DNA of 64,000 bases from the IMG/VR virus record IMGVR_UViG_3300033066_001054; one strand, given 5' to 3'. The translations under genes were made by a program, and so were the position numbers. Positions 1 through 64,000 of this stretch are shown here, piece after piece (within the stretch, counting starts at the first letter, position 1; each line of letters starts with the position of its first letter). A model generated the notes under the pieces. The model was given only the letters and a program-made list of their open reading frames with translations. It was not told where the DNA came from and did not search any database. The stretch comes from a virus. Taxonomy: Duplodnaviria > Caudoviricetes.

Positions 1-2
1 TA

Positions 3-2078
3 GTTGACGACGCACGCTGTGGATGCCCCGACGAACATATTGAAGAGAGACTCAAGGGTCGACATGGTCGCAATGACAAGGTGGAAACACGCAAACTCGC
101 AAGCAATATCGCTACCGAACTCGGTCGCGCCGCTTATGCTGCTCGCGTAACACCAGAAGAGATTATCGAAGTCTCTACAAAGATTGCACAACGAGAAGAC
201 CTTGAGGAACTAATCGCATTAGCATCTCTGGGTACAGATACTCGAGAGCGAACTGCTCAACGACACGCATTCTTTAACAACTCATCTGTAATGCTGGGTG
301 CAGAGAACGCTATCTATCACGGTCTCGGCAAGATTGTCAGTGATGACATCAAAGCCGGCGACGTTGTCGATGGTCTTCGTGCAGTGATTAGTGAGCGAGA
401 ACTCGCTGGCAAATTGATTACTCGAATTGCCAAAACAATGGTTGAAAACTCACCAACAACTTATGCCGATGTTGTGGTCAAAGCATCTCGTGAAGAACAA
501 CTGCGAACTGCTTTGAATTCTCTTGCAGATGGCGAGACTGAAACTAGTCGAGGTCATCTCAAGGCCGTGCTTTGCGCTCTAGCAGGAGCTGCAGACGAGT
601 GCCAAGCCGCACCTGAAGAAGTTATCAATGTGATTGCATCACGCAATCCTGGTGAAATCTTCGAAACACTCGGCATGTACAACAGCGCAAGTGCCCGAGA
701 GGCACGCAAGACCCTTCGACAAAGAGAAGAGTTCTACGGCAAGCGAATGGCATCAAAGAAAGATGTCGAGAACACAGTGTTCGGCTGGATGTCAGATTTT
801 GTCCACGATGGTCGAATCGACAGCTACGCACTTGCTGAAGCCGCAAGCCTTCTTGGAGCACGACCTGTTGCTGCAACCAATTTGCTTGGTCGACTACTCG
901 AGCGACAAGCAGCTATTTCGGTTACGGATGAAAAATGCACAACCAAGAGGCTTACAGCCACTGTGAGTGACTTCGAAGACCTAGACCCCAAGTCAAGCGA
1001 CTTCGACCAGCAGTTCAGAATGCGTGCAATGGACATCTTCCGACAAGCTGGTTATGATGTTGACGATGGCACATTCAATCTTACGAGTTTGAGCGTTGAC
1101 CAGTCTGGAAACATTCAAGCCGAGGTTTCTGCACGACTCACCAAGACATTCTGTGTCGAGGGAAGCACAGCAGGCGCAGGCATGGGCGTAGTAGACGACT
1201 TGCCAGTTGAGGCCACTATTGCAGAAAATGCACCAATGGAAGACGAATCTGGCAATCTCTATACTGTTTCAGCCATGGATGTGCTTGGAATGGAGCGAAC
1301 TGCTCAAGCCGCACCAGGAATGGGCGGTGCAATGGGCGGCGGAATGGGAATGCCACCAGCAGCACCAGCAGGCGGTGGTGTTGACCCATTAGCCGGCGCT
1401 GCTGACCCAATGGGTGGAGGTTTTGCCTCAATGACAGTGCCTAGCGAATCTGGGGCACCAGGAACCGAGGCTGTTGATAACCCTGCAAATGCAGACGATA
1501 TGTCAGAGCCAGGCACCAAACAACCATGGGGAACCGTGTGTCCTGTTTGTGGTTCGAAGAATGTCAGCATTGCTAACGGCGAAGGCGAATGCCAGAGCTG
1601 TGGCACACAACTGAAGTTCAAGCTGATGGTCGAAGCCGCACCAAGCACAGATGATGCTGGTGGTGATGGTGAAGGCGCAGATGCTGGAATGGGCGATATG
1701 GGTGCAGATGCTGGAATGGGTGATATGGGCGCAATGCCTGGTGGCGATATGGGCGCAGCACCTCCAATGCCTGCAGGTGGAGCACCAACCGACCCAATGA
1801 TGATGCAAGCAAGTTGGACAAGTTCGCCATTGGTATGGCAACGATTTGCCTCGGCTGGACAAGGCGTTTCTGAAAAAGAAGCAGCTAAGGCCAGACAAGC
1901 AATGAAACAATTGCCAGTTGGCCATGTTTGCCCAGGTTGTGGCGACCGCGAACAAATCGAAAAGATTCGAAACAAGACCATTTGTACTGCTTGCGGTACG
2001 GTGGCTGTTTCCAAGGTCGCAGCAGTAGAAGGACAACCAAATCTGCTGTCCAACACCATCTACTGGATACTCGAATAA
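3..2078 (+). CDS. Large putative head-associated protein with two C-terminal Zn-ribbon modules; 5'-truncated by the window edge
   Basis: Frame is open from nt 3 (the ORF track starts at GTG 81). CPVC..CQSC and CPGC..CTAC pairs, Gly/Met/Pro-rich linkers, first gene of the head cluster. Confidence 0.55.
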   Translation, partial: VDDARCGCPDEHIEERLKGRHGRNDKVETRKLASNIATELGRAAYAARVTPEEIIEVSTKIAQREDLEELIALASLGTDTRERTAQRHAFFNNSSVMLGAENAIYHGLGKIVSDDIKAGDVVDGLRAVISERELAGKLITRIAKTMVENSPTTYADVVVKASREEQLRTALNSLADGETETSRGHLKAVLCALAGAADECQAAPEEVINVIASRNPGEIFETLGMYNSASAREARKTLRQREEFYGKRMASKKDVENTVFGWMSDFVHDGRIDSYALAEAASLLGARPVAATNLLGRLLERQAAISVTDEKCTTKRLTATVSDFEDLDPKSSDFDQQFRMRAMDIFRQAGYDVDDGTFNLTSLSVDQSGNIQAEVSARLTKTFCVEGSTAGAGMGVVDDLPVEATIAENAPMEDESGNLYTVSAMDVLGMERTAQAAPGMGGAMGGGMGMPPAAPAGGGVDPLAGAADPMGGGFASMTVPSESGAPGTEAVDNPANADDMSEPGTKQPWGTVCPVCGSKNVSIANGEGECQSCGTQLKFKLMVEAAPSTDDAGGDGEGADAGMGDMGADAGMGDMGAMPGGDMGAAPPMPAGGAPTDPMMMQASWTSSPLVWQRFASAGQGVSEKEAAKARQAMKQLPVGHVCPGCGDREQIEKIRNKTICTACGTVAVSKVAAVEGQPNLLSNTIYWILE

Positions 2079-2131
2079 GGTTTGCCGCGAACCTATCGCG
2101 GCAAATTATTCCCTCTCGAGGGGACTTTTTT

Positions 2132-2172
2132 AAGAATCTCGCTCACTTTCGTAGGTGAGCGAGATTCTTTTT
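2132..2172 (+). terminator. Intrinsic terminator-like hairpin
   Basis: AAGAATCTCGCTCAC-tttcgtag-GTGAGCGAGATTCTT followed by a T run; two smaller hairpins lie at 2081-2105 and 2111-2123. Confidence 0.65.
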
Positions 2173-2250
2173 CATAAGAAGCCAGATAGACGAAGTGTTG
2201 GCAAGCGCCGATACCCCACCCAAATCATAAATTAGGGAGCAAATCTGACT

Positions 2251-4167
2251 ATGGCTACAACAAAACAAGAAGGAGGACTGGACGCACGCACCAAAGCGGT
2301 TCGCTTGGCAATGCTACAGGAATCCGACGCGGACGATTTTCGACAATGCGTTCGCGAAGTGCAAGCCAGTACAGGACTTTCCGAAGCGGAAGCTCGGATT
2401 GTTGCTGGAGCACTTAGAAGTGAAATGCTTCCCAAGGTCGCTCAATCTCTCGGACTAGAGGAGGATGACATTGCAGACTTTGCAAACAAACTCCCAGGTG
2501 ACGAAGATGATGCAGACGGGGAGCAACCGACCACAGATTTCGCTGACGACAAGGTTGAAGACGAAGATGACTTCGTTGAAGAACCACAAGATGATACAGC
2601 CGCCATTCGAGGGGATGCTCTCGATATGGGTGGTGAAGACGCCATCGAAGACGACATGAGCGATGTAGACGACTTGGGTACAGAACAGACCCTTGAGATT
2701 CAAGTGCCTGCGGGCAAAGTAGACGAGGTTCAAGAAGCGATTCGTTCGATTCTTGGAACCGATGCTTTTGGCCTTGGCGGAGATTCTGAATTCAATTTCA
2801 AAGACGACGAAGAAGGAGATTTTGGAGATGAAAATTTCGAAGATATGCCTTTGGAAGACGATGACGAAGATTTGAATTTCGAAGATGAAAACATTGGGGA
2901 AGACGCCCCGAACACAGGAAAACAGGTGATTAGCATGTCCAACAAGCAAAAGGCTGGCCGTGAAGTCAGGGCTGCTGATGAGCAGGTGAAACCAAAAGAC
3001 CGAGGTCTTGGAAGTGACACTAGCCACGGAGGCAAACCTTTCCAATATGCGGCAGATGCCCAATATCAGGGTGAAGACAAACGACCTGGCATGACCCTTG
3101 AGGACAGTGCAGGCAATTCACTCCGCGACCAAAACCCGACTTTCGCAGACGCGACAGTCCCCGCCAAAAACCCCGAGAAACTTCAGTTGAAGAACTCGTA
3201 CAAGACCTTCAAATACGAAGGTGCCGATGGTGACATCGAGTACGACATGAGCAGCGAAGTTTTCGAAGTCCCCTCTGCCGGTGAAAAGGCCGGAGGCGAA
3301 TTTGAAGTTCCAACTCAAATGACCAGTACTCTTGACCGCAAGACTACTGTGGCCACTTTGAATAGTAACGTCGAAAGAGTCGCTGGGGAAAAAGCAACCG
3401 ACGACAGTGATTATGTCACTGCAAACAACGAAGAGCTTTATGTTACTTCTGACAATCGCACCGTAGGTCGCGATGAGTTCGAAGAGCATGTCATTGACAC
3501 CTTGGTGGCAAGCGGCATGACAGAGAAGGAAGTACTTGCGATGTCATTCGCAGAAGGGCTCGAGCTATACGGCAATATTGTCGAACAGCGCACTGCTGCA
3601 AGCAATGCAATGGGCGACATTACCCGCGCACATGCTGAAAGGCAGGCTCGCATCAATAAACTGGCAGCCGACATTAAGGTCGAGATTGCTGGTGGAACTG
3701 AAGAGCCAGATGGCACAGACGAGACAATTGAGGAAGCCCTTAAGGAATCTCGAGAAGCCATGAGAGACACATTCATCCGCGAGGCTGAATTGTTCAAAAA
3801 GCGCGTTAAGGCCGCTTATGGCGTAACTACTCGACTCGTAATCGCTGGAATTATCAACGATAACGAAGTTGACAATCACGTAGACACTTGGCTCAAGGAT
3901 AACCTGAGCGTGGGTGCCATGCTTAAGCAAGGCAACTTCATGCTTCGGGCTGCGTCCAAGACGACCGACCGCACCGTACAAGCCGGCAACAACAGTGGCA
4001 ACACTCGAACTGCTGGAGTATCGGTAAACCCTGCCCTTGTAACACCGAATCTCGGTAGCACACAGGAGGTTAAGGACCGTCTCGCCAATCTTTTCACTGT
4101 TGGTGGAATCCCACGTAACGCATTTGATGCTTACAAAGATAACGACAACAACAGCAGGGACTTTTAA
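2251..4167 (+). CDS. Highly acidic putative capsid scaffold/core protein
   Basis: 638 aa, D/E-rich N-half and helical C-half, AGGGAG RBS, two genes upstream of the MCP. Function inferred from position. Confidence 0.5.
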   Translation: MATTKQEGGLDARTKAVRLAMLQESDADDFRQCVREVQASTGLSEAEARIVAGALRSEMLPKVAQSLGLEEDDIADFANKLPGDEDDADGEQPTTDFADDKVEDEDDFVEEPQDDTAAIRGDALDMGGEDAIEDDMSDVDDLGTEQTLEIQVPAGKVDEVQEAIRSILGTDAFGLGGDSEFNFKDDEEGDFGDENFEDMPLEDDDEDLNFEDENIGEDAPNTGKQVISMSNKQKAGREVRAADEQVKPKDRGLGSDTSHGGKPFQYAADAQYQGEDKRPGMTLEDSAGNSLRDQNPTFADATVPAKNPEKLQLKNSYKTFKYEGADGDIEYDMSSEVFEVPSAGEKAGGEFEVPTQMTSTLDRKTTVATLNSNVERVAGEKATDDSDYVTANNEELYVTSDNRTVGRDEFEEHVIDTLVASGMTEKEVLAMSFAEGLELYGNIVEQRTAASNAMGDITRAHAERQARINKLAADIKVEIAGGTEEPDGTDETIEEALKESREAMRDTFIREAELFKKRVKAAYGVTTRLVIAGIINDNEVDNHVDTWLKDNLSVGAMLKQGNFMLRAASKTTDRTVQAGNNSGNTRTAGVSVNPALVTPNLGSTQEVKDRLANLFTVGGIPRNAFDAYKDNDNNSRDF

Positions 4168-4188
4168 GGAAACACAGGAGAAATAGCA

Positions 4189-4935
4189 ATGGCAATTCGC
4201 GAGCTTCAAAGCGTAGTCCACCTTCAATACGAAAGCAAGGCCGATTCAAACGTCCAGAACCTCTGGCACGCAGGTCAGGTTCTCGCTATGGAATGGCAGG
4301 CAAGCGCTAACAATACAACACAAGGTTTGGTCCGCCTCGCAAACCGTGGTGACAGTTGGACGACAACTTCGTCTGGTGTCCTCGACAACCCCGGTACAGA
4401 GGTACGAGCAAACATCGTAGGTCTTTCTGCCGACGACACGGCGCGAACTGGCAACACCGGCATTTATGTCGACCCAGTCGGTTCCACCTATGTTGGCACA
4501 GGTGTAGGTTCTTCCGCATCGTTTACCGACAACACAAATGGTTTCTATTCAGCGACCAAGCGTGCTCTCGGTGACTATCAGGATGAGCGCATCACCAACG
4601 TCACAAACTTGACTGATTCGAACTCCGGTTACGCCGGTCCTCGACGCTCAGTCGCCGTTTATGCAACACCATCTGCGCAGTTCCTCGTGGACAGCACAGC
4701 ATTCGTGTCAGCACAGACAGCCACAACTAACGGTACGTATCTGGACCAATCTCTTGGTACAGCGTTCGCCCCTGGCGACATTCTTACTGTTGGTGCAGGT
4801 GTGTTTGCGAGCGCAAACAACTTCGGTTGCTTGGTTCGACGCACAGCGGCTGCCGATGGTACTGCTATCGCCCGATTGGACGAGTACAACAGCACCAGCG
4901 GCCTTATGAAAATTACACTCTTGATGAGTCTGTAA
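4189..4935 (+). CDS. Putative head decoration/cement protein
   Basis: 248 aa, T/S/G-rich beta-type sequence immediately before the MCP, CAGGAG RBS. Confidence 0.5.
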   Translation: MAIRELQSVVHLQYESKADSNVQNLWHAGQVLAMEWQASANNTTQGLVRLANRGDSWTTTSSGVLDNPGTEVRANIVGLSADDTARTGNTGIYVDPVGSTYVGTGVGSSASFTDNTNGFYSATKRALGDYQDERITNVTNLTDSNSGYAGPRRSVAVYATPSAQFLVDSTAFVSAQTATTNGTYLDQSLGTAFAPGDILTVGAGVFASANNFGCLVRRTAAADGTAIARLDEYNSTSGLMKITLLMSL

Positions 4936-4959
4936 GCAGGGGTATAGGAGATAACTAAC

Positions 4960-5820
4960 ATGAGCAACATCCGAAACGTATATGGCATTGACGAGCAAAA
5001 CGAAGAGTTTCTCGCCGCCGCTATGGACACCCCCGAAGGTCGCGTCGCATTAGCGCAAGCTATGGTTGAACCCATTAAGACATCTTTGATGTACCAAGGT
5101 GTAGGCCGCAAGCTGCTGATGGTTGACGAACTGCCGCAGGGTGCCCTTCCTCGCTACGAGCGAGACATCGCAGTTAAGTCTTACGTAATGAGTAAGCGTG
5201 GTTCAGTTCCAACGTCTATCGTTGAAGCTGAAGAGTTGATGGTTCCGGTTCTTGAAATCGCTTGTAACCCAACCGTCAAGCTCAACGAAATCCGTGCCCG
5301 ACGATTCTATATTGTCGACCGCGCACAGGTGAGGGCCAAGGACTCATTGCAGCGACAAGAGGACGCCGAAGTCTTCCGCGTTATCAACGCGGCTGTACCT
5401 TCAGCACACAACATCACGGTTACTGGTTCACTCCAGCCCGAGAACATCAACCTCGCTCTGTCTCTCATTGAAGAGCACGAGTTGATTGGTGCCAAAATTG
5501 TTGTGCATCCTCAGCGCTACAAAGACATCCGAACATGGGGCAAGGAGTTCTATGATGAAGCGACAACTCGCGACATCTTGATGACCGGACTTTTCGGTCA
5601 CTTGTACTCCGCTGACATTCACGTCAGCACCATCGTTCCAAAGAACGCTGTCTACGTATTGGCACCGGCCGCCTTCGTTGGCGCCATGCCAGTCCGCCAG
5701 GACATCACCGTTCTTCCGAGCGACGACCCTCGACGACTCCGCCTCGGCTGGGTCATCTTCGAGGAACTTGGCTTCGCCGTTATCAACGACTACGCCACCG
5801 CTCGAATCATCGTTAGCTAA
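4960..5820 (+). CDS. Major capsid protein (HK97-like fold)
   Basis: 286 aa, AGGAG RBS, codon use biased to C-ending codons, strong terminator after it. Motifs ..IVVHPQRYKDI.., ..GHLYSADIHVS..VPKN..YVL.. and ..GWVIFEELGFAVIN..A.. fit HK97-type capsid proteins of large phages. Confidence 0.85.
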   Translation: MSNIRNVYGIDEQNEEFLAAAMDTPEGRVALAQAMVEPIKTSLMYQGVGRKLLMVDELPQGALPRYERDIAVKSYVMSKRGSVPTSIVEAEELMVPVLEIACNPTVKLNEIRARRFYIVDRAQVRAKDSLQRQEDAEVFRVINAAVPSAHNITVTGSLQPENINLALSLIEEHELIGAKIVVHPQRYKDIRTWGKEFYDEATTRDILMTGLFGHLYSADIHVSTIVPKNAVYVLAPAAFVGAMPVRQDITVLPSDDPRRLRLGWVIFEELGFAVINDYATARIIVS

Positions 5821-5838
5821 CGCTACGGTGAACGACTT

Positions 5839-5872
5839 ACAGGCCCCGCCATAGGCGGGGCCTGTTTTGTTT
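5839..5872 (+). terminator. Rho-independent terminator of the MCP gene
   Basis: ACAGGCCCCGCC/GGCGGGGCCTGT stem followed by TTTGTTT. Confidence 0.85.
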
Positions 5873-5885
5873 GTATAAGGCTGAA

Positions 5886-6110
5886 GTGGTCGAAAAACAA
5901 CATAATACAGAGTTGAATAATGGATTCTATGACGCAGCGACACAGCGCGATATATTGAAGACAGGTTACTACGGTCATTTGTATTCAGCAAGTATACATG
6001 TTAGCACAATGGTTCCTAGAAACACTGTGGAAACTATGGATAGGGTGTTGCAATCAGAAGAACAGCGTAAGCAACTTTCTGATTACATGCGGTCGTGGTT
6101 GAAGAAATGA
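5886..6110 (+). CDS. MCP-fragment mini-protein 1 (MCP aa ~197-231) plus shared C-terminal tag
   Basis: FYDAATQRDILKTGYYGHLYSASIHVSTMVPRNTV vs MCP FYDEATTRDILMTGLFGHLYSADIHVSTIVPKNAV; ends QLSDYMRSWLKK. GTG 5886 start is inferred (track uses 5871). Confidence 0.8.
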   Translation: MVEKQHNTELNNGFYDAATQRDILKTGYYGHLYSASIHVSTMVPRNTVETMDRVLQSEEQRKQLSDYMRSWLKK

Positions 6111-6352
6111 GCAACGGCGAAATTATACTACCAGGTGCCTTCGATGGCGCATTGCCGATGAGAGAAGACATAACGATTTTGCCAGCCACACCTGTGCCAC
6201 GAGATAAACAGGGACTTGGCTGGGTGGTTTTTGAAGAAGTTGGTGAAGCAATAATCAACAACTATGCTATTGATAGAATAGTGGTCAGTAATCAAACTCA
6301 AGAAGATATCAAACGAGCGCTGGAAGAATACATGAGGAAATATGCAAGGTAG
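6107..6352 (+). CDS. MCP-fragment mini-protein 2 (MCP aa ~236-286) plus tag
   Basis: GAFDGALPMREDITILP..LGWVVFEEVGEAIINNYAIDRIVVS vs the MCP C-terminus; ends ALEEYMRKYAR; ATGA overlap with the previous stop. Confidence 0.8.
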   Translation: MSNGEIILPGAFDGALPMREDITILPATPVPRDKQGLGWVVFEEVGEAIINNYAIDRIVVSNQTQEDIKRALEEYMRKYAR

Positions 6353-6563
6353 CAGTGAATCAAAACCATATAAGGCGTTTGGGCGCAAGCTGTTAATGGT
6401 TGACGAATTACCTCAGGGTGCATTAGCAAAATACGAGCGTGACGTACAAGTGAAATCGTATGTCATACCACGTCGTGGTGGTGTGCCCGGAGCTGTTTCA
6501 GAACCTTATGCACCAATTGACACACTCAAGGAATATATTAGGAAGTGGATGAGTAGTGGCTAA
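6342..6563 (+). CDS. MCP-fragment mini-protein 3 (MCP aa 49-84) plus tag
   Basis: GRKLLMVDELPQGALAKYERDVQVKSYVIPRRGGVP, 28/36 identical to the MCP by hand alignment; ends TLKEYIRKWMSSG. Confidence 0.8.
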   Translation: MQGSSESKPYKAFGRKLLMVDELPQGALAKYERDVQVKSYVIPRRGGVPGAVSEPYAPIDTLKEYIRKWMSSG

Positions 6564-6789
6564 AAACACAAATCAACAAAGAGAGGACCAAATAACAGCG
6601 GCGCTTAGCACCCCAGAAGGCAAGGCAGCACTTCGTGCCGCGATGTCCGCGCCAATACAGACTTCGATAATGTATCAGAACATCGGCGCGAAACTGCTAA
6701 TGGTAGATTCATTGCCAGACCCTTATGACGAATATCCGAATGCCCGTGACGCTGTTAGCGATTACATGAAAAAATGGGTGCAAAAATGA
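6556..6789 (+). CDS. MCP-fragment mini-protein 4 (MCP aa ~15-59) plus tag
   Basis: AALSTPEGKAALRAAMSAPIQTSIMYQNIGAKLLMVDSLP vs MCP AAMDTPEGRVALAQAMVEPIKTSLMYQGVGRKLLMVDELP; ends AVSDYMKKWVQK. Confidence 0.8.
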   Translation: MAKNTNQQREDQITAALSTPEGKAALRAAMSAPIQTSIMYQNIGAKLLMVDSLPDPYDEYPNARDAVSDYMKKWVQK

Positions 6790-6980
6790 CCGCGAACCCA
6801 CTGGCTAACATCAATGCAGCTCTCGAGGCATTGGAACAACACGAATTGGCCGGCGCAAAAATCATCATTCATCCGAGCAGGTATGCCGATATTGAGCGAT
6901 GGAGAAGAGAAGATGACGCCACAATACGCGAGCAGTTTAGCAAGTACATGCGAGGATATTTGGGTCAAGACATCAAGTAA
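6786..6980 (+). CDS. MCP-fragment mini-protein 5 (MCP aa ~162-193) plus tag
   Basis: NINAALEALEQHELAGAKIIIHPSRYADIERW vs MCP NINLALSLIEEHELIGAKIVVHPQRYKDIRTW; ends QFSKYMRGYLGQDIK; ATGA overlap. Confidence 0.8.
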   Translation: MTANPLANINAALEALEQHELAGAKIIIHPSRYADIERWRREDDATIREQFSKYMRGYLGQDIK

Positions 6981-7522
6981 TATTCAGAGACATCTTGACC
7001 CATGGCTGCTTCACATTTGTCAACAATTTTGACAATGTAGTCTGATATTCCTTTATGTTGCAATGAACTGAGTTTCGACATTTCACTGAGTGTGTATGTC
7101 ATTTCTTTGAATGATTCCATACGTCGCTCATCTTGTGCCAACATTTGTTGACCAATCAAAACACCGAACATCTGCGGGTCTTGGACCCCAAAATCCTTGC
7201 TGTGGTATTTGATTGTGTGAATAGACCTGATTGCGTGTTCTGCATGCTCGAATTCTGTTAAACAACGAATTAAAGAGGTGTACAGTGCTGCCAATTCTCC
7301 AGTCATCTGCACTTCGCCAGACACCAACACTGGCAATAGACTGTATTGGATTGTTCGAATACAGGCACTCATTTCAGCGTTGGGCTCGAATGCCATGTTC
7401 GATGGCATTTCGTCCGGGGACTCATTGAGTTGTTGCTGAATGGTCGACGTGTTATTGTCGATTCTCTCTTGCTCAATTCCCTGGATGTCGTCTGGAATAC
7501 TTGCCTTTCTAAATCGTTTCAT
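6965..7522 (-). CDS. Hypothetical protein
   Basis: 185-aa ORF coupled to the upstream Dps-like gene and convergent on the mini-gene array. Confidence 0.6.
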   Translation of the reverse strand: MKRFRKASIPDDIQGIEQERIDNNTSTIQQQLNESPDEMPSNMAFEPNAEMSACIRTIQYSLLPVLVSGEVQMTGELAALYTSLIRCLTEFEHAEHAIRSIHTIKYHSKDFGVQDPQMFGVLIGQQMLAQDERRMESFKEMTYTLSEMSKLSSLQHKGISDYIVKIVDKCEAAMGQDVSEYYLMS

Positions 7523-7875
7523 TGTAGCGTCAATAGATACTTGAGTTTGTTCATTGCAGCAAGCATCTCATCCCTGAGATTAAGTAAGTCCGAATCTGAT
7601 TGTTCAAACACATTGTTAAACTCTATCAGATATTCAATGCAGTGACCGATGAACTCAATAGGTTCAACATTTACAGAAAGCGATATGCTCAATTTATCTT
7701 CGCGGATTCTGCTTTGGGATTTGCCCAAGTACACTTCGACAAATTCATCAACAAGTCCATCAAGTGCTTCGTAGGTTTTTCCAAACGCCTCGTGTTGCGC
7801 GAAACTTTTGGTCTGCCAGTGGAACACACGAATTTGTTGTTGAATCGTGATGAGGTTTCCAATTAGCTGACTCAT
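7519..7875 (-). CDS. Small Dps/ferritin-like four-helix protein (DUF5856-like)
   Basis: FHWQTKSFAQHEAFGKTYEALDGLVDEFVE matches the Dps HW..H..D..E pattern; C-terminal KLKYLLTL. Confidence 0.75.
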   Translation of the reverse strand: MSQLIGNLITIQQQIRVFHWQTKSFAQHEAFGKTYEALDGLVDEFVEVYLGKSQSRIREDKLSISLSVNVEPIEFIGHCIEYLIEFNNVFEQSDSDLLNLRDEMLAAMNKLKYLLTLQ

Positions 7876-7910
7876 AGTGTATTATTCGCCATGAATCAAA
7901 CACCGCCCTT

Positions 7911-8828
7911 TCAGACCATCGCAAGTTCTTTTGAATTCGGCAACGGCGTGTTCAAGGCTGATACGATTTCATCAGCGAAATTCTCTTTCGGTCTACACCA
8001 AGATGTGTGCTCGTAGTTGACCTTATTTGCGCTTGATTCGTATTTCTTTGGATTGTGCCTGAGCAAAAGTTTCTGTGCTAATAGTGTATCTGCTATTGGG
8101 ATATTGGTTCCCATGTGTCCGCAAAATGCTTGTTCAACCTTATTCTTATCACCGAGGCGCAAAACGTTGCCATGAAGTGTATACAAAAGCCGGTATTTGA
8201 TGCCGCATTTTGATACAACATCAAACCATCCTTGCTTCTTCAGTGAACGCTTTTGCACTGGCGACAAGTGTTCCCAAAGCAAATGAATTGCTCGGTGAGT
8301 AGCCTTGGCCCGGAGCATTGCATTTCGCTCAATCTCTGCTTCACGTGCCCGACGTTGCTCTTCGAGTAATTCTCTCTCTTCCTCAGTGAGTTCTCGAGAT
8401 GTAATCCCACCCAGCATTGCGCCGAAATAGTTCGATGTATCACTTGATGCAATGTACTGAAGCACCTGGCCCGAAGCAGTACACCCCTCAGCGGTACTGA
8501 GTATCAGATTTTGCAGTTCGGTATTTGAACTGCCTGGCGTCATTGCCAGCCTCACTGACCAATATGGATAAGACCCTTCAGTGGCGGTGGCGGTTATGTT
8601 TTGAACTACATAATTGCAATTTGAACCAGTGATAACTCTTGTGTTAGCCAAAAGTTCAATTGCCGCAGTGTCGTCTACTTCAAATTCATATACAGCACTT
8701 AGGGTTGTATCGGTTCGATACGCGGTAATTGCCGTGTTGCTCATAGTCGAAAGATGCACGCTATGGCTGGTTCCAGAAGTAGCGCAACCTGACCAATACA
8801 ACCCAAGAGAGTTGTTTGTCGAGGGCAT
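7911..8828 (-). CDS. Hypothetical protein
   Basis: 305-aa ORF coupled to the upstream gene. Confidence 0.55.
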   Translation of the reverse strand: MPSTNNSLGLYWSGCATSGTSHSVHLSTMSNTAITAYRTDTTLSAVYEFEVDDTAAIELLANTRVITGSNCNYVVQNITATATEGSYPYWSVRLAMTPGSSNTELQNLILSTAEGCTASGQVLQYIASSDTSNYFGAMLGGITSRELTEEERELLEEQRRAREAEIERNAMLRAKATHRAIHLLWEHLSPVQKRSLKKQGWFDVVSKCGIKYRLLYTLHGNVLRLGDKNKVEQAFCGHMGTNIPIADTLLAQKLLLRHNPKKYESSANKVNYEHTSWCRPKENFADEIVSALNTPLPNSKELAMV

Positions 8829-9103
8829 TATCCTTCTGGCGGACTTGGATACCCGGCCTTTACTGGCGGAGCAAAGATGATTTTCCCAGCATGGGGGTCA
8901 AACTCTGACATCTCGCCTTCTTCTATGCCAAACGGGTCTACGTAATATGCCATGAATCCTTCGGTTAGCTTTTTCTCGAAGAGCTGTTTGGCTCGGTCTA
9001 CGTCATATTCATCATTAACGTTGAACTCAAAAGGCGTGTCTCCAGTCTCGTTCAATTCATGCATGATTAGCCTGCCGGCTGCTTGTGTAGCTTGCATACT
9101 CAT
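8828..9103 (-). CDS. Small hypothetical protein (EFDP..KII..PP..G type)
   Basis: ORF track 8828..9115; TGCTATAAT lies just upstream of ATG 9103; exact start uncertain. Confidence 0.55.
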   Translation of the reverse strand: MSMQATQAAGRLIMHELNETGDTPFEFNVNDEYDVDRAKQLFEKKLTEGFMAYYVDPFGIEEGEMSEFDPHAGKIIFAPPVKAGYPSPPEG

Positions 9104-9104
9104 A

Positions 9105-9665
9105 TTATAGCACAAGTTTGCGCCAATCTGATGTTAGCATTGCACCAAGCAAGCCGGCTGTGTTCCATGCGTCCCAATCCGCACTGTGCTCCTGACCTTC
9201 CCACGTGAGTCCAAATGCCTCAACAGCACGGCGCAATCCAACGTTTTTGTAGCTATTGAATGCCAATTTTGTTAATGTGGCAACATCAATACACTCGTCA
9301 GACAAGAACATGTCGCAATTGGCGAATTCACACTCTTTTTTCACGCAATCCCAGTCGTCACCATAGACAGCAGTAGCGTACTGCTTCATCCCCATGTTGG
9401 TCATTCGTGCGCTAGTAATAGCCAGAGATTGGCCTCGACGCACATCCGCAGGCGTAATTCCTGTTAGGTCTGTACAGTATGTGCTGATTGTCGAGTTTTC
9501 TGGCTTGACATACAGCATGTCACGACCAGAGCGTTCGCCTGTTTTTGGGTTCAGAAAACACCAACCAATTTGAATGATTTCAGGAAACATTCCGTCTGGA
9601 GGTGTTCCGTCCCAGCAGGTGAGCTCGAGGTCGAAGACCAATATCTTATCAGCGCGACGAATCAT
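9105..9665 (-). CDS. DEDDh 3'-5' exonuclease (ERI-1/KapD-like)
   Basis: VFDLELTCW, EIIQIG and HSADWDA motifs; start moved to MIRRADK (9665). Confidence 0.85.
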   Translation of the reverse strand: MIRRADKILVFDLELTCWDGTPPDGMFPEIIQIGWCFLNPKTGERSGRDMLYVKPENSTISTYCTDLTGITPADVRRGQSLAITSARMTNMGMKQYATAVYGDDWDCVKKECEFANCDMFLSDECIDVATLTKLAFNSYKNVGLRRAVEAFGLTWEGQEHSADWDAWNTAGLLGAMLTSDWRKLVL

Positions 9666-9743
9666 TTTCTTATGATACCCGTAGGTAAGCGCACAATACA
9701 ACCCTAAATGAAAATATAGGGCTTGCGCTCGAGGCAATACAAT

Positions 9744-10139
9744 ATGGCAAACACATTATACGACAAAGGGAGAGAGGCATTCTTAGCTGGTGACGCTGAT
9801 TGGGACGCAAACACCATTAAGGTAAGTCTGCTTAGTGCATCTTACACTTTTTCACAAACACATGACTTTTTCAACGACATCACAGGCGTTGTGGCTACGT
9901 CATCTGCTCTTGGAAGCAAAACGGTCACCGATGGTGTTGCTGATGCCGCTGATGTAACTTTCTCTGCTGTAAGTGGTTCGCAGGTAACACAGTTTATCAT
10001 TTGGGCAGATACGGGTGTGGCTGGAACCAGCCGATTGTTGGTTTACTTTGACTCAGCAACAAACTTGCCGGTGACGCCAAACGGTGGTGACATCACTATT
10101 CAGTGGTCAAACGGTTCAGACAAAATATTCAAACTTTAA
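9744..10139 (+). CDS. Small virion structural/minor tail protein
   Basis: MANTLYDKGRE..TIKVSLL..DAADVTF..LPVTPNGGDITIQW resembles a common phage structural family. Confidence 0.7.
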   Translation: MANTLYDKGREAFLAGDADWDANTIKVSLLSASYTFSQTHDFFNDITGVVATSSALGSKTVTDGVADAADVTFSAVSGSQVTQFIIWADTGVAGTSRLLVYFDSATNLPVTPNGGDITIQWSNGSDKIFKL

Positions 10140-10148
10140 GGTGTAAAA

Positions 10149-10424
10149 ATGGCAGATTATAGCAATTGGACAATGGAACAAATTCTCGAGCTAAAGCGCA
10201 GCAAAGAGGTCGAATGGCAATCATTGCGAGAAGAAATTCGCGCACTGGCAAGGGCAGAAGAGCGACTGGTAAGATTTGACGAACTTAAGCGACGCATGGG
10301 TGACAGTGTAACCATTGAAGACCTTGAGATGCTTTCGGATATTCTTAACACTCCGTCTGGACAAAGCGTAAGCGTCGATGGTATTGATGCTTCTGGAAAT
10401 GTCGGTGAGCCGGGCAAAGACTAA
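10149..10424 (+). CDS. Hypothetical coiled-coil protein
   Basis: 91-aa ORF within the operon. Confidence 0.55.
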   Translation: MADYSNWTMEQILELKRSKEVEWQSLREEIRALARAEERLVRFDELKRRMGDSVTIEDLEMLSDILNTPSGQSVSVDGIDASGNVGEPGKD

Positions 10425-10426
10425 AC

Positions 10427-10621
10427 ATGTTGACAATTGAGGCAGAAACATTGGTTGAGACTGGTGGTGTTCGGTATCGAACTATCACCGGAGGAGATTA
10501 TGAAGAGTCAGGATTGGTAGAAGTCTACCGAGAAGGTGACGAACAGAAAAACTCAATTGGTGCCTTTCAGGCACATTACATTGTCCACGGATATCATGTT
10601 GGAGAACCACCTCCAAACTAA
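10427..10621 (+). CDS. Hypothetical protein
   Basis: 64-aa ORF filling the operon gap. Confidence 0.5.
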   Translation: MLTIEAETLVETGGVRYRTITGGDYEESGLVEVYREGDEQKNSIGAFQAHYIVHGYHVGEPPPN

Positions 10622-10633
10622 AGAGAGAACAAT

Positions 10634-13081
10634 ATGGCAAGAGTTTCAGTAGAACACAGATTCACCGGAACAACAGGCCCAATTGATAGTCTTTCAGCAC
10701 CTACAGTTAGCGTTACAAACATCGGTGCCACCGGTGCCACGACATATGGATATCGAGTATCGGCTATCAACAGTGTTGGGGAAACATTGGCCTCGAGTAC
10801 GGTAACCACCGCGACGGGCAACTCGTCATTGACAGGGTCTAACTACAACAGAATTAGCTGGACTAGGGTAATTGGCGCGACAGGATACAAGGTTTACGGA
10901 CGAACTTCTGGTTCCGAGTTGCTTATGGCAACCGTTACAACAGCAAATCATTATGATGACACAGGCGCGGTAACGCCATCTGGGGCATTGCCAAGTACAA
11001 ACACCACAGGGTATTCGTCGTCTAGAACATCTATTGGCACCCTGATGCGACAACAAACTGGCACTGCCGATATTGATAAATGGGTTGGCCCATTCCCTGT
11101 TGGAATCAGTCGACCCATGGAAGGCAGCACTCAGATTCCAGGCATTATGCCGCATGTTATTAGGTGGAGTGGTGATATTGATTGGATTTTCTTGGCCGAT
11201 AACGCCACCGCAACGACAAGTCGTAGAATAGTATTCTACACATACACTCGGTCAACTAATACACTTGCATGGGAGGGCTTTGTCACAATTACCCATCCAA
11301 GCGGCACCAACGCCACTATACGTGGATTTAGAATGGTGTACGACACCTACACTACTGGAACAGTGAGCGTGACCGGAACATCGGTAACCGGAAGTGGTTC
11401 AGCTTGGTCAACAAACAGAATTGCTGTTGGTAGTCGGATTGGATTTGGTTCAACAGACCCAAACTATATTACAAGATGGTATGAAATCTCGGCTATTGGT
11501 TCTGACACGGGTATAACACTCGCCGTAGCGGTTGACGCAAGCGTTGCCGCAAACACACCATATGTCATAGAAGAACTTAGAGTAGTTATGGCTCAAACCA
11601 ATAACACCGCAACTTCTGGTGGTTTGTTCGTAGCAAAGGGATTAAGGCCAGAGTTGTTTATCACCTCTGGCACTGCAATTGCGGCTGCTACAACCACCGA
11701 CAATCAAAGAGCGTGTTATTGGCTTGCAGACGCCTCTACTGTTACAAATACAACCTCTCTGGGATTTGGTCTCCAGGCTAAGACCTCATATACAGCACAA
11801 AACGTATATGTTTTGGATGGAACATCTGCATGTAAGGTGTTTGTTTACAATATCAGGGCGTCATTAACTGGTTTAGCGTCTGGAAAATCAACTTCTGCTC
11901 TGTCTTTCTCAACTGGAACACAAACGCTTACTGGAACGGCCGGCCAGGTAAATAATGGAAGAATGGGCACGCTGTCTCATGGCCCGGGTTCAGGTATTGA
12001 GTGCCTATATTTCTGCACTGGTACTCGTGTGTATCGAGCCAAAATTACAGATATTGTCAGCGGTTCAACTGTATGGATTTCAGACTGTATGGTTGAGATA
12101 CCTACGGGTAGCGCAAGTACATATGCCGCAACCGGTGTGTTGAGCAGTGTGGAGGTAGCGGACTCATTAGACAGGTTAATTATTACTTCTACTGGTGCGT
12201 CCGGTGTGAGGCATTACGTTACAAAATACCAAACCAATGTAGAACAATTCGATTTGATTTGGGGAGTTGACATAAAACAAATTGACCAAACACTTGCCGA
12301 CGCCAATACACCGATTGTGCCAGGCAATATTCTCGCTACACCATTTACCGTTTGGTCTGAGGCAGGATTAACATACTTGGCCCGCGTAGGCACTGCAGCC
12401 ACAAACAATCATCTATACGTAGTTCCATTTGGGGCACATTGGGGATTTCAGTCTGCTGCGCCAACGCAGCGAGTTATCACTCCAGAAATCAGCACACCAA
12501 ATTGTTTTATGTTTCACAGGGCATGTATGTCATTTGTGAAAAAACTAGGGGCTGATAAGTTTTCCATATCACCAGAACCAATCAAAATGTTCTATCGAAC
12601 GAATGGAATTACGGACAATAGTGGTACATGGTATGAACTTGATGACTATGCAGATTTATCCGGTGTTGCGCCATCTTCCAGTATACAGTTTATGTTTGAA
12701 TTCAAAATCATAGGCAATTACTGTGTTCCAGGTAGGCTGCTGGGGTGTGAGGTTATGTACGAGATTGAAGACACATTGCCGTCACACCTTCAATGGAACC
12801 TTAACGATTCCAATAACTCTAATGGCACAGTTGGGTTTATTCAAAAATCCACTTATGGAAGTGTGCCCAATTTGGAAATCAACTACTATCGCTCAGATAA
12901 CGATGTTAACTTACTCACGCAAGACAGTACATCTAGCACATATGGAGCATTTGAGTATTGGACAGGTGCGGCATGGGCAGCAGGGCTAGGTTCTGATGCA
13001 GTTAACCAAAGAAGAAGATTTGTGCCATCATCTGGATTGCCAGCAAGCACGAACGTCTACGCTAAAATCAAGGTGATATAA
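10634..13081 (+). CDS. Tail fibre/receptor-binding-like protein, paralogue A
   Basis: 815 aa, T/S/G-rich; FN3-like TYGYRVSAINSVGET and fibre-like GTVSVTGTSVTGSG motifs. Confidence 0.65.
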   Translation: MARVSVEHRFTGTTGPIDSLSAPTVSVTNIGATGATTYGYRVSAINSVGETLASSTVTTATGNSSLTGSNYNRISWTRVIGATGYKVYGRTSGSELLMATVTTANHYDDTGAVTPSGALPSTNTTGYSSSRTSIGTLMRQQTGTADIDKWVGPFPVGISRPMEGSTQIPGIMPHVIRWSGDIDWIFLADNATATTSRRIVFYTYTRSTNTLAWEGFVTITHPSGTNATIRGFRMVYDTYTTGTVSVTGTSVTGSGSAWSTNRIAVGSRIGFGSTDPNYITRWYEISAIGSDTGITLAVAVDASVAANTPYVIEELRVVMAQTNNTATSGGLFVAKGLRPELFITSGTAIAAATTTDNQRACYWLADASTVTNTTSLGFGLQAKTSYTAQNVYVLDGTSACKVFVYNIRASLTGLASGKSTSALSFSTGTQTLTGTAGQVNNGRMGTLSHGPGSGIECLYFCTGTRVYRAKITDIVSGSTVWISDCMVEIPTGSASTYAATGVLSSVEVADSLDRLIITSTGASGVRHYVTKYQTNVEQFDLIWGVDIKQIDQTLADANTPIVPGNILATPFTVWSEAGLTYLARVGTAATNNHLYVVPFGAHWGFQSAAPTQRVITPEISTPNCFMFHRACMSFVKKLGADKFSISPEPIKMFYRTNGITDNSGTWYELDDYADLSGVAPSSSIQFMFEFKIIGNYCVPGRLLGCEVMYEIEDTLPSHLQWNLNDSNNSNGTVGFIQKSTYGSVPNLEINYYRSDNDVNLLTQDSTSSTYGAFEYWTGAAWAAGLGSDAVNQRRRFVPSSGLPASTNVYAKIKVI

Positions 13082-15525
13082 TGGGTAAGGTAGTGGTCGA
13101 ATCAGTATTTAGCACTGCCTCTTTTGCGCCAATTGATACGATAGGCACGCCAACTGGTGTCGCAGTAACAAATGTTGGCACTGCAGGTGCTACAACATAC
13201 GGATATCGAATATCTGCGGTTAATAGTGTCGGAGAAACACTTGCGTCATCAAGTACAACAACCACTACCGGAAATGCCGCCCTCAGTGCTTCTAACTTCA
13301 ATAGGATTGCCTGGAGTCGAGTGATGGATGCCGCGTCTTACAAGATTTATGGCAGGACTAATGGTTCAGAATTGTATATGGGCACCACAACTGGTCTGCA
13401 TTTCGATGACACCGGTGCTGTTACCCCATCTGGTGCTTTGCCTGGCTCAGATACGTCAAAATATGATTCAACAAAGGTGTGTATAGGTACGGCACTCGAA
13501 TACCAGTCATCGGACAAAAGCGTTGGTCCATTGCCCGTACAAATTGCTAGACCATCAGAAGGCAATATTCAAGTACCAATAAACTTTGTTACCGCAGTCA
13601 CGTGGAGCAGCAATATTGATTGGATTTTTGGTGCTGACGCTGCAAGTGCTGCGGCCACAAGACGAATTGTCATGTTTGAATACAATCGGAGTACTGGTGT
13701 GCTTACGAGTCGCGGTTTTATCACACTTACATACCCTCCTGCAACCAACCATACCATTCGAGGAATTGCTGTTGGATATGATGTGTACACCAAAGGTTCT
13801 GTGGCTGTCACTGGAACTGCTGTTACCGGCACTGGGTCTACATGGACAACAGACCGCCTGGCTGTGGGCAGTCGTATAGGATTTGGTTCTACGGACCCCT
13901 CTCAAATTACCAGATGGTATGAGATTTCTGCTGTTGGAACTGACACAAGTATTACGCTTACTGCGTCAATTGACGCCACCATTGCCGCTGGTTCAGCATA
14001 TTGTATTGAAGACCTTAGAATTTACACAACCACCACAAATGCCACATCAACCAACGGAGGACTGTTTGTGGTTAAGGGCCTAAAACCTGAAGTTTTTACC
14101 TATGCAGGAACTACAATATCAGCCGCTACGAATGCCGATAGCATCCGTGCAGTTTACTGGCTGGCAGATGCGTCTACGGTCACTAATACTGGCTCGTGTG
14201 GTGCGTGCTTAGAAACCAAGGCAAGCTGGACTTCACAATTTTTGTATGTTTTAGACAACGCATCAAATAGCAAGTTTTACAAATACAACGTGCGTGCCGC
14301 GCTTACGCCAGCATCTGGAAAAGATACAACGTCTTTGAATTTACAAACAGGAACATCTGCTGTTACAGGAGTCATACAATCATTCAACAATGGTCGACTC
14401 GTAACAACGGGGCATGGGCCAGGAAGCGGTGCATCTTGCATATATTACACGACTGCTTCAAGGGTGTATAGAGCCGCTGTATCTGGTATCACTGCAGCAA
14501 GCACTACATTCAACAACGACAACATGACCGAGGTGCCGCCCGGTGGAACCAGTACATATGCTGCGACTTCGGCTATTCAGGGAATAGACTACATATATGG
14601 AATCGACAGATTTGCTGTGTACACCACCAGCAGCGGTTCTACACGCCATTATGTTACACAATACCAAACCGGCGGAAGTCAGTTTGATAGTATTTTCTCA
14701 GTAGATAGCAAGCAAATAGACCACACACTATGCAACCCAGAGATGGCACCACCATCATTGGTTCAGAATACAAGTGTTAACGTGACGTCATTCACAAACT
14801 ATAACACTACGTATTTTACTAAAGGCGGAGGAACTGGATTGCTGTCTTGGCTGTATACTTGTAATTTTGGCAGTGATTATGCATTTACGCATATTTCAGG
14901 CAACGACCAGTCTATCATAACACCAGAAATGACATGTACTGGCAACGTGATGTTTTATCGTGTCTATGTCAATCACTTAAGAGCACATGGTTCAGACAAA
15001 TACAACCATATACCTGCTGAACCTTTCAAAATCTGGTATCGCACTAGTGGTATTAGTGACAATAGCGGCGGGTGGACTTTGGTCCCTGCCGGGGGAGTGT
15101 TAACTGGTGTAACCGCAACCAGCTCTATTCAATTCAGAATACGATTCAAAACAATTGGGGCACATTGTCTCCCAACCAAGATATATGGCGTATGTGTTGT
15201 GTATGAATCCTCGGCTGATATGCCATCACACCTAAAATGGAATTTTGCTGATACAAATAACAGTACTGGTACTGTTGGATTTGTGCAATGTTGTTATTAT
15301 GGCAGTGTCCCAAACTTACAAATTGACTACTACAGAGCAGATACAGATGCTAACGTATTGTCCCAGGCTAGTACAAGTAGTACTAATGGTGTTTTTGAAT
15401 ATTGGGATGGTTCTGCATGGACGGCTGGTCTGGGTACAGATACAATTGATATACGACGCAGGTTTAGGCCAACGGCGTCGTTACCAACCGGTGTCAATGT
15501 CTACGCAAGGGTGAAGGTAATTTAA
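13081..15525 (+). CDS. Tail fibre/receptor-binding-like protein, paralogue B
   Basis: 814 aa, colinear with A (GSRIGFGSTDP, WLADASTVTNT, FEYW.G..W..GLG.D). Confidence 0.65.
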   Translation: MGKVVVESVFSTASFAPIDTIGTPTGVAVTNVGTAGATTYGYRISAVNSVGETLASSSTTTTTGNAALSASNFNRIAWSRVMDAASYKIYGRTNGSELYMGTTTGLHFDDTGAVTPSGALPGSDTSKYDSTKVCIGTALEYQSSDKSVGPLPVQIARPSEGNIQVPINFVTAVTWSSNIDWIFGADAASAAATRRIVMFEYNRSTGVLTSRGFITLTYPPATNHTIRGIAVGYDVYTKGSVAVTGTAVTGTGSTWTTDRLAVGSRIGFGSTDPSQITRWYEISAVGTDTSITLTASIDATIAAGSAYCIEDLRIYTTTTNATSTNGGLFVVKGLKPEVFTYAGTTISAATNADSIRAVYWLADASTVTNTGSCGACLETKASWTSQFLYVLDNASNSKFYKYNVRAALTPASGKDTTSLNLQTGTSAVTGVIQSFNNGRLVTTGHGPGSGASCIYYTTASRVYRAAVSGITAASTTFNNDNMTEVPPGGTSTYAATSAIQGIDYIYGIDRFAVYTTSSGSTRHYVTQYQTGGSQFDSIFSVDSKQIDHTLCNPEMAPPSLVQNTSVNVTSFTNYNTTYFTKGGGTGLLSWLYTCNFGSDYAFTHISGNDQSIITPEMTCTGNVMFYRVYVNHLRAHGSDKYNHIPAEPFKIWYRTSGISDNSGGWTLVPAGGVLTGVTATSSIQFRIRFKTIGAHCLPTKIYGVCVVYESSADMPSHLKWNFADTNNSTGTVGFVQCCYYGSVPNLQIDYYRADTDANVLSQASTSSTNGVFEYWDGSAWTAGLGTDTIDIRRRFRPTASLPTGVNVYARVKVI

Positions 15526-17939
15526 TGGCTAAAATTGCAGTAGAACATGTTTTTGGAAGTGCCACTGTACCATTAGTGCCACTCGAGGAACCAACCAATG
15601 TGTTGGTAACAAATTTTGGCACACCTGGTGCAACAACGTATACATATTACGTATCGGCATACAATACATATGGCGAAACTCTGGCCACAACAGCGATAAC
15701 AACGACTGGTAACGGAACTCTTTCTGCATCTAATTTCAATCGAATTTCATGGGATAAAGTGTGGGGTGCAACTGGATATTACGTTTACAATAGTTCTGGC
15801 GCATTTGCCCCAACTTCAAATTTACATTTTGATGACGTTGGTACTTCCTCAACAGCAAGAAGCCAACAAGAGTCAAACACCAGTGGATATAACTCACTGT
15901 ATACATCTGCTGGCACGTTGATGTATCAATCAGGAGGGGCCATTGGTCCAATGCCAGTTAAGGTTGCAAGACCGATGGGGCAATCAACGGCATTTCAGTG
16001 CGCATTTCCTTCTGTTGTATCATGGAGTCCTACGGTTGATTGGGTGTTTTTAATTGAAGGTAGTGCGGCGGCGGCGACGAGGCGGGCGATGCTTTACGAA
16101 TTTGACCGCAGTACAGATGCGTTTACATGGAAGGGTTATGTCACATTAACATTTCCAACAGCTACAAACCATACAGTTCGCGGCTTTGCAATGACCTATG
16201 ACATATATGCCACCGGTACTGTGAGTGTATCTGGAACGGCAGTTACTGGTTCTGGCACCGCTTGGTCTACAAGTAGGCTTGCGGCAGGTTCGCGTATTGG
16301 ATTTGGCTCAACAGACCCCAATCAAATTAGTACATGGTATGAAATCTCAACCATTGGTTCCGACACAAGTATAACCTTAACAGCAACTGCTGGTACAATA
16401 TCGGCCAATAGTGTATATTGCATCGAAGACTTAAGAGCGGTTGTTTCAACCACTAACGCTACTGCGGCCAATGGCGGATTATTTGTAGCCAAGGGACTGA
16501 AGTATGAGAACTTTGTGTCGGGCGGCACCACTATTTCAGCGGGCGTGTCGACAGATAATGTGCGTGCTGTATTTTGGCTTGCTGATGCCAGTACAGTAAC
16601 AAATACCGTTGCTTGTGGCAATGCCGTATCTGACAAAACAGATTGGAATACTCAATATTGTTACAGTATAGATACAACAGCAACACCAAAAGTATACAAG
16701 TATAACTTACGTGCTTCTTTATCTGGTTTGTCCTCTGGTAAATCAACATCAGCACTTGTTTTGATAACCGGAACTCAAACAGTTACTGGCACTACCTCTC
16801 AACAAAACAATGGCGAAGTAGTTGTGGCAAATCACGGACCCGGAAAGGATATTGAGTGCCTTTATTTCGTTACTACAACACGCGCCTATAGGGCAAAAAC
16901 ATCAGAAATTGTCAACGGCTCTACGGTGTGGATTGCAGACTGCTATGTAGAAATCCCGCCAGGTGGCACCAATACATTCGCCGCCACATCTGCGCTAGGA
17001 TACATTGAACACACTGATTTTATGGATGATTTTGTGGTGTATTCAACTGGTGCGACTTCTTTTCGTAGTTATATTACAGATTATGCTTCTGCCATTTATC
17101 CTTTTGAGTCAATGCTTGGTTATGACACTAAGCAATTAGACCAATCTGGCGCAGATGCAAATTCAGCTCCGCACCCTTCAATTGGTGTTTCTCAATTGGT
17201 TTCGTGGAATGAAGAAGGGATGCACTACGTTTTAAGGCAAAACTCTTCATCCACACTAAATCAATTGTATGCAGTACCGCTTGCTGCATGTTATACTCAC
17301 GCATGGGAAAGCGGTCGTGAACAATATGTTATCACGCCAGCTCTGCCAACCCCAAATGGGGCGACTTTGTATCGAGCATATGCCAATACCCTTTTGGCGC
17401 ACGGCGGCACAGATGCGTTAATGGTTGAGGCCGAACCTGTTAAAATATGGTACAGAACCGAAGGAATATATGATAACTCTGGTGTGTGGTACTTATTATC
17501 GGATAACGGTGATTTAACTGGTGTAAAGACCGGCAAAGACATTCAATTTAGGCTTGCATTTAAGGTTATTGGCGGGCATCAACTGCCATCTAAAGCATAT
17601 TCTGTTTGTGTGGTTTACGACACTGATACAGATTTGCCATCACATTTACAATGGAATATGGGAGACACAAATTCAAGCACTGGCATTGTTGGTTTTATTC
17701 AAAAAGGAACTTACGGAAGCGTACCCAATTTGCAAATATCATACTATCGTTCAGATAACGACCAGCTTATCTTAACCCAGGCAAGTACCGGTTCTACTTA
17801 TGGTGCATTTGAGTACTGGAATGGTTCTTCGTGGGCATCTGGACTTGGTACTGACACCAACGGAATACGTCGAAGGTTCAACCCAACCATAGGTATCTTG
17901 ACAGGAATTAACGTATATTGTAAATTGAAGGTGGTGTAA
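15525..17939 (+). CDS. Tail fibre/receptor-binding-like protein, paralogue C
   Basis: 804 aa, colinear with A and B. Confidence 0.65.
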   Translation: MAKIAVEHVFGSATVPLVPLEEPTNVLVTNFGTPGATTYTYYVSAYNTYGETLATTAITTTGNGTLSASNFNRISWDKVWGATGYYVYNSSGAFAPTSNLHFDDVGTSSTARSQQESNTSGYNSLYTSAGTLMYQSGGAIGPMPVKVARPMGQSTAFQCAFPSVVSWSPTVDWVFLIEGSAAAATRRAMLYEFDRSTDAFTWKGYVTLTFPTATNHTVRGFAMTYDIYATGTVSVSGTAVTGSGTAWSTSRLAAGSRIGFGSTDPNQISTWYEISTIGSDTSITLTATAGTISANSVYCIEDLRAVVSTTNATAANGGLFVAKGLKYENFVSGGTTISAGVSTDNVRAVFWLADASTVTNTVACGNAVSDKTDWNTQYCYSIDTTATPKVYKYNLRASLSGLSSGKSTSALVLITGTQTVTGTTSQQNNGEVVVANHGPGKDIECLYFVTTTRAYRAKTSEIVNGSTVWIADCYVEIPPGGTNTFAATSALGYIEHTDFMDDFVVYSTGATSFRSYITDYASAIYPFESMLGYDTKQLDQSGADANSAPHPSIGVSQLVSWNEEGMHYVLRQNSSSTLNQLYAVPLAACYTHAWESGREQYVITPALPTPNGATLYRAYANTLLAHGGTDALMVEAEPVKIWYRTEGIYDNSGVWYLLSDNGDLTGVKTGKDIQFRLAFKVIGGHQLPSKAYSVCVVYDTDTDLPSHLQWNMGDTNSSTGIVGFIQKGTYGSVPNLQISYYRSDNDQLILTQASTGSTYGAFEYWNGSSWASGLGTDTNGIRRRFNPTIGILTGINVYCKLKVV

Positions 17940-17955
17940 TTCACCGGGACAATAA

Positions 17956-20433
17956 ATGGCAGATGGAGTTCAGTTAGGCGGCGGACCACTGCTACTAGCT
18001 CCCTCAATCGCGTTGGCGTTCAATGGAACAATTGTTGGTCCATCGGGCGCAGATACAATTGTTGGAACCGGTAGCCAGTCTGGAATTTCAGGTATCTTTA
18101 CGATTCCTGAAGAGTCATTTAACATCCAAGGCGGAAGCGGAACAATAGCCTTTGCTCCGATTGTCGGGGGTGGTTCAATGGTTCTTACTGGCATTGGCAC
18201 CGCCAATCAAACCATTACCCACACCAGTATTGCTGCTGTGGATTCATATGGAACACACAGCGTGGCAGCAGGGACTATCACACTGACAACCAGTTCGATT
18301 GGAACCTCTGGTACTTACGGCACACACACAGCAGTTCCTGGCGCGGTAACAATAGTTCACACTTCATTATCTACCAGCGCATCATATGGTTCGCACACAT
18401 TAGCAAGCACAATAGCCATATTGCCATCCAGTATTGTAGCAGTAGATGCTTATGGAACACACACTATTGCTCCAGGCACGGCAACAATCACGCATACAAG
18501 TTTAGCAACAGCCGAGGCTTATGGGACACACACTATTGTTCCAGGTAGTGTAACAATAGTTCACAACAGTCTATCTACATCGGCTTCTTACGGCACGCAC
18601 ACCTTGGTCGCCGGCACGGTAACAATAGCACACACTTCACTGTCGACAAGTGCGTCTTATGGTTCACATACAATTTCAACATCTTACTTGATTACACACA
18701 GTTCTATATCGAGCAATGTTGCATATGGCACACATACATTAGTGGCCGGCGCGGTAACAATAGTACACACCTCACTGTCGACAAGTGCGTCTTATGGCAC
18801 ACATACAATTGAGTCTGGAAGTAGTACGATTATTCATACAAGTGTTGGTTCGGCAGAGTCATATGGTACTCACACGCTGTCACCCGGTGGAGTCGTTGTG
18901 ACACACACAAGCATCGGAACGGCGGCTGCATATGGCACTCATACACTGGCCAGTTCATACAACATTGTTCATAACAGCGTGTCTTCAAACAGCGCATATG
19001 GCACCCACACTGTTTTAGTGGGAGCAGTGGCAATTATTGCGACCTCAATATCAACTGCAGCGTCATATGGAACACACACATTATCTGCTGGCGGCGTAAC
19101 GATTACTCATACCTCGATTGGTGCAACCAGTACATATGGCTCTCACACAATTGCCGTTGGTGGAGTAAATATTTCACATATCAGCCTGTCGAGTAATGCG
19201 TCTTATGGCACGGCCACTATAACCCCCGGTGTCGTAAACGTCATCCATGCCAGCATAGGCACTGCAGCCTCGTATGGTGCCCACACAGCCGTTGTTGGTG
19301 GTGTATCAATAATCACGAGTGGGGTGGCAACCAGCGCGTCCTACGGGGCGCACACATTGGTTCCTGGCGGTGTTGTTGTTGTTGCAACCTCAATTAGCAC
19401 TGCGGCTGCATATGGAACACACAGTATGTCAGCAACGTACTCGATTGTGGCCGGTAGTATTGGGGCTTCTAGTTCTTACGGCACACATACGTTTACTGTC
19501 GGAGGCGTGAACATATTGGCTACAAGCCTGTCTAGTGGTGCATCATATGGAACGCACACAATGGTTCCTGGTGCAGTAACCATTGTGCCAACCTCAATTA
19601 GTACGGCGTCAAGTTATGGTAACCACACCATGGTTCCTGGCACAGTATATGTGGTTGCGACTGGATTGTCGACACAAGAGTCATACGGAGTACACGAGGT
19701 TGTATCCAGTAACGTCAATCTTTTCCTAAGTAGTATCGCCAGTTCAGAAAGCATTGGTGCCACTACATTATATGTCAACACTAACATTGTTCTATCCAAC
19801 GGCGTCTCATCAGGTTTTGTTGCCAGCACGCACGTCATGGTGGCGGGAGAAGTCCTTATTATTGTTGGTGGAATAGCCAGCGAAAGCGCAATAGGACTGA
19901 CCGCACTGCAATCAACGTATTACATACTTGCAGTCTCTATTGGAACTACAGAAAGCATTGGAACCCACGCAATGGATGTGACATACTTGATTAGTGTTGA
20001 TGGCGTTTCTAGCGTACACAGCATTGGTGCAACAACATTACATACCACATACCAAATCACAATTGGGTCTGGAGTATCTTCTACAGAATCGGTCTCAACT
20101 CCGTATATCTTGATTGGCCCTGTGTTTATAGACGCAGTATCTGTTCCTGGCGGAGATGCGTATGGAGCACCAAACCTGTATGCCATTGCTTACATTTCAC
20201 CAAATTCAATTGGTTCAATATTGTCACTTGGCGACGCAAGGTTGCAACTTCCAGCTATACCAGCACAACTAACATCCCAGTTCGTTGCCGAACCATGTGT
20301 GGCAACTAGTCGTATCGCACCGTGTGATAGTTCAACACAAGCAGTGCCTATGCTGAGGTCTACTGCAAGGTTTGTGGAAGTCAGTTGTATCATCGAAGAG
20401 ACGAATCCAAGTTCAGAGATAGCTTTCTTGTAG
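17956..20433 (+). CDS. Repeat-rich fibre-like structural protein
   Basis: About 20 imperfect 22-23-aa repeats, consensus HTSLSTSASYGTHTLVAGAVTIV. Confidence 0.65.
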   Translation: MADGVQLGGGPLLLAPSIALAFNGTIVGPSGADTIVGTGSQSGISGIFTIPEESFNIQGGSGTIAFAPIVGGGSMVLTGIGTANQTITHTSIAAVDSYGTHSVAAGTITLTTSSIGTSGTYGTHTAVPGAVTIVHTSLSTSASYGSHTLASTIAILPSSIVAVDAYGTHTIAPGTATITHTSLATAEAYGTHTIVPGSVTIVHNSLSTSASYGTHTLVAGTVTIAHTSLSTSASYGSHTISTSYLITHSSISSNVAYGTHTLVAGAVTIVHTSLSTSASYGTHTIESGSSTIIHTSVGSAESYGTHTLSPGGVVVTHTSIGTAAAYGTHTLASSYNIVHNSVSSNSAYGTHTVLVGAVAIIATSISTAASYGTHTLSAGGVTITHTSIGATSTYGSHTIAVGGVNISHISLSSNASYGTATITPGVVNVIHASIGTAASYGAHTAVVGGVSIITSGVATSASYGAHTLVPGGVVVVATSISTAAAYGTHSMSATYSIVAGSIGASSSYGTHTFTVGGVNILATSLSSGASYGTHTMVPGAVTIVPTSISTASSYGNHTMVPGTVYVVATGLSTQESYGVHEVVSSNVNLFLSSIASSESIGATTLYVNTNIVLSNGVSSGFVASTHVMVAGEVLIIVGGIASESAIGLTALQSTYYILAVSIGTTESIGTHAMDVTYLISVDGVSSVHSIGATTLHTTYQITIGSGVSSTESVSTPYILIGPVFIDAVSVPGGDAYGAPNLYAIAYISPNSIGSILSLGDARLQLPAIPAQLTSQFVAEPCVATSRIAPCDSSTQAVPMLRSTARFVEVSCIIEETNPSSEIAFL

Positions 20434-20465
20434 GCAAAACACACCAACATTCCTAAAAACACACT

Positions 20466-20756
20466 GTGCCTGAATTTGAACCAATTACACGAATACGCAT
20501 TAGAGCCACAATCAGGGGTTTTGACGGAGTATTGTCTGACCCTACAACGCTCGAGTGTACTGTTCGTGAACCAGATGGCACAGAAACTACCTATATTTGG
20601 GGCACTGATGTGGAACTAGTTCAAGCAGACACAGGTGATTTCTATGTCGACTGGGATGCAAGTCAAGCCGGCCAACACAAATATCGCTGGCAGTCGGGTG
20701 GAACCATCGTTGTTTCTTTTGGCGGTTCATTTAATATCAGGCAACCGAGGTTCTAA
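20466..20756 (+). CDS. Small beta-sandwich structural protein (BppU N-terminal-like), copy 1
   Basis: 96 aa; near-duplicate of the next gene (EPDGTET.Y.WG.D..L....G.FYVDWDA.QAGQHKYRWQ). Confidence 0.6.
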   Translation: MPEFEPITRIRIRATIRGFDGVLSDPTTLECTVREPDGTETTYIWGTDVELVQADTGDFYVDWDASQAGQHKYRWQSGGTIVVSFGGSFNIRQPRF

Positions 20757-21046
20757 TGGTAGACTATTATCCAACAACAAGAATCAGGGTAGAAGCCCAA
20801 CTGCGCAATCTAAGCAGTGTGTACACAGACCCTACACAGTTGATATTTACCATCGAAGAGCCAGATGGCACCGAGACGTCGTACACATGGGGTATTGACC
20901 CAGAACTCGAGAGAACATCAGCAGGCAGGTTCTATGTAGACTGGGACGCAGACCAGGCTGGGCAACACAAATATCGCTGGCAGGCAAACGGTGCCATTCA
21001 GGCTGCGTTCGGCGGTTCATTCAACATCAAAGAACCCAACTTCTGA
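20756..21046 (+). CDS. Small beta-sandwich structural protein, copy 2
   Basis: 96-aa paralogue of the preceding gene. Confidence 0.6.
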   Translation: MVDYYPTTRIRVEAQLRNLSSVYTDPTQLIFTIEEPDGTETSYTWGIDPELERTSAGRFYVDWDADQAGQHKYRWQANGAIQAAFGGSFNIKEPNF

Positions 21047-21421
21047 TTCTGGCTCTTCGTATTGAATTCGAGTTAGTGCCTCTCCCCTGGATGTTAATGG
21101 CATATATCGCACACTAACATTTCTAATGTACTTACCAGAATCATCTGGGATTACGCCGGCACTAGACAGTAAGTCTAAGATTGGTTTGCACGAATTGTCT
21201 GGGTCACAATGAGGACCCCAATCACGACCCTGCACAATGACAATATTGACATCTATTGGGAAATTGCGTGCAGACCGCATTTGTGACTGCACGACAGGAA
21301 GATTGGTTTCAATCCAGTTCCTGTATTTGCGTGTTTTGAACACGCCTTTGGGCGTCATTGCATACATACGATTAGCCGAAATTGGCGCCCCGATGCTACA
21401 CGCTGTGTCATGACCGAACAT
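21017..21421 (-). CDS. rusA: RusA-family Holliday junction resolvase
   Basis: PISANRMY and DPDNSCKPILDLL..AGVIPDDS catalytic motif. Confidence 0.85.
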   Translation of the reverse strand: MFGHDTACSIGAPISANRMYAMTPKGVFKTRKYRNWIETNLPVVQSQMRSARNFPIDVNIVIVQGRDWGPHCDPDNSCKPILDLLSSAGVIPDDSGKYIRNVSVRYMPLTSRGEALTRIQYEEPESEVGFFDVE

Positions 21422-21438
21422 AGTCTGACTTATACAGG

Positions 21439-22158
21439 TTACCGTTTATTCAATGGGTTAAGTTCTGGCGGTAACCAAGATTGGACCGGATTGTCTAGCT
21501 TAGGATTACTAAATGGGTTTGAAGTCGGTGCCTCTTTCTTGGGCGGTGTCAACTTATCTTGTGACCCATAATAAGCCTCTTTCTTTGGTGCGCTTGTGCT
21601 TTTTGGTACCGAAGCAGGTTTGTCAATAGGTTTTTCAGACGCTGGCTTTTCTGATTTTGTCGCAGGTGGTTCCCACTTGAGCTTCTTGCGCTTTTTCTCT
21701 TCCATGGCATCAGAGAATGGCTTGGCCTGGTTGAGCCATGAGGATTTACCAGATGCAATATCTTGTGTTCGTTTTCTGGATTCTTCTGACCATCTTGGGT
21801 CTACCATTCCTGGTGATTTTGGTTGTAACCCCTTGGTTTCTGGTAGCTTTAGTGCCTTGGCACGAGCAACAATTGCTTCAACAAATTGAGGCGGGTCGTC
21901 GCGTTTCATAATTGGAGTGCCGTCGTTCAGTGTAACAATGCGACTTTCTTGCATTCTAGCCTTCATATAGTCAATGCCCTTAGACCTGGCTAAATCTAAC
22001 AACTTGCCTACATACTCAGCCATACCGCCGCCATAGCCGGCAGTAACGATTTTGTGAGCATATCTGTCAATTTGATTGGCCTCGGCAAACCGACCCGAAG
22101 AGTCGAGTTGTGAAGCTCTTTCAAGCATATATGCAATAATGAAATCAATATCTGTCAT
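21439..22158 (-). CDS. Putative internal virion protein
   Basis: N-terminal ASQLDSSGRFAEANQID motif, K/P-rich tail; start probably MTDIDF. Confidence 0.45.
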   Translation of the reverse strand: MTDIDFIIAYMLERASQLDSSGRFAEANQIDRYAHKIVTAGYGGGMAEYVGKLLDLARSKGIDYMKARMQESRIVTLNDGTPIMKRDDPPQFVEAIVARAKALKLPETKGLQPKSPGMVDPRWSEESRKRTQDIASGKSSWLNQAKPFSDAMEEKKRKKLKWEPPATKSEKPASEKPIDKPASVPKSTSAPKKEAYYGSQDKLTPPKKEAPTSNPFSNPKLDNPVQSWLPPELNPLNKR

Positions 22159-24437
22159 CTTCGTGTATCCCAAAAATCGTCGTACTCGTTAGCCCATGTT
22201 TTAGGCTTTTCCTGTCGCGGCACCTGCTGTTGTGGAGCAGGTTGTTGCACAGGTGGAGTATATTGAGGTTGCTGAACCGGTGGTGTATACCGAGGCTCTT
22301 GTTGAACCGGTGGTGTATACTGAGGTTCTGGCTGCTGTTGCATTGGTTGCGAATATCCAGACTGAGGACTATCCACTGTTTGGATAGCTTCTCTTGCCGC
22401 GCCTGCGGGTGCCAACTGGGTTACAATTCCCCAAATAGCTGCGGCGCCGAGTCCCATACCACCCAAGAATTTAACCAGCTTTTTGAGTTTTAGGGCCCGT
22501 TCTTGAGGGCGACGAGGCACCCATGAACCAGTATCCTCTGGAACCTGGTCTTGGGATTCGTTGTCGCCTAAATCCATTTCAGGTTCGTCATACTGACCGG
22601 GCTTCGTCTCTTCGGTGCCAGGTGCGTGCTCCTCTTGGTCAAGTATGGTGTTTTCTTCACCATCGTTTGGGTTCAATCCGAGGGCGGTTACTATAATGTA
22701 TGCCGCCTTTTCTAAAAGCGCATCTAGGTTTTCCTGGGAGTCAAGCCATTGAAGAATTTCATTGTTTGGTTGCCTATCCGCTATAGGCACGCTATCTATT
22801 AGGCTATTGAGCACAATAGTAAATGCGTATTTGCGCTTTTCTCCACCGTTTACGATATCGTCCTTGAGCTCTTGAATAATTGCAAGAACTTCAGGAGTTG
22901 TGTCTGGGTTTGACTCAATGCTTTTAATCTCTTGGACTACACCCATAGCCATTCGCTCAATCTCGGCTTCTTCTGGTGTAGATTCTTGACCAGTTCCACT
23001 TGGCACTTCATCGACCGTATCTTGGTCTTCGTCAACAATTTGTTCATCTGTTGGCACAAATGACTCATCATCTGGTGTAGGTGGTTCTGAGATATCGGTG
23101 TTCTCCATGCCAACATCGGCACCAGGAACATCTTCGGGCGCCTCTATGCCAACGGGTGACTGAACAGGCTCATCAACAGGTTTTTTGCCTTTTCGCCCTT
23201 TTGGCGCCGGCGGAACCAATTCTTCCACTGGTGCTTCCACTGGTGCTTCCACTGGTTGTTTGCCCTTTCTTCCTTTTGGTTGTGGTGTGACTGGTGTGAT
23301 TGGTGCTTCCACTGGCTCTTCTAAACCGATGGTTTGTGCGTCATTCGTTTCATCTTGTGGACCGGAGGTTGCGTCAAATGGCATCTCTTCGTCTGGTGGA
23401 ATCGGTGTGTCAGACGGTTGAAGATTTGTAATTGCATACTTTGGATTTGACCGACTCAACAAGTGATTGACTTCATCTTGGTCAAACCACCTTATGCCGT
23501 CTGTCTCAGGGTCTCCTGCAGATGATTCAAAGAATCCATCGGGCAACGCAACATCGTTTGGCATTCCGACCATACGTGCTTTTTCTTCTACCAGACTCAT
23601 AGTTGATGTAATGTTTGGCAATGGCTCTAGAAACCAATTTATCAAAGCCGCTGCGTTCGCAGCAATGGCTTCTCTGGCCTGAGGTGTCTTGGCTTTTTGA
23701 ATCATTGGTTCCAGTTGTTTGCTTACTAACAACTCTGTAATTTGTCTGGCTTCTGGTGTTTGCAAACTCGAAAGTCCATCAAATTGAACTTGAGCAATCT
23801 GCTCTGGGTCGCGCTCCATTTCAGACACCTTTTTAGCCCTTGCTAACTCCTTGCGAATATCATTGCTCATGCCCCGAGTAGAAATGTCTTCTCTTCCACT
23901 AAGTGCTTGCATCTCCAGGTTCTTAACAAGGCTCGACCCTAGTGCATTCAATTCTTTCGGTGTGTATGCGGCGTCTGATTTACCAAACGCTTCGCGAATT
24001 CCATTCAACCAGATGTTACGGAACACTGGAGATAATACGCCCAACATTGATAACTGCTCTGGTGTTAGTTCTCCATCCATGTTCGATGCAAACCGGGCAC
24101 TAAAAGGCAGTGACTTTCGTGCTAAACGAACCTTGTGGTCTTCCTCAAGCATGAATGACCATAGCTCAATATATCGGTCAATCTCTCCAAGTACAAACGC
24201 CTTTTCGCCAGCAGTTCGTTCGTTGACCGTCTGTGACGAGACTAGTTTCTTGGCTTCGCGCAAAAACTCAAGATATTCGTGGTGCTCTTGGGTGTTGTGA
24301 AACAGTGGCTGTCCGGCATCCATTGCCATGCCAACTCTCATCAAAGCCTCAACATTATCGGCTTGTTTAGCAAGGCCAATTTTGTCTAAGGTGTTTGCTG
24401 TGCGAACATATGGTTCTATGCGTGGGTTGTTTGCCAT
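22155..24437 (-). CDS. Large low-complexity protein with a C-terminal hydrophobic segment (possible internal/ejection protein)
   Basis: 760 aa; ANTLDKIGLAKQADNVE motif, PVEA and QYTPPVQQ repeats, FLGGMGLGAAAIWGIV segment. Confidence 0.5.
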   Translation of the reverse strand: MANNPRIEPYVRTANTLDKIGLAKQADNVEALMRVGMAMDAGQPLFHNTQEHHEYLEFLREAKKLVSSQTVNERTAGEKAFVLGEIDRYIELWSFMLEEDHKVRLARKSLPFSARFASNMDGELTPEQLSMLGVLSPVFRNIWLNGIREAFGKSDAAYTPKELNALGSSLVKNLEMQALSGREDISTRGMSNDIRKELARAKKVSEMERDPEQIAQVQFDGLSSLQTPEARQITELLVSKQLEPMIQKAKTPQAREAIAANAAALINWFLEPLPNITSTMSLVEEKARMVGMPNDVALPDGFFESSAGDPETDGIRWFDQDEVNHLLSRSNPKYAITNLQPSDTPIPPDEEMPFDATSGPQDETNDAQTIGLEEPVEAPITPVTPQPKGRKGKQPVEAPVEAPVEELVPPAPKGRKGKKPVDEPVQSPVGIEAPEDVPGADVGMENTDISEPPTPDDESFVPTDEQIVDEDQDTVDEVPSGTGQESTPEEAEIERMAMGVVQEIKSIESNPDTTPEVLAIIQELKDDIVNGGEKRKYAFTIVLNSLIDSVPIADRQPNNEILQWLDSQENLDALLEKAAYIIVTALGLNPNDGEENTILDQEEHAPGTEETKPGQYDEPEMDLGDNESQDQVPEDTGSWVPRRPQERALKLKKLVKFLGGMGLGAAAIWGIVTQLAPAGAAREAIQTVDSPQSGYSQPMQQQPEPQYTPPVQQEPRYTPPVQQPQYTPPVQQPAPQQQVPRQEKPKTWANEYDDFWDTRR

Positions 24438-24551
24438 GATTCACCAATTACAAGTGTACAGTTTGAAACTTACGAACGCGGACAATTTAGACCTTTCTTT
24501 TGAAAAGCACAAGGCAAAAAATGGCGAGTTCCTAAGATAGCATTATAGTCC

Positions 24552-25604
24552 ATGTCATCAATATCACTGTGCGGTTTCTACGGCAAAAACAATTACGGCG
24601 ACGATTTAATGGCCGAATGCTTGAGCCAGCGTCTTAGCACTAGCGATAGCGAAGTAAAAGTTTACTCTGACGTATGCAAGGGTGATATTTTGAATGGTAT
24701 GAAAGACCATTCATTCTTAGACAGCGACTGGATTGTCATTGGTGGTGGCAACATCATAGGCCCAGGTTTCTGGGCATTCAAAGATGGAATGATTGACCTG
24801 TTGCCAAAAGATGGCAGGGTTGTGTTTTTGAATGTCGGCGTTACACAGGACTACCTGAGTAACAGTGATTTTAGCAAAAAACTTGAGAGTCTAAATGCAA
24901 AATGGTGGGTAAGAGATATGGAATCACAAGACATACTCTACAACCTTGATATTGAATCGAGCTTTTTGCCAGATATATCATTGACACTCCGAGAACAGTT
25001 ACACACGGAAAAAGAACCAAAAACCATTGGGGTGCTACTTAATGCGTATCCAATGAACGATTTGTTCAACAACGATAACGTATATCTTCACCAACGCGCA
25101 CACCAATTTGCTCGAGTCCTGGCACATCATTTGGACTGGATGATATCGTTTGGATGGAAAGTGAAATTCTTGCCCTGTCATGTGAGTACCCAGATTGATG
25201 ACAGGTTGATAGCTGCGGTGGTTTTTGGATACATGCAAAACAAGAAATCAGCAACATGGCAGGTTTCACATATGCCTTGGAAAGACCTGTCAGAGAGCAT
25301 CAGCAAATGTGAGTTGGTGTTTTCGATGAGATACCACGCTTCGACCACAGCAGTGGCTTCTAAAACAAGATTTGTAGACTTAATTCACCATGACAAAAAC
25401 AAACAGTTTGTCAGATACATCAAGGCTGAACAGTGTGCTGTAAACATATGGGCCGCAACACACGAAAGCCTAATAGAAGCAACGGTTGCGGCCGAGGCTA
25501 TAAATACGGATTCATGGTATCAATGCAACGTTGCACAAAGCCTGTGGAACGACTTTGATTCATCATGGAAAACTCTCATAGAGAAAAACAATGCAAGAAC
25601 ATAA
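24552..25604 (+). CDS. Polysaccharide pyruvyl transferase family protein
   Basis: GFYGKNNYGDDLM, IGGGN, WVRD..S, LPD and SMRYHA motifs. Confidence 0.85.
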   Translation: MSSISLCGFYGKNNYGDDLMAECLSQRLSTSDSEVKVYSDVCKGDILNGMKDHSFLDSDWIVIGGGNIIGPGFWAFKDGMIDLLPKDGRVVFLNVGVTQDYLSNSDFSKKLESLNAKWWVRDMESQDILYNLDIESSFLPDISLTLREQLHTEKEPKTIGVLLNAYPMNDLFNNDNVYLHQRAHQFARVLAHHLDWMISFGWKVKFLPCHVSTQIDDRLIAAVVFGYMQNKKSATWQVSHMPWKDLSESISKCELVFSMRYHASTTAVASKTRFVDLIHHDKNKQFVRYIKAEQCAVNIWAATHESLIEATVAAEAINTDSWYQCNVAQSLWNDFDSSWKTLIEKNNART

Positions 25605-27165
25605 ACCACTAGCAACAAAATCGCTTATCAAGAAAATATCATCGGGCATTCTGTGTGTAATGCTTTCGGTGTTCTTTTTCGTCGTTGGTATCCCTCTACT
25701 CGTATTGGCGTACATTGGACTGTGCTTCGGATATGCCGGAAAGACACTTGATAGGATTGGTTGTGCTATGTGTGCTTATGTAGAGTTCTTGCTCAGAAGC
25801 ATCATTGACTCATTGCACAAAGTGTGTCACATAGACCCATATGACAGCGAGTATTGCGGATGCTGGCCGCCGCATTGTGGTTGGCATCCACATTGTGGTC
25901 ATGCACCCCATTGTGGATGCCCAGCGCATGGATGCTCATGGCTTTCGATTTTAGTTATGCTTTTGAACATCATAGCAATGCCATATTTCTGGTGTACCAA
26001 AAAACCACACAAGGTCAATAAGCCCCGTGTTGGTGAAAACGAAAAACTTCGAGTGGCATATGTCAGTGTGTGGGGCACACCGTGTGGAATCGCCACATAC
26101 AACGAGGAACTTGTTCCATATCTGAGAGAGTACGCCGATGTTAAGGTATTCGCAGAGTACGCCGATACAGACAAAAACCAAGGACTCGACCGAGACCCTG
26201 AGTGGGTGTTGCGCTGCTGGAGCAGACACGAGCATCCAAAATCCAAACTTATGCACGAATTGCTCGAATATCAGCCCCATGTCGTGCATATTGGTCATGA
26301 GTATGGGTTCTTTGCAAGGGCTTACATGTACACATCTTTGGTAACCTGGCTAAAGGGTCGTAAAATTCCGGTGCTCACCACGTTCCATAGTGTTTATGAG
26401 CACCAGGATAAGGTTGTAACAGAAGTGTCTTCACCAAACATCATTGTTCACACAGAGGCCGGAAGGGACTGTCTTGTAAAGAAAGGACTTCAGCCAAGCA
26501 AAATACACACAATACCACATGGCACAGAGGTTCTTGCTGGTACACAAGATGCGCCAGAACTGTTGCCGAGTATGTGGAACACATGGCACACAAAGCACAC
26601 TATATTTCACCCAGGGTTCATGTTTGGATACAAAGGTCATGTAAGGATGCTTCATATTGTGGCCAGACTGAAAAAGAAATACCCTGATGTGCATTACATC
26701 ATTCAGGGCTCAGAAAACCCACACACAATGAAGGAACATGATGCGCTATATGCACAAATCATTGAAACCGCAGATGCACTTGGGCTTTCATCAAATGTAA
26801 CGGTAAACCGTGGGTTTGTGTCCAAAGAGGTATTGTTGTCATTTATCAGAACAACTCGTGTGTGCGTATTGCCATATCAAAGCCACCCTGACCACGAGGT
26901 GCGTGCAACATCTGGTATAGCCAGGGTGGTCGCCGGCACAGAGACACCACTCGTTGTAAGTTCTGTACACTTGTTTGATGACCTTGACGATGTTGCTACA
27001 AAGTGCATTGACGATGATGCAATGTATAACGCGATTGACAACATCTTTAAGGACAACGACGTCAAAAACTCTCAGGTATACAGCCGAGTGAGGTTCTTAA
27101 AAGCAACTAACTGGAAGCATATCGCCAAAAAGACTTTTGACGTCTACAAGCAAATCATTCGCTGA
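25591..27165 (+). CDS. GT4-family glycosyltransferase with N-terminal membrane and Cys/His-rich extension
   Basis: CGIATYNEEL, HEYG, TTFHSV, IPHG, GYKG and VLPY..SG motifs. Confidence 0.85.
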   Translation: MQEHKPLATKSLIKKISSGILCVMLSVFFFVVGIPLLVLAYIGLCFGYAGKTLDRIGCAMCAYVEFLLRSIIDSLHKVCHIDPYDSEYCGCWPPHCGWHPHCGHAPHCGCPAHGCSWLSILVMLLNIIAMPYFWCTKKPHKVNKPRVGENEKLRVAYVSVWGTPCGIATYNEELVPYLREYADVKVFAEYADTDKNQGLDRDPEWVLRCWSRHEHPKSKLMHELLEYQPHVVHIGHEYGFFARAYMYTSLVTWLKGRKIPVLTTFHSVYEHQDKVVTEVSSPNIIVHTEAGRDCLVKKGLQPSKIHTIPHGTEVLAGTQDAPELLPSMWNTWHTKHTIFHPGFMFGYKGHVRMLHIVARLKKKYPDVHYIIQGSENPHTMKEHDALYAQIIETADALGLSSNVTVNRGFVSKEVLLSFIRTTRVCVLPYQSHPDHEVRATSGIARVVAGTETPLVVSSVHLFDDLDDVATKCIDDDAMYNAIDNIFKDNDVKNSQVYSRVRFLKATNWKHIAKKTFDVYKQIIR

Positions 27166-27938
27166 TGTCTAACATTGGTATAGCTATATCAACCAGAAAT
27201 CGCCAGGCGCATTTGAAGATGTGCCTGGCGCATTTTATAGCGTATTTCCCAACCGAACATACAGTTGACATCTTGGTGTGTGATGACAACAGTGCGACTG
27301 ATTGTGCAACAGAAAACAAATTAACATGTGAACATTGGGGCATAAACTATCACTACCATCAAACAAGAATTGGCGTTGCCGCCAACAAAAACTTTGGCTT
27401 ATCAATGATGTCAAATAACGATGTTGTCTTCCTGTTTGATGACGACAGTTTTCCTAATGAGGCATTCTGGGTTGAGTCCTATATTCATACCATGAACCAC
27501 AACAATGTGCATCACCTGACTTATACTCCTTGGTTTCCGGACCAAAGGTCGGAACGAGCCGGAATGTACATTAGCGAGTGGGGTATGGGGTGCTGTATGT
27601 TTTTCAGCAAGCAACTTCTGGAGAAGATTGGTGGATTTGACGAAAAGTACCATATGTTTGGTTTTGAGCATCTGTCTTATGGAAGAAGGGCGTTTTTGTC
27701 TGGCATGAACCAGGATTACGGTGCATACTTAACCCCAATTGCCGCCATTGGGAAAATCTTCACGCTTGATTACGAATACAAAAGTCTCAAACAACAACCC
27801 TCGATTGGCATTATTGATTTTGAACATGTGCGAACATCTCATGCTGACACACCAGGCGACATCGTGAGCATAAATCGCAAGTTGTTTGACAGCAATAACG
27901 ACGACCTGTATGTAAAACTACCGCAGTATAAACTGTAG
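27165..27938 (+). CDS. GT2-family glycosyltransferase
   Basis: IAISTRNR, DDNS, GVAANKN, LFDDD, IGGFDEKY..FGFEH. Confidence 0.85.
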   Translation: MSNIGIAISTRNRQAHLKMCLAHFIAYFPTEHTVDILVCDDNSATDCATENKLTCEHWGINYHYHQTRIGVAANKNFGLSMMSNNDVVFLFDDDSFPNEAFWVESYIHTMNHNNVHHLTYTPWFPDQRSERAGMYISEWGMGCCMFFSKQLLEKIGGFDEKYHMFGFEHLSYGRRAFLSGMNQDYGAYLTPIAAIGKIFTLDYEYKSLKQQPSIGIIDFEHVRTSHADTPGDIVSINRKLFDSNNDDLYVKLPQYKL

Positions 27939-27939
27939 T

Positions 27940-28791
27940 ATGTATCGTGGCAAGCGCATAGTTGTAGTTACACCTGCTGGTCGAAGACGGTACCTCAATG
28001 TGCTTATGCCGTATGTATTGCGTGAGAAGGCAATCATTGACAAATACAGATTTTGGGTCAATACCAACAACGCAGAAGACATTAAGTACATCAAACAACA
28101 AGTCGACTCAGACCCTGATTTTTTTGAAGCAGAATACCTTGATGACCCTAAGCCTGATTGGAAAGGTAACCGAAGGGTCAGGCTAATATGCCAATTCTTC
28201 AAAAACTGCACAGAACCTGACACAGTGTATGTTAGACTCGATGATGATATTTGTTGGATGATGCCTGGGGCCTTAAAGGCGTTAATTGATTACAGAATTG
28301 ACAATCCAGAATACTTTCTGGTGTATCCGGGTATTTTCAACAATGGATACACGGCCGAAATACACTCCGCTCTTGGGCTCGTCAAATTCCCATCAAAATC
28401 GTTTAGGAAATGGCAACGTGAATCAAAGTGGGGCATTTTGCATCACGAAAAACTTCTTGAGTCAATAGAGAATAACGACGCTCACAAGTGGTTATTTGAA
28501 AGTGTGGTTATCAAAGACTATGCTCAGGCACCCATCAATTGCATCAGTTGGATTGGCGAGGAATTCGCAAAATTTGGAGGCGTGGTCGCAGATGAGAATT
28601 GTGACTATCTAGAAGAAGTTTGGTTGACCAAAATAAAACCAGGTCAAATTCACAAACACAATTGCATGTATGGGGGTAGCCTAATGGCACATTTCGCATT
28701 CAACACACAGCGCGAATACTTCGAAACACACACCAATTTACTCGAGAGCTATGAAGTACTTTCGCTATACGATGGTGCTATGGAATTCTAG
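27940..28791 (+). CDS. GT-A fold glycosyltransferase-like protein
   Basis: VTPAGRRRYL, YVRLDDDI and HFAF motifs. Confidence 0.7.
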   Translation: MYRGKRIVVVTPAGRRRYLNVLMPYVLREKAIIDKYRFWVNTNNAEDIKYIKQQVDSDPDFFEAEYLDDPKPDWKGNRRVRLICQFFKNCTEPDTVYVRLDDDICWMMPGALKALIDYRIDNPEYFLVYPGIFNNGYTAEIHSALGLVKFPSKSFRKWQRESKWGILHHEKLLESIENNDAHKWLFESVVIKDYAQAPINCISWIGEEFAKFGGVVADENCDYLEEVWLTKIKPGQIHKHNCMYGGSLMAHFAFNTQREYFETHTNLLESYEVLSLYDGAMEF

Positions 28792-29057
28792 TCTATATCC
28801 ACTGGCGGAGTGCCCAGCGGTGTTAAATCTACACATTCATCTAGTACATCGAATTGTATACCTTCGAGTTGAGGTGCAAGATTCTCTAACATCAATGCCT
28901 GGGCCACTTTGTCGTTAGCATATTGCTTGATAACCTGAAGTGTGAATAGCATCAATGACTTGTGTTCAATTGTGTCGGATTCCTCGAGTTTTTTAAGCGC
29001 AATGGTAAGAGAATGCGCTTGCATTCTTAGTGCGGCGGCGACTTGCCGTGCTGTCAT
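28788..29057 (-). CDS. Hypothetical protein
   Basis: 89 aa, coupled to the upstream gene. Confidence 0.5.
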   Translation of the reverse strand: MTARQVAAALRMQAHSLTIALKKLEESDTIEHKSLMLFTLQVIKQYANDKVAQALMLENLAPQLEGIQFDVLDECVDLTPLGTPPVDID

Positions 29058-29782
29058 CTGCGATTCATCCTTCCAAGTAACGCTCTCAGCCTTGGGTCTG
29101 ATGCCGGTGAGTTTTCTGAATCATCTGATTGTGTTGGCATGGATGATTCAGGTTCACTATATGCCATCCAGACAATCTGATACCTTTCATAATCAGACAT
29201 TTTTACCGACCGCCATTCTGTAGCATTAAACACAAACACGCGCTTGATGATTCCATCAACATCCAATATGACTGGATGCACTGGGTGTCCAAGCTCTCCA
29301 GAGAAGAATGATTTGGCAGAGGCGTATAGTGCTTGCGCTTCTCCAAACTGTACGAAGAACACTTTAGAAGCGTGCTCCCAGAGTTGAACCACGAAATCAT
29401 ATGAGAGTTGAGAGATATCTGGTTTGTGGACAGTTTTCGTTCCTATTTCTGCAATCCATATAAGTGACTTTTTAAGAAGTTCTCTGCGCTCGTATTCGCC
29501 GGCGAAATACTCTCTGCCGTCTTGTGATTTTCTGAATGCATACATTTCAATTGCCGCAGCCTCGCGCCAAGTCGGTTCTCTCAAGCAACATAAATAGGTT
29601 TCACCCTCAAACTGAATACGCAACAAGAACTCATCTTCCTGCACACTAGGTGCCCAGGTTTCTAATTCTGCAGTAGTCACAGTAACAGTCTCACTTGCTA
29701 TTTGTGCTGGGCGATTTTGACGCGCTTCGTTTAACAATTCGCGCATCTTTTTTGCAGTTTCGAGTTGATTGTCTTCTATCAT
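29054..29782 (-). CDS. Hypothetical protein (possible tail assembly chaperone)
   Basis: 242 aa, LREPTW motif, follows a tube-like gene. Confidence 0.4.
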   Translation of the reverse strand: MIEDNQLETAKKMRELLNEARQNRPAQIASETVTVTTAELETWAPSVQEDEFLLRIQFEGETYLCCLREPTWREAAAIEMYAFRKSQDGREYFAGEYERRELLKKSLIWIAEIGTKTVHKPDISQLSYDFVVQLWEHASKVFFVQFGEAQALYASAKSFFSGELGHPVHPVILDVDGIIKRVFVFNATEWRSVKMSDYERYQIVWMAYSEPESSMPTQSDDSENSPASDPRLRALLGRMNRR

Positions 29783-29784
29783 GA

Positions 29785-30981
29785 TTATTCTGTGGTTGCG
29801 TAAAACTCTGATGTTGGATATCCAGATGTAGCTGCTGTGAATCCCTTTGTGACTGCATAGTCACAAGACCGGGCGACAAATGAATATGTCACATCATATG
29901 TTTTTCCAGGGTTTAGGGAAGTAGTTGGCTTGTTCCAATCAACATTCTGCATTGGAAACAGGAACGGGCCACCAAAGTACATAGTGACCGAACCAGACGA
30001 ACCTTGTGTCATGCCTTCGAACAATGCCTCTCTGTCGCGGCCAGTGAAAGTGATTTCTCCCCTTACAACTCTATTTGATACTGAAACAAATCTTGGACCA
30101 TGTTGGTCACTCCTGCCCCTGGATGGGCACGTATATTCGAATTTGACACTTTGTTGCACACTAAGACTCATACCAACCAATGCTTCATAATCCCAGTATC
30201 GCGAGTTTGACATTGACAATGCAAGGTCTGCTGATGTCAACTGTAGTGTTGTGTCAAACCCACAATCCATTATGTTCGCCGTGCGATATTCATTGGCATA
30301 CCCTCGTGTTTCTATATCTCCGTCCCAGAACGCATTTGGTGGCATCAACGGCGAGCGCACTACTTTTCCACCTTTCCAATCAACACTGACTTGCACCGGA
30401 GATAACGAACCGGAACCAGATACACTGAATGATGCAGATGACATGAATACAGGACCGTAGGCCCGCGAAGCTGGCGTAGTGGTTCCCACAAACATCGGCA
30501 TGCCTGGGTAGATTATTGATTGCCTCAGTGCCACTTCTCCAAGGTAATTCAATGACAAATACGGGAACAGTACATCCCCGCTTGCCAATGGTATCAACGG
30601 AGATGTTTGCATCTTAGAGTCAAACACGTGTCCTGCCGCAAGACCATGCGTGAATGGAGCAACTGCAAAATGCGTTTCTAGTGGTTCAAACACTCTTGAA
30701 CCTGCGTCATCAGAATACGACCCAACCAAGAGTGGTCGCCAGTATGGTGATGTTGATGATAGAGTGTTAAATCCAGACCCGTTTCTCTCAAGTGGTAATC
30801 CGCTTGCCAATCTGTGCATATCCCATGTGTACGTGTCTTTGATGGGTTCAAGTCCGTTTTTGCGGTTGCACATTCCAATACGAGTTTGACTCTCGTCTAA
30901 CCATATGCCAGGGTTGTAGTCAGTCATAGACATTAAGTACACAGACTGTTGTCCGCTTGAGATTAACGGCGGTGTTCTCAT
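29785..30981 (-). CDS. Tail tube-like protein
   Basis: Beta-rich C-half (SLSVQQ..RVVRGEITF..VDW) similar in pattern to 33661-35022. Confidence 0.5.
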   Translation of the reverse strand: MRTPPLISSGQQSVYLMSMTDYNPGIWLDESQTRIGMCNRKNGLEPIKDTYTWDMHRLASGLPLERNGSGFNTLSSTSPYWRPLLVGSYSDDAGSRVFEPLETHFAVAPFTHGLAAGHVFDSKMQTSPLIPLASGDVLFPYLSLNYLGEVALRQSIIYPGMPMFVGTTTPASRAYGPVFMSSASFSVSGSGSLSPVQVSVDWKGGKVVRSPLMPPNAFWDGDIETRGYANEYRTANIMDCGFDTTLQLTSADLALSMSNSRYWDYEALVGMSLSVQQSVKFEYTCPSRGRSDQHGPRFVSVSNRVVRGEITFTGRDREALFEGMTQGSSGSVTMYFGGPFLFPMQNVDWNKPTTSLNPGKTYDVTYSFVARSCDYAVTKGFTAATSGYPTSEFYATTE

Positions 30982-31367
30982 CTATTTCTCCGACCAGTTT
31001 TCTTTAACCATTCTCGAGCGATTGCCCTTGGGATTTCGTCATGCATTTGGCCAACAACCTCTGGCGTAATTGGGATTTGTTTTTCTGTCTTCTCGTCTTT
31101 TAGATTCCACGCCTTGACAAAATTACAAACGATGCCACGGTATAGGTTCCTGGTTCGAACCATCGCATTTCCAGTAATGTGATTGATAATAGTCGAGTCC
31201 TCGAGAACGCGGGACATTGTGTCGAAATCGCGGCCTTTGCAAGCACAGATGATTTCATCACATTCTTCATCAGACCCAGCACCAAGAAACTCAATTCCTC
31301 CGTCTGGAATCATGCGAAACTTAAAGCGTATTTCGATTGCTGGATTTTGGTCAACAAACAAACTCAT
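30978..31367 (-). CDS. Putative tail assembly chaperone
   Basis: FVKAWNLKDE..IPITPE motif; start MSLFVDQ. Confidence 0.55.
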   Translation of the reverse strand: MSLFVDQNPAIEIRFKFRMIPDGGIEFLGAGSDEECDEIICACKGRDFDTMSRVLEDSTIINHITGNAMVRTRNLYRGIVCNFVKAWNLKDEKTEKQIPITPEVVGQMHDEIPRAIAREWLKKTGRRNR

Positions 31368-31392
31368 TCTATTCAACTTGTACAATGCTGAT

Positions 31393-32190
31393 GTGAGCAG
31401 GAAAGTCGTCATATCTACCGGTTTTGACCGTGCCTATTTCCCGAAGACCAGAGATTACATAGATTCTGTGGCCGAACACGGAGAATTTGACGACTATGTT
31501 GCCCTGTGCCTGAACTTTCTTCCAAATGAATCTGAGGTTTGTGAGCCATGGAGATATGTCTACACAAATGAACACCAGGTCATAGCCCCACACTCCAATA
31601 GATGCATGCAGCACGGTGCGTTCATTAGTTTCTTGAATTTAGACCATGATGATGTGGTTTTGTTTACTGACTCAGATATGCGAATGCAAAGGCGAATGTG
31701 GCCTGAAGAAATGGACATATTGAGAAAGCTAAAACACGGAGAAGTGTTTGTTGGAGAAAACAAAGACGCCAATGAAACCCTGTATGAAGAGGCAAAGTAT
31801 TTGAGACCGTTCGTCCCGGTGGAAAGTCTTACAGATGTGTTCAAAGATACCAATATCAAAACATCGAAATGCTACAACACCGGCGTAATGGCTGCTACGG
31901 TTTCTACATTCTCTGTGATACTCGAGGAATACGCTAGAAATATTGGGAGCACTGATTACATATTCGAGCATTACGCAAGGCAGCAATGGTTGATATCTTA
32001 CATCATTGCATATCGCGGAGACCTGAGAGTGCGTGTGATGCCAGCTACATTTCACACGCATGGTTGTCATGGCGCAAAACCGGGCACTGCATACAATGGA
32101 TTGTCATACACGTATCATGGCGTAGATGTTTTATTTGCTCACAATTTACACCCAAATATGTTTCGTCAAGAAAAATCCATTGCGTTTTGA
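31393..32190 (+). CDS. GT-A fold glycosyltransferase-like protein
   Basis: VLFTDSD (DxD), YNTGV and QQW motifs; GTG 31393 avoids overlap with the divergent gene. Confidence 0.65.
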   Translation: MSRKVVISTGFDRAYFPKTRDYIDSVAEHGEFDDYVALCLNFLPNESEVCEPWRYVYTNEHQVIAPHSNRCMQHGAFISFLNLDHDDVVLFTDSDMRMQRRMWPEEMDILRKLKHGEVFVGENKDANETLYEEAKYLRPFVPVESLTDVFKDTNIKTSKCYNTGVMAATVSTFSVILEEYARNIGSTDYIFEHYARQQWLISYIIAYRGDLRVRVMPATFHTHGCHGAKPGTAYNGLSYTYHGVDVLFAHNLHPNMFRQEKSIAF

Positions 32191-32999
32191 CCAGTAATTG
32201 GAACGTGTAGCTGACGTTCTCGTCTAGAGACCTCTTCGTTGATAATCCCATTGACCTTGCGTGCATGAATTCGATATGCTTCCCAGGGTTCTTCCACCAA
32301 GCTACTCTGAAACTCATGTGGTAAACTTTTCAGTGGTGGTGGGACTCTTCCCATTTGCCAATCAAGGTCGAAGGCGTAAATATAGTTGCTTGCGCCGACA
32401 GGCACGCAGGAGCGGCCTAGTTTGTTGGTCAGAATGGCTTCCTGGGCGCGTCTAGTGTATTCTATGTGTTCGTAGCCATAAATGCCGTAACGTTCGTCAA
32501 ATCCGCCTATAACGTCAAGACAATGCCTTGTCATAAACATCAGCACGCCGAGCTCAGCATTGTACTCTTCAACACCGAATGCTTTGCCAACAGGTGCATA
32601 GGGGCCAATGTGTGCGTTATAGAGCAGATGATGGCAGCCACTGTGCTTATAGCAGTTGACATAAAGTTCGTCCCATCCAGTCTGTTTGGGAAAGCAGTCA
32701 TCATCAAACAGGAAACAATAGTCACAATCACCAAGTCGTTCCAGGCATTGATTTTTGGCTTTGGCAATACCCATTCTTTCACTAGCGTAGACATAGCTCA
32801 TTGAAAACCCATGCTCTACACATGATTGCTCATTCATGTTGGCGATATCTTCGTCACTATTGTCATCAAGTACAAAAAACGAATAATCAAGTCCGGGTTT
32901 GAACACAGCGAAATGTCTAAGACAGACCGAGAGAACCTCTGGTCTGTTTCTGGTTGTGATTGCGATACCGATTTTCTCTGAATTCATTACATGCCCCAC
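32166..32999 (-). CDS. GT2-family glycosyltransferase
   Basis: AITTRNR, DDNS, GIAKAKN, LFDDD, GGFDERY..YGYEH; paralogue of 27165-27938. Confidence 0.85.
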   Translation of the reverse strand: MGHVMNSEKIGIAITTRNRPEVLSVCLRHFAVFKPGLDYSFFVLDDNSDEDIANMNEQSCVEHGFSMSYVYASERMGIAKAKNQCLERLGDCDYCFLFDDDCFPKQTGWDELYVNCYKHSGCHHLLYNAHIGPYAPVGKAFGVEEYNAELGVLMFMTRHCLDVIGGFDERYGIYGYEHIEYTRRAQEAILTNKLGRSCVPVGASNYIYAFDLDWQMGRVPPPLKSLPHEFQSSLVEEPWEAYRIHARKVNGIINEEVSRRERQLHVPITGQNAMDFS

Positions 33000-33661
33000 T
33001 TATCGGCAAACACTTGCCGTAATCCATATGTTTTGTTAATTTTGTCTTTTGGGTCTAGGAGTTCATGAGACTGTGACTCAAGATGTGTTACAAGTGAAGA
33101 TGTGACAAGCGCATGTTTCTTCTTGGTGCATCTAAGGTATTGAGCCAAATCGTTATCCTGAAACCAAAAACTGAACGCCTCATCAAGTGGCATGATATGC
33201 TTCAATGTGTCTTGTTTCATAACCAGACACCATCCGCAAAAATGGATACCAGATTCAAAACCGGGCAATATTCCATTATCATAAGGTCTGTGTGCTTCCC
33301 ATATTGGGCATTTTGGAGACGCGGAATCTAGATTGTGCTCTTTCATCTTGTCGACAATCTCAGAAAACCAGCCATTATGACATAAAATATCATTGTTCAT
33401 AATGATGACATATTCGCTTGTGCATTCTGGCAAAGCCATGTTCAGATACTGGTTGTAATTGAACGGCAAATTTGGTTGAATTACACGATGCACAATATCA
33501 TTGTATGTCATACCACCAAGTTCTGGTGCAGTTTCAACTAAATGCACCCTAAAACCCCAATCGTTTTCCGAAGAATGCAACGATTCTATGCAGTGGCGCG
33601 TCATTGCATAGAATCGTTCGTTTTTCGTATAGCTCAGAATAACAACATCGACTATTTTCAT
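32987..33661 (-). CDS. GT2-family glycosyltransferase
   Basis: VVILSY, FNYN..LN, MNND, FQDND, HLESQS. Confidence 0.85.
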   Translation of the reverse strand: MKIVDVVILSYTKNERFYAMTRHCIESLHSSENDWGFRVHLVETAPELGGMTYNDIVHRVIQPNLPFNYNQYLNMALPECTSEYVIIMNNDILCHNGWFSEIVDKMKEHNLDSASPKCPIWEAHRPYDNGILPGFESGIHFCGWCLVMKQDTLKHIMPLDEAFSFWFQDNDLAQYLRCTKKKHALVTSSLVTHLESQSHELLDPKDKINKTYGLRQVFADKWGM

Positions 33662-35022
33662 CAGCTTGTAATGTATGTCATGGCTGGAAGGTCTTCATAC
33701 ACATCAGTGACCATAGTCCACTGAACCTGTCTGGTTTGCGCTTCTTTAGACTGACCCGTGCCACTCGAGGGAGCCCAAACCACATGAGGCACCTCAAGTC
33801 TGAAAGTGTCTGCTGAAATCCTTAGCCCATTTTGTCCAATTCCATTTGGCCCTGATAATCGCTCAGCAAGTGCCCATGGTTCTATTGGTGCTTTGTATGT
33901 AATCGTTCCATTCACTATGCGACTTTCTACGGCAAGTGCAAACGGAAATGCGTTTAGCATCTCTCGAGTTGCCGAATTGTCGTATTCTGCTCGCTCAGGT
34001 TCGATTCCAACTGCATGCATAGAATGTATTGGTATGATATTATGTTCGATTTTGAATGTGAATTCTTGTATACTGGTTGGCAACAGGTTAATTCCAGAAA
34101 ATCCTCTAAACAGCGGGCTGTCAACAACGCCATCCATACCAAAAGACCATGAGTCAGAAGCAATTGACTCAATCACTACAGCAGTGTGACCAACCATACG
34201 TGCAGGTGGTTGAGCGGCGTAGGCCGCAACAATTGCCGCTGATTCATTTCGAATTGCCATTTGATGATATCTGTCAAGTCTGTATGCATTGATTTCGGAT
34301 GAAACCTTGATTGGCTGGCCTGGCTTAAAAGAAAGCTCTATGCTTTTTACAAGACATCCTGTCAGCAATCCCTCTCGTAGTGAGACAAGAGAGAAGGCCC
34401 GTTCGTGAAATATATCAGTTGCAGCGCGAAGTGGCGCAAATATCTGTGTCTCAGATGTCGTAGTCCTTCCAATTGCTCCAGAAAACGTGAATTTACCAAG
34501 GCGTTTGTTGACGCTTGTTACAGTTGCTGAACTCGTAATCCCATTGTCAATAATACTAACAGTGAATGGTGTTGACAATCTAACAAAATCAGCAGCGTTA
34601 TCTACTAACAACTCAGTTGCAGAGGGTGCCATGGTTTGACGACATCTGGTTAATGCAACGGTTGGAGTGCCCGCATACGAAAGCCTGGTCATGTGATACA
34701 AGTCCGCAAAAGCCGGGTCGACCCATCCCTGAATTGGACTTTGTAGTGGCATATCGAGTGTCGCAGAAATGGTCAGCGGCGGCACCATAAAGTTGCTTGG
34801 GTCTACTGATTCTCCAGCGGACTTCTCGGTGACCTTTGGTGCCTGGTCTACGTTTAATCGAAACGAACTGGCTGCGAGAATGGTGCGCGGTACGACCTCA
34901 TCTACTATGTCAATTGCATATAGCGGTTCGCTTGGTTCGTTGCGCACAATAGCCAAGAGGTCTACAAACCCCTCGTGAAACCCAAGCATTCCGAGACTAC
35001 TATAGATTGATTGAACAGACAT
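33661..35022 (-). CDS. Tail tube-like protein with an inserted domain
   Basis: GCLVKSIELSF, EFTFKIEHN and RIVNGTITY pattern; start MSVQS overlaps the upstream stop. Confidence 0.5.
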   Translation of the reverse strand: MSVQSIYSSLGMLGFHEGFVDLLAIVRNEPSEPLYAIDIVDEVVPRTILAASSFRLNVDQAPKVTEKSAGESVDPSNFMVPPLTISATLDMPLQSPIQGWVDPAFADLYHMTRLSYAGTPTVALTRCRQTMAPSATELLVDNAADFVRLSTPFTVSIIDNGITSSATVTSVNKRLGKFTFSGAIGRTTTSETQIFAPLRAATDIFHERAFSLVSLREGLLTGCLVKSIELSFKPGQPIKVSSEINAYRLDRYHQMAIRNESAAIVAAYAAQPPARMVGHTAVVIESIASDSWSFGMDGVVDSPLFRGFSGINLLPTSIQEFTFKIEHNIIPIHSMHAVGIEPERAEYDNSATREMLNAFPFALAVESRIVNGTITYKAPIEPWALAERLSGPNGIGQNGLRISADTFRLEVPHVVWAPSSGTGQSKEAQTRQVQWTMVTDVYEDLPAMTYITS

Positions 35023-37454
35023 TACGGCACCGTTTCTACTGTGACAAAATCGTATAAACTCCAAGCAATACGATAATTTGCATCCATGCTTAGGTCAGTG
35101 CCAGGTGTAATGAGAACCTCGTCAACTCTGTCAAATAAATCTGATTCAGAGCCCACGAGAAACTCAGTGCCTCGAATGGTGTTTTGCGGGACTGTCACAC
35201 TGAATGTTTGTGGCGTGCCCGTCGCTCCGAGTCGAGCGGTAACCGTGACAATCAATTCATTCTTCGTCGGACTGTTTTCTGGGTCTGACAAATCATACTC
35301 ATCATCGCCGGCGAATGCAACAACCGGGTCTCGACCGCGAATCAATGTGTTTGCTTCTACAGGCGGAACATATACGCGTAGTCTTCGCGGTTCTAGTGCA
35401 ATATCACCTGTTAGCCTGAGTCCGCGTTGTGTCACTGCTTGTCCTGCGACACCACTGTCGATATAACCGTACATTGGGTGAATGTATGCTGTTAGATTGT
35501 TGACCGTAGACCACGTCGGCGGTGTTGTGGCTGTTGCATATTTACCAGTTGCAACTGCTGACGATGCGACAAAACGAATGTTTCCGCCTGTGGGTGCCGC
35601 AGACTGTTCCATGACAAGCCAGTAGTCATTGCCATCAGTTAGATTTGCTGAGCACTTTAGCAAAATAGTTCTTGTGGTTGCTGTCAAATCACCATATGGC
35701 ACCGTGTCTGTAATTGTAGCCACGACGCTTCCTGGTACACCCGCATTGTCATTATAGATGTAAAACGTCAAGGTTTCTAATGGATTAGACAATGTGGCCG
35801 ATGTTTGAACCTGGCATCTAATACCCTGGAGCAGTGTCCCAGAAGCAGTGAATTTGATAGCTTCAAATGCCGTGGACATGGTTCTGGTGGTGTCATATGT
35901 GAGTCCTGGGAATGTGTATGAACCATAGCCTGTAACTTCGCCAACTTCAGTTAAACGATAGTCAATCTGGTCCCCAACCAAATTTGAACGACGATAGACA
36001 TGGTAGAAAAGAGCATCGGTTACTTCATCGAACTCAATATGATTAACAAAATAAGACGGGCTTGAGTAACTTGCGTTTGCAGTGGCGTATGTGACCGGTG
36101 TTTCACCATTGTTGGTTACCGCACTGACTCCATAGATATACGTGCCGCGACTCATTGAGAAAGACTCACCTGTCCAATACACATCATCTGAACGATAACT
36201 GGTTCCTGTGACATTAGTCGGGGCATCGCCCACAATTCCATATGCATAATCAAACAAGTCGCCACGGAAAATAGCAAATGTGTGCTGTACGTCAACGCCT
36301 CTGATATCGTAATACGCCCGAGCAAAATTACGAGGGAACTCAAATCTCTCGAGGCCTGCGAATGAAATACCTCGAGCGAAATAGCTAGATGGCTTAAACG
36401 AGCGAGTTGCCCAATATGTTCTGAAATCCTGGTCTGGTGCATCGGCTACCTGAGCGGTATATTCTTCCATAGCGGCCATCATGTTGGCCAAACTAGCATT
36501 GTCCCTGGCTTGCTTCAATGCAATTCTGGTTTGCTTTGCTGCTCTTGTGATAGTACTTGCATCAGCAGAGCCAAAAATTGGATTGGTTGAGTCAGGTGAC
36601 GGATAAGCCTGAACAGTTCTAAGAATCACCGGTTCGCCAGCATCTTCTGTTAGTTCTGGGTCTTCTGGCGTGCCAGCAAGCATGTCTGCGACAGGAAGCC
36701 ACGTGTCTGGCAACGGTGGAAAGTAATAGAACGTTTCTGGATTTGTGCCACCATGAAGCACTGGCAAGCCATACAACACAGACAGCCTTGGTTCGTACAC
36801 AAAATACACAGGTGAGCCAGAGGCAATTGATGATGAAATGCGGCCGTATCGAAGAGGGTCGCTGACTAGTCCAACGCCATTATCATAGCTAGGGTCTACA
36901 ACAAGTGCGGTGCCGGCTGTATTTACGCCAGAGAACCTGACAAACACATTGTTAACATGTGCTGATACAGGAAACCCAAGTGATTCGACCAGACTGATGT
37001 TATTGATTGGTAATTCAGTAGCGTTTGCAGACGTAGATGCAGAAGTCGTTGTGGAATAAGACTGAGTAGCACGTTCGGCTTCCGTAAGTGAAAAGCCAAC
37101 CCTGATACCATATAGATACCCAGCGCCATATGTGTCTGCAAATACCCTTCGGATTGCAATTTTTTGTGCTGGGATTACCAGCCTTTGTCCATTATATCCG
37201 ACTTCTCCAGAACTGAAATTCACAAAGTACTTATCGTTGACACTATCATATGAACCAGTGAATCCCGCTGGTGTTGTCTCCAAAATACCAAAAGCAGGTA
37301 GTTGATTTGAGGCCAGTTGCTCGAGTTGGTACAATTCAAAAGTCGCGCTCTTTGGAGTCGTTTCATTGCCGACACCATCTTGCACTGCTACATGCATGTC
37401 GCCTATTGCTCTGACTAATTCGTAAATGTATTCTTCAACCATATCTATGCTCAC
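35022..37454 (-). CDS. Virion structural protein (tail/baseplate region)
   Basis: 810 aa; FN3-like YIYGVSAV..GET motif and a DNAGVPG..YWLV module. Confidence 0.55.
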   Translation of the reverse strand: MSIDMVEEYIYELVRAIGDMHVAVQDGVGNETTPKSATFELYQLEQLASNQLPAFGILETTPAGFTGSYDSVNDKYFVNFSSGEVGYNGQRLVIPAQKIAIRRVFADTYGAGYLYGIRVGFSLTEAERATQSYSTTTSASTSANATELPINNISLVESLGFPVSAHVNNVFVRFSGVNTAGTALVVDPSYDNGVGLVSDPLRYGRISSSIASGSPVYFVYEPRLSVLYGLPVLHGGTNPETFYYFPPLPDTWLPVADMLAGTPEDPELTEDAGEPVILRTVQAYPSPDSTNPIFGSADASTITRAAKQTRIALKQARDNASLANMMAAMEEYTAQVADAPDQDFRTYWATRSFKPSSYFARGISFAGLERFEFPRNFARAYYDIRGVDVQHTFAIFRGDLFDYAYGIVGDAPTNVTGTSYRSDDVYWTGESFSMSRGTYIYGVSAVTNNGETPVTYATANASYSSPSYFVNHIEFDEVTDALFYHVYRRSNLVGDQIDYRLTEVGEVTGYGSYTFPGLTYDTTRTMSTAFEAIKFTASGTLLQGIRCQVQTSATLSNPLETLTFYIYNDNAGVPGSVVATITDTVPYGDLTATTRTILLKCSANLTDGNDYWLVMEQSAAPTGGNIRFVASSAVATGKYATATTPPTWSTVNNLTAYIHPMYGYIDSGVAGQAVTQRGLRLTGDIALEPRRLRVYVPPVEANTLIRGRDPVVAFAGDDEYDLSDPENSPTKNELIVTVTARLGATGTPQTFSVTVPQNTIRGTEFLVGSESDLFDRVDEVLITPGTDLSMDANYRIAWSLYDFVTVETVP

Positions 37455-38335
37455 GGCAAAATGATGTTCAGCTCGTCCAGTAAGTATTGTTTCAGTCTCT
37501 GTGGCATATCATCACTATATGTCGTCCAATAATCCACAAAGTCTGGCGTCCACGCCGTTAAATCAACCCATGCACTAACGAAATTGTACAGCGAGAGAGC
37601 TGCTTGGTCTGCAATCTCTGCTTGAGAACGCCAGTTGCTGATTGCACTTGGATTAAAGTATGCAGCGCTGATTTCATCGGCAAAACCACCCCATGCCCTT
37701 GGTGACCTTTTGTCTGCAAAATACACCTTGGCTTCAGTCAAGCTGGTTGAGCCAGGGATATAATTGTCAACACTAATGACAAATCGCTGCAACTCTAGGT
37801 ATTCAACTTCGTCACCTGGGTCTGTAATAGTGAACACAGACATATATTCACTATTCACAAGTTCAAGCGCTTCTTGAACTGAAATTGTTCTTCCTATGAG
37901 CAAAGGTGAGCCCTCGTTGGTCGCGCCGCCCTTGAATGGCAGCGCGTTGATATCCAGAAACGGAGTAGTGGACACTTTGTATGCTACAGCGTATGTGGCG
38001 CCGAAAACATAAACGTCATTGAGCGGACGAGCACCCAAGAACACATTATAATCAAACGCTACTTCATACGGTGATGAATCGTATTTTGCAGTCGGTGTTG
38101 CGTCGCCGTATTTTCGAAACAGACCAGTACCAACCACTACAGGCTTCAAGGCATTGCTTGCATCTGATGGCTCGACCCAACAAGCACCGAACGAGCACTC
38201 TAAATTCCTTGAGGACAATGCTGTACCTATGGCCATTTCTGCTGACGATAAGGCGCGGTCTTCAGCAGACAAAAACTTGTCTACTGATACCACAACTGCA
38301 TTAACTATTTCTGCGCTTAAGAATGGTTGTGACAT
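37451..38335 (-). CDS. Hypothetical structural protein
   Basis: 294 aa in a coupled operon. Confidence 0.5.
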   Translation of the reverse strand: MSQPFLSAEIVNAVVVSVDKFLSAEDRALSSAEMAIGTALSSRNLECSFGACWVEPSDASNALKPVVVGTGLFRKYGDATPTAKYDSSPYEVAFDYNVFLGARPLNDVYVFGATYAVAYKVSTTPFLDINALPFKGGATNEGSPLLIGRTISVQEALELVNSEYMSVFTITDPGDEVEYLELQRFVISVDNYIPGSTSLTEAKVYFADKRSPRAWGGFADEISAAYFNPSAISNWRSQAEIADQAALSLYNFVSAWVDLTAWTPDFVDYWTTYSDDMPQRLKQYLLDELNIILP

Positions 38336-41300
38336 CAGCTACTCCTTATTACTATGACATCACCAGGTGGGGCGCCGTCTGTATATGTTTCTAGTTCTTC
38401 TTGTGTTTTAGCCACTGCCAAATATGCAATACCGTCTGCTAGTTCCGGACCAAGAGTTACTGCCGTTGGTGCAACTGCGTATGATGTGTCTGGGCTGATA
38501 AGTTCTGGAATTGGATTGGTTGTTGAGTACCAAAACAGCTTTAGTTTTTGCGTTGTTGTATCTCTGTAATGCTCTACTACAATCGTGTATGTGTTTGATT
38601 GGTCAAGCGGGCCAGGAATAACATAACTTACTGGCACATACGAAGGCGAATCCCATGTATCTATTACAGGTGTATCCATGTCTTCAAAGTACACACGCGC
38701 ACCAGTGTTTGCCTCTAACACCAAAGTGTATACCTCATCATCGTACAGTGGTCTAAAATTGCCTTCAAATCTTGCATTCCAGCTTTGGCCTAGTTCATCA
38801 TCATCTCCTTCATAGTTTTCATAATTGATACTCTCTACAATTACATCTGTTGTAGGCTCGTCAGTGATGTCTAGGTCTTTCTCATCGCCAGAGGTCTTTG
38901 CCCAGAACTGAGCCCTCCAACCAGGAGCAGGTTCAAGGTGTATGATGTCTTTTTCAACGACGCGGCCGTCAACCCATAGTTTGACCTTTACAAATATGTC
39001 TCGACTTCTTGGTGCATATTCCCATGATGCAGTGTTAGAGTTATAGAATGCTCGAGGATAAATCGACAACTCCGATGGCTCTTCGAGTTGTCTCGAGGTG
39101 TATGACCAAAATGTGTCAACTTTGTATACGTTGCTTTTTGTGTTGACTGCGGTATATCTGCGTTGGTCGTTTGGGGGTGGTAAATGTTCTGTGATGTTTG
39201 GGGTGTCGCGATTGAATGCGCCCAGAACTGCATATGTTTGTTGATAACAGTCTAGCCAAACATCTGATGAATGTGCAACCCACGTATCATCAGGGTGTCG
39301 ATGTGCCACATACCCATTTGTGACATCGCTTGTGTCTTTGGGCACAAACACCCATCCGCCGCGTGGCGTTTCATCGAAGTAAAACTCTGCCCAGTAAGTG
39401 CCGGCAGACAATGTGTCTTCTGTTTCAAATTTGTATTCAACCAGGCTGTCTGTAATGCTGCGCATCTCTGGACCTGTGGCTGTGGTCACCTCAACACCAG
39501 ACGGAAAGTCTGCGACACTGGTAACAATGCGCATCCTGACCCTTTTACCAGTTCCATTCAGCAATGTACCATATGGATTTTCTTCCTGCAGAATAGCCGA
39601 AAGCAAAACACCGATACGGTCTGTGTCGCTTGGAACTGTTATCTTGATTGCTGTTTTGTCATAGCACAAAACCTCTTCGTAATATCCATCTTCTTGGTTA
39701 AACACAGGTGTTATTGTTTCGGTTTCTCCGTTGTATCCAGAAAGCCAAATAGTCCCAGATACCGGAGTCCAATCTGGTGTATCACGACCAGCATCGTAGT
39801 GCCATGCTGTAAGTGTAACTGGCTCTGTTTTAGATTCAACTGCAACAAATCCCCATGGCATTGCCTCTGTGGGTTCAATAACAAACCAGTAGACCCTTGC
39901 TTGTGCAAAGTTATGATTCAAGAAGAACTCTTTTTCAGTAAAATCAATGTCTGATATTGAATCAAATGTTACTGTGCCACCAGTTGCAATCAAATTTCCA
40001 GGCAATCCATCAACACTAGAGTACAGCGAAGCACGCAGCCCGGCACCTGGAGAATTAGTAAACTCACCGTCATATGATGACTTTCTAAGCCTGAGCTTAA
40101 ACCCAGATATACCACTGTCAACCGAAGTTACAATCTTGGTTGCAAAAGCCGGAAGTACAATTGCTGTTTCGTGGCCGGTATTGGATGTTTTGTCCAAGCC
40201 TGGGTCTTCTGACGCCAACACCTGATTGCCATATGACTCGAGCAAAGATGGGTCTAGTCCGCTTGGCGCGATGGTAAACGAATCTCCACGAGCGACCTCT
40301 GGTTCTACGGGTTCGTCTGGGGTTGACGAATCTGCAAAATCAAAGAAGCCGTTAAGATTGTTGACCCAATATGGAGAGTCATATGACGCAAGTTGCGACA
40401 CACAAACTCCAAGTTCGTCAAGTGAGATGAATTTGTTATCATACTGCCTTAGGTCAATAATCAAAAATTGCCCGCCGTTGTCAAGGAAATCTCTGACTGC
40501 ATCGTCTATTTGTTCTTGTGAATACCCTTGGTTCTCAAGATTCTTTCTGAATTGCTCTTCTGTAACTAGTGTTTCATCATCCGGTGACACCACACGAGTG
40601 TTGATAATACGATAGTCACGCATAGACAAGTCGGGGATTACGCCGGCGTATCCGTGTAATCGAAATTCGTTCATGTACTGCAGGGTGTCTTTTTTGAAGT
40701 AACCCAGTGTTGACAATCCCGCTGCTATTCTTGCGTCGTATTCGCTGTCGGAAAGATAGTATTTTGATGCAGTGACGTACAGGTCTTTCTCAAATTGATT
40801 TTCGTCAAAGTCTTGTAATTTAAGCCTAAGAGTGTAGTCATTTGTAAGTCTGTCAGCAGAACTATCTGATGTAATCGCGTCGCACTGGTCTGATTCATCC
40901 ATGAACACTTCAAACGTATTTGAGACGTCAAGTACTTCGCCTGTTGTGCTCAGCAAATTTGAATCAAGCCTTGCCATAACTGTTGACGGTGGACGAGTTG
41001 CAATGTCTGAAACCACCCTGCGCTCATCAGCATCAAACTCAAATGATTGATAACCGTCTTCTGGCACCAATTCACTGTTTATTGGTGTTTTTAGCGCGGC
41101 TCTGAAAGCCTTGGACGACGTGTTGTTTTCGTTTCTGAGATTCGACAGTCCAGTAAGGATGGTATTTGGTAAATAAGCACCAGGGGGTAGTAGACCATAC
41201 GCCAGGCTCGAAATTGGTGTATCAATCGAGTACAATCTTAACTCAAGCAACGACAGATACAATGCAAATAACAGTCTCTCAATTGCGTCTGGGTCTTCAA

Positions 41301-42804
41301 CAGGCGGCCGGGCAAACGAAAGTGCATCTTGTGACATCCAAGCAATGTAAAAATGGCAATTCAGTGATGATATTTCATCTGAATTAGCATCATCAACATC
41401 ACCAATGTCTGCAAGCAGTGTCCTGAATGATGCGTCTCTTTGGTCGACAATGTCATATAGCGCACCTGGTGCCCTAACAACAACAATGCGGCCGAGAGTT
41501 TCATATCCATCAATTTCTGGTGGAAAATACGGACATTCATCCCAGTTCTCTGGCCAAAACTCAGCAGTAACCTCTGGACCGACCGATAGTAACGGCTTGA
41601 CATCTGGTGATTCATAATCGCTCTTCTGTGGTCGACCCATAAGGCGTATACAACAAGCTGCGCCTTTTCTTAGGTCTCGTAAATATCCAGTGAGTGCGCC
41701 CGTGTACCCAACCGGTGTGGCGGCTTCCCAATCTTGCAAAGAATACAAACTAGGCACTGGCGGGTCACTATATTCGCCGTCATAAAACTTGAAATGCGTG
41801 CGATTTTTGGCGCGTAAAAACGAATAGGCTGCATAAATTGAATCAAGTGTCCATCCAAATTGAACACCAACGTCTTTTCTGAAAAAGTTCTTGCGAGTCC
41901 AAATGCGCACATTTGATATAGCGGTAATTGCTGGTAAACCAGGTATTCCGCTTATTGGTTCAAGCGATAGTTCTTCATGTGTGCCCCACAGTACAACTAT
42001 ATGCCAATAGCTGTTATCTACCCATGTGGTTACATTAGCCGGAACCCTAACAGTAATTCCATAAGTTGAACCTGTTTTTGAGACCTCCATGTCAAGCACG
42101 ACAGGCATGTCTCCGTATGATGGAAGTGTTGTCGCATTCCACGATGAACCGGTTTTAGTTTGCACCAATTCATCATATGCATAGACCCTAATGTCTCTTG
42201 GTACATCAGTCTCTGCATCAATCAACATGCAACCATCTAATTTGTCTGCTGAAATTGTAAATGTAACCCAAGATGAAGCCCCAATTGTGCTGCCTGTTTC
42301 ATTTAGCAACGACACCCATCTGCCGTGCTTAAAATACGGTACGTCTTGGTGCGCCGCACCATCCCATCGTTGCGGTCTGGTATATGTAAGTCTGCTGTCG
42401 TAATTGACACCCTCTGTATTGCCGGCCTGTGGTTCTACATCCCACGAACTCCATGCATTGTAATACCAGATACCCCAGCCTTCTGGAGAAGGCGGACCGT
42501 AATATCTTGGGTACCAGGTTGAAATGCCTGGGTCTTCGAACTCGGGTGCGTCATGGTCTTGCTCTTCCAATATGCCATCCATAACTCCGAAACGAACAGG
42601 GTCTTCAGTGTTGTATGCCAATAACCCTGAAGAACCATCTGAGTCATGGAATGTGGTAGCCTGGCGCAGTCGACACAGTGCTGACTCCATGCGCATTAGG
42701 GCGCCTGGGTATTTGTTTGTGTCGCCAAAGTCACCGAGCAGGCTGTTTCTTGCCATACCCAGCGCCTTATAAACTTGCTCGAATGCTACTCGGTCTAAAT
42801 TCAT
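38335..42804 (-). CDS. Large tail/baseplate protein with C-terminal PA14-like carbohydrate-binding domain
   Basis: 1489 aa; WNARFEG..YTL..GARVY..IDTW..YTIVVEHY..LKLFW fits PA14. Confidence 0.65.
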   Translation of the reverse strand: MNLDRVAFEQVYKALGMARNSLLGDFGDTNKYPGALMRMESALCRLRQATTFHDSDGSSGLLAYNTEDPVRFGVMDGILEEQDHDAPEFEDPGISTWYPRYYGPPSPEGWGIWYYNAWSSWDVEPQAGNTEGVNYDSRLTYTRPQRWDGAAHQDVPYFKHGRWVSLLNETGSTIGASSWVTFTISADKLDGCMLIDAETDVPRDIRVYAYDELVQTKTGSSWNATTLPSYGDMPVVLDMEVSKTGSTYGITVRVPANVTTWVDNSYWHIVVLWGTHEELSLEPISGIPGLPAITAISNVRIWTRKNFFRKDVGVQFGWTLDSIYAAYSFLRAKNRTHFKFYDGEYSDPPVPSLYSLQDWEAATPVGYTGALTGYLRDLRKGAACCIRLMGRPQKSDYESPDVKPLLSVGPEVTAEFWPENWDECPYFPPEIDGYETLGRIVVVRAPGALYDIVDQRDASFRTLLADIGDVDDANSDEISSLNCHFYIAWMSQDALSFARPPVEDPDAIERLLFALYLSLLELRLYSIDTPISSLAYGLLPPGAYLPNTILTGLSNLRNENNTSSKAFRAALKTPINSELVPEDGYQSFEFDADERRVVSDIATRPPSTVMARLDSNLLSTTGEVLDVSNTFEVFMDESDQCDAITSDSSADRLTNDYTLRLKLQDFDENQFEKDLYVTASKYYLSDSEYDARIAAGLSTLGYFKKDTLQYMNEFRLHGYAGVIPDLSMRDYRIINTRVVSPDDETLVTEEQFRKNLENQGYSQEQIDDAVRDFLDNGGQFLIIDLRQYDNKFISLDELGVCVSQLASYDSPYWVNNLNGFFDFADSSTPDEPVEPEVARGDSFTIAPSGLDPSLLESYGNQVLASEDPGLDKTSNTGHETAIVLPAFATKIVTSVDSGISGFKLRLRKSSYDGEFTNSPGAGLRASLYSSVDGLPGNLIATGGTVTFDSISDIDFTEKEFFLNHNFAQARVYWFVIEPTEAMPWGFVAVESKTEPVTLTAWHYDAGRDTPDWTPVSGTIWLSGYNGETETITPVFNQEDGYYEEVLCYDKTAIKITVPSDTDRIGVLLSAILQEENPYGTLLNGTGKRVRMRIVTSVADFPSGVEVTTATGPEMRSITDSLVEYKFETEDTLSAGTYWAEFYFDETPRGGWVFVPKDTSDVTNGYVAHRHPDDTWVAHSSDVWLDCYQQTYAVLGAFNRDTPNITEHLPPPNDQRRYTAVNTKSNVYKVDTFWSYTSRQLEEPSELSIYPRAFYNSNTASWEYAPRSRDIFVKVKLWVDGRVVEKDIIHLEPAPGWRAQFWAKTSGDEKDLDITDEPTTDVIVESINYENYEGDDDELGQSWNARFEGNFRPLYDDEVYTLVLEANTGARVYFEDMDTPVIDTWDSPSYVPVSYVIPGPLDQSNTYTIVVEHYRDTTTQKLKLFWYSTTNPIPELISPDTSYAVAPTAVTLGPELADGIAYLAVAKTQEELETYTDGAPPGDVIVIRSS

Positions 42805-43593
42805 TTACCGTCGTTCCCACGAATCAGTGGAGACGTTATCCGGACCATACTCGGCAACTCTAATCAGTTCTGTGGCCGACAATGAAGCAGTTGCCTTGTA
42901 TAGCAGTTGTTGCCCTTCGCCGCCGTCAGATGTCTTGATTTCGCCCATTACCACATTGTATAGAATTCGAACTGGTCTCCGCCATTTACTCTTATACGAG
43001 AGAATTCTTTGGCGTGCTTCATCTGACAGATTTGGTATGACTGGATTGGTCATATCTACCACTGAATCATACATTTCTAAAAAGGCTGTCGCGGCCAGGG
43101 CACTATCCGCCAATGTTGGCGATGTTGATGTGTGTGTGAGGTTCCAGATGTTATCAAAATCGCTCTGTGCAGATGTAACATACGTTGAAAGAATATCGTT
43201 GTGACTATCGGTAAAATGCTTTGGAGACAATGCTGACTTTCCGCAAATTGGGCATATACCAACTACCCACATTCTTCGATGGTTGCGTAGAATGTCATTG
43301 AGCAATCTGGCTGCTTCTTGCGAAAACCTTTCACTCGATTGGCGCGAGGAACCCTGAACATATACCTCTATGTCAATTTTGTGTTGATACTCTTGGGCAC
43401 CATAAACCTCATCTGATGTGGGTGTAGATGTGCCCTTGATAATTACAGCAGGTGTATCTGTACCAACCAGTGTGAACTCGCCCAGATGCCACTTTTTGAT
43501 TACTTGGTCGTAAATAGCCGGCAACGACTGGTTGTTTTTTGGCCATTCGTCAAACAGTATTCCGCGTATAGTTTCGTAGACATCTTCAATCAT
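42805..43593 (-). CDS. Tail-completion/terminator-like protein with inserted CxxC module
   Basis: PAVII..IDIEVYV pattern; CPICGK..H; follows the connector gene. Confidence 0.45.
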   Translation of the reverse strand: MIEDVYETIRGILFDEWPKNNQSLPAIYDQVIKKWHLGEFTLVGTDTPAVIIKGTSTPTSDEVYGAQEYQHKIDIEVYVQGSSRQSSERFSQEAARLLNDILRNHRRMWVVGICPICGKSALSPKHFTDSHNDILSTYVTSAQSDFDNIWNLTHTSTSPTLADSALAATAFLEMYDSVVDMTNPVIPNLSDEARQRILSYKSKWRRPVRILYNVVMGEIKTSDGGEGQQLLYKATASLSATELIRVAEYGPDNVSTDSWERR

Positions 43594-43598
43594 TTATA

Positions 43599-44087
43599 TC
43601 ACTTATTGCCTTGTGATTTACCCTCAACCGCTGGGTTCTTTGGCGCTCCTCTCAGGGTGTTTGAAATGAACCTGCTACTTCTGGTTCGCCTTTGCCCCTC
43701 GAGCACTATCTCACCATTTTGCAACCGCACCATCATGTTTTCTGCCCAGTCTTCTCTGCGCTTTTGAGGCTCACTAGCTTCACGGTCTGCACCTTGAAGT
43801 TTCTGTTCGTAAATCATTTGTGCGGCCATAATGGCACACACTGTTGGTATCGGAGAGGGAAAGTCAACCTCTCCGCCCTGATTAATCTTCTTTAGTGGCA
43901 CGTCATAAACCGCACGTATCAAAGCATTGATGCGTTGAGTTGCCTGCTCAATATAGAACTCGATGTTGTCGACCAAAAGATTCGCTGGTTCTGGGTTGTA
44001 TGGGTCTGGTGTGCTATTAGTACCTTCAACAACAATGTTGTTTGGCAAATACACAATCACGTCTTCAATGTTGCAATATGTTGTCAT
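43599..44087 (-). CDS. Head-tail connector (Mu gp36/DUF1320-like)
   Basis: YCNIEDV..IEQATQRINA.I..YDVPL..LQNGEIVL. Confidence 0.7.
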   Translation of the reverse strand: MTTYCNIEDVIVYLPNNIVVEGTNSTPDPYNPEPANLLVDNIEFYIEQATQRINALIRAVYDVPLKKINQGGEVDFPSPIPTVCAIMAAQMIYEQKLQGADREASEPQKRREDWAENMMVRLQNGEIVLEGQRRTRSSRFISNTLRGAPKNPAVEGKSQGNK

Positions 44088-44839
44088 ATGATTTCTCCTT
44101 TAGCGCCAGTTCCTGGTTGTGCCAATCCTGGTTGTGATTGTGGTACCTGTTCTTCTTGGATTTTTTCTGTTTGTGTCTTGAGGTAATCCGGTTTGAAGTC
44201 TTCTCCAAATCCTTCTGGAATAAGACCATAAGATTCTAGGTCTCTGCGATGAATTAGTGTGTAAACGTTAGTTCTCTCAACGTCATTAGCATTTCTTGAA
44301 GCAGAACTGATGAATTTAGGCAATTGTACGTCGATGTCTTGGTAATGACCAACAGCAGCATTATAGATTTCTACCGCATCTGGCGACGCCGGTGTATTAA
44401 GAACACTATTGACATCCTGGGCCTGGCCTTTGGTCAATTCAGAAATCATTACCCATCCACCAGACTTATGCGCGTGCTGGCACGCTTGTTGCATGTCAAG
44501 ATTGGGTGGCATTGGTTTTTTCATGAGATACACAATCAACCTGGTCTTGTCATTGCAAAGATATTCTTCGCCTGGTACTACCCATATATCCAAATTGTCT
44601 TTCAATGCAATTTGTTGAGCTCTCCACCCAAACTGAGGACCAAGTGGGTGTACTACGCCAACTACATCAAGACCGTTGGCAATACCAGCAGTCAGAAGTG
44701 AGCGCAAGTGTGGGTCGGCAGCCATCACCGATTGAGCATCGAGCTCGACCGGTGCATACAAACGCAAGTCCACGCGCATCATGTGTTTGCGCAAAGACTC
44801 GACTGTTCGTGATTGCGTATACCAACTGTACTTACGCAT
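44084..44839 (-). CDS. Degenerate PHP-domain protein
   Basis: RVDLRLY, GLDVVGV, VVPGEE, H..GG and DAVEIYN; the metal-binding His residues are replaced. Confidence 0.6.
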   Translation of the reverse strand: MRKYSWYTQSRTVESLRKHMMRVDLRLYAPVELDAQSVMAADPHLRSLLTAGIANGLDVVGVVHPLGPQFGWRAQQIALKDNLDIWVVPGEEYLCNDKTRLIVYLMKKPMPPNLDMQQACQHAHKSGGWVMISELTKGQAQDVNSVLNTPASPDAVEIYNAAVGHYQDIDVQLPKFISSASRNANDVERTNVYTLIHRRDLESYGLIPEGFGEDFKPDYLKTQTEKIQEEQVPQSQPGLAQPGTGAKGEII

Positions 44840-44871
44840 ACCATTCTTTTACACAAGAGCGGTAGTCGTAC

Positions 44872-45423
44872 CTATGCGTTTGGAGCGGAGTATGTGGCTC
44901 GTTTTTGGCCACAATGCGGACAGAACTTCTCGGCGTTAAACGAAAATCCGCACTCTGTGCAAAATCTCACTAATGAACGCGATGCGAACGTTCTTTTTGC
45001 CTTGGTTTCAGCTTGGCGGATTATTGGTTCTGGTTCGGGTTCTGGGTCTTCATCTGGGAATTCCCTTGCATACGCATCAATGTCTGTAACACTTGTGTGT
45101 TCATTGTTGAGCATATTGACCAATTGTTCTTTTGGTGGCTCTGGTGTTTCATCAGATGCCGATTGCTCGAGATTTTTGGCGTAGTTTTCGAAAAATCGTT
45201 TTAGAGTGGGTGAATTAACGACGCTTTGATTGTGGACGAACTCTCCAGATGGGCCGATGTGTGGTTGAAATTCTGCATCTGGCGCAATGTCATCGACTTC
45301 AATATGTTCGCCTCTCGCTTGTTCAGATTCATTGAGTACGGTTTGACCGTAAGCGTTGGTTCTCATGGCGATGGCAGCGTTCATGTTGTTTTTTGAGAAC
45401 GAATACCGTGTTTGTTTGTTCAT
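44872..45423 (-). CDS. Hypothetical protein with C-terminal zinc ribbon
   Basis: FCTECG..KFCPHCG. Confidence 0.65.
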   Translation of the reverse strand: MNKQTRYSFSKNNMNAAIAMRTNAYGQTVLNESEQARGEHIEVDDIAPDAEFQPHIGPSGEFVHNQSVVNSPTLKRFFENYAKNLEQSASDETPEPPKEQLVNMLNNEHTSVTDIDAYAREFPDEDPEPEPEPIIRQAETKAKRTFASRSLVRFCTECGFSFNAEKFCPHCGQKRATYSAPNA

Positions 45424-45424
45424 G

Positions 45425-45766
45425 TTAGTCCTTTTGCTTCTTGCTGTCGTGTACAGACCATTTGAATGATTCTACTTTGACACCTAGTGCGTCACCAATT
45501 CCTAGAATGTATTCCATAATGTCTGCCTCTGAAACACCGTGTGGTGCCGCGAATGCTACAGTTGCAGTATGCACTTGCACATTTTGGATAGGGCTGTCTT
45601 TTCTAACGAAGCTCTCAATAGCCGGCACATCTCCGGCTTCATTGAATTCGTCAGATGGCACACCGTCGATTGCCTGGGCAATGCGCATCAACCTTGTGCT
45701 GGTATGAAGATTGCCGTTTGATGCAATTACCTCGGCTAATTTTGTGATATTGTCTGTGTTTCGCAT
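45425..45766 (-). CDS. Hypothetical protein
   Basis: About 113 aa; N-terminal LAEVIASNG..LMRIAQ. Confidence 0.5.
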   Translation of the reverse strand: MRNTDNITKLAEVIASNGNLHTSTRLMRIAQAIDGVPSDEFNEAGDVPAIESFVRKDSPIQNVQVHTATVAFAAPHGVSEADIMEYILGIGDALGVKVESFKWSVHDSKKQKD

Positions 45767-45813
45767 AGTATTGCATTCCACGTCAAATGGTAAATGACCT
45801 CATTGTTGATTTA

Positions 45814-47070
45814 TTAGTCTATGACTGTCTTACCTGCAAATTCTAGTTCATACTTGCGTAATGCGCTCATAAGTTCATGGTCTGAGCTACTGTCCATCAC
45901 GTCGCTGACACTTCGGCCACTCTTAAGACCCTCAAATGCCTGCGGCCAAACGGCGTAGTATTCAGTGTCTTCAACTGGTTTGCCAGCAGCAACAGCGTTT
46001 TCATAACCCTCACTAATAAATCTTGCCAGGTAAAGAACTCGGTTCAAAACATTTCTAAGCGTCGGCGGGGCCGCCATAGCACCAACATATGAATCGGCGA
46101 CTGCGGAAATGCCAGTAACTGTTGCTGTCTCACCAGAGCCACCAGAGCCACCAGAGCCGCCAGAGCCGCCGCCACCTGTGCCAGTGTCCGTTGGGTCTGG
46201 GTCTGTGACAATGGTAAAGCCCTCAACATCTAGCATCCTGAGTTCCCTGAGTGCAGACATTTCATCATCCACAGAGTAGATACGCATGGCTTCTGAATAC
46301 CTTGGGTTTCTGATTTTAAGCCTGTTGAAGTTTTTGTCGACAACAACATATCCTTCATTTTTATGAGCGTCTGGCTGTTCTTCAATCAGTTCATAAACCT
46401 GGGCCAGCGAGCGTACTTTTTTATAGGGAGCAACCTCTCCGTGAAATTTCATGTTGAAGATGTCAATTTCTTTGAGTGTTTTTCTGTTGACGGCTGCGAC
46501 AAGATATAAATGTGATGTCGAATACAATACCACAACCCTGTTGTCTGGTGTGACTAGTTCAAAAACATAGGACACATCTGGATTGAGCTTGCTTGTGAAC
46601 TCTGCCCAGCTTGTGCCGTTGTTCATAAGTGCTTCTTCAACCAGTTGTCTCCATGTAACAGTTCTGCCAGAACCATTTGGACTTCGCACAATTGAGCTGC
46701 CATCGGCACTAAACCTAGTTGAACACCGCCATTGTCCTTTGTAATGATACATACACACTAATGCGCCGTCGATTTTGTGCATTGCTTTAGCACTAGACCA
46801 ATCAAACTGGTCTGCAATTGCCTTATATCCAGATTCACTGGGTTCAAAAAATGCGCCTATTGGTTTGCAAACAACGTCCCATGTATCGAGCTCCAAAATC
46901 AAACCACGGCACTCTCTGACAATCGGAGAAGATTTTGGACTCAGGGGTCTGTAGTTGAACACCACAACTCCCAATTCGTGATTGACGAAGTGTTGTATGT
47001 CGTATCGCTGATACAGATTTTGCAGCGTCTTGCCAGAACGCAAAAACTCAGATGTGTGTGTCGTGGTCAT
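45814..47070 (-). CDS. T4 Rnl1-family RNA ligase with (GGS)n linker and C-terminal extension
   Basis: RECRGLIL, motif I KIDG, STR, FEL..P.NRVV..Y, EGYVV and RLKI. Confidence 0.85.
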   Translation of the reverse strand: MTTTHTSEFLRSGKTLQNLYQRYDIQHFVNHELGVVVFNYRPLSPKSSPIVRECRGLILELDTWDVVCKPIGAFFEPSESGYKAIADQFDWSSAKAMHKIDGALVCMYHYKGQWRCSTRFSADGSSIVRSPNGSGRTVTWRQLVEEALMNNGTSWAEFTSKLNPDVSYVFELVTPDNRVVVLYSTSHLYLVAAVNRKTLKEIDIFNMKFHGEVAPYKKVRSLAQVYELIEEQPDAHKNEGYVVVDKNFNRLKIRNPRYSEAMRIYSVDDEMSALRELRMLDVEGFTIVTDPDPTDTGTGGGGSGGSGGSGGSGETATVTGISAVADSYVGAMAAPPTLRNVLNRVLYLARFISEGYENAVAAGKPVEDTEYYAVWPQAFEGLKSGRSVSDVMDSSSDHELMSALRKYELEFAGKTVID

Positions 47071-47958
47071 CTAATTACTTGTACCGATTTCTACATCAGG
47101 CCATATGTTCAGAAACTCCTTGGTCTCATAACACACCCTGAAGTAGCTAGAGAATTTGTTGAAGAACAAGATATTGCTCCCCTTTATGACGTGGTGAAAA
47201 TACTCAGTTGGTTCACTATTTCTTTCGGCCGCTAGAACTATCGTGCGAATACTGTTGGCTGCGCAATAGTGTGCCAATGAGTTGCTTGTGGTAATCACTC
47301 CGTCTGCCAGCGAAGCCAGGGCCCACAAATGCATTACCGTAGGTGTTTTACCAACCAATCGAGTGGCATTGCTGAGCTTAGACACAACAGAGTCATCCCA
47401 ATGAACGCCACATGTAACATAGTGTTTGGTTTGGTCATGAAGCATCCACCTAAGATACTCACTCCAATGAGGCCAGTGGTGAATGACTTGATTTGTATTG
47501 ATGCTGAATGGTTGCACCAAATAGAATGGTCTTGGTAGATATGATGCCACATCCTCTGCCCACACTTTGCAGTATTCTGGTACGTTTATTCTCGGTGCTA
47601 AAGGTATTTCTGGTGCATCATATCCAGAAAATCCATAGTTGAGATTTGTGTCTGCCACCAGCTCTGGGTCAAATATAGAGTGCGCAAGTGCTTTTTGAAT
47701 ACCCTCTCTGCGCGTGTCTGGGTTTGGACTCCACATCATTGTGTTATTTGCCCTGTAGTTTTCGTAAGAATCGGGCGACACGTAATGCGCTTTGGTAATG
47801 TACTCTTGAGAATTCAAGAAGTCTAAAACAATGGATTCTGGAGACAGGTATCCATAATAGATACACTCTTTATTGGGCATGAGTTGATAGAAATGCCCCA
47901 TAGCACATATGATATCCCCCCACGGGCCTAAACAGATTCCGTACTTGTGCTCATTCAT
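47071..47958 (-). CDS. GT9/heptosyltransferase-like glycosyltransferase
   Basis: GDII, QPFS..W, LVGKT, ADGVITTSNSLAH. Confidence 0.7.
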   Translation of the reverse strand: MNEHKYGICLGPWGDIICAMGHFYQLMPNKECIYYGYLSPESIVLDFLNSQEYITKAHYVSPDSYENYRANNTMMWSPNPDTRREGIQKALAHSIFDPELVADTNLNYGFSGYDAPEIPLAPRINVPEYCKVWAEDVASYLPRPFYLVQPFSINTNQVIHHWPHWSEYLRWMLHDQTKHYVTCGVHWDDSVVSKLSNATRLVGKTPTVMHLWALASLADGVITTSNSLAHYCAANSIRTIVLAAERNSEPTEYFHHVIKGSNILFFNKFSSYFRVCYETKEFLNIWPDVEIGTSN

Positions 47959-49879
47959 TTCTGGTCAATTTGTATAGCGCAATACTTGGATGTGAAAACA
48001 CCAACTTGTCTATCCATCCCTCTCTTCTCATTTTGTCCAAAATTACGCTTACGTCGTTGACCGGATGTTGTATGTCTAGTAACAATAATGAACCACCTGG
48101 TTCTAGGATGCTCTTCGATATGTTCAACAAGTTCATGAGCATCCTTGCATTGGATGATGTGTCGATACATATGATGTCATATAGCTTAGAGTCATCCTGG
48201 CTTTGGTTCACAAGCAGTTCAACATCACCAATTTTGATTCTGCTGCCTGCGATGTTGATAAACCATTCTGGTGGCTGTGATTTGGTAATGATTTCCACAT
48301 GTCCCATACACGATTCGGTAGCACGCATTGCAATCACTGATGTACACATTGACAACGTGTTAATGTCCAGCACACGTGGGTTTTTGTGTTCGGATATTGA
48401 TTCCCAAAGCAGATACCACAACCCTTGATAATCCCAGAATGAGTCTATGCTATGAAACGCCTTAGACGCCGTTGGACGATAGCATGCCCTGAACAATTTC
48501 GCACCAAGTACAGTGGCTTCAGATGTTCCGTTTTGCCCTGTGGTTCCAAATGGCTTTTTGATTCCGTCTCGATAGTTGTGAGTGATATTGCTGTAATGAG
48601 CGCGACCGATTACGCCATTAAAGTGTATGATAGTGGCCTGCTGATTGTCAATGATTGCAGATGGTGCCCCTTGAATAAGCTCAAATGGATGATTCGATAC
48701 AGCTAACTGGCAATTGTAAACACCGCTTAGTTCAGACCACTTGCCTGTTCTGGCAAGGCTTGCGTTCATCACACCCTGCTCGCGCCATTTGACTTTGATG
48801 CTATCTTGGTTGTAAACTTCTTGTTTTTCCCAGTATCCAGAGAATGGCATTAGGTCTCTCATTGCACTCTCGAGTCCCAAAAATGCCTCTCGCCGGCCCG
48901 CCATTACACCACCATTAAACACAGGACAATGTTGTGACATTTGAGGCGTGACCTTAAGATTGGCAAGGTCTCCTGACTTTCCAAAATATGGATGAGCATA
49001 AGTGTCAATTCCCGTTAGCAATGTGCTTTGTGACTGCCCTTCTTGTTCTTTACATATTAGAATGTGGCTGGGCGGTACCACACCAATCGAAGAAAGCAAG
49101 GGATTAAGGCTATTAGTGACAATCATGTCAACGTCCAGAACAATATAGTTGTTTGCGCGAATCATTCTGGCAACCGAATACGCAATTGACTTGATGATAT
49201 ACGTATCTTTTGGAATTCGAGTGATGTACTTAACTATCGCGTTGAATTTTGAAGCAAGGTGTTGGCACGCTGTATTATCACTGTCTGTGATAATCAAAAC
49301 CGAGGCGTCTCTGCAACAACCGTTGTCCCATAGCGAACCCAGCATGGCCTCTGCCATTGTCTCGTATCCGTCTGTGACGATAATTGCAATGCAAGTGTCA
49401 CAGTATTCTATAGATGAACCTATTGGCACGTCTATCTCGCCAAGAACGCCAGTAAAGAATGGTTTTTCTTGCCTGGTTACCAAAGGGTCAATCCACAAAG
49501 TGTGACAACCTGGCCAGTGCAGGGTATTGATGACCAAGTGTACTTTTTTAGCACCGTACAATTCGCCTTCAAGTAGTCTGGGTGCCTCGCCTGCCCTTAC
49601 TGCGTGAGTTGCTGCTATAAGCTCGTCATCTGCATAAACGAGAAAATCAGCAGTTGCGCCGGGTTCTGCCGTATCGTTCAGGGCAACATATGTAGAAAAG
49701 CCTTGCATTCCTTGAGGCAATGCAAACGTTAATTTGCTTGGTGCATGCGCACCGATGGCATTTGGGTAATGGCGATTGGCTACACTGGCGTACAAATCAG
49801 CGAATCCAATTTTGCCGCCAAGTCCTATCTCCCCATACCCAAGTGTGGCAAATTCTACATTGTGAGACGACAATCTCAT
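47951..49879 (-). CDS. NPCBM/NEW2 + GT8-like + methyltransferase-like fusion
   Basis: IGAHAPS..F..YVALND..F.V..D (NPCBM); VLDVD, FNGGV, EQG..N, YN and IIHFNG (GT8); YDIICID..LEPGG. Confidence 0.7.
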   Translation of the reverse strand: MRLSSHNVEFATLGYGEIGLGGKIGFADLYASVANRHYPNAIGAHAPSKLTFALPQGMQGFSTYVALNDTAEPGATADFLVYADDELIAATHAVRAGEAPRLLEGELYGAKKVHLVINTLHWPGCHTLWIDPLVTRQEKPFFTGVLGEIDVPIGSSIEYCDTCIAIIVTDGYETMAEAMLGSLWDNGCCRDASVLIITDSDNTACQHLASKFNAIVKYITRIPKDTYIIKSIAYSVARMIRANNYIVLDVDMIVTNSLNPLLSSIGVVPPSHILICKEQEGQSQSTLLTGIDTYAHPYFGKSGDLANLKVTPQMSQHCPVFNGGVMAGRREAFLGLESAMRDLMPFSGYWEKQEVYNQDSIKVKWREQGVMNASLARTGKWSELSGVYNCQLAVSNHPFELIQGAPSAIIDNQQATIIHFNGVIGRAHYSNITHNYRDGIKKPFGTTGQNGTSEATVLGAKLFRACYRPTASKAFHSIDSFWDYQGLWYLLWESISEHKNPRVLDINTLSMCTSVIAMRATESCMGHVEIITKSQPPEWFINIAGSRIKIGDVELLVNQSQDDSKLYDIICIDTSSNARMLMNLLNISKSILEPGGSLLLLDIQHPVNDVSVILDKMRREGWIDKLVFSHPSIALYKLTRNE

Positions 49880-49892
49880 ATGATGGCTTTAT

Positions 49893-49924
49893 ACAAGTAC
49901 GCGCCTTTTCAGGCGCGTACTTGT
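49893..49924 (-). terminator. Hairpin downstream of Ro60
   Basis: ACAAGTACGCGCCT-TTTC-AGGCGCGTACTTGT. Confidence 0.6.
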
Positions 49925-49930
49925 GATTGG

Positions 49931-51553
49931 TTAGTCTTCGAATTCTACTGGCTTTGCTTCTTTAGCTCCACCAACAAAAGCCGCGATAACCTGCGGGACA
50001 TCAGCCGAGAATCCGGCAATGTCGAGCGCAAGCGGGTCACTTGGGTCTGCGATGCTGAAGTTGCTGGCCGATGTAGCCATAACAACCTGTCGAGCATCCT
50101 TAACAAACGCCTTTCGGTAGTTTGCCAAGGCGACCTTTGGATGTACGCTTCCGAAGTATGTTTCGTTGTCGGTGATGACAATGAAGACATCGTATTCGTG
50201 CTTGCGCTCTCCAGCCCAAATCATTGGCAACGAACAGTCTGTTCGACCGAAGTTGTTCATTTGCGCCTTCTTCATTGCTTCGCTTAGGCTCATCTTTCGA
50301 GTGAACCCAAGGTCAACAAATCGGTCAGCAAATCCCATGACTTCGACTGTTGGTTCTGTTGCTGCCCAGACCATTGACATGGCTGCAGCGACTTCACAGG
50401 CAGACAGACCGCCAGGAAGACCGCTAGTCCAGCTCATTGAGCCAGAAACGTCAACGCCAACCAAGAATCGCTTACCGGTTGGTTCAACGTTTGCAAACGC
50501 CTTATAGAAGGCATCGTCAAGCGAAGACACAACCGCCGAAATTGGATTCCAAGAACCAGAACCCTTCATACCATGACCGCTTTGGTAAGTCTTCATGGCT
50601 ACAAGGACTTGGATTGGGTGAACACGAGACTTTCGAATGTATTCAGCGTCTTCCAGCTTCTTGAGCACCAACTTGGTTGCCGCATTGCCTGGCTTAAGCA
50701 ACTCTGACTTTGTCATGTTGCCCAAGTTTCGAATCAATGCATTCAACGGCATGTGCGGAAGCATTGCATCCCAGACCTCTGGCGCGTTCAAGAACTGCGT
50801 CGGAACAGCCTCTCGAGGCAACTTGTAGTCAGTAATCAGCTTGACAACTTCCTTTGCAGAAGAAGCCTGTGATGCTGCCAAATATCCCTCGACAATTGCC
50901 GGCTGGCTGACTTCTGGAGTCCACTTGTCGTCTACAATCCAGCGATACAGAGCGTTTCGCGATGCATCACCATTCGGAGAAGGGTGACCAACACGCAGAA
51001 CGTCAGCATGGCTCCAACCATTTCGGTTGCGGTACTTGACTGCCTGAAATGCAACTTGGTCAACATCTCTGGCGTCATACCAATTCTTGATTGTTCGCTT
51101 AATTGCACGACCAGTCAGCTTGCGCAATGACTTCAACTCCTCTAGGAAGTAGAAGAACGTTGACGCAGTTCGGCACACATCATTGACGGATGCCAATGCG
51201 GCTTGTCGTGTTTCAAGGTCTCCCTCTGCGGCTGCGACAGCAAGTGCGAACAGAGCGTGGTCTTGCTTTGGTGCAAGGCCTCGAATTGAAACGTCCTTGA
51301 TTCGGTTCACAACACGCAGGCCGTCTGCCTTAAGGCACGCCTTAAGTGCAGCGTAGTTCCGCTTCACGTGCTTGTCCTGGTTGCAGTAATACGTTCCACC
51401 CTCAGCACCGAGAATCAAGAATCTGTCGAGCTGACCCCAAATGCCGATGTCGTAGACGAATCCACCAGCGTCATTCTTGACCTGGCGCTCGTCCAATTGT
51501 TCTGTCTGCCGAACCTTGTTCGGTGATGGCTTAACTGTTGTTGCGTATCTCAT
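49931..51553 (-). CDS. rsr: Ro60/Rsr TROVE-domain RNA-binding protein
   Basis: NDAGGFVY..LDRFLILGAEGGTYY, KYRNRNGWSHAD, ALIRNLG, SRVHP; vWA MIDAS DVSGSM, TDCSLPM, TDNET. Confidence 0.95.
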   Translation of the reverse strand: MRYATTVKPSPNKVRQTEQLDERQVKNDAGGFVYDIGIWGQLDRFLILGAEGGTYYCNQDKHVKRNYAALKACLKADGLRVVNRIKDVSIRGLAPKQDHALFALAVAAAEGDLETRQAALASVNDVCRTASTFFYFLEELKSLRKLTGRAIKRTIKNWYDARDVDQVAFQAVKYRNRNGWSHADVLRVGHPSPNGDASRNALYRWIVDDKWTPEVSQPAIVEGYLAASQASSAKEVVKLITDYKLPREAVPTQFLNAPEVWDAMLPHMPLNALIRNLGNMTKSELLKPGNAATKLVLKKLEDAEYIRKSRVHPIQVLVAMKTYQSGHGMKGSGSWNPISAVVSSLDDAFYKAFANVEPTGKRFLVGVDVSGSMSWTSGLPGGLSACEVAAAMSMVWAATEPTVEVMGFADRFVDLGFTRKMSLSEAMKKAQMNNFGRTDCSLPMIWAGERKHEYDVFIVITDNETYFGSVHPKVALANYRKAFVKDARQVVMATSASNFSIADPSDPLALDIAGFSADVPQVIAAFVGGAKEAKPVEFED

Positions 51554-51592
51554 GTTTTTTCTCCGTACCAGTTTTCCTGGTCTATGTTAGCA

Positions 51593-51623
51593 CAAATGGC
51601 GAGTGAAATTCACTCGCCATTTG
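51593..51623. other. Perfect inverted repeat with 15-bp arms between the Y RNAs and rsr
   Basis: CAAATGGCGAGTGAA-A-TTCACTCGCCATTTG. Confidence 0.7.
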
Positions 51624-51630
51624 AGAAATC

Positions 51631-51764
51631 TATGCGGTCAAGATGTGAGAACGACGTTTAGCTGCTCTACCAACTGAGCTACAACCTCCTTGCGGAGATT
51701 GGTGGGACTCGAACCCACGACCAGCCCTTTAGCATAGGTAATCGTAACTCGTTCGTACCGCACA
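51631..51764 (-). ncRNA. yrlA: YrlA-type Y RNA (tRNA-mimic domain)
   Basis: Terminal stem TGTGCGGTACGAAC../..CTTGACCGCATA (Ro site) encloses a T arm GTGGG-TTCGAGT-CCCAC, a loop-closed acceptor-like stem CAATCTCC-GCAA-GGAGGTTG and a D arm TAGCTCAGTTGGTAGAGC; adjacent to rsr. Confidence 0.9.
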
Positions 51765-51771
51765 AAATGTC

Positions 51772-51834
51772 TCATGGGCAAGTTGTTGCAATTGGTCTTT
51801 ATTTACCAGATAAACCAACTGCTTCGTCCCACGA
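51772..51834 (-). ncRNA. Second, minimal Y RNA
   Basis: TCGTGGGACGAAG../..CTTGCCCATGA has the same bulged Ro helix as its neighbour; inner stem GCAGTTGGT/ACCAATTGC. Confidence 0.75.
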
Positions 51835-51992
51835 AAATCGTGTACTTGTCGTCAGTGCCTTGGCACCTACAAACTACTAATATAATCTGCTTGATGTCTT
51901 CCCATCAGCCATATAGCTCTTAATCCCTCATCGGCTGCGCCACGGCTATACGTGCGCACTTCTAAATCTATTGGTTATTTGCATTCCGTGTT

Positions 51993-52001
51993 ATTATAGC
52001 A
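51993..52001 (-). promoter_or_regulatory. Extended -10 promoter upstream of the Y RNAs and rsr
   Basis: TGCTATAAT on the minus strand. Confidence 0.5.
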
Positions 52002-52021
52002 CGTTTCTCAGAATTCTACAG

Positions 52022-52546
52022 CTAACATCGCCCTCCAGCCCGCCAATTTTGGAGCAGTCCTCTTTCTGTCACTTCTTTCACTGCCTTTGATACAATTTTC
52101 CATGCTTCCCATGGCATATCGCGTCTGATGTAATTACAAGACCAACAACAAGGTTGAACATTATTTTGGGTGTGCCCAATTGTATTGTCAATTCTGTCCA
52201 AACTTAGTTTTTCTTGACTCGTGCAATATGCGCAACCATTCTGAATCAATGCCTGAACAAATTCTATTGTTAAATCATTATCAAAACCCTTTTTTCTATC
52301 ACTCCCTTTTGCGTCTCGCACAATGAATTTTGCACGTGTGGTCTTGTCTTGTCGAGCGGCTTGACGTTGTTCTTTTTCGATTGCCTTTCTTCGCTCCCAT
52401 ACCTCTGGATTGTTTTCATAATACCATCGGCGCATTTTGTATCTACAACTTTCGCATGCACCCCTGTGATATATTCTGCCTTCTTTGACTATTTGTTGAA
52501 AATTCTCAATGGATTTTTCTTCTTTGCACTTAGAACATGTCTTCAT
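52022..52546 (-). CDS. His-Me finger/HNH-type endonuclease
   Basis: CSKC..CESC, CAYC..LDRIDN..GH..NNV.PCC..CN. Confidence 0.8.
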   Translation of the reverse strand: MKTCSKCKEEKSIENFQQIVKEGRIYHRGACESCRYKMRRWYYENNPEVWERRKAIEKEQRQAARQDKTTRAKFIVRDAKGSDRKKGFDNDLTIEFVQALIQNGCAYCTSQEKLSLDRIDNTIGHTQNNVQPCCWSCNYIRRDMPWEAWKIVSKAVKEVTERGLLQNWRAGGRC

Positions 52547-52606
52547 ACAGTTACATTATGCATTGGTGTATACATAACCTTTTAACTGTCAGTACACACT
52601 AATCAC

Positions 52607-52693
52607 TGGTGGGGGCCGTGGGATTCGAACCCACTCAGGCAAATGCCAACAGTTTTACAGACTGGCCCAGCTCTCCTACTCTGGCGCACCCCC
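52607..52693 (-). tRNA. tRNA-Tyr(GTA), atypical
   Basis: GGGGGTG..CAGT-CTGTAAA-ACTG, long variable arm, GTGGG-TTCGAAT-CCCAC, ACCA; G7:G66 mismatch. Confidence 0.8.
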
Positions 52694-52707
52694 AAAATCA
52701 ACAAATT

Positions 52708-52794
52708 TGGTGGGGGTGACAGGATTCGAACCTGCAATGCCTTGCGACGCCAGGGTTACAGCCTGGTAGGGCAACCAGTCGCCCCAACACCCCC
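52708..52794 (-). tRNA. tRNA-Tyr(GTA) with extended D stem
   Basis: GGGGGTG/CACCCCC-A-CCA; CCAGG-CTGTAAC-CCTGG; TTCGAAT T-loop. Confidence 0.85.
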
Positions 52795-52821
52795 GATTGT
52801 ATAGTTATAGTCACTTTCCAT
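52756..52821 (-). CDS. Tyr-codon mini-ORF (MESDYNY..., 21 aa) running into tRNA-Tyr
   Basis: AGAAAGACA ATG GAA AGT GAC TAT AAC TAT; the stop falls in the anticodon loop. Confidence 0.55.
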   Translation of the reverse strand: MESDYNYTIGGVGATGCPTRL

Positions 52822-52848
52822 TGTCTTTCTCTCTCTCTCTCTGAAATT

Positions 52849-53143
52849 TGGTATCAACGGCAGGACTCGAACCTACAGTACGCCCTCCAATGCTTGCATG
52901 CTATGGGCGCGTGTTACCTATCTATCGTCAAATTCACTACTGGGTTATGTACTCACCGAACCTTACTCACACTTCATACTCACCAACAATCCGGACCAAA
53001 CCTGTCTGGCGTTCAACCAGCTCAACGTTTCTAAAGCCTGCAAGCATGATATTTGGGCGTTCATGCTGGATTTCTTGATGTTTTCGTGTTCAACTTTCTC
53101 TAACTTTTCATTCCTCCTATTGTCAAAATTACACTACGTCGAT
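52849..53143 (-). ncRNA. tRNA-like element with ~210-nt D-loop insertion and enlarged anticodon arm
   Basis: ATCGACG/CGTTGAT-ACCA acceptor, GTGT/ACAC D stem split by the insert, CGCCC/GGGCG stem with a 19-nt loop, GTAGG-TTCGAGT-CCTGC. Confidence 0.6.
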
Positions 53144-53162
53144 ATAAACTGTCTGCGCCAGG

Positions 53163-53236
53163 GGTGACCAAAGGAACTCGAATCCTCAATCTTCTGGGCC
53201 ACAACCAGACGCTTTAACCGATTAAGCTATGGCCAC
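53163..53236 (-). tRNA. tRNA-His(GTG), no encoded G-1 or CCA
   Basis: GTGGCCA/TGGTCAC-C; TCTGG-TTGTGGC-CCAGA; TTCGAGT T-loop. Confidence 0.85.
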
Positions 53237-53371
53237 ACCTCGCGCGGTGTTCAAAACTTGGGGCGACCGAGGGGTATCGAGCCCCCTAGTGATTTGGTTC
53301 ACAGCCAAACCCCCTCGCCTTCTGGGTCCGACCGCCATGTTATTCAGTTGTGTATGATGATGGTCGTCCAT
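53222..53371 (-). CDS. His-codon mini-ORF (MDDHHH..., 49 aa) reading through tRNA-His
   Basis: AGAAAGACA ATG GAC GAC CAT CAT CAT; open across the first His tRNA and stops in the D arm of the second. Confidence 0.55.
   Translation of the reverse strand: MDDHHHTQLNNMAVGPRRRGGLAVNQITRGLDTPRSPQVLNTARGVAIA
53259..53336 (-). tRNA. tRNA-His(GTG), atypical T loop
   Basis: G-1:C73, GCGGTCG/CGGTCGC, TTTGG-CTGTGAA-CCAAA, T loop CTCGATA, CCA. Confidence 0.8.
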
Positions 53372-53396
53372 TGTCTTTCTTTCCTAACTACAAAAT

Positions 53397-53470
53397 TGGC
53401 TGGCACGGGTGGATTCGAACCACCATCCATGGAGTAACAGTCCATTATTCTACCGTTGAAATACATGCCA
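53397..53470 (-). tRNA. tRNA-Asn(GTT)
   Basis: TGGCATG/CGTGCCA-G-CCA; ATGGA-CTGTTAC-TCCAT; TTCGAAT. Confidence 0.9.
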
Positions 53471-53472
53471 GT

Positions 53473-54021
53473 TCAGTTTAGCCATTTCCTAATTGCGTTG
53501 TCTGATACCCCGTAGAGTCTTCCAACTGCTGAGACACTCATAGACCTCAATTGGTTAATCAAAATCTCTTTCGTGGGTCTTTCGCATTTTCTGCTTGCGA
53601 TTCTATAACACTCCGCACAGCAATATTTTTGTCCTTTGTTTTTTGGCTTGTATTGCTTGTTGCAAGTTTCGCAAGCCGATATCAACAATAACTTAATTTG
53701 CTTTTCTTGAGGTGACTTTTTCTTGTGCTTCTCCCATTTGTTGTCGTCTTTTGTTGCTTGCCATTTGTAATGTAGTTCTGTATGACATCTTACACACAAC
53801 AAGTCACATTTATCTGCTTCTGCTTTAAGTCTTTCATAAGACCATGATTTTCCACTAATGGTCAAGTCTTTTTGATTCGGGTCTCGATGATGAAATGCAT
53901 ATGCTGGCGGACAATCTTCTTCGTAACCACATTGGATACATTTTCCACCTTTGTACTCAATCAGCAATCTTTTTACCCTTCTTCTCCATGACACAACCTT
54001 GTGTGTTTTACTTGCACTCAT
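53473..54021 (-). CDS. HNH homing endonuclease with C-terminal HTH, between the two tRNA-Asn genes
   Basis: KGGKCIQCGY..FHHRDP..K..KCDLLCVRCH..LH; GRLYGVSDNAIRKW. Confidence 0.85.
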   Translation of the reverse strand: MSASKTHKVVSWRRRVKRLLIEYKGGKCIQCGYEEDCPPAYAFHHRDPNQKDLTISGKSWSYERLKAEADKCDLLCVRCHTELHYKWQATKDDNKWEKHKKKSPQEKQIKLLLISACETCNKQYKPKNKGQKYCCAECYRIASRKCERPTKEILINQLRSMSVSAVGRLYGVSDNAIRKWLN

Positions 54022-54074
54022 AAGTGTTTGTTAACCAAAAAAGTTAACCATACCTCTGTATGAGTTCGAAATTT

Positions 54075-54150
54075 TGGAGGCCCGCCTGGGTTCTGACCCC
54101 AGCCCTTTCCGTTTAACAGACGTCTGCAACTACCAGCTTGCTCACGAGCC
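54075..54150 (-). tRNA. tRNA-Asn(GTT), strongly atypical
   Basis: GGCTCGT/GCGGGCC-T-CCA; GCAA/TTGC D stem; CGT-CTGTTAA-ACG; T loop GTCAGAA. Confidence 0.7.
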
Positions 54151-54197
54151 TTGATGTTCGCGCTCCAGCGCGTCACATCAAGTGGCACGCCTTCGCG

Positions 54198-54221
54198 CTA
54201 ATTATTGTCGTTGTCCTCCAT
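54198..54221 (-). CDS. Asn-codon mini-ORF MEDNDNN
   Basis: GAGGAAAAGGACA ATG GAG GAC AAC GAC AAT AAT TAG, 47 nt before tRNA-Asn. Confidence 0.55.
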   Translation of the reverse strand: MEDNDNN

Positions 54222-54243
54222 TGTCCTTTTCCTCGTCAAATCT

Positions 54244-54280
54244 AAAAAAAGAAAGCCCGACCTTGTGAGCCGGGCTTTCT
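54244..54280 (-). terminator. Attenuator terminator of the tRNA operon
   Basis: AGAAAGCCCGGC-TCACAAG-GTCGGGCTTTCT followed by a T run. Confidence 0.9.
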
Positions 54281-54302
54281 TGGGGATTGGTCAATCTTAC
54301 GA

Positions 54303-54416
54303 TTAAGCCTGGTACCCCCAGTTAGCCCGAACCATATTGGGATAATTATGCACGGCGGTATTGGCCTGATAGGCCAACCGTGTGCTTCCATTATGGTTAT
54401 TCAAGCTAAATCGCAT
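54303..54416 (-). CDS. Asn/His/Tyr-rich leader peptide (37 aa)
   Basis: MRFSLNNHNGSTRLAYQANTAVHNYPNMVRANWGYQA; AAGGA RBS 6 nt upstream; lies between promoter and terminator. Confidence 0.8.
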   Translation of the reverse strand: MRFSLNNHNGSTRLAYQANTAVHNYPNMVRANWGYQA

Positions 54417-54455
54417 GTTCATTCCTTTCGCGATGTTTTCATCGCTCACCTTCAT

Positions 54456-54484
54456 ATTATACAACAGACTTCGTTTTTTGTCAA
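54456..54484 (-). promoter_or_regulatory. Consensus sigma70 promoter
   Basis: TTGACA (54479-84), 17 nt, TATAAT (54456-61). Confidence 0.9.
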
Positions 54485-54530
54485 GAGGTTCCGAGAAAAA
54501 TCCGAAAAAAGTCGTGTTTGAACCCGAAAA

Positions 54531-55007
54531 TCACGTCTTAACTTGGGTCTTGGCTGCTTTTTCTGCGCTTTCCCTGGCCTCTTCGTATGACATTCCAGAT
54601 GCATACAGTTCGCAGATGTGTGGAAAAATGGCTTCGTAATCCTTCCTGTGGTCTAGAAACTCTTTCGCTTTATCTTGAGTTCCTTCTGGCCATTCTGAGT
54701 CAATCTTTTTCTTTGTGCAACCCATCTCGGAGTATACATAGTATTGCCCCCAAAAATTTCCGTGGTCACGATTTTCACGACCGCAACCAGAGCAATCCAG
54801 CATATGAGACCAGAAATATGCATCCACAATATCTTGATACACACGGAGCGCCATTATGACAGGCGACTCAAATCTTGAATTCGTCTTGCCAGTGATTTTG
54901 TTGGCAAAACTTGCATCGAGGTCGCACGAGATAGATTCAAATGAACCAGTAATGGCTTGAACCAGGTCGCAAACCTCTTGGTGCGTTGGTCTTTGCAGAA
55001 TTTCCAT
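54531..55007 (-). CDS. Hypothetical protein
   Basis: 158-aa ORF. Confidence 0.55.
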   Translation of the reverse strand: MEILQRPTHQEVCDLVQAITGSFESISCDLDASFANKITGKTNSRFESPVIMALRVYQDIVDAYFWSHMLDCSGCGRENRDHGNFWGQYYVYSEMGCTKKKIDSEWPEGTQDKAKEFLDHRKDYEAIFPHICELYASGMSYEEARESAEKAAKTQVKT

Positions 55008-55016
55008 GCATGCAGT

Positions 55017-55352
55017 TTACCACAACTTGGCTATCTTACAGATGTCTTCGTATTCAAAATCTGGTTCGTAGTTCTCTTTAGACGTAAGACTCTCGTTCAC
55101 GTGACCAACCAGTATGAACTTGCCTGTCTTCAAAAACAGCACCGTGCCAGGTGTGATTGATTCCATACACTGGCGCCATTTTACGCGCTGTAACCGATAG
55201 GCTTCCAGCTTAGCTTGATTTTCAGGGGTGATTTTAGCTTGCGGTGACACGCCATGCGGTAGCTCTGGCTGCTGGACAAATTCGTAGTCCTGCCAATCTA
55301 GCCGCTTGAGGAAATCCCCCAGATTTTCTATTGCTTGAGATTCGTCTTTCAT
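55017..55352 (-). CDS. Hypothetical protein
   Basis: 111-aa ORF coupled to the upstream gene. Confidence 0.55.
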   Translation of the reverse strand: MKDESQAIENLGDFLKRLDWQDYEFVQQPELPHGVSPQAKITPENQAKLEAYRLQRVKWRQCMESITPGTVLFLKTGKFILVGHVNESLTSKENYEPDFEYEDICKIAKLW

Positions 55353-56977
55353 TTTTTGTTGGTCTCATATTGTTGCTGGTTACTCTTGGTTTTTGGTATC
55401 AAATCTGAAGATTGCACAATGTTTTCTGACAACAGCCTCTGTGTGCGTTCTTGAATAATGTGATACGCTTGATATTTGTACAAGTCACATCCATCAAGAT
55501 ATAGAATCTGCCTTTGAATGCCGTCCTGGTACACCTCTCTACTCCCGGCATATATCTTTGGACTCACTTCGTTGTAATAGTCTCTAGTCTCTGCCATACG
55601 CCAATACATTTGCTCTGTGAGAATAGCTTGCATCTTAGAACAGTTTTTGAGATTTAGAATGTAGTTTGTGTTCTTTTCAATGAACGAGCGGGACATCAAT
55701 CCCATGTTTAGCCAGCCATACTCGAGAACTGCGATATGTTCGCAATCGAGTCCTTTTTCCAGAATTCGTTCGATAAACCTTGGGCCGACCTCGGACGTGG
55801 CGTGCATCACGAACCACCACCACCCAGGGACATTATTTTCAACTACGTCAATTAACGCAGTGTGGTCATACGAGTTGTGTGTGACGCAATGAACTTTTAC
55901 GCGGTTGATTTCAAGTGTTTGTTGACTTTCAAATCCGCCTGCGACGATATGAATTTGCTCTGGTTTGACCCCATTCCTAAACAGGCTGTTTGTAATCACA
56001 GGCACGGAGCGATGCATGTCGCTTATGTGTGTTGATATGCAAAACCTTAAATCTTCAGCACTTGGGCTCTTGGCGCATTCACCAACCATAGAGTTTAACA
56101 AGCTGGACTCCGAACCATATTGAATCTCGTCTTCGACAACTTTGGCCACCGCGTCAGATGATTGCTGAATGTGTGAGAGATATTGAGTCCATATATCTGT
56201 CCGGTCCATGTGTTTAACATGCTCGGGATATGCGTAATACGCAGTCCAGGCGCGACCACAAATTTCAGTCTTTGTGATGTGTCGCATCAATGCAACCTTG
56301 GCACTTCGGTCTGAAGGCTTGAATAGTTCGTGCCTTTTCCTGTTGTCAAAAGCAAAACAGCACTCTACCGGAATGTCTTTTTCCTCAAGTCGAATCACTC
56401 CAAATTGTTGCAACGACTCTCGACCCTGGTTTAATTCGGAAAGCCACGCACGATGACACGCCTCTTGCAAATTGGGGTGCTCTTTGCGTATGTCTAGGTA
56501 GTCTATGTATAGACCATCCCACATCTTGAAGCACCATGGCGGCAAGAAACCCATCGCTTGTTGCATATATGTGGTTCGCTCAGTGCCGACACATGCCGGA
56601 TACGCGAATGACAATTCTTTTCTGCTGGCTATATGTGAAACAAGATTACATATAGCGTCTGGATGAATATAACACAGGTCTTCAGAGCACCATACAATGA
56701 TTTCTGCATTTTCAAGTTCTGGAATGCCGAAAATGGCAGGAATGTACATTTTACTGGCGTGGTCGCTGAATGCAACTACCCTTGCATCACATGATGCATC
56801 TAATAGCAGTCCCCAAACTACGCCGGTCAGTATTTTATCGGCTTTCGGCACCACAATAATCAGTTCATCAACTAAACCATTGCAGGCCGCTACAAGAACT
56901 GGTAATGATTTGGATGCAGACTCTTCGCTGGTGACCTGACTCACCACAGTTACGCGACTGTTGGCAATCACGAACAA
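55349..56977 (-). CDS. Two-domain glycosyltransferase-like protein
   Basis: N-half resembles a degenerate version of 27940-28791 (EDLCYI.P.AI..L); C-half has HNSYDHTALID, WFVMHAT and YKY motifs. Confidence 0.5.
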   Translation of the reverse strand: MFVIANSRVTVVSQVTSEESASKSLPVLVAACNGLVDELIIVVPKADKILTGVVWGLLLDASCDARVVAFSDHASKMYIPAIFGIPELENAEIIVWCSEDLCYIHPDAICNLVSHIASRKELSFAYPACVGTERTTYMQQAMGFLPPWCFKMWDGLYIDYLDIRKEHPNLQEACHRAWLSELNQGRESLQQFGVIRLEEKDIPVECCFAFDNRKRHELFKPSDRSAKVALMRHITKTEICGRAWTAYYAYPEHVKHMDRTDIWTQYLSHIQQSSDAVAKVVEDEIQYGSESSLLNSMVGECAKSPSAEDLRFCISTHISDMHRSVPVITNSLFRNGVKPEQIHIVAGGFESQQTLEINRVKVHCVTHNSYDHTALIDVVENNVPGWWWFVMHATSEVGPRFIERILEKGLDCEHIAVLEYGWLNMGLMSRSFIEKNTNYILNLKNCSKMQAILTEQMYWRMAETRDYYNEVSPKIYAGSREVYQDGIQRQILYLDGCDLYKYQAYHIIQERTQRLLSENIVQSSDLIPKTKSNQQQYETNKK

Positions 56978-57027
56978 TCACCATAATATTGTAGGTTTTG
57001 CGCCACCTTTCCAAGAAGGCATGAATT

Positions 57028-58023
57028 ATGAAAGTTAATAAGAGCAACTATTGGTCGTATCACGAGGCTCAAAAATGGGTGGTTGACCACAAAATCAAAT
57101 CCAAAAGACAACTGAGCACATATATGAAAGCGCATGGTCGTCCAGGGCAATTTCCTGCTAGACCAGATACATTTTATAATGAATGGGATTCCTGGGGCGA
57201 GTTTCTGCAGACACATACAATTTCTTCTCATAGTTATACAAACTATGAAGAATGCAGGTTATTTGCGCAAACACTGAATATGAAATCCAAAATTGACTGG
57301 GAGAGATTTGTGAAGTCGGGTCAAAAACCAAAAAACATTCCAAGTGAACCGAGGTTGGCATATCTTGGCAAAGGGTGGGTGTCTTGGTCTGATTTCTTAG
57401 GGTATAGAAGAGGTGCTTCTTATGGCGAAGTGATTATATCTAGAATTTTAAGCGATTCAAAGATAGAACACAGGCATCAGTTTTCAATAAGTGAATGTGT
57501 AGATAAGGCGGTACTCAAATTTGACTTTGCAATTATTCAAAATGATTTTGTCTTGGGGTTAATAGAGTTTCACGGGCAGCAACATTATTTTCCAGTAGAA
57601 CATTGGGGTGGTTTGGCATACTTACTAGAGACACAGAAGAAAGATTTGATAAAGTATGAATATTGTCAAAAAATGAACATTCCGCTATTGATTATCAAAT
57701 ACGATGAAATACAAAACGCAGATAAAGCACTCGTGCTCTTCTTTGAAAACAACATACCCGATATCAATATTGTAGTCAAAGATGACTACTGCCTAAATGT
57801 CAAGGCTTATGAACCATGGATTTCCTATGATGAATGTAAAAAAATAGCGCAGTCATTAAGTATCAAAAGCGGTCTAGCATGGAGAAAGTGGTGCTCGAAC
57901 AATCCAGATGTTAATGCACCTAAATATCCAGACCAAACATATTCTAATGTGGGATGGAAAAATTGGTTTGATTTCTTGGGCAAATCACGCATTTCCCTTC
58001 CAAACGTATCTGAAGAATCTTGA
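57028..58023 (+). CDS. Homing-type endonuclease (W-rich repeats plus Vsr/DUF559-like PD-(D/E)XK domain)
   Basis: SYGE..I, FDF, IEFHGQQHY, D..K..YC...IPLL.I; three P..P..Y..W..W..FL repeats; AT-rich and opposite strand to its neighbours. Confidence 0.75.
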   Translation: MKVNKSNYWSYHEAQKWVVDHKIKSKRQLSTYMKAHGRPGQFPARPDTFYNEWDSWGEFLQTHTISSHSYTNYEECRLFAQTLNMKSKIDWERFVKSGQKPKNIPSEPRLAYLGKGWVSWSDFLGYRRGASYGEVIISRILSDSKIEHRHQFSISECVDKAVLKFDFAIIQNDFVLGLIEFHGQQHYFPVEHWGGLAYLLETQKKDLIKYEYCQKMNIPLLIIKYDEIQNADKALVLFFENNIPDINIVVKDDYCLNVKAYEPWISYDECKKIAQSLSIKSGLAWRKWCSNNPDVNAPKYPDQTYSNVGWKNWFDFLGKSRISLPNVSEES

Positions 58024-59043
58024 GCGACCACCTGGAAGGTAGTACTCTGGTGTAACGACTGTTCGTAGGCTTGGGTATCTGGCTTTAGGCAGCGTCTTCA
58101 AGATTGAATCCCAGTCGGTTTTGTACATATCTGCAATCGTTTTAAGATTGTCAAACCATGGGTCGTCTGCTCCAGGTTCATGCACTAGTAACCTGGTTTC
58201 TCTGTTGGTTAGCCTTAGCATCAACGAGCGTATCAGCCAATATGTTGCGCCAATAACAAGCGCGGCATCGTACCAATATGGAGCACCACCAACTGATGAG
58301 TATGCAGTGACACCAGGCAGTGCGTTGATTTGTTGAAGTGCCATATACAGCGCGTCATTCATTTCTCGACCAGAGAACATTCTGACGTAATATGTTGCGA
58401 GCACTGTGTCTGCGTAATCGACAGCTAGAGGTTCGTCATTGCCATCAATGAAATAGATGCGACCTTGGTAATCCAGTTTGTATTTCAGACCGCTTGGATA
58501 ATTGTCTGTGGTTCCAAATGTACGCAAGATACCCTCGTCTTCGCTCATAATCTCCATTGGGTCTCTTGCGCCGTCATTAGACAGGCTAGAAATTCGAATC
58601 ATAGGTCTGGGAGAGTAATTCCAGTTCGGGAATGATGAAAATGCAACTGTGCGATTTCGATTGAATGGCACTTCTTCATCTAAAACGCGCACACGAAGCA
58701 AGTCCCTGACCTGGTATGCCAATGATGCTTTGACGAGCAGCTCATCTCCGATAATTGGCTGACTTGTTCTCAATGTGAATCCGTCACCGTCAAGCTCTAC
58801 TATGCGATAGTAATATTCTGGTCGACCTGTTTCATCAATGTATTCATTGACTGGATAGTCGACTGTATCTACTATCTCAAACGGTCCATAGAAATTGGTC
58901 GCTCTTTCGATTTGATAGGTGGCGATAGATGCAGATGGTGCTGGGTATCTATCCCAGTTGAGATAAACGCCAGGACTATCTTGTGAACCATAGTAAACAA
59001 GAGGAACATCCTCGCTAAATGCATTCATATCATATCCAGGCAT
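57985..59043 (-). CDS. Putative neck/head-completion protein
   Basis: 352 aa; FN3-like N-terminus and a FS..E...AL..IN..P adaptor-like C-terminus. Confidence 0.5.
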   Translation of the reverse strand: MPGYDMNAFSEDVPLVYYGSQDSPGVYLNWDRYPAPSASIATYQIERATNFYGPFEIVDTVDYPVNEYIDETGRPEYYYRIVELDGDGFTLRTSQPIIGDELLVKASLAYQVRDLLRVRVLDEEVPFNRNRTVAFSSFPNWNYSPRPMIRISSLSNDGARDPMEIMSEDEGILRTFGTTDNYPSGLKYKLDYQGRIYFIDGNDEPLAVDYADTVLATYYVRMFSGREMNDALYMALQQINALPGVTAYSSVGGAPYWYDAALVIGATYWLIRSLMLRLTNRETRLLVHEPGADDPWFDNLKTIADMYKTDWDSILKTLPKARYPSLRTVVTPEYYLPGGRSRFFRYVWKGNA

Positions 59044-59058
59044 AACTTCTTTATACGA

Positions 59059-59085
59059 GAAAGGCCGGGGGTTTCCCGGCCTTTC
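59059..59085 (-). terminator. Terminator-like hairpin
   Basis: GAAAGGCCGGG/CCCGGCCTTTC. Confidence 0.6.
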
Positions 59086-59115
59086 AATTGGTTTTGTTGA
59101 ATTTTGTGCTAGTGG

Positions 59116-59967
59116 TTAGTCGCCGTCCAGCATCAAGTCAATTTCTTCGGCGTCTGGCAACAAGTCAATGTTGTCGTCGCCGGCTGGAATTTCGTAGTCA
59201 AAGCTATTGCTTCGAGTGTTTTGTCCGCCAGCAACATATTGGTCGCGCTGGAAATTGCTCATGTTGACCTGTGCGGTTCCACCAAAGCCTGTGCTTTCTG
59301 GAACGGTGGCAACTGTAGCCCTGCCACGACCGGTTACACCCGAAGTCTGTCCGAGTGCCTCTGGCACAAATCCAATCTGGTCAAGTAATCCCTGAAGGAA
59401 CCTTGGATTTTTTTCAATTTGAGCATTAAAGTCACGCGCATTGGCCTCTTGTCCACTAGCAGCGCACATTCGCGTATAGACCTGGAGTGCCATTGCATAT
59501 GTTTTGGGGTCATTGGCATCGCCGGCCAAGCTCATTGGTGCTCGATTGTTTGGACTTTCAGCATTGACGTTGATTGCCTCGGCGGCGACTCTTCGTCCAT
59601 TGGCATCAACACCCACCATGCGATTGCCGTGCATTTTCTGCGCGAGCTCCATTTGTTCAATCTGCTGCTCTTGTTGAAGAATGGCTTCATACTGAGACTG
59701 GCTGATACGAATTAACGAACCGCTGTTAAGTGCTTTGGCAAGGTCGTAGCTTTGTTTGACCAATTCAGACTTTTCCCAAAGAAGGTTCTTAGCCTCAAAT
59801 GGACCAAACGAAAGGTCGATGTCGGAAATGTGGTGAATGCCAGGGTACGGATTTTGGACATAAAATGTCTCTTGAACCTGCTCCGCTGCTTCAGCCTGAG
59901 GTGTTGTGCGAGCTGCTCGCGTATTGCTAGGCGACTTGGCCCGTGGGGTTGTGTTTTTGTTACTCAT
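59116..59967 (-). CDS. Hypothetical protein
   Basis: AAGGAG RBS before MSNKNTT (59967). Confidence 0.6.
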   Translation of the reverse strand: MSNKNTTPRAKSPSNTRAARTTPQAEAAEQVQETFYVQNPYPGIHHISDIDLSFGPFEAKNLLWEKSELVKQSYDLAKALNSGSLIRISQSQYEAILQQEQQIEQMELAQKMHGNRMVGVDANGRRVAAEAINVNAESPNNRAPMSLAGDANDPKTYAMALQVYTRMCAASGQEANARDFNAQIEKNPRFLQGLLDQIGFVPEALGQTSGVTGRGRATVATVPESTGFGGTAQVNMSNFQRDQYVAGGQNTRSNSFDYEIPAGDDNIDLLPDAEEIDLMLDGD

Positions 59968-60025
59968 TGTCTGCTCCTTTTTGTTTTTGTAGCATGCGCA
60001 TGTGCGCAATTTGTCTATTAGGAAA

Positions 60026-60382
60026 TCAAGCCTTGTTCACCTTTGGTTCGGCGGACAAAACATTCTTGAAAGATTCGTTTCCAGTCCAGAGTTCATTTGA
60101 AATGGCGTCCCTGGTGCCTGGTTCCGAATTCTTTTTGCGCTCATATCGCTGTTCGCGAGCATAGTGCGAGAATTCCTTTCGATACTTGGTTGTGCCAGAA
60201 GTTTTCTCTTTTGCAGTCATGCCATGATGCATAGGTGGAGCTGTCCAAACACGCGAAGCTGGATATTGTCCACAAGGACTTTTCATCTCAGCAACTAAAT
60301 CTTGCCTGTCAGCTTCAACCCATTGCTCAAAGTAATGAGTCTGGCCATCGTTGTCGACATATTCGAACTCGTAGTTCGGCAT
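60026..60382 (-). CDS. FmdB-like small protein (degenerate Zn ribbon)
   Basis: MPNYEFE..FE..PCG pattern. Confidence 0.55.
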   Translation of the reverse strand: MPNYEFEYVDNDGQTHYFEQWVEADRQDLVAEMKSPCGQYPASRVWTAPPMHHGMTAKEKTSGTTKYRKEFSHYAREQRYERKKNSEPGTRDAISNELWTGNESFKNVLSAEPKVNKA

Positions 60383-60419
60383 GCTTTACTTGTACAACAA
60401 ACATATCAAGGAGACACCA

Positions 60420-60632
60420 ATGCCAACAGTACAATCTTACAAGACAAACCCTTCGCACACCGAAAAGATGTTTTGCGTCAAATGCAGAACCACGGTCATC
60501 ATCACAGCACCAGAATTGGTTAAGCTGAAAAACAATCGCTACGCCCTTAGGGGTACGTGCCCGCATGCCGGAACAGTATGCTATAAGGTCATTTCTGAAG
60601 CAAGAGCAAAGCAATTAGTTCCCAGCATTTAG
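60420..60632 (+). CDS. DUF5679-like Zn-finger protein
   Basis: FCVKCR..KNNR.ALRGTCP; AAGGAG RBS. Confidence 0.7.
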   Translation: MPTVQSYKTNPSHTEKMFCVKCRTTVIITAPELVKLKNNRYALRGTCPHAGTVCYKVISEARAKQLVPSI

Positions 60633-60668
60633 TAGGGACAAGCCATTGCATCCAGTAAAGTAACCATA

Positions 60669-62981
60669 GTGAGCAATAATCCCAATATGCGGCAGAGAAG
60701 ATTTGCGCAAATAAGTCCAACAAATCTACCTAGCACCGCTATACAAGGTGCTAGTATGATTTTGGGCAATAACCCAGCATTAAATGCGGCAGGAACCGCA
60801 GTTAATGTTGCAAATGACGCACTTCAACCCGGTGATATGGGAGCACCAAAGACACTAGCTGGTGCTCGAGCAATGGGACCAATGTATTTGAACCTACAGT
60901 CTATGTACGCACTCGGTGCGCAATATGGCATGGGTGAAGAAGAAGTCAAAGCATTTAGCGACACGCTTTTGCACAATGGATTACAAATCCCAGAGCAATC
61001 TGAGCTTTTTAGCAAATTGCAAGATATGGTTCCGCAACTTGGTGGCAATTTCAGGGATGTTCTGTCAATCGTGATGCGCGTTGCGATTCAATCACGCGCC
61101 GCAGCGCCAGCAGATAAGGTTAATAGAATCTTGCAAGTTCTCAAAGAACTATCGCATGAATATCAACAAAACCCCAACTTCAATATTGTCAAAATGTTTG
61201 CAGATGCATCTCGAGGTGATATTCAAGCATTGCCAATTTTAAGCTGGATTGGTGCGTTCACCGCCGCAATGAAGCACGGAAGAAGCCTTAATGAATACTA
61301 CACAAAGATGAATGGTATTGTTACAGAGGTATTCTCGCCAGCACACAAGCGACTAACCATCGAAAACAAAAAAGCCGCGATGTTTGAGAAATGGCAAAGA
61401 ATGAAGTTCACCTTTGATGAGGCTGCTGCAAAACTTGCATGGGAAAAGGTATATGAACCTAATTTTGAGATGCTGAGCGAGATATACAACAGTTGGGCAA
61501 AAAACCCAGAAGAGGCATTTACATTCTTGGGACTTGATGGAATGGCCGCTGTTCAAATGTTAAGCAAAAACATTCTAATCTTTGGTGCAAAAATTTCAGT
61601 CTTCAACGATATGTTTGGCCTAAGCCGTTCAAGCCCAGACCTTCGACCGCAGGCAAGCACATACGTAAACCGTGAGGTTCTCGCACAAACACGACAAGAG
61701 GTTCGCAAAGAAGAAAACAAGTTTGAAGACTATAACGAGAATTCCAAGAAGGCGTTTGAAGGAGCAGGCGCTGCAGGTTCTGCTGCTGGTAACCAATATA
61801 TCAAACCAGGAACCACGCAAGAACAGGCTCAAAAAGACTCTTTTGGTGTTCAAAACAACGCTTTTCAAACCATGGTGCAGCTCAACGGCGGATTAGCAAT
61901 GCAGTTGCAACGCATGAACGAACTGGAGGCAAATCTTGGTCTTATGCAGAATCCTCCTGGCGGATGGATGTACAGAATCATTGAAAGCAATATGAAACCA
62001 TTGCAGGCCGCAATGGCCACCGAGAGTGGTATGAAAGTTGGCGGCGGTACAGGTGAATTAAGCCAAATCAATAATGTCACACTATTAACACCTCAGGTGA
62101 TTACGCAAACCGTTGCAAAATGCGGTGCGTTAATAGAGAGAACATTTGATGAAATTCAGGAATACGGGCGTATTCTTTCGTTGTTCGTTGACGAGTCTAA
62201 TAGATTACTGAACCCATCAACACACCAACAAGAAAAGGCTCAGCTCAGTTTAGCCATAAGACATTTTGATGCCAACTCAAAACTGCTTCAAACCGAGTTA
62301 GAGAAGTCAAAACAACAACTGGTGGACTACGCCACTGTTCTACCAACACTTGTTAGGGTTACTAGGCTCGAAGAGCAGATTTCGATGTTCGAAAATCTTG
62401 GTGCTCAAATTAAAGCCAACACAGGAAATGACTTTGTTGGCCAATTTGGCATGACTACATATCGCACAATGACCCAAGACGGACAATACAAAAACGTTGT
62501 TGGTCCTGCGCCTAGTCAGGCACTGATTGTGCTTTACATGCGCGTAGTCATGGAGTTCAGAAATGCTATTGCTAAAATCCAGAGCGTTCTTGGCACGGGT
62601 CAAATGGACAAATCAATCTCTAATGCACTGATTCAAAGACGCAAGCAGTTAGTATCTAAAATTGAGGGCGTTAAGGCTAAGTACACTCAGATTATAGCAG
62701 CTACGATGGGTAGTGTGGCTGGTGGTGCGCCAGCAAGCCTAGAGAAACAAGTAAGATTAACTGGTCGTATGGTAAACGAGCGGATAGCCAACGTTGAAGA
62801 ACAAGAGGCTGATAGAATTGCAGACGAAATCATCAGAAAGTACTTTGATGATTTGCTACCAGGATATGGCACAGTGCTTGAACATCCAGACAAACATAGA
62901 CATGAGACTGTAAAAGAAGTAGAGGAGCACACTCGAAAACACAAACACAAGTCTCATCGACATGAACCAAAAGACGACTAG
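60669..62981 (+). CDS. Large helical hypothetical protein (possible internal virion protein)
   Basis: 770 aa, His-rich C-terminus. Confidence 0.55.
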   Translation: MSNNPNMRQRRFAQISPTNLPSTAIQGASMILGNNPALNAAGTAVNVANDALQPGDMGAPKTLAGARAMGPMYLNLQSMYALGAQYGMGEEEVKAFSDTLLHNGLQIPEQSELFSKLQDMVPQLGGNFRDVLSIVMRVAIQSRAAAPADKVNRILQVLKELSHEYQQNPNFNIVKMFADASRGDIQALPILSWIGAFTAAMKHGRSLNEYYTKMNGIVTEVFSPAHKRLTIENKKAAMFEKWQRMKFTFDEAAAKLAWEKVYEPNFEMLSEIYNSWAKNPEEAFTFLGLDGMAAVQMLSKNILIFGAKISVFNDMFGLSRSSPDLRPQASTYVNREVLAQTRQEVRKEENKFEDYNENSKKAFEGAGAAGSAAGNQYIKPGTTQEQAQKDSFGVQNNAFQTMVQLNGGLAMQLQRMNELEANLGLMQNPPGGWMYRIIESNMKPLQAAMATESGMKVGGGTGELSQINNVTLLTPQVITQTVAKCGALIERTFDEIQEYGRILSLFVDESNRLLNPSTHQQEKAQLSLAIRHFDANSKLLQTELEKSKQQLVDYATVLPTLVRVTRLEEQISMFENLGAQIKANTGNDFVGQFGMTTYRTMTQDGQYKNVVGPAPSQALIVLYMRVVMEFRNAIAKIQSVLGTGQMDKSISNALIQRRKQLVSKIEGVKAKYTQIIAATMGSVAGGAPASLEKQVRLTGRMVNERIANVEEQEADRIADEIIRKYFDDLLPGYGTVLEHPDKHRHETVKEVEEHTRKHKHKSHRHEPKDD

Positions 62982-64000
62982 ATTCAACCAAGACGCATTT
63001 GTTGCGCACGATGCATTGCCTGGCGATGTCAGCCCTGCGTTATCAAACGACATCATTAGTCACGGTGTGCGTACTGATGCGCTTCATATTACGTCATATA
63101 CCGCAGGTGATACTTCTGGAAAACCCGATTCTGGATTACCCGAGGTCGCAGAGGCCAATACACCAAAACGGATTTCAAGAAAGTATATCCCTATTCAGTC
63201 TAATGGCGGCAAGGGTCAAGATGCTGTTTTCCCACAAAACAGTGACGAATCAGAATTCACTTGGAAACCCACCGGATTCCAGAATGACAATTTTATGTCT
63301 GTGAAGGATGCCAAGCCTGTAAATGCAGTCGCACCAGAAAAAGGCGGGCCGAGCAGGGATGTTATGGGCTTGCTAAAGCAGTTAGGACACTCTGACGCCG
63401 GCGATGTTGCTCCGCCAACACAGAATGTCACAAATCAAATCATTCAAGAAAAAGCCATTGTGGTCAATCTGTCGCCAACAAGTTTGACTAATGTTGAATT
63501 CAACAACCATATTTCAACCATTACCAATGACAATCAAACACACAATCATAACACCTACAGTATTAAATCTGATGTAGTTGTTTCGCCGGGCTCTATACTC
63601 ACCAATCGTACAAACAGGAACACAGAGCAGTCATCTTACACCAAGGTCAACACAGATAATTCGATAGATGCGAAAGGCTTGGATTCCAAACATACAGAAC
63701 CTCAGTCTTACACCAGAGATGGCAGTTCGATAGATGCGAAAGGCTTGGATTCCAAACATACAGAACCTCAGTCTTACACCAGAGATGGCAGTTCGATAGA
63801 TGCGAAAGGCTTGGATTCCAAACATACAGAACCTCAGTCTTACACCAGAGATGGCAGTTCGATAGATGCGAAAGGCTTGGATTCCAAACATACAGAACCT
63901 CAGTCTTACACCAGAGATGGCAGTTCGATAGATGCGAAAGGCTTGGATTCCAAACATACAGAACCTCAGTCTTACACCAGAGATGGCAGTTCGATAGATG
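62962..64000 (+). CDS. Partial low-complexity protein with 22-aa tandem repeats, open at the window end
   Basis: ATG 62962 (MNQKTTRF..) with no in-frame stop to 64000; absent from the ORF track. Confidence 0.7.
   Translation, partial: MNQKTTRFNQDAFVAHDALPGDVSPALSNDIISHGVRTDALHITSYTAGDTSGKPDSGLPEVAEANTPKRISRKYIPIQSNGGKGQDAVFPQNSDESEFTWKPTGFQNDNFMSVKDAKPVNAVAPEKGGPSRDVMGLLKQLGHSDAGDVAPPTQNVTNQIIQEKAIVVNLSPTSLTNVEFNNHISTITNDNQTHNHNTYSIKSDVVVSPGSILTNRTNRNTEQSSYTKVNTDNSIDAKGLDSKHTEPQSYTRDGSSIDAKGLDSKHTEPQSYTRDGSSIDAKGLDSKHTEPQSYTRDGSSIDAKGLDSKHTEPQSYTRDGSSIDAKGLDSKHTEPQSYTRDGSSID
63661..64000 (+). repeat. Perfect 66-bp tandem repeat, 5 full copies plus a partial copy
   Basis: Units start at 63661, 63727, 63793, 63859, 63925 and 63991; each encodes SIDAKGLDSKHTEPQSYTRDGS. 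Confidence 0.95.

Follow-up and report, generated by a model that had tools for sequence, protein, structure and literature searches.

The vertex protein gp24 of bacteriophage T4 is a full-length paralogue of the capsid protein (MCP) gp23, and its complete fold builds the capsid vertices. A short MCP segment of T4, the Gol peptide of gp23, is read by the Lit protease, while the T4 internal proteins (e.g., IPI*) carry an N-terminal capsid-targeting sequence that is cleaved by the prohead protease. Silent cassette arrays that serve gene conversion are represented by Neisseria pilS and Borrelia vls, and C-terminal amphipathic helices that target proteins to the membrane by MinD and FtsA. To our knowledge, capsid mutation is the only known way in which phages escape capsid sensing. 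Bacterial immunity often takes an MCP as its trigger (PMC9712102; review PMC13728456), and the MCP is sensed by CapRel-SJ46 (PMC9712102). Phages also encode anti-defence proteins that act as mimics or sponges, such as the DNA mimic Ocr and the signal sponges Tad and Acb (review PMC13728456).

The locus described here lies in a window of 64,000 nucleotides, by which the whole stretch of DNA analysed is meant, and its source is a phage-G-like megaphage. Directly 3′ of the MCP gene, on the + strand, five ORFs of 68–81 aa with overlapping starts and stops occupy positions 5871–6980 of the window. Each combines a different piece of the MCP with a common C-terminal tail. The features of the region are:

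4960–5820, + strand: MCP gene, 286 aa, HK97 fold, parent of the fragments (phrog_2522, E=3e-68)
5839–5875, + strand: intrinsic terminator after the MCP gene, with a 12-bp G+C-rich stem, a 3-nt loop, and a T-rich run
5877–5880, + strand: Shine-Dalgarno-like AAGG within TGTATAAG, 5 nt before GTG 5886, conserved in all array-bearing loci
5886–6110, + strand: f1, 74 aa from GTG 5886 (alternative start TTG 5871), MCP 197–231 (A-domain strands) and tail
6107–6352, + strand: f2, 81 aa from ATG 6107 (start and f1 stop overlap as ATGA; alternative start GTG 6095), MCP 233–286 (helix 237–240, long P-domain hairpin 241–271, C-terminal strand) and tail
6342–6563, + strand: f3, 73 aa, MCP 45–89 (E-loop) and tail
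6556–6789, + strand: f4, 77 aa, GTG start, MCP 11–59 (N-arm helices, first E-loop strand) and tail
6774–6980, + strand: f5, 68 aa (alternative start ATG 6786), MCP 162–197 (A-domain helix-strand-helix) and tail; 16 nt at its stop end are shared with the 3′ end of the convergent gene
6965–7522, − strand: convergent gene, 185 aa, right boundary of the array, 88–99% identical across all related loci

The MCP is 49% identical to gp27 of Bacillus phage G and matches chain A of PDB 6WKK (E=2e-129). Its fold predicted from a shallow alignment was unusable (pLDDT 50), and a deep alignment was used instead; the resulting AF2 model (pLDDT 92) retrieved HK97 gp5 and encapsulins in Foldseek. The initial annotation had described five overlapping ORFs carrying different, scrambled pieces of this protein, and BLASTP bore it out (E=2e-16 to 2e-19 for f1–f4). 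Identity to the MCP is 74% for f1 (residues 197–231, E=2e-16), 54% for f2 (233–286, E=3e-18), 67% for f3 (45–89, E=2e-19), 57% for f4 (11–59, E=1e-17), and 50% for f5 (162–~197, E=4e-16). The family phrog_2522 is matched directly by f2, f4, and f5, whereas a Pfam search assigned none of the five ORFs to a family, and no further MCP-like pieces were found elsewhere in the 64-kb window. The scrambled tiling and the central gap noted earlier both stand, with slightly wider limits: the pieces cover MCP residues 11–89 and 162–286, f3 and f4 overlap at 45–59, and 90–161 are omitted. The complete HK97 fold is absent from every ORF, each holding 35–55 MCP residues, and the P-domain strands and the spine helix 118–145, within the omitted part, are missing from the whole array. 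Because the P-domain core and the spine helix are absent from each of them, the mini-proteins cannot serve as capsid subunits. In the HK97 model the pieces are peripheral contact elements that lack the core. The array products and T4 gp24 both derive from a duplicated HK97-fold capsid gene of the phage itself and are encoded near that gene, but the array products are short pieces with a foreign tail, without the fold core, and their genes are dispensable.

Synonymous divergence from the MCP gene had been noticed before, and a different codon is indeed used at 81 of the 134 positions with the same amino acid; nucleotide identity is 53–70%, dS is saturated, and no identical run exceeds 12 nt. 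At the protein level, the array retains residues where the MCP is most conserved (Spearman rho −0.36, p=8e-8). G27, P38, L58, Y66, G81, G210, G241, G263, E268, and G271 are all retained; R50, the most conserved residue of the MCP, is not. The ESM Atlas model of f2 alone has a mean pLDDT of 0.43, so this protein probably folds only with a partner, and an ESM Atlas search with f2 gave no meaningful relatives. Complex prediction of the MCP with f3 (alignments A5, A6) scored 0.00, with the fold of the partner itself uncertain, and weighs neither way.

All five ORFs end in the motif Phi-x-[DEK]-Y-[MI]-x-x-[WYH]-Phi (tail alignment A3, which has an invariant Tyr), at the following positions:

6030–6107, + strand: f1 tail (...QLSDYMRSWLKK)
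6290–6349, + strand: f2 tail
6498–6560, + strand: f3 tail
6718–6786, + strand: f4 tail
6903–6977, + strand: f5 tail

The hydrophobic moment of the tails is 0.47–0.81, which places them in the 95th to 100th percentile of the 14-mers in the window, and their net charge is +1 to +4. They have the properties of terminal, amphipathic, net-cationic helices of the MinD/FtsA type, being C-terminal, short, strongly amphipathic, and aromatic like those; there is no sequence homology, however, and the tail might just as well dock on a protein. The T4 internal proteins such as IPI* are likewise small accessory proteins that share a short amphipathic peptide and are co-expressed with the head genes, as is proposed for the array; their peptide is N-terminal and cleaved, whereas the shared element here is C-terminal. 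A tail HMM run against 11,596 ORFs matched only the array ORFs; KRALGDY in a decoration protein (E~10) was judged a chance match. Origin of the tail as a degenerate spine helix was also considered and rejected, as hhalign of the tail against the MCP found no similarity. When the tail profile was run against a whole sister genome (G001), nothing scored; this search was insensitive, because even a known remnant went unscored. The tail is conserved as protein, with varied Arg/Lys codons. A DNA pattern of the f5 tail codons had 0 matches in metagenome_contigs and 0 in viral_contigs, and the 17 matches of the f4 pattern in viral_contigs were all unrelated. Between the array junctions, only a 16–30-nt motif-coding core is repeated, which rules out a recent mobile cassette.

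The terminator after the MCP gene is strong (MFE −30.3 kcal/mol, z=−5.0), and its stem is preserved by paired changes in five related loci (L047, L048, L063, L065, and L004). In the initial annotation, the TGTATAAG element ahead of f1 was taken as a sign of a separate transcript. This has no statistical support, since the element occurs 2 times in the window against 1.6 expected and is not enriched; it contains the Shine-Dalgarno-like AAGG. A scan for sigma-70-type promoters found no convincing one upstream of f1, and the Rfam scan of the array region returned nothing significant. As the array begins 20 nt past a conserved strong terminator, read-through is at least as likely as a separate transcript.

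At least seven independent assemblies carry these five genes in an unchanged order: L047, L048, L049, and L050, together with L063, L065, and L066, each of which has one member frameshifted. Another four loci (L051–L053 and L064) start inside the array and contain its 3′ part. Since the array recurs in independent Logan, JGI, and ENA assemblies, misassembly, named at the outset as an outcome that would undo the observation, is excluded. The orthologues looked for in relatives thus exist, and in most lineages the frames are intact and the indels in-frame. Orthologues of f1 were found in L047, L048, L049, L050, L065, and L066, and those of f3 are full-length with 63–90% identity. Single members are broken in places: f1 is frameshifted in L063, and f2 at an A-run in L065–L068. 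In the complete sister genome G001 (478,840 bp, direct terminal repeats), the part corresponding to window 5881–6876 is deleted, so that a mere remnant of the array survives, and the same MCP is retained; the remnant of f5 in sister genome L004 measures 41 aa. Neither phage G nor any of the genomes searched from the 77–78% sister clade carries the array, and a DNA search of a phage collection with window 4900–7100 gave no match. Its distribution is therefore accessory and patchy, with rapid turnover among close relatives.

Selection on the protein, suggested earlier from the codon differences, is borne out by dN/dS. For the concatenated array it lies between 0.12 and 0.34 in 20 of 21 pairs, and the remaining pair, the closest one, has 0.47; no bootstrap interval reaches above 0.85, so that all stay below 1, and the MCP-like part and the tail are both constrained. 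Most shadow ORFs of the same loci give 0.6–6, and by this comparison the array genes are very likely translated and under purifying selection. Neither dN/dS near 1 nor broken frames across relatives, as expected of a pseudogene or a decaying duplicate, were found. At the same time, the fragments change quickly. Among the window, L047, and L048, the MCP is 99–100% identical (dN 0.002–0.005), whereas fragment dN is 0.02–0.14, and 0.22 for f1, which is partly replaced in L047; protein change in the fragments is thus ~10–50 times that in the MCP between close relatives. The locus is mosaic: between the window and L048, dS is 0.07 for f1 and 0.39–0.84 for f2–f5, and the closest match of the window’s f5 is in L047. 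Some other genes of these mosaic genomes reach similar dS, which means that the array does not stand alone in its elevated divergence. In the tree, the fragments group as a single, old paralogue clade that is placed, weakly, as sister to the MCP lineage of the phage itself. Capture from a competitor’s MCP was considered as another origin and is ruled out by the tree.

What the five proteins do can be approached from these data in several ways. They are probably capsid mimics that serve in a conflict, either with the host or with competing phages, and, judged from sequence comparison, a conflict role fits the accessory, mosaic, fast-changing locus with its single-member losses better than an essential role in assembly. 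It is tentatively proposed that they are accessory mimics of MCP epitopes, decoys against capsid-sensing host immunity. The main rival to this is an action on capsid assembly, by modulation or interference. It is unlikely that they modulate assembly of the phage’s own capsid, each piece docking on MCP subunits in place of the same element of a neighbour. Such proteins could act by sub-stoichiometric capping or chaperoning against premature or aberrant polymerisation of the T~52 shell, with the tail bound to the scaffold or shell interior. The array does lie on the MCP strand directly behind the MCP gene, past its terminator, its pieces are inter-subunit contact elements whose docking platform is the omitted core, MCP-invariant residues are retained, and dN/dS resembles that of the putative scaffold protein (0.14–0.26). 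However, pieces that serve an invariant MCP would not be expected to differ by 4–31% between close relatives, to be lost singly, to be deleted where a complete sister genome retains that MCP, to be absent from phage G and the 77–78% clade, or to lack R50. Poisoning of rivals is clearly unlikely; here the pieces would be dominant-negative inhibitors of capsid assembly in co- or superinfecting relatives with similar MCPs. In the comparison of the fragments with MCP homologues recommended earlier, f1–f4 proved as close or closer to MCPs from the abundant 77–78% sister clade than to the own MCP (f3 82% against 67%, f4 63% against 57%, f1 77% against 74%, f2 59% against 54%), and an accessory, mosaic locus would suit a weapon. 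The tree nevertheless places the array, weakly, beside the own MCP, and the 0.15 branch of the own MCP, not capture from a rival, explains why identity to the sister clade is higher. The own MCP should be poisoned as well, and the rival MCPs are very uniform and would therefore not drive fast change of the fragments.

Reassembly of the five co-translated pieces, through their common helices, into one MCP-like particle, or a complex resembling a capsomer, whose structural role would be special, is very unlikely. It draws on the seamless tiling of residues 162–286 by f5, f1, and f2, which together make up the whole A-domain and the P-hairpin, on stop/start overlaps that suggest equimolar synthesis, and on the shared amphipathic helix as a potential association module; the missing P-domain core and spine helix, the single members broken in otherwise intact arrays, and a tail unlike the spine helix speak against it. 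Barely plausible is the view that the array is non-functional debris of a duplicated and rearranged MCP gene, or a set of silent donor cassettes for conversion of the MCP gene, as in pilS and vls. Scrambled order, occasional frameshifts, and one deletion among relatives would fit it, and arrays of partial copies adjoining an expressed surface or structural gene are common to all three loci. The copies described here, however, have their own starts, stops, and coupling, mostly intact frames with in-frame indels, low dN/dS with confidence intervals below 1 in most pairs, and tails conserved as protein under varied codons, and the shortness of the identical runs (at most 12 nt), the 53–70% identity, and an unvarying MCP are not what gene conversion would leave. 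By these sequence data, debris or cassettes are largely refuted.

The decoy proposal can be formulated as follows. An old duplicate of the phage’s own MCP gene would have given rise to an accessory operon whose five translationally coupled products are capsid-mimic mini-proteins, each presenting one peripheral HK97 element (N-arm, E-loop, two parts of the A-domain, or P-hairpin/C-terminus) on a common amphipathic cationic helix. They would most likely be made together with the MCP by terminator read-through, and therefore at a lower level than the MCP, and would compete with the genuine MCP for a partner able to recognise these elements. Since the array behaves as a conflict locus, the likeliest partner may be MCP-sensing host immunity along the lines of CapRel, Lit/Gol, Thoeris, or CBASS, for which the pieces would be non-activating baits or sponges, while the tail they share would serve them all as a handle, e.g., for docking to the membrane or to a partner. 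Reading of capsid surfaces or peptides by bacterial defence, as in Gol/Lit and CapRel-SJ46, is the premise of the decoy model; there, however, parts of the real MCP act as triggers, whereas the array would supply free MCP pieces. Like Ocr, Tad, and Acb, the array genes are small, accessory, fast-evolving, and patchy, with competition or mimicry as the proposed mode of action, but they would mimic the phage’s own structural protein, in five pieces on a common tail. Several points weigh against decoys. A mimic of a trigger might activate the sensor instead of blocking it, the place behind a strong terminator argues for an abundance below that of the MCP, positive selection is not in evidence at the available power, with dN/dS far under 1, and similar dS in some other genes of these mosaic genomes also appears unfavourable.

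A more specific form of the decoy proposal is possible, at low confidence: modular counter-immunity in which a co-translated library of own-capsid epitopes on a constant helical handle titrates or blinds capsid sensors. If it is true, sister phages put the same capsid pieces on other address tags, e.g., twin-arginine signals, and large phages make a general, so far unrecognised use of structural-protein fragments as decoys. In the literature searched, there is no precedent for a phage-encoded decoy made of capsid pieces or for a system of similar layout. Whatever its target, be it host sensors, the own assembly pathway, or rival phages, a conserved operon under selection that produces five separate capsid elements anew, each joined to a common tail, would represent a new class of phage genes. 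The array also marks MCP segments of 35–55 residues chosen by evolution as functional units, which lend themselves to direct tests as inhibitors of HK97-type assembly or of capsid sensing.

It is also worth mentioning that MCP pieces recur as modules elsewhere in this phage group, at L040 and L069, in proteins with a twin-arginine signal, and in proteins composed of shuffled MCP pieces. The recurrence of MCP pieces with other modules in other large phages suggests a wider, unnoticed re-use of structural-protein fragments.

The MCP gene from which the array pieces derive (window 4960-5820, + strand) encodes 286 aa and matches phrog_2522 (E=3e-68). Its product shares 49% identity with Bacillus phage G gp27, and the MCP family profile hits 6WKK_A, the phage G capsid chain with a solved structure (E=2e-129). 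The AF2 model of the protein (61-sequence alignment, pLDDT 92) was grouped by Foldseek with HK97 gp5 and encapsulins. A strong intrinsic terminator lies 3' of the gene (window 5839-5865, -30 kcal/mol, z=-5), and its stem is preserved in relatives through paired changes. Upstream of MCP, a 638-aa protein (2251-4167, + strand) with a very acidic N-terminal half has no Pfam or PHROGs match; its position and composition suggest a scaffold. A 248-aa protein (4189-4935, + strand), also with neither match, sits where phage G has its decoration protein gp26.

The initial annotation described five overlapping ORFs behind this gene that carry different, scrambled MCP pieces and omit its middle region (~85-160). 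Both statements were borne out by BLASTP of each ORF against MCP, in which every ORF had a single strong matching segment (E=2e-16 to 2e-19), and the pieces were mapped on the secondary structure of the AF2 model.

Array ORFs and their MCP segments
5886-6110, + strand: f1, MCP 197-231, 74% identity, A-domain part
6107-6352, + strand: f2, MCP 233-286, 54% identity, long P-domain hairpin and C-terminal strand
6342-6563, + strand: f3, MCP 45-89, 67% identity, E-loop
6556-6789, + strand: f4, MCP 11-59, 57% identity, N-arm helices and first E-loop strand
6774-6980, + strand: f5, MCP 162-~197, 50% identity, A-domain part

All lie on the MCP strand, the first 20 nt past the terminator; each start codon region overlaps the preceding ORF's stop, and f5 overlaps the 3' end of a convergent 185-aa gene by 16 nt. 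Together, f5 and f1 represent two consecutive A-domain parts. No further MCP-like pieces were found elsewhere in the 64-kb window. The absent residues 90-161 comprise, by AF2 secondary structure, P-domain strands and the spine helix (118-145), in the model the core against which the remaining fold elements pack. Because this core is missing, the array products cannot be capsid subunits.

A common motif, Phi-x-[DEK]-Y-[MI]-x-x-[WYH]-Phi, ends all five ORFs (LSDYMRSWLKK, LEEYMRKYAR, LKEYIRKWMSSG, VSDYMKKWVQK and FSKYMRGYLGQDIK), with a helical hydrophobic moment at or above the 95th percentile and a net charge of +1 to +4. The tail has no profile similarity to any MCP part and was absent from all other ORFs in the window and in ~90 fetched loci. 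At two junctions the YMRK codons also form the Shine-Dalgarno sequence of the following gene. However, the Arg/Lys codons vary across the tails (CGG, AGG, AGG, AAA, CGA) and f5 bears the motif although no gene follows it, so the conservation is at the protein level. The tail would provide a common handle for all five mini-proteins, and its amphipathic, cationic character would fit docking to a membrane or groove.

A search with the f3 protein retrieved full-length orthologues of 63-90% identity. Their contigs (L047-L053 and L063-L068), independent Logan, JGI and ENA assemblies, share gene content and order across the stretch from the MCP terminator to the 185-aa gene, which excludes the misassembly considered earlier. 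Intact frames were found in most relatives but not in all: f1 is frameshifted in L063, and f2 at an A-run in L065-L068 (four independent assemblies). At this site (L065:1000-1262, also L066-L068) the sequence reads ..ADDPKN / KKPRLGW.., and in the same loop the window and L047 have ATPVPRDKQG in place of ADDPKKLRL; this loop looks like a hot spot for indels. Differences between the arrays are mostly substitutions and in-frame indels (e.g., 11 aa deleted from f2 in L047, or DPYD from f4).

Selection on protein, proposed from the sequence, was supported by pairwise NG86 analysis. Per-gene dN/dS was 0.06-0.40, and for concatenated arrays 0.12-0.34 in 20 of 21 pairs (0.47 in the closest pair; bootstrap upper bounds <=0.85), MCP-like parts and tails alike being constrained. 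A ratio near 1, named initially as a refuting result, was thus not observed. Shadow ORFs of the same loci gave mostly 0.6-6 and accepted neighbour genes 0.01-0.26. The entropy of MCP columns correlated negatively with the share of array orthologues matching the family consensus (Spearman rho -0.36, p=8e-8). The retention of family-wide MCP residues (G27, P38, L58, Y66, G81, G210, G241, G263, E268, G271) points to MCP-like conformations of the pieces. A possibly informative exception is R50, which is more conserved in MCP than any other residue but is substituted in several f3 and f4 copies.

The many synonymous differences from MCP reported initially were confirmed: 81 of 134 same-residue codons differ. 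Given also a nucleotide identity of 53-70%, saturated dS and a longest identical run of 12 nt, the array is an old duplication in which gene conversion has not recently taken place. A maximum-likelihood tree of concatenated arrays and MCPs was built on 198 shared columns; in it the arrays form a single clade (100/99) with a long stem (0.34), weakly sister (82/78) to their own MCP lineage within the 69-78% clade. Pieces f3, f4, f1 and f2 have higher identity to sister-clade MCPs than to their own; this placement attributes it to changes on the own-MCP branch and not to capture from a rival.

Among the window, L047 and L048, MCP is 99-100% identical (dN 0.002-0.005), whereas the fragments reach dN 0.02-0.14, and 0.22 for f1, partly replaced in L047. 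The array is also mosaic. Between the window and L048, dS is 0.07 for f1 and 0.39-0.84 for f2-f5, values not specific to the array, since some other genes of these mosaic genomes reach similar dS; f5 of the window is closest to L047. A complete sister genome (478,840 bp, direct terminal repeats) shows 92% identity over the 5.9 kb preceding the array, with an essentially identical MCP, but at its locus L004 lacks window 5881-6876, the sole remnant being 41 aa of f5. No MCP pieces were found in phage G, in two other large phages or around MCP in the loci fetched from the abundant 77-78% clade, of which two genomes were searched whole. Deleted in the sister genome, losing members singly and absent from phage G and the 77-78% clade loci, the array is accessory. 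The sister genome also has, distant from the head module, a second HK97-like ORF of 356 aa (L059, G001:C1:304593-305012) with 26% identity to MCP 108-245. Near the array, a 305-aa gene (7911-8828, - strand) is sharply mosaic and fast-changing (99% identity to L048, 62% to L047, 73% to L051), and a DUF5856/phrog_858 gene (7519-7875, - strand; 'starvation-inducible regulator', Dps-like) is conserved beside the array in all related loci.

The suggestion that TGTATAAG is a promoter for a separate transcript was not supported. The element is present twice in the window, where 1.6 copies would be expected, and includes AAGG, 5 nt before GTG 5886; no promoter was found between the terminator and f1, a gap too short for a standard one. 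The simplest reading is expression by terminator read-through, with less product than from MCP, a leaderless transcript being a possible alternative.

Selection, translational coupling and the absence of tracts identical to the MCP gene show that the array is neither junk nor a set of silent cassettes, and absence of function is extremely improbable. Since native-like MCP features are kept and f2 alone is modelled by ESM Atlas at a mean pLDDT of 0.43, the most likely mode of action is that the mini-proteins fill a site where the matching MCP element is normally read. The reader could be another MCP subunit or an MCP sensor. MCPs are frequent triggers of immunity (PMC9712102; PMC13728456), and in the second case the mini-proteins would deceive or soak up host immune factors that sense the capsid, as decoys or sponges. 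This is the leading proposal, though a tentative one that we hold at below even chances. Modulation of the phage's own capsid assembly is unlikely: MCP is invariant, yet the pieces change, recombine and disappear, and for this reason an essential partnership with the own MCP is less likely than a role in conflict. Such a role might also be the poisoning of rival phages' capsids, which we consider rather improbable, and still less credence is given to a split pseudo-MCP that reassembles. The remaining probability is assigned to an explanation not yet imagined.

Full-text literature searches turned up neither phage decoys made from capsid fragments nor arrays of capsid pieces nor fragments of MCP paralogues, in agreement with the initial view that this layout is undescribed. 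Even the closest known systems (full-length MCP paralogues, Gol/Lit and CapRel triggers, mimic anti-defence proteins, T4 capsid-targeted internal proteins and silent cassette arrays) resemble it only partly.

Elsewhere in the phage group, MCP pieces recur as modules. In several large contigs, a twin-arginine signal (SRRxFLK and a hydrophobic stretch) is fused to the MCP N-arm/E-loop (aa ~12-85).

Twin-arginine/MCP-piece proteins and loci
Proteins: P0217, P0221, P0236, P0240, P0021
Loci: L090:6001-6381; L091:6001-6459; L071:435-716

The three fetched loci lie away from structural modules, mostly among nucleotide-metabolism genes. L069 has two MCP-piece proteins (3585-3827 and 7001-7366), both at a long distance from MCP genes. 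The representative library also contains single polypeptides of shuffled or duplicated MCP-family pieces (P0124, P0173, P0039, P0040, P0041, P0095), in P0124 in the order 12-80, 12-35, 240-285, 160-192, 90-122; some carry unrelated N-terminal domains or basic tails. In L040, a relative with a 63% identical MCP, four distinct small proteins with pieces from the N-arm, E-loop or C-terminus lie 2-6 kb downstream of MCP (L040:8979-12356). The 64-aa one among them ends ...EDKIKKINEYR, similar to the f2 tail.

Follow-up and report, generated by a model that had tools for sequence, protein, structure and literature searches.

Six tRNA genes lie on the minus strand between positions 52607 and 54150 of the window, the whole 64,000-nt stretch of viral DNA analysed here (Caudoviricetes, IMG/VR record IMGVR_UViG_3300033066_001054). 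They follow one another in the order Asn-A, Asn-B, His-A, His-B, Tyr-A and Tyr-B, two each for Asn, His and Tyr, and every anticodon is GUN. ARAGORN, the check that the first-pass annotation of this DNA had suggested, calls four minus-strand tRNAs at default settings (Tyr-GTA 52607-52693, Tyr-GTA 52708-52794, His-GTG 53161-53236 and Asn-GTT 53397-53470), and Rfam backs the same four genes, Tyr-B, Tyr-A, His-B and Asn-B. Asn-A is reported only after the threshold is lowered to 80%, His-A is never called by ARAGORN, the 80% threshold included, and both are without an Rfam tRNA match at E ≤ 10. ARAGORN at default settings does report the orthologues of Asn-A and His-A in the relatives L013, L014 and L016, and the cloverleaves are held by compensated pairs; these two observations indicate that Asn-A and His-A are genuine tRNAs although standard finders miss both in the window. 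ARAGORN and cloverleaf covariation together bear out the first-pass count of two tRNAs per amino acid, and ARAGORN likewise finds no tRNA-Asp in the window.

Direct reading of the sequence confirms the anticodon loops listed in that annotation (CTGTTAA/CTGTTAC, CTGTGAA/TTGTGGC and CTGTAAC/CTGTAAA), the T loops GTCAGAA of Asn-A and CTCGATA of His-A and the U73 in one Asn tRNA, which is Asn-A; the extended D stem mentioned there was not recognized. Its remark that pair members share little sequence holds as well, with a twin identity of 59–71% that is about the same as between unrelated tRNAs at this locus (55–67%). CCA is encoded in five of the six genes, His-B ending in CC, and four of the six carry the canonical T loop (T54-Psi55-C56-R57-A58), from which Asn-A (GUCAGAA) and His-A (CUCGAUA) deviate; the A-type orthologues in L013, L014 and L016 have T loops UUCGAGU or UUCGAUU. 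All six anticodon loops read YUGUNNN, so that U33-G34-U35 is kept throughout. The probability that three amino-acid types all fall within the four GUN types by chance is ~0.0035 (a post hoc estimate). The restriction to the queuosine family claimed earlier therefore stands for the anticodons and U33-G34-U35 of all six genes and fails for the family as a whole, which is incomplete here and has its Asp member in distant arrays of relatives.

Relatives were found with Ro60/Rsr as the anchor gene. The operon occurs in seven sequences (the window, L001, L012, L013, L014, L016 and L074) with the Asn/His/Tyr composition, the gene order and the A and B types kept, while Rsr identity across the carriers ranges from 93% down to 56%. 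Three further Rsr homologues were excluded, L015 and L075 for their bacterial contexts and L076 as a different phage. Statements on whole genomes rest on two near-complete relatives, G001 and G002, and not on the window's own genome. G001, a complete relative of 478,840 bp with 63 tRNA matches, confines its Asn, His and Tyr tRNAs to this operon and has Asp-GTC among Thr tRNAs; the division is the same in G002, where two Asp tRNAs stand side by side in an array. In both, ~60 other tRNAs, Asp included, reside in distant arrays, where the tRNA-Asp that the first-pass annotation had proposed to look for is thus present, and Asp-GUC is never part of the operon in the seven genomes. Divergent duplicates with the same anticodon are found genome-wide, for most tRNAs. 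The operon is a conserved six-gene unit of a ~480-kb megaphage lineage, with two old, separately conserved versions for each amino acid. A search of INPHARED returned short tRNA-level matches only, the 542-aa upstream protein used as an anchor retrieved only the same relative, and a degenerate DNA pattern of the second mini-ORF described below gave one unrelated chance match in IMG/VR.

Asn-A (54075–54150, minus strand, as are all features below) has a GUU anticodon in the loop CUGUUAA, G1-C72, U73, an encoded CCA and the T loop GUCAGAA. Its cloverleaf is 94% paired, and 14 of 21 pairs are compensated across relatives, a count that excludes L012, whose 88-nt Asn-A body is not alignable in register. 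U73 and the anticodon loop are invariant in seven genomes, and G1-C72 is likewise an invariant feature. In the window copy the anticodon stem contains two mismatches, and given these and the aberrant T loop this copy may be decaying. Asn-B (53397–53470; ARAGORN; Rfam 63.3 bits) carries the loop CUGUUAC with C38, CCA and the acceptor of canonical bacterial tRNA-Asn (U1-A72, G73, with GUU), an identity present in 7/7 genomes that Asn-A does not share; its anticodon stem is fully compensated relative to L001. An HNH homing-endonuclease gene (53473–54021; PHROG 2255, E 1.8e-21) separates the two in the window, compared with a spacer of 3–4 nt in six relatives.

His-A (53259–53336) combines G-1:C73 with an encoded CCA, the anticodon loop CUGUGAA, a 3-bp D stem and the T loop CUCGAUA. 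The cloverleaf is 100% paired, with eight double-compensated pairs against at most one in shifted registers, and one T-stem pair is compensated between the window and L012. G-1:C73, the canonical bacterial tRNA-His identity, is invariant in five aligned genomes and present in L074 too; T loops of His-A are non-canonical in several lineages, and the gene is missing from L014. His-B (53161–53236; ARAGORN; Rfam 64.1 bits; loop UUGUGGC) ends in the window with CC followed by T, so that A76 is not encoded, and has C73 and U at position -1 in place of G-1. Across genomes His-B shows U or C at -1 and C73 or A73 (A73 without G-1 in L013 and L016), and the canonical tRNA-His identity is thus lacking in this version. 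Tyr-A (52708–52794) and Tyr-B (52607–52693) are both class II tRNAs called by ARAGORN with A73 and CCA. Tyr-A has the loop CUGUAAC (C38), its best Rfam clan match is the tRNA-Sec model (38.5 bits), and orthologues exist in L012, L013 and L016. Tyr-B, with the loop CUGUAAA and an Rfam score of 31.0 bits, has an identical copy in L001. The Tyr partner is exchanged between genomes, with four body types, and the split into C38 and A38 copies is not universal, as L001 and L074 carry CUGUAAA and CUGUAGA.

Comparison with a candidate host reveals how the twins differ. This host, an Armatimonadota bacterium, is taken from one possibly chimeric MAG contig and concerns L014 and not the window's own phage. 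Its tRNA-Asn has U1-A72, G73 and CUGUUAA, its tRNA-His has A73, no G-1 and CUGUGGA, and its tRNA-Tyr has CUGUAAA. The B-type copies (Asn-B, His-B and Tyr-A) resemble the host at the acceptor end and carry C38 in their anticodon loops (Asn-B CUGUUAC against CUGUUAA, His-B UUGUGGC against CUGUGGA, Tyr-A CUGUAAC against CUGUAAA), and C38 is kept in 6/7 genomes for Asn-B and 6/6 for His-B. The partner copies equal the candidate host at position 38, and the A-type has a host-like anticodon loop with an altered acceptor identity (U73 and G1-C72 in Asn-A, G-1:C73 in His-A). Since A36A37A38 is required for isopentenylation by MiaA (PMC5699536), C38 in the Tyr loop would remove the motif needed for i6A37.

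A seventh tRNA-shaped RNA of the window, overlooked in the first-pass annotation, lies between His-B and Tyr-A. This element, el3 (52849–53143), is a tRNA-framed RNA of ~295 nt with acceptor stem, T arm and ACCA, a structured insert of ~220 nt in the D region, and a 6-bp stem that closes a 19-nt loop. Compensation is seen in 18 of the 70 pairs that folding of the alignment yields, and the acceptor shows covariation (A-U to G-C). It is present in the window, L012 and L016 and absent from L001, L013 and L014. ARAGORN reports only its 3′ part, at a 90% threshold and as tRNA-Met, an assignment we rejected for its poor anticodon stem and for a true acceptor partner that lies ~290 nt upstream and covaries. 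We also rejected a tmRNA (ARAGORN finds none, and the Rfam matches of tmRNA families all fall outside el3) and an intron-bearing tRNA (no group I intron model of Rfam matched). Downstream of the tRNA genes follow an endonuclease VII-like/HNH-type gene (52022–52546; PHROG 1035, E 1.1e-22; weak Pfam DUF5679), a YrlA-like Y RNA that includes a tRNA-like module and sits immediately downstream of the operon (51645–51755; Rfam RF02553, E 6.7e-7, with 41.2 bits and so under the gathering score of 69) and a Ro60/Rsr orthologue (49931–51553; Pfam TROVE 2.3e-33, vWA_Ro60 7.6e-57). The more distant Rsr-bearing phage contigs L002 and L003 have tRNA arrays beside rsr as well.

Upstream of Asn-A, a sigma-70 consensus promoter (54456–54484) presents TTGACA and TATAAT at a spacing of 17 nt with 12/12 consensus matches, and equivalent boxes occur in L001, L013 and L016. 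It is followed by a leader ORF (54303–54416) encoding MRFSLNNHNGSTRLAYQANTAVHNYPNMVRANWGYQA and a stop codon, in which Asn, His and Tyr make up 12/37 residues (32%) and Asp is absent, an enrichment in these three residues with P ~4e-4 against the phage background. The start MRFSL... is kept in L013 and L016, whose leaders are far poorer in Asn, His and Tyr than that of the window. An intrinsic terminator (54249–54281), a 14-bp stem followed by a U run, lies between the leader ORF and the first tRNA, and a GC hairpin with a T run occupies the equivalent position in L001, L012, L013, L014, L016 and L074.

Each tRNA pair is in addition preceded by a mini-ORF that contains its own cognate codons. 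Mini-ORF 1 (54198–54221; MEDNDNN and stop) precedes the Asn pair, with the orthologues MEENDNN, MEDDNNNN, MEEGNNI and MEDDNKK. The sensor part of mini-ORF 2 (53337–53371) reads MDDHHHTQLNNM and its frame continues into His-A, the last base of the final ATG (53336) being G-1 of that tRNA; its orthologues are MEDHHHSEQLN.., MDDHHHSGQLN.. and MDDHHHSRQLNTNM. Mini-ORF 3 (52795–52821; MESDYNYTI) abuts Tyr-A and corresponds to MESDYSYTN, MESDYTY, MESDYTN and MKDDYNYQS in relatives. The conserved peptides can be summarized as ME[DE].N.., M[DE]DHHH and MESDY.Y, and as they include Asp codons too, all four Q-decoded codon types are represented. Cognate mini-ORFs are not a feature of every tRNA group, as the big arrays show none; the other leader-bearing tRNA operons are for Gln and Lys, and the separate Gln tRNA operon of G001 has a leader with QQQQQ. 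Promoter, cognate-rich short ORF and intrinsic terminator ahead of the regulated genes form the layout of an attenuator, and this layout is conserved in relatives. From sequence, promoter, leader, terminator and mini-ORFs point to demand-sensing control of the operon, for which the literature searched contained no published case of a leader-attenuated tRNA operon. Slow ribosomal reading of AAY, CAY and UAY codons would lead to more tRNA being made, much as in an attenuator of an amino-acid operon, with tRNAs as the product.

Two sources of shortage are conceivable: (i) the demand of the phage for Tyr, Asn and His, and by a wide margin for NAU codons, may exceed what a GC-rich host supplies, and (ii) infection or defence may deplete the Asn, His and Tyr tRNAs. 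Codon usage is the usual explanation for phage tRNA genes, joined lately by the replacement of tRNAs that nucleases of defence systems have cut. Relative to the MAG's bacterial part, the proteins of 42 window ORFs, mostly structural genes, over-use Tyr 1.80-fold and Asn 1.52-fold, the top two values, and His 1.16-fold; all three thus belong to the residues that the phage over-uses most in comparison with the candidate host, His modestly. NAU codon fractions are 0.47–0.57 in the phage versus 0.13–0.33 in the MAG; in L014, Cys outranks His and Asn. The over-use of Asn, His and Tyr offers the ordinary usage explanation that the first-pass annotation had itself set against its own proposal. We give about an even chance to the reading that this is a conserved Asn/His/Tyr operon regulated by codon reading, in which the two tRNA versions act as independent decoding routes. 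The twins would then provide two separate ways to a working decoder: host synthetases should charge the B-type with its host-like acceptor end, and a HisRS catalytic core encoded by the phage may act on His-A.

It is possible, if on balance rather unlikely, that the operon chiefly helps the phage to withstand anticodon nucleases of the host (colicin-E5-like, PtuAB-like or others) whose targets are the Asn, His and Tyr tRNAs. In that case the C38 copies would be putative cleavage-resistant replacements, the A-type copies putative decoys or spare substrates, and the leader would switch the operon on when cleavage stalls ribosomes. To our knowledge, position 38 is not a determinant for colicin E5, and U33-G34-U35, which colicin E5 reads, is kept in all copies; Asp, a target of the same nuclease, is outside the operon, divergent duplicates exist for most tRNAs of the genome, and demand for amino acids can by itself account for why Tyr, Asn and His were chosen. 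In favour of this role, one member of each pair has C38 for the A38 of the candidate host with the retention given above, Gln and Lys of the other leader-bearing operons are likewise classic nuclease targets, and genes of RNA repair are present: Ro60 and the YrlA-like RNA adjoin the operon, with an Rnl1-like ligase ~5 kb further on and RtcB encoded in G001. Anticodon-loop changes of phage tRNAs relative to the host have been put forward as a means of evading nucleases, colicin E5 targets being among those named (van den Berg et al. 2023, PMC10264068), the tRNA-Tyr of phage T5 defeats PtuAB of retron-Eco7 (PMC11555353), and T5 tRNA-Lys acts against PARIS (PMC11464382). Nuclease evasion by the operon tRNAs is plausible on these grounds, and the interpretation of the first-pass annotation, with its putative nuclease-resistant replacements or decoys, is partly supported.

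Canonical HisRS reads G-1:C73 via its catalytic domain. A further reading, compatible with codon-reading control and on present evidence unlikely, holds that the A-type copies are substrates of phage enzymes and not of host synthetases. G001, which has His-A, encodes a 266-aa HisRS catalytic core without an anticodon-binding domain, and this core would charge His-A through its invariant G-1:C73 in a host whose tRNA-His, with A73, is without G-1. The core was not found in the phage part of G002, a genome without His-A, a co-occurrence that is based on two genomes; its score stays under the hisS cut-off, and it could instead be a regulator of the HisZ type. AsnRS and TyrRS were not found in G001, whose sole class IIb synthetase, considered as an AsnRS partner for Asn-A, was rejected as LysRS. 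Al-Shayeb et al. have suggested that synthetases of huge phages charge the phage's own tRNA variants (PMC7162821).

Neutral turnover would make the second copies by-products of frequent tRNA gain and loss and of homing-endonuclease traffic in a phage rich in tRNAs, with Asn-A and His-A as decaying pseudogenes without a role. The HNH and endonuclease VII-like insertions, the insertion or deletion of el3, the exchange of the Tyr partner among four body types, the different Asn-A body of L012, the lack of His-A in L014, and the stem mismatches of Asn-A and aberrant T loops of both A copies in the window are all of this kind. We nevertheless consider it quite improbable, as the A and B series persist down to 56% Rsr identity, U73 or G-1:C73 and the loops are invariant, CCA is encoded and compensatory changes are many, including the His-A T-stem pair that differs between the window and L012. 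Least probable of all is a queuosine-centred grouping of TGT substrates for a phage in need of Q-independent or differently Q-modified NAY decoders, which the U33-G34-U35 used by TGT in all six tRNAs, the Asp codons of MEDNDNN, MDDHHH and MESDY and a strong TGT match in the candidate host (476 bits) would favour, and which is opposed by tRNA-Asp elsewhere in both near-complete genomes, a long leader without an Asp codon and, in the search for tgt/que genes that the first-pass annotation had proposed, a complete relative in which TGT/DpdA was not found and QueC identity was rejected for a weak, partial 25-bit match inside a 634-aa ORF.

The codon-reading-regulated operon can be extended to a self-contained backup decoder for AAY, CAY and UAY, a proposal we consider tentative and improbable in its entirety. 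Stalling, for example when the host destroys its own GUN tRNAs, would switch on two kinds of tRNA: (i) host-chargeable copies hidden by C38 from a nuclease or modification enzyme and (ii) phage-private copies with a foreign acceptor identity, as His-A might be via a minimal phage HisRS. If true, the combination of feedback-controlled tRNA genes with an orthogonal synthetase-tRNA pair of viral origin would be a first among viruses. This clade is a natural test case, with a near-complete tRNA set from which three are nevertheless singled out behind putative codon-sensing leader ORFs, and with twins that differ in nucleotides read by synthetases and anticodon-loop enzymes. Should both the control and the division of labour be true, translation itself could feedback-regulate tRNA supply, huge phages might run partly private decoding systems, and nature would offer orthogonal tRNA-synthetase pairs as well as nuclease-resistant tRNA designs for study. 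If not, the locus still documents tRNA gene turnover and real tRNAs overlooked by standard finders.

Among known systems, the rsr-Y RNA (YrlA) modules of bacteria and some phages likewise place a Ro60 orthologue and a tRNA-like Y RNA next to tRNA genes, which in this clade differ in being solely Asn, His and Tyr. Some alpha-proteobacteria have atypical tRNA-His/HisRS systems without G-1, which the candidate-host tRNA-His and His-B of L013 and L016 resemble (no G-1, A73); the phage, by contrast, has both His types side by side, and His-B of the window pairs C73 with the absence of G-1. Phage tRNAs that bypass defence (PMC10264068, PMC11555353, PMC11464382) share with one copy of each pair the loop substitutions relative to the host and involve Tyr and the colicin E5 target group, whereas the operon changes position 38, no known cleavage or recognition site, leaves out Asp and appears feedback-regulated rather than simply strongly expressed. 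The tRNA clusters of large phages (T4, T5, mycobacteriophage cluster C and huge phages, the latter with up to 67 tRNAs; Al-Shayeb et al. 2020, PMC7162821) similarly consist of non-host tRNAs with CCA mostly encoded, interleaved homing endonucleases, and synthetase and RNA-repair genes alongside. Here, however, three amino acids are split from a near-complete set under their own promoter, leader and terminator, each in two conserved versions with different identity nucleotides. The his, thr, phe and trp leader attenuators also place a promoter, a codon-enriched short ORF and an intrinsic terminator before the regulated genes, but the phage operon would regulate tRNAs instead of biosynthetic enzymes, would sense three amino acids together and has extra mini-ORFs of 7–12 codons before each tRNA pair.

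The minus-strand segment 52607–54150 of the window encodes two tRNAs each for Asn, His and Tyr. Four of them, Tyr-B (GTA, 52607–52693), Tyr-A (GTA, 52708–52794), His-B (GTG, 53161–53236) and Asn-B (GTT, 53397–53470), all on the minus strand, are found both by Rfam and by ARAGORN at default settings, which over the whole 64-kb window reports these four genes, all on this strand and within this segment. Asn-A (54075–54150) and His-A (53259–53336) have no Rfam match even at E ≤ 10; Asn-A is reported by ARAGORN at the 80% threshold only and His-A at no threshold run. Both fold by hand as cloverleaves with CCA at the 3′ end, Asn-A with G1–C72 and U73, and His-A with G−1 paired to C73, a hallmark of bacterial tRNA-His. 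Pair members are 59–71% identical, and unrelated tRNAs in the cluster are no less alike. The first-pass annotation had listed these six tRNAs from the sequence alone; hand folding and covariation confirm and extend this observation beyond the four found by ARAGORN and Rfam, and all anticodon and T loops it quoted are correct. The extended D stem it described could not be made out, and its interpretation is partly supported overall.

We identified relatives using Rsr as anchor and syntenic contigs by protein search. The anchor gene (49931–51553, minus strand) encodes a Ro60/Rsr orthologue with TROVE and vWA_Ro60 domains. Its counterpart in G001, a complete IMG/VR genome of 478,840 bp with terminal repeats, is 93% identical, and further loci follow at 89% (L012), 78% (L014), 76% (L016), 71% (L013) and 56% (L074). 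Because these relatives include G001 as well as syntenic contigs, the window is a member of a clade of megaphages with genomes of ~480 kb. No close relative was found in the INPHARED phage collection, and most large ORFs of the window have no PHROG match. Four ORFs of paralogue-like size (804–825 aa) follow one another at 10634–20433 (plus strand); the one searched (10634–13081) had no PHROG match. A YrlA-like Y RNA (51645–51755, minus strand; 41 bits, below the Rfam gathering score) lies directly upstream of the Ro60/Rsr gene, and tRNA arrays also flank rsr in two more distant phage contigs (L002 and L003).

The element order is common to all seven sequences, the window and six relatives: promoter, leader ORF, terminator, mini-ORF 1, Asn-A, Asn-B, mini-ORF 2, His-A, His-B, an optional RNA termed el3, mini-ORF 3, two Tyr tRNAs, YrlA-like RNA and rsr, the YrlA-like RNA not being seen in L074. 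Two genes are specific to the window, an HNH endonuclease gene (53473–54021, minus strand) whose insertion separates Asn-A from Asn-B, tRNAs spaced by 3–4 nt in the six relatives, and an EndoVII-like gene (52022–52546, minus strand) after Tyr-B. All six tRNAs are found by ARAGORN at default in L013 and L016. In the His-A alignment, every cell is paired, G−1:C73 is invariant and 8 pairs are changed on both sides, compared with ≤1 in shifted registers; for Asn-A, 94% are paired and 14 of 21 pairs are compensated, and in the anticodon stem of Asn-B all changes from the window to G001 are compensated. Comparison of the sequences thus indicates that the operon is old and that the A and B copies alike are genuine tRNAs. 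The T loops of Asn-A and His-A in the window are non-canonical, and Asn-A has two anticodon-stem mismatches at positions that are paired in G001; because of these mismatches and its T loop, the window's Asn-A copy may be weakening, though the family is under structural selection. The Asn-A slot of L012 is occupied by an 88-nt, class II-like tRNA (L012:5689–5776) with a long variable arm, GUU anticodon and U73, which might be recognised in the SerRS manner because of its long arm.

The optional el3 RNA, ~295 nt long, occurs in the window (52849–53143, minus strand), L012 (6109–6405) and L016 (5770–6069) and is absent from L001 (the G001 locus), L013 and L014. A tRNA frame with 7-bp acceptor stem, T arm and ACCA is interrupted in its D region by a structured insert of ~220 nt, and there is a 19-nt loop, closed by a 6-bp stem, that contains GCAUGCAAGC. 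The three genomes share 18 covarying pairs, and no Rfam or tmRNA match was found.

Upstream of the tRNAs, a sigma-70 promoter of perfect consensus (54484–54456, minus strand) and a strong intrinsic terminator (54281–54249, minus strand) bracket a leader ORF of 37 codons, of which 12 encode Asn, His or Tyr and none Asp (P ~4e-4). Each tRNA pair is in addition preceded by a mini-ORF with a common ribosome-binding context and cognate codons (MEDNDNN before Asn, MDDHHH... before His and MESDYNY... before Tyr), kept at the peptide level down to the 56% relative L074. Elsewhere in G001, (i) a separate Gln operon (G001:256000–257200, minus strand) is preceded by a promoter of its own and by a leader ORF with QQQQQ, ending in AVRQQQQQRTRSVA before the stop, and (ii) a Lys operon (G001:167000–169000) has the short leader MSIRLKRNKRNY, closed by a stop, with a 419-aa LysRS 1.3 kb downstream; no comparable cognate-codon ORFs were seen in the two big tRNA arrays of this genome. 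The locus is best read as a conserved Asn/His/Tyr tRNA operon, probably sensed by translation, in which the two versions of each tRNA differ in function.

A candidate host allows the two versions to be compared. L014 comes from an Armatimonadota MAG (GCA_018268375.1), where it lies on a contig of 1.36 Mb (JAFDWS010000002.1; contig C5 of assembly G002). In this contig a megaphage-like region of ~0.5 Mb, with tRNA arrays up to ~520 kb, runs directly into bacterial-looking sequence of 60% GC with scattered single tRNAs and TGT at 722 kb. This arrangement reflects either a prophage of very large size or chimeric assembly, and the MAG is a candidate host, with the caveat that the contig may be chimeric. 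Its tRNA-Asn has U1–A72, G73 and loop CUGUUAA, and the Tyr and Asp loops are CUGUAAA and CUGUCAC. Its tRNA-His (G002:C6:28307–28419, in the same assembly) has loop CUGUGGA and lacks G−1, with U at −1, C1–G72 and A73. This atypical tRNA-His identity, without G−1 and with A73, is otherwise known only from some alpha-proteobacteria. The single His tRNA of the L014 phage matches this unusual identity and loop, which supports the host link. Compared with the candidate host, Asn-B, His-B and Tyr-A resemble its tRNAs at the acceptor end but carry C38, which is retained in 6/7 genomes for Asn-B, 6/6 having it for His-B and 5/7 for the first Tyr; Asn-A and His-A have host-like A38 loops and foreign acceptor identities. 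The A36–A37–A38 motif is necessary for isopentenylation by MiaA (PMC5699536), and Tyr-A is predicted to lack i6A37 because C38 breaks it.

G001 encodes a 266-aa HisRS-like catalytic core without anticodon-binding domain (G001:260007–260804, minus strand; hisS 163 bits, below cut-off). In the phage part of G002, the near-complete relative carrying L014, neither a gene for this core nor a His-A with G−1:C73 was found, and the sole match to the core in G002 as a whole is a 498-aa HisRS-like ORF beside the host tRNA-His. Core and His-A would form a private pair in a candidate host not using G−1, a lead from co-occurrence in two genomes only (G001 and G002). Neither AsnRS nor TyrRS was found in G001, so this lead covers His-A and not Asn-A.

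The first-pass annotation had stated that a set simply mirroring phage codon usage would refute its reading, and over-use of these amino acids provides this ordinary explanation. Relative to the bacterial part of the MAG, window phage proteins are enriched 1.80-fold in Tyr and 1.52-fold in Asn, the top two of all amino acids, and 1.16-fold in His; the L014 phage part gives 1.74 (Tyr), 1.54 (Cys), 1.32 (His) and 1.28 (Asn). The U-ending share of NAY codons is 47–57% in phage vs 13–33% in the MAG. This amino-acid over-use fits well with a demand-sensing supply operon. In G001, with 63 matches to the tRNA model, Asn, His and Tyr tRNAs occur only in the small operon beside rsr, and ~60 tRNAs outside it (ARAGORN on pieces of the genome) cover every other amino acid, with a single Asp-GTC among Thr tRNAs. 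In the phage-like part of the G002 contig, two Asp-GTC genes lie side by side within an array, and tRNAs for Asn, His and Tyr are confined to the operon. The proposed restriction to GUN anticodons therefore holds for the operon but not for the phage as a whole. Likewise, the divergent duplicate pairs are real but not special to the operon, since same-anticodon duplicates for Glu, Phe, Val, Thr, Lys, Gln, Gly, Leu, Cys and Met diverge throughout G001. This genome also has tRNAs of the suppressor type, with an amber (CTA) and an opal (TCA) anticodon, at L004:10229–10304 and L007:569–643.

Escape from anticodon nucleases, colicin E5 included, via loop mutations in phage tRNAs is a published hypothesis (PMC10264068), and phage tRNA-Tyr has been demonstrated experimentally to act against retron-Eco7 (PMC11555353). 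Such counter-defence, proposed in the first-pass annotation, is consistent with the C38 copies, with Ro60 and YrlA-like RNA adjoining the operon, with an Rnl1-like RNA ligase at 45814–47070 and with RtcB encoded elsewhere in G001, although U33–G34–U35 is kept in every operon tRNA copy. It overlaps with supply on demand, because a stalled-ribosome sensor would answer nuclease damage and plain shortage alike. The queuosine link is weak, because tRNA-Asp, suggested earlier as a gene to seek elsewhere together with tgt/que, does lie in distant arrays of G001 and G002, the leader has no Asp codon and neither TGT nor a convincing QueC match was found for the phage in G001.

In the literature searched, we found no published description of tRNA genes preceded by leader ORFs with cognate codons, nor of such paired tRNA identity sets; the locus is a variant form of the known phage tRNA clusters.

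Follow-up and report, generated by a model that had tools for sequence, protein, structure and literature searches.

The closest described systems are leader-peptide transcription attenuators, such as hisL, trpL, thrL and pheM of pheST, and translational attenuation leaders, such as those of ermC, ermB and cat. The mgtL-type leaders, and the intrinsic destabilization of ribosomes by acidic N termini, are also close. The control of tRNA genes themselves, to our knowledge, is thought to lie at the promoter and not to be exerted on single tRNA species. Leader-peptide transcription attenuators are the subject of PMC1183508 and PMC3082878, and translational attenuation leaders that of PMC8274638, as judged from excerpts of these sources. 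N-terminal acidic residues have been reported to destabilise or pause ribosomes (excerpts of PMC9718836, 10.1101/2021.02.02.429294 and PMC11282234). Our literature searches found no published description of leader ORFs placed before tRNA genes.

Here, we analysed a tRNA operon in a 64-kb stretch of DNA (the window) from a giant, uncultured phage. A preliminary description had noted an ATG context that is repeated three times, each copy just 5' of a tRNA pair. This was borne out by the 11-mer ARGACAATGGA, which had three exact matches in the window (0.11 expected; none of 100 shuffles reached three), all of them inside one tRNA operon and on the minus strand (Table 1). The ATGs at 54221, 53371 and 52821 open mini-ORFs encoding MEDNDNN*, MDDHHH.. 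and MESDYNY.., which lie directly 5' of tRNA-Asn, tRNA-His and tRNA-Tyr, respectively. The cognate codons described before are thus present, with three Asn, three His and two Tyr codons among codons 2 to 8, each cognate to the next tRNA, and GAC (Asp) codons occur in all three ORFs, as had also been claimed. When codons 2 to 8 were scored for the 2,637 ATGs of the window, at least three Asn codons followed 0.27% of them, at least three His codons 0.34% and at least two Tyr codons 1.5%; the joint chance of the three codon-tRNA matches, compared to random ATGs of the window, was 1.4e-7. The continuation of the His and Tyr ORFs in frame into the tRNA body was confirmed, with stops ending at 53222 and 52756, as was the presence of GACAATG at the start of the gene at 59967; the same string also starts an 83-codon ORF at 10173. 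That each mini-ORF stands before a pair of tRNAs is correct for His and Tyr but holds only in part for Asn, since the first Asn gene is degenerate and an HNH endonuclease ORF lies between the two. An ATG with a purine-rich tract was found in 20 of 20 leader instances from eight sequences, and the tracts resemble the GGAGAAA-type tracts of bona fide genes of this phage.

Table 1. Features of the tRNA operon, with positions in the window
Feature	Position	Strand	Basis or remark
Operon head: perfect sigma-70 promoter, 37-codon Asn/His/Tyr-rich leader ORF, alternative hairpins, intrinsic terminator	54244..54484	(-)	
Copies of ARGACAATGGA	54227-54217, 53377-53367, 52827-52817	(-)	exact match
Shine-Dalgarno-like purine-rich tract GAGGAAAAGGACA, before mini-ORF 1	54222..54238	(-)	resembles GGAGAAA-type tracts of real genes
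Mini-ORF 1, ATG GAG GAC AAC GAC AAT AAT TAG (MEDNDNN*), three Asn codons	54198..54221	(-)	
Hairpin A, base includes last base of the stop codon	54160..54198	(-)	minimum-energy fold
Alternative hairpin B, re-uses 3' arm of A, ends beside tRNA position -1	54152..54180	(-)	constrained fold
Degenerate tRNA-Asn-like gene, first of Asn pair	54075..54150	(-)	hand reading and fold
HNH-type homing endonuclease ORF, 182 aa, between the Asn tRNAs	53473..54021	(-)	His/Cys motifs by eye
Canonical tRNA-Asn (GTT)	53397..53470	(-)	ARAGORN; Rfam 63.3 bits
Sensor core (putative) of mini-ORF 2, ATG GAC GAC CAT CAT CAT (MDDHHH)	53354..53371	(-)	ORF continues to 53222
Non-canonical tRNA-His (GTG), G-1, 3-bp D stem, C54; first of His pair	53259..53336	(-)	Rfam
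Canonical tRNA-His (GTG)	53161..53236	(-)	ARAGORN; Rfam 64.1 bits
Sensor core (putative) of mini-ORF 3, ATG GAA AGT GAC TAT AAC TAT (MESDYNY)	52801..52821	(-)	ORF continues to 52756
tRNA-Tyr (GTA), first of pair, starts 6 nt past second Tyr codon	52708..52794	(-)	ARAGORN
tRNA-Tyr (GTA), second of pair	52607..52693	(-)	ARAGORN; Rfam tRNA 31 bits

Between positions 51500 and 54600, the sigma-70 promoter at the operon head (12/12) is the sole minus-strand promoter, and the intrinsic terminator at 54281-54249, which lies upstream of mini-ORF 1, is the sole minus-strand terminator. No internal promoter or terminator was found within the tRNA operon, so that the leaders share one transcript behind an attenuator reading the same three codon families. 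The leader ORF of the operon head and its fold are conserved in seven sequences. The operon adjoins a Ro60/Y-RNA/RNA-ligase repair module; Ro60 homologues P0013, P0015 and P0016 occur in unrelated contexts, and P0008 and P0011 have no tRNAs nearby. A link to queuosine was not supported. Its one basis is that the anticodons are all of the GUN type, and in the complete relative we found no gene for TGT and only a weak match to the QueC family.

The preliminary description had proposed checking the codon-tRNA match in homologous clusters. We found that the match is kept there and that the changes are of the coding type, supporting translated sensors, each specific to one tRNA species. The sequences compared fall into lineages A (the window, L001 and L012), B (L013), C (L014 and L015) and D (L018), with Ro60 identity across relatives ranging from 93% down to 56%; the independent lineages behind the conservation data number only about five. 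All six syntenic relatives (four lineages) keep the mini-ORFs for Asn and Tyr, and the His mini-ORF is kept in five of the six and in one unrelated contig, L027. The ATG is kept in every instance, and the acidic start and the cognate codons are also kept. The 21-nt cores are 82-87% identical, compared to 49-59% for the 30 nt just upstream. Moreover, the changes AGT>AGC and TAT>TAC are synonymous, the residues between cognate codons vary (N, T or S) and one-codon indels are in frame, a pattern that looks like the coding type. Some erosion was observed, with a single Asn codon left in L018 (MEDDNKK*) and a single Tyr codon in L015 (MESDYTN), and L013 is without the His leader. The only sequence to lack this leader, L013, lacks the non-canonical tRNA-His as well, and where the first Tyr gene is absent (L001 and L013), the Tyr leader abuts the remaining Tyr tRNA. 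We detected no such leaders before about 60 other tRNAs of the complete 479-kb relative, nor in tRNA clusters of phages that carry Ro60 but are more distantly related. The mini-ORFs thus exist, match the downstream tRNA, are conserved codon by codon and are specific to this cluster.

Based on these comparisons, our preferred reading, to which we assign a probability of about 0.55, is that the mini-ORFs are selected, probably translated leader ORFs in a polycistronic tRNA transcript, each sensing the decoding speed of a single codon family and thereby gating the first tRNA of the pair. We infer that they are translated and affect tRNA maturation in cis, with scarcity resulting in more tRNA. The position of the ribosome on the leader, set by the speed at which the cognate codons are read, would determine whether folding and 5'-end cutting of the first tRNA are allowed. 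Control would then be exerted in two tiers, by the leader-peptide attenuator of the operon head on the whole operon and subsequently on each tRNA family. The preliminary description had suggested a per-isoacceptor switch in which free translation ploughs through the pre-tRNA and stalling on the cognate codons lets it mature; its sensor specific to each tRNA species is backed by conservation, but the ploughing/stalling mechanism fits the three units unevenly. There is no single structural logic common to the three units. Mutually exclusive hairpins (the A/B switch) were predicted for Asn, only a weak pairing of leader and acceptor stem for His and none for Tyr.

In the Asn unit, the ORF has a length of 7-8 codons (variants in relatives: MEENDNN*, MEEGNNI*, MEDDNNNN* and MEDDNKK*) and its stop lies about 48 nt 5' of the tRNA. 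Hairpin A is the minimum-energy fold in all seven sequences, with differing stem sequences, and has z values of -1.2 to -3.3 relative to dinucleotide shuffles. In predicted folds, hairpin B forms once the first 10 nt past the stop are made unavailable, mimicking a terminating ribosome (z = -2.2 to -3.3 in four of six sequences; weak in L013 and L018). The switch between A and B is predicted in all sequences and lies above shuffles in most; the MAFFT alignment of the Asn leaders is out of structural register. A ribosome at the stop codon would melt hairpin A, so that hairpin B could form against the RNase P site, and a ribosome held at the first Asn codon would leave this site single-stranded. 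The degenerate tRNA-Asn-like gene has the loop CUGUUAA, a non-standard T loop and a weak anticodon stem with only three pairs left, and was called by neither ARAGORN nor Rfam in the window, nor in L001. In the other five relatives, ARAGORN called a tRNA-Asn at the first-member position. The two Asn tRNAs are adjacent in relatives, with both called in five of six. The HNH-type ORF, for which no Pfam HNH match was obtained, is absent from this site in L001 and the other five relatives and is no part of the sensor.

The His ORF (MDDHHHTQLNNMAVG..) comprises 49 codons and passes through the non-canonical tRNA-His into the canonical one. The non-canonical gene matched the Rfam tRNA model with 32.1 bits (53335-53262) and forms a cloverleaf in the consensus fold of seven sequences; a search with its pattern gave no match in JGI metagenomes and, in IMG/VR, none besides the known relative. 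Lineages A, C and D and contig L027 retain the His core, with GAC>GAA, GAC>GAT and CAT>CAC as the only changes, all three at third codon positions. The distance from ATG to tRNA is 33, 39 or 45 nt, and at least 7 nt would remain between the tRNA and the edge of a ribosome stalled on the His codons. Thus, the geometry of the ribosome-stalling model fits this unit: a ribosome paused on GAC-CAU-CAU-CAU would halt before the tRNA and would also hide a stretch of the leader able to pair with the 5' strand of the acceptor stem. The codons CAA CTG AAT of the His leader are nucleotide-invariant in four lineages, pointing to some RNA-level constraint as well. The His-leader pattern gave seven metagenome and two genome matches, of which only L027 adjoins tRNAs; ARAGORN found no tRNA in the other eight, which were therefore taken as unrelated matches.

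The Tyr ORF (MESDYNYTIGG..) has 21 codons and its stop lies inside the anticodon loop of the first tRNA-Tyr; relatives carry MESDYTY, MESDYSY, MESDYTN or MKDDYNY. The second Tyr codon is only 0-6 nt away from tRNA position +1, and a ribosome paused on it would cover nucleotides 1-4 of the acceptor stem, or 1-10 in L013. It is thus doubtful for the Tyr unit that stalling lets the tRNA mature. Direct competition between the ribosome and the acceptor stem would operate here, and scarcity of Tyr-tRNA might hinder maturation rather than help it. The first tRNA-Tyr folds into a cloverleaf independently of the leader, and we found neither a structure nor leader-tRNA pairing in this unit (<2 bp expected). 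A scan with a 15-mer of the Tyr leader matched more than 119 viral contigs, none adjoining a tRNA; these are chance matches and the scan is uninformative.

The codon runs could instead act as RNA without translation, by anti-acceptor pairing, as a T-box-like anticodon specifier or as binding or processing signals, codon reading being secondary. This is unlikely in our view, even if the 5' strand of the tRNA-His acceptor stem with its G-1, AUGGUGGUC, has a complement in GAC CAU CAU, the pairing extends over 9-10 bp in L014, L015 and L018 and belongs to the minimum-energy fold of six of seven sequences, and CAACTGAAT is nucleotide-invariant. However, 25% of control tRNA leaders reach the strength of the predicted His pairing, which is broken by an uncompensated A.C mismatch in the lineage of the window while the His codons stay; for Tyr, no pairing is predicted. 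T-box riboswitches have a stem I with a specifier codon, the T-box sequence and an antiterminator or antisequestrator, and Rfam scans of the region, with E up to 1 and up to 10, matched no family of this kind. A role as RNA would account neither for the conserved ATG and the purine-rich tract nor for the frame, the changes at third positions and the in-frame indels. Translated sensors might also have a transcriptional output, with the position of the ribosome controlling either pausing of RNA polymerase or termination by a factor, in the way that Rho is blocked by a ribosome stalled on tnaC. The operon head already uses ribosome-mediated attenuation, and hairpin A, at the stop codon of the Asn ORF, is similar to the pause hairpin known from classical attenuators. 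Nevertheless, this output seems quite unlikely, as no intrinsic terminator separates any mini-ORF from its tRNA and the spacers of 0-50 nt, which are structured or A-rich, could not accommodate the long, C-rich stretch on which Rho typically loads.

Roles other than in cis would include minigenes that sequester host tRNAs in the form of peptidyl-tRNA, a protective or coupling effect of ribosome loading on the transcript, and functional small peptides. The short length of the ORFs and their acidic first residues would suit such roles, but the peptides are unconserved outside the cognate and acidic residues, and the strict placement before the matching tRNA, kept despite the loss or moves of neighbouring genes, points to a role in cis, so that we regard non-cis roles as improbable. 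In particular, minigenes of the lambda bar type, which act via peptidyl-tRNA drop-off and have two to three codons and a stop, differ in form from the present ORFs, whose lengths are 7-8, 49 and 21 codons and of which the Asn ORF alone has a stop nearby. A tmRNA or tRNA-mRNA hybrid was rejected: in tmRNA, the tag ORF attached to the tRNA-like domain has no start codon, whereas these ORFs start with ATG, ARAGORN reported no tmRNA and Rfam gave only sub-threshold T-arm matches. Finally, the match might be a chance by-product of a conserved spacer (e.g., of RNase processing sites) whose function is unrelated to codons. The handful of lineages and the partial erosion in L018, L015 and L013 would be compatible with this, but the window by itself gives a joint chance of about 1e-7, four to five lineages retain the match beside flanks that have diverged to near-random identity, and the three leaders differ from each other mainly in their cognate codons. 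A chance origin is thus already disfavoured and appears very improbable.

If the mini-ORFs are indeed decoding-speed sensors, they may place each phage tRNA gene under translational surveillance, with a leader ORF made of its own codons and the waiting time of the ribosome gating pre-tRNA folding or RNase P processing, resulting in supply on demand for each tRNA family. We put this wider proposal forward tentatively, at somewhat less than even odds. If true, the virus would gauge the decoding speed of single codon families and adjust maturation of the matching tRNA, using a simple feedback device that consists of a few codons, and supply on demand could serve, for instance, when host nucleases cut tRNAs with GUN anticodons. 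The question of why phages carry tRNAs, e.g., to counter host tRNA nucleases, is touched by this. Such leaders would then constitute a class of cis-regulator undescribed for tRNA genes, beneath an operon-level attenuator, and would extend leader-peptide sensing from enzyme genes to adaptor molecules.

The acidic starts of the leaders (MED, MDD, MESD and MKDD) recall mgtL-type and other destabilizing leaders, as far as the excerpted sources describe the latter; this is a resemblance only, and the acidic start of the three leaders may simply reflect their common ancestry. Similarly to the ermC, ermB and cat leaders, as covered in the excerpted source, a paused ribosome would remodel a nearby hairpin and permit a downstream event on the same RNA. 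In contrast to these leaders as described there, the pause signal would be scarcity of the cognate tRNA and not an antibiotic, and the downstream event would not be exposure of a ribosome-binding site. Like leader-peptide attenuators, the mini-ORFs are short ORFs with a start codon, a ribosome-binding tract and a run of codons cognate to the product, and the position of the ribosome would be read out via RNA structure, most clearly in the Asn unit. They differ from these attenuators in that no intrinsic terminator lies between mini-ORF and tRNA, two of them run into the tRNA body and the regulated product is not an enzyme gene but a tRNA 0-50 nt downstream, whose folding or processing, rather than termination, is the likely output.

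Each of the three tRNA groups was proposed in the preliminary description to be preceded by a recurring start context that opens a mini-ORF holding codons for the matching tRNA. Both claims were confirmed when we counted motif and codon occurrences over the 64-kb window. The 11-mer ARGACAATGGA has exactly three matches compared to 0.11 expected, all at the ATGs of mini-ORFs 1, 2 and 3, the Asn, His and Tyr leaders. As background, codons 2 to 8 were scored at each of the window's 2,637 ATGs: at least three Asn codons were present in 0.27% of cases, at least three His codons in 0.34% and at least two Tyr codons in 1.5%, and the joint chance of all three matches, at sites defined independently by the motif, was about 1.4e-7. 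ATG-GA and GAC are found in all three leaders, and most of what sets them apart is the stretch of cognate codons. As had been remarked, GACAATG is found before the gene at 59967 too, and likewise before an 83-codon ORF at 10173; this distribution suggests a preferred context for starts, not a signal tied to tRNAs. Moreover, a purine-rich tract precedes each leader ATG (e.g., GAGGAAAAGGACA, AGGAAAGAAAGACA and GGAGAAAACGAT), resembling those of bona fide genes of the phage such as GGAGAAAAAAC before Ro60.

Features of the tRNA operon and its downstream neighbourhood
Feature	Position	Strand	Remark
Operon head	54244-54484	-	terminator at its end
Sigma-70 promoter	54484-54456	-	perfect; operon head
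Intrinsic terminator	54281-54249	-	only one of the region (promoter/terminator scan)
Mini-ORF 1, MEDNDNN*	ATG 54221	-	followed by hairpin region
tRNA-Asn-like gene	54150-54075	-	degenerate; 3' of hairpin region
HNH endonuclease ORF	54021-53473	-	separates tRNA-Asn-like gene from tRNA-Asn
tRNA-Asn	53470-53397	-	
Mini-ORF 2, MDDHHH..	ATG 53371	-	
tRNA-His, non-canonical	53336-53259	-	Rfam 32.1 bits
tRNA-His	53236-53161	-	
Insert, ~330 nt	52850-53160	-	between tRNA-His and Tyr leader
Mini-ORF 3, MESDYNY..	ATG 52821	-	
Two tRNA-Tyr genes	52794-52708 and 52693-52607	-	
Second endonuclease-like ORF of the cluster	52022-52546	-	
YrlA-like Y RNA	51755-51645	-	Rfam match sub-threshold, 41 bits vs cut-off 69
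Ro60 gene (TROVE + vWA domains) with Y RNA match	49931-51755	-	directly downstream of tRNA operon
ORF, 418 aa	45814-47070	-	orthologue in relative L012 has precomputed Pfam match to T4 RNA ligase 1

The minus strand from 54500 to 52500 reads as a single compact unit, followed in order by an HNH-like ORF, the Y RNA and the Ro60 gene. At its head the promoter is followed by a conserved Asn/His/Tyr-rich ORF of ~37 codons (e.g., MRFSLNNHNG...HNYPN...) within alternative hairpins 1:2, 2:3 and 3:4 that lead up to the terminator; one stem shows a compensatory change (GGCC/GGCC in the window, GACC/GGTC in relative L001). No further promoter or terminator was found on this strand down to 51500, so that the three mini-ORFs evidently sit within the read-through transcript, where they would act as a second tier of control, per tRNA family, beneath the operon head. 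Ro60, the Y RNA match and the ligase-like ORF together look like an RNA-repair neighbourhood. The window is part of a jumbo phage; in IMG/VR its nearest relative, a contig of 478,840 bp, has terminal repeats and ~62 tRNA matches.

Starting from the Ro60 protein encoded nearby, we retrieved syntenic loci from six relatives; together with the window they form four lineages: A (the window, L001 and L012, with 93% and 89% Ro60 identity), B (L013, 78%), C (L015, 76%, and L014, 71%, of much higher G+C) and D (L018, 56%). The Asn-His-Tyr tRNA cluster is common to all, and the codon-tRNA match is kept across the four lineages with some erosion, L018 retaining one Asn codon and L015 one Tyr codon. Asn leaders read MEDNDNN*, MEENDNN*, MEEGNNI*, MEDDNNNN* or MEDDNKK*, with TAG, TGA or TAA as stop codon; His leaders MDDHHHTQLNN.., MEDHHHSEQLN.., MDDHHHSGQLN.. 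or MDDHHHSRQLN..; and Tyr leaders MESDYNYT, MESDYTY, MESDYSYT, MESDYTN or MKDDYNYQ. The 21-nt cores are 82-87% identical between lineages, compared to 49-59% for the 30 nt immediately upstream. Within the 18-nt His core only three changes occur (GAC>GAA, GAC>GAT and CAT>CAC), all in third position, and other leaders show the synonymous changes AGT>AGC and TAT>TAC. Residues separating the cognate codons vary between lineages, length differences in the Asn and His leaders are whole codons, and 33, 39 or 45 nt separate the His ATG from its tRNA. Such a pattern resembles change in coding sequence.

The leader also keeps its place beside the first tRNA. In L001 and L013 the first Tyr gene is missing and the leader adjoins the remaining one, and the only locus missing the His leader, L013, is also missing the non-canonical tRNA-His. 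Furthermore, a pattern search revealed the His unit at 357-640 (-) of L027, a 19.6-kb metagenome contig that is unrelated and in which the surrounding genes are quite different. There the leader (MDDHHHNQQLNM) precedes three tRNA-His genes (70, 75 and 92 nt); the His leader and tRNA-His thus appear to travel as a module. Codon-matched leaders of this kind were found at none of ~60 other tRNAs of the complete 479-kb relative G001, including tRNA-Asp and many same-anticodon pairs, nor at the Ro60-adjacent tRNA clusters of two distant phages (L003 and L004, 50% identity). Taken together, these comparisons bear out the observation: the mini-ORFs are under selection, change in the manner of coding sequence and go specifically with the matching tRNAs.

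Several other features of these loci were recorded. The endonuclease-like ORF splitting the Asn pair is missing at all six relatives, and only in the window is the anticodon stem of the tRNA-Asn-like gene directly upstream decayed. The ~330-nt insert closes with sequence resembling the T arm and acceptor of a tRNA. The window shares it with L012 and L015, and L001, L013 and L018 lack it; L014 has instead a called 90-codon ORF (4988-5260) that overlaps the tRNA-His end and terminates within the Tyr leader in a different frame. In G001, many tRNAs (Glu, Phe, Val, Gly, Thr, Lys and Gln; L005-L008) form adjacent same-anticodon pairs, and isoacceptor pairing therefore extends across this phage's genome, beyond the GUN families. 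Its tRNAs with CUA and UCA anticodons, of amber and opal suppressor type (L005 10229-10304 and L009 569-643), hint at stop-codon reassignment at some stage. L013 lies on a 1.36-Mb contig (C5 of G002) labelled as an Armatimonadetes MAG, with phage-like dense tRNA clusters at ~95-520 kb and scattered, chromosome-typical tRNAs beyond; the arrangement reflects either chimeric assembly or integration of a jumbo prophage, and in the second case it would offer a hint to the host.

How translation might act on the pre-tRNA was then considered for each unit. A stable hairpin A is predicted to start at the Asn stop codon in every lineage. Blocking the 10 nt that follow the stop, to mimic a ribosome in termination, made the 3' arm of A pair further downstream instead; the resulting hairpin B ends next to tRNA position -1. 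Most sequences fold hairpin A more stably than their dinucleotide shuffles do, and 4 of 6 do so for hairpin B (z = -2.2 to -3.3); in L013 and L018 hairpin B is weak. Over the last 8 nt of the leader, pairing probability averaged 0.01-0.57 without a ribosome or with one at the first Asn codon and 0.44-0.97 with one at the stop, so scarcity of Asn-tRNA would, in this folding model, leave the RNase P site unpaired. For the His leader, fold comparison found no conserved structure of its own. Between the last His codon and the tRNA are 17-26 nt, and hence a ribosome paused on the His codons would halt short of the tRNA. For the Tyr unit, neither structure nor leader-tRNA pairing was predicted. A ribosome usually covers ~10 nt beyond the A-site codon; under this assumption, a pause at the first Tyr codon places its edge 1-2 nt before tRNA +1 in 5 of 7 sequences, and a pause at the second would cover the tRNA's first 4-10 nt, so that control in this unit could have either sign.

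The reading we favour, with a probability of roughly 0.55, is that the mini-ORFs are translated and sense specific codons to act on the pre-tRNA next to them. A chance origin of the codon-tRNA match is excluded for practical purposes. The His unit may have a purely RNA-level role, since GAC CAU CAU is complementary to the 5' acceptor strand of tRNA-His over 9-10 bp in lineages C and D. However, equal pairing is predicted in 25% of control leaders, and lineage A carries an uncompensated mismatch with its His codons retained; the pairing would thus be a weak candidate for a functional element. Such a role also leaves unexplained why the ATG and frame are conserved and why changes fall at third positions, and it does not account for the Tyr unit. 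A transcriptional output of the mini-ORFs is opposed by the absence of terminators and by too little space for a Rho loading site, and a minigene or peptide function would not explain their strict position before the matching tRNA. A queuosine link was not supported: its sole basis is the shared GUN anticodons, and the complete relative is without TGT and its QueC-family match is weak.

Literature searches returned no description of leader ORFs before tRNA genes, and an Rfam scan of the region gave no T-box or tmRNA match. The acidic starts of the mini-ORFs resemble, in sequence, stretches that are reported to destabilise ribosomes or make them pause. The terminator that defines the attenuator family is absent from the mini-ORF units, which therefore fall outside it, but their logic is common to leader-peptide attenuators and translational attenuation leaders.
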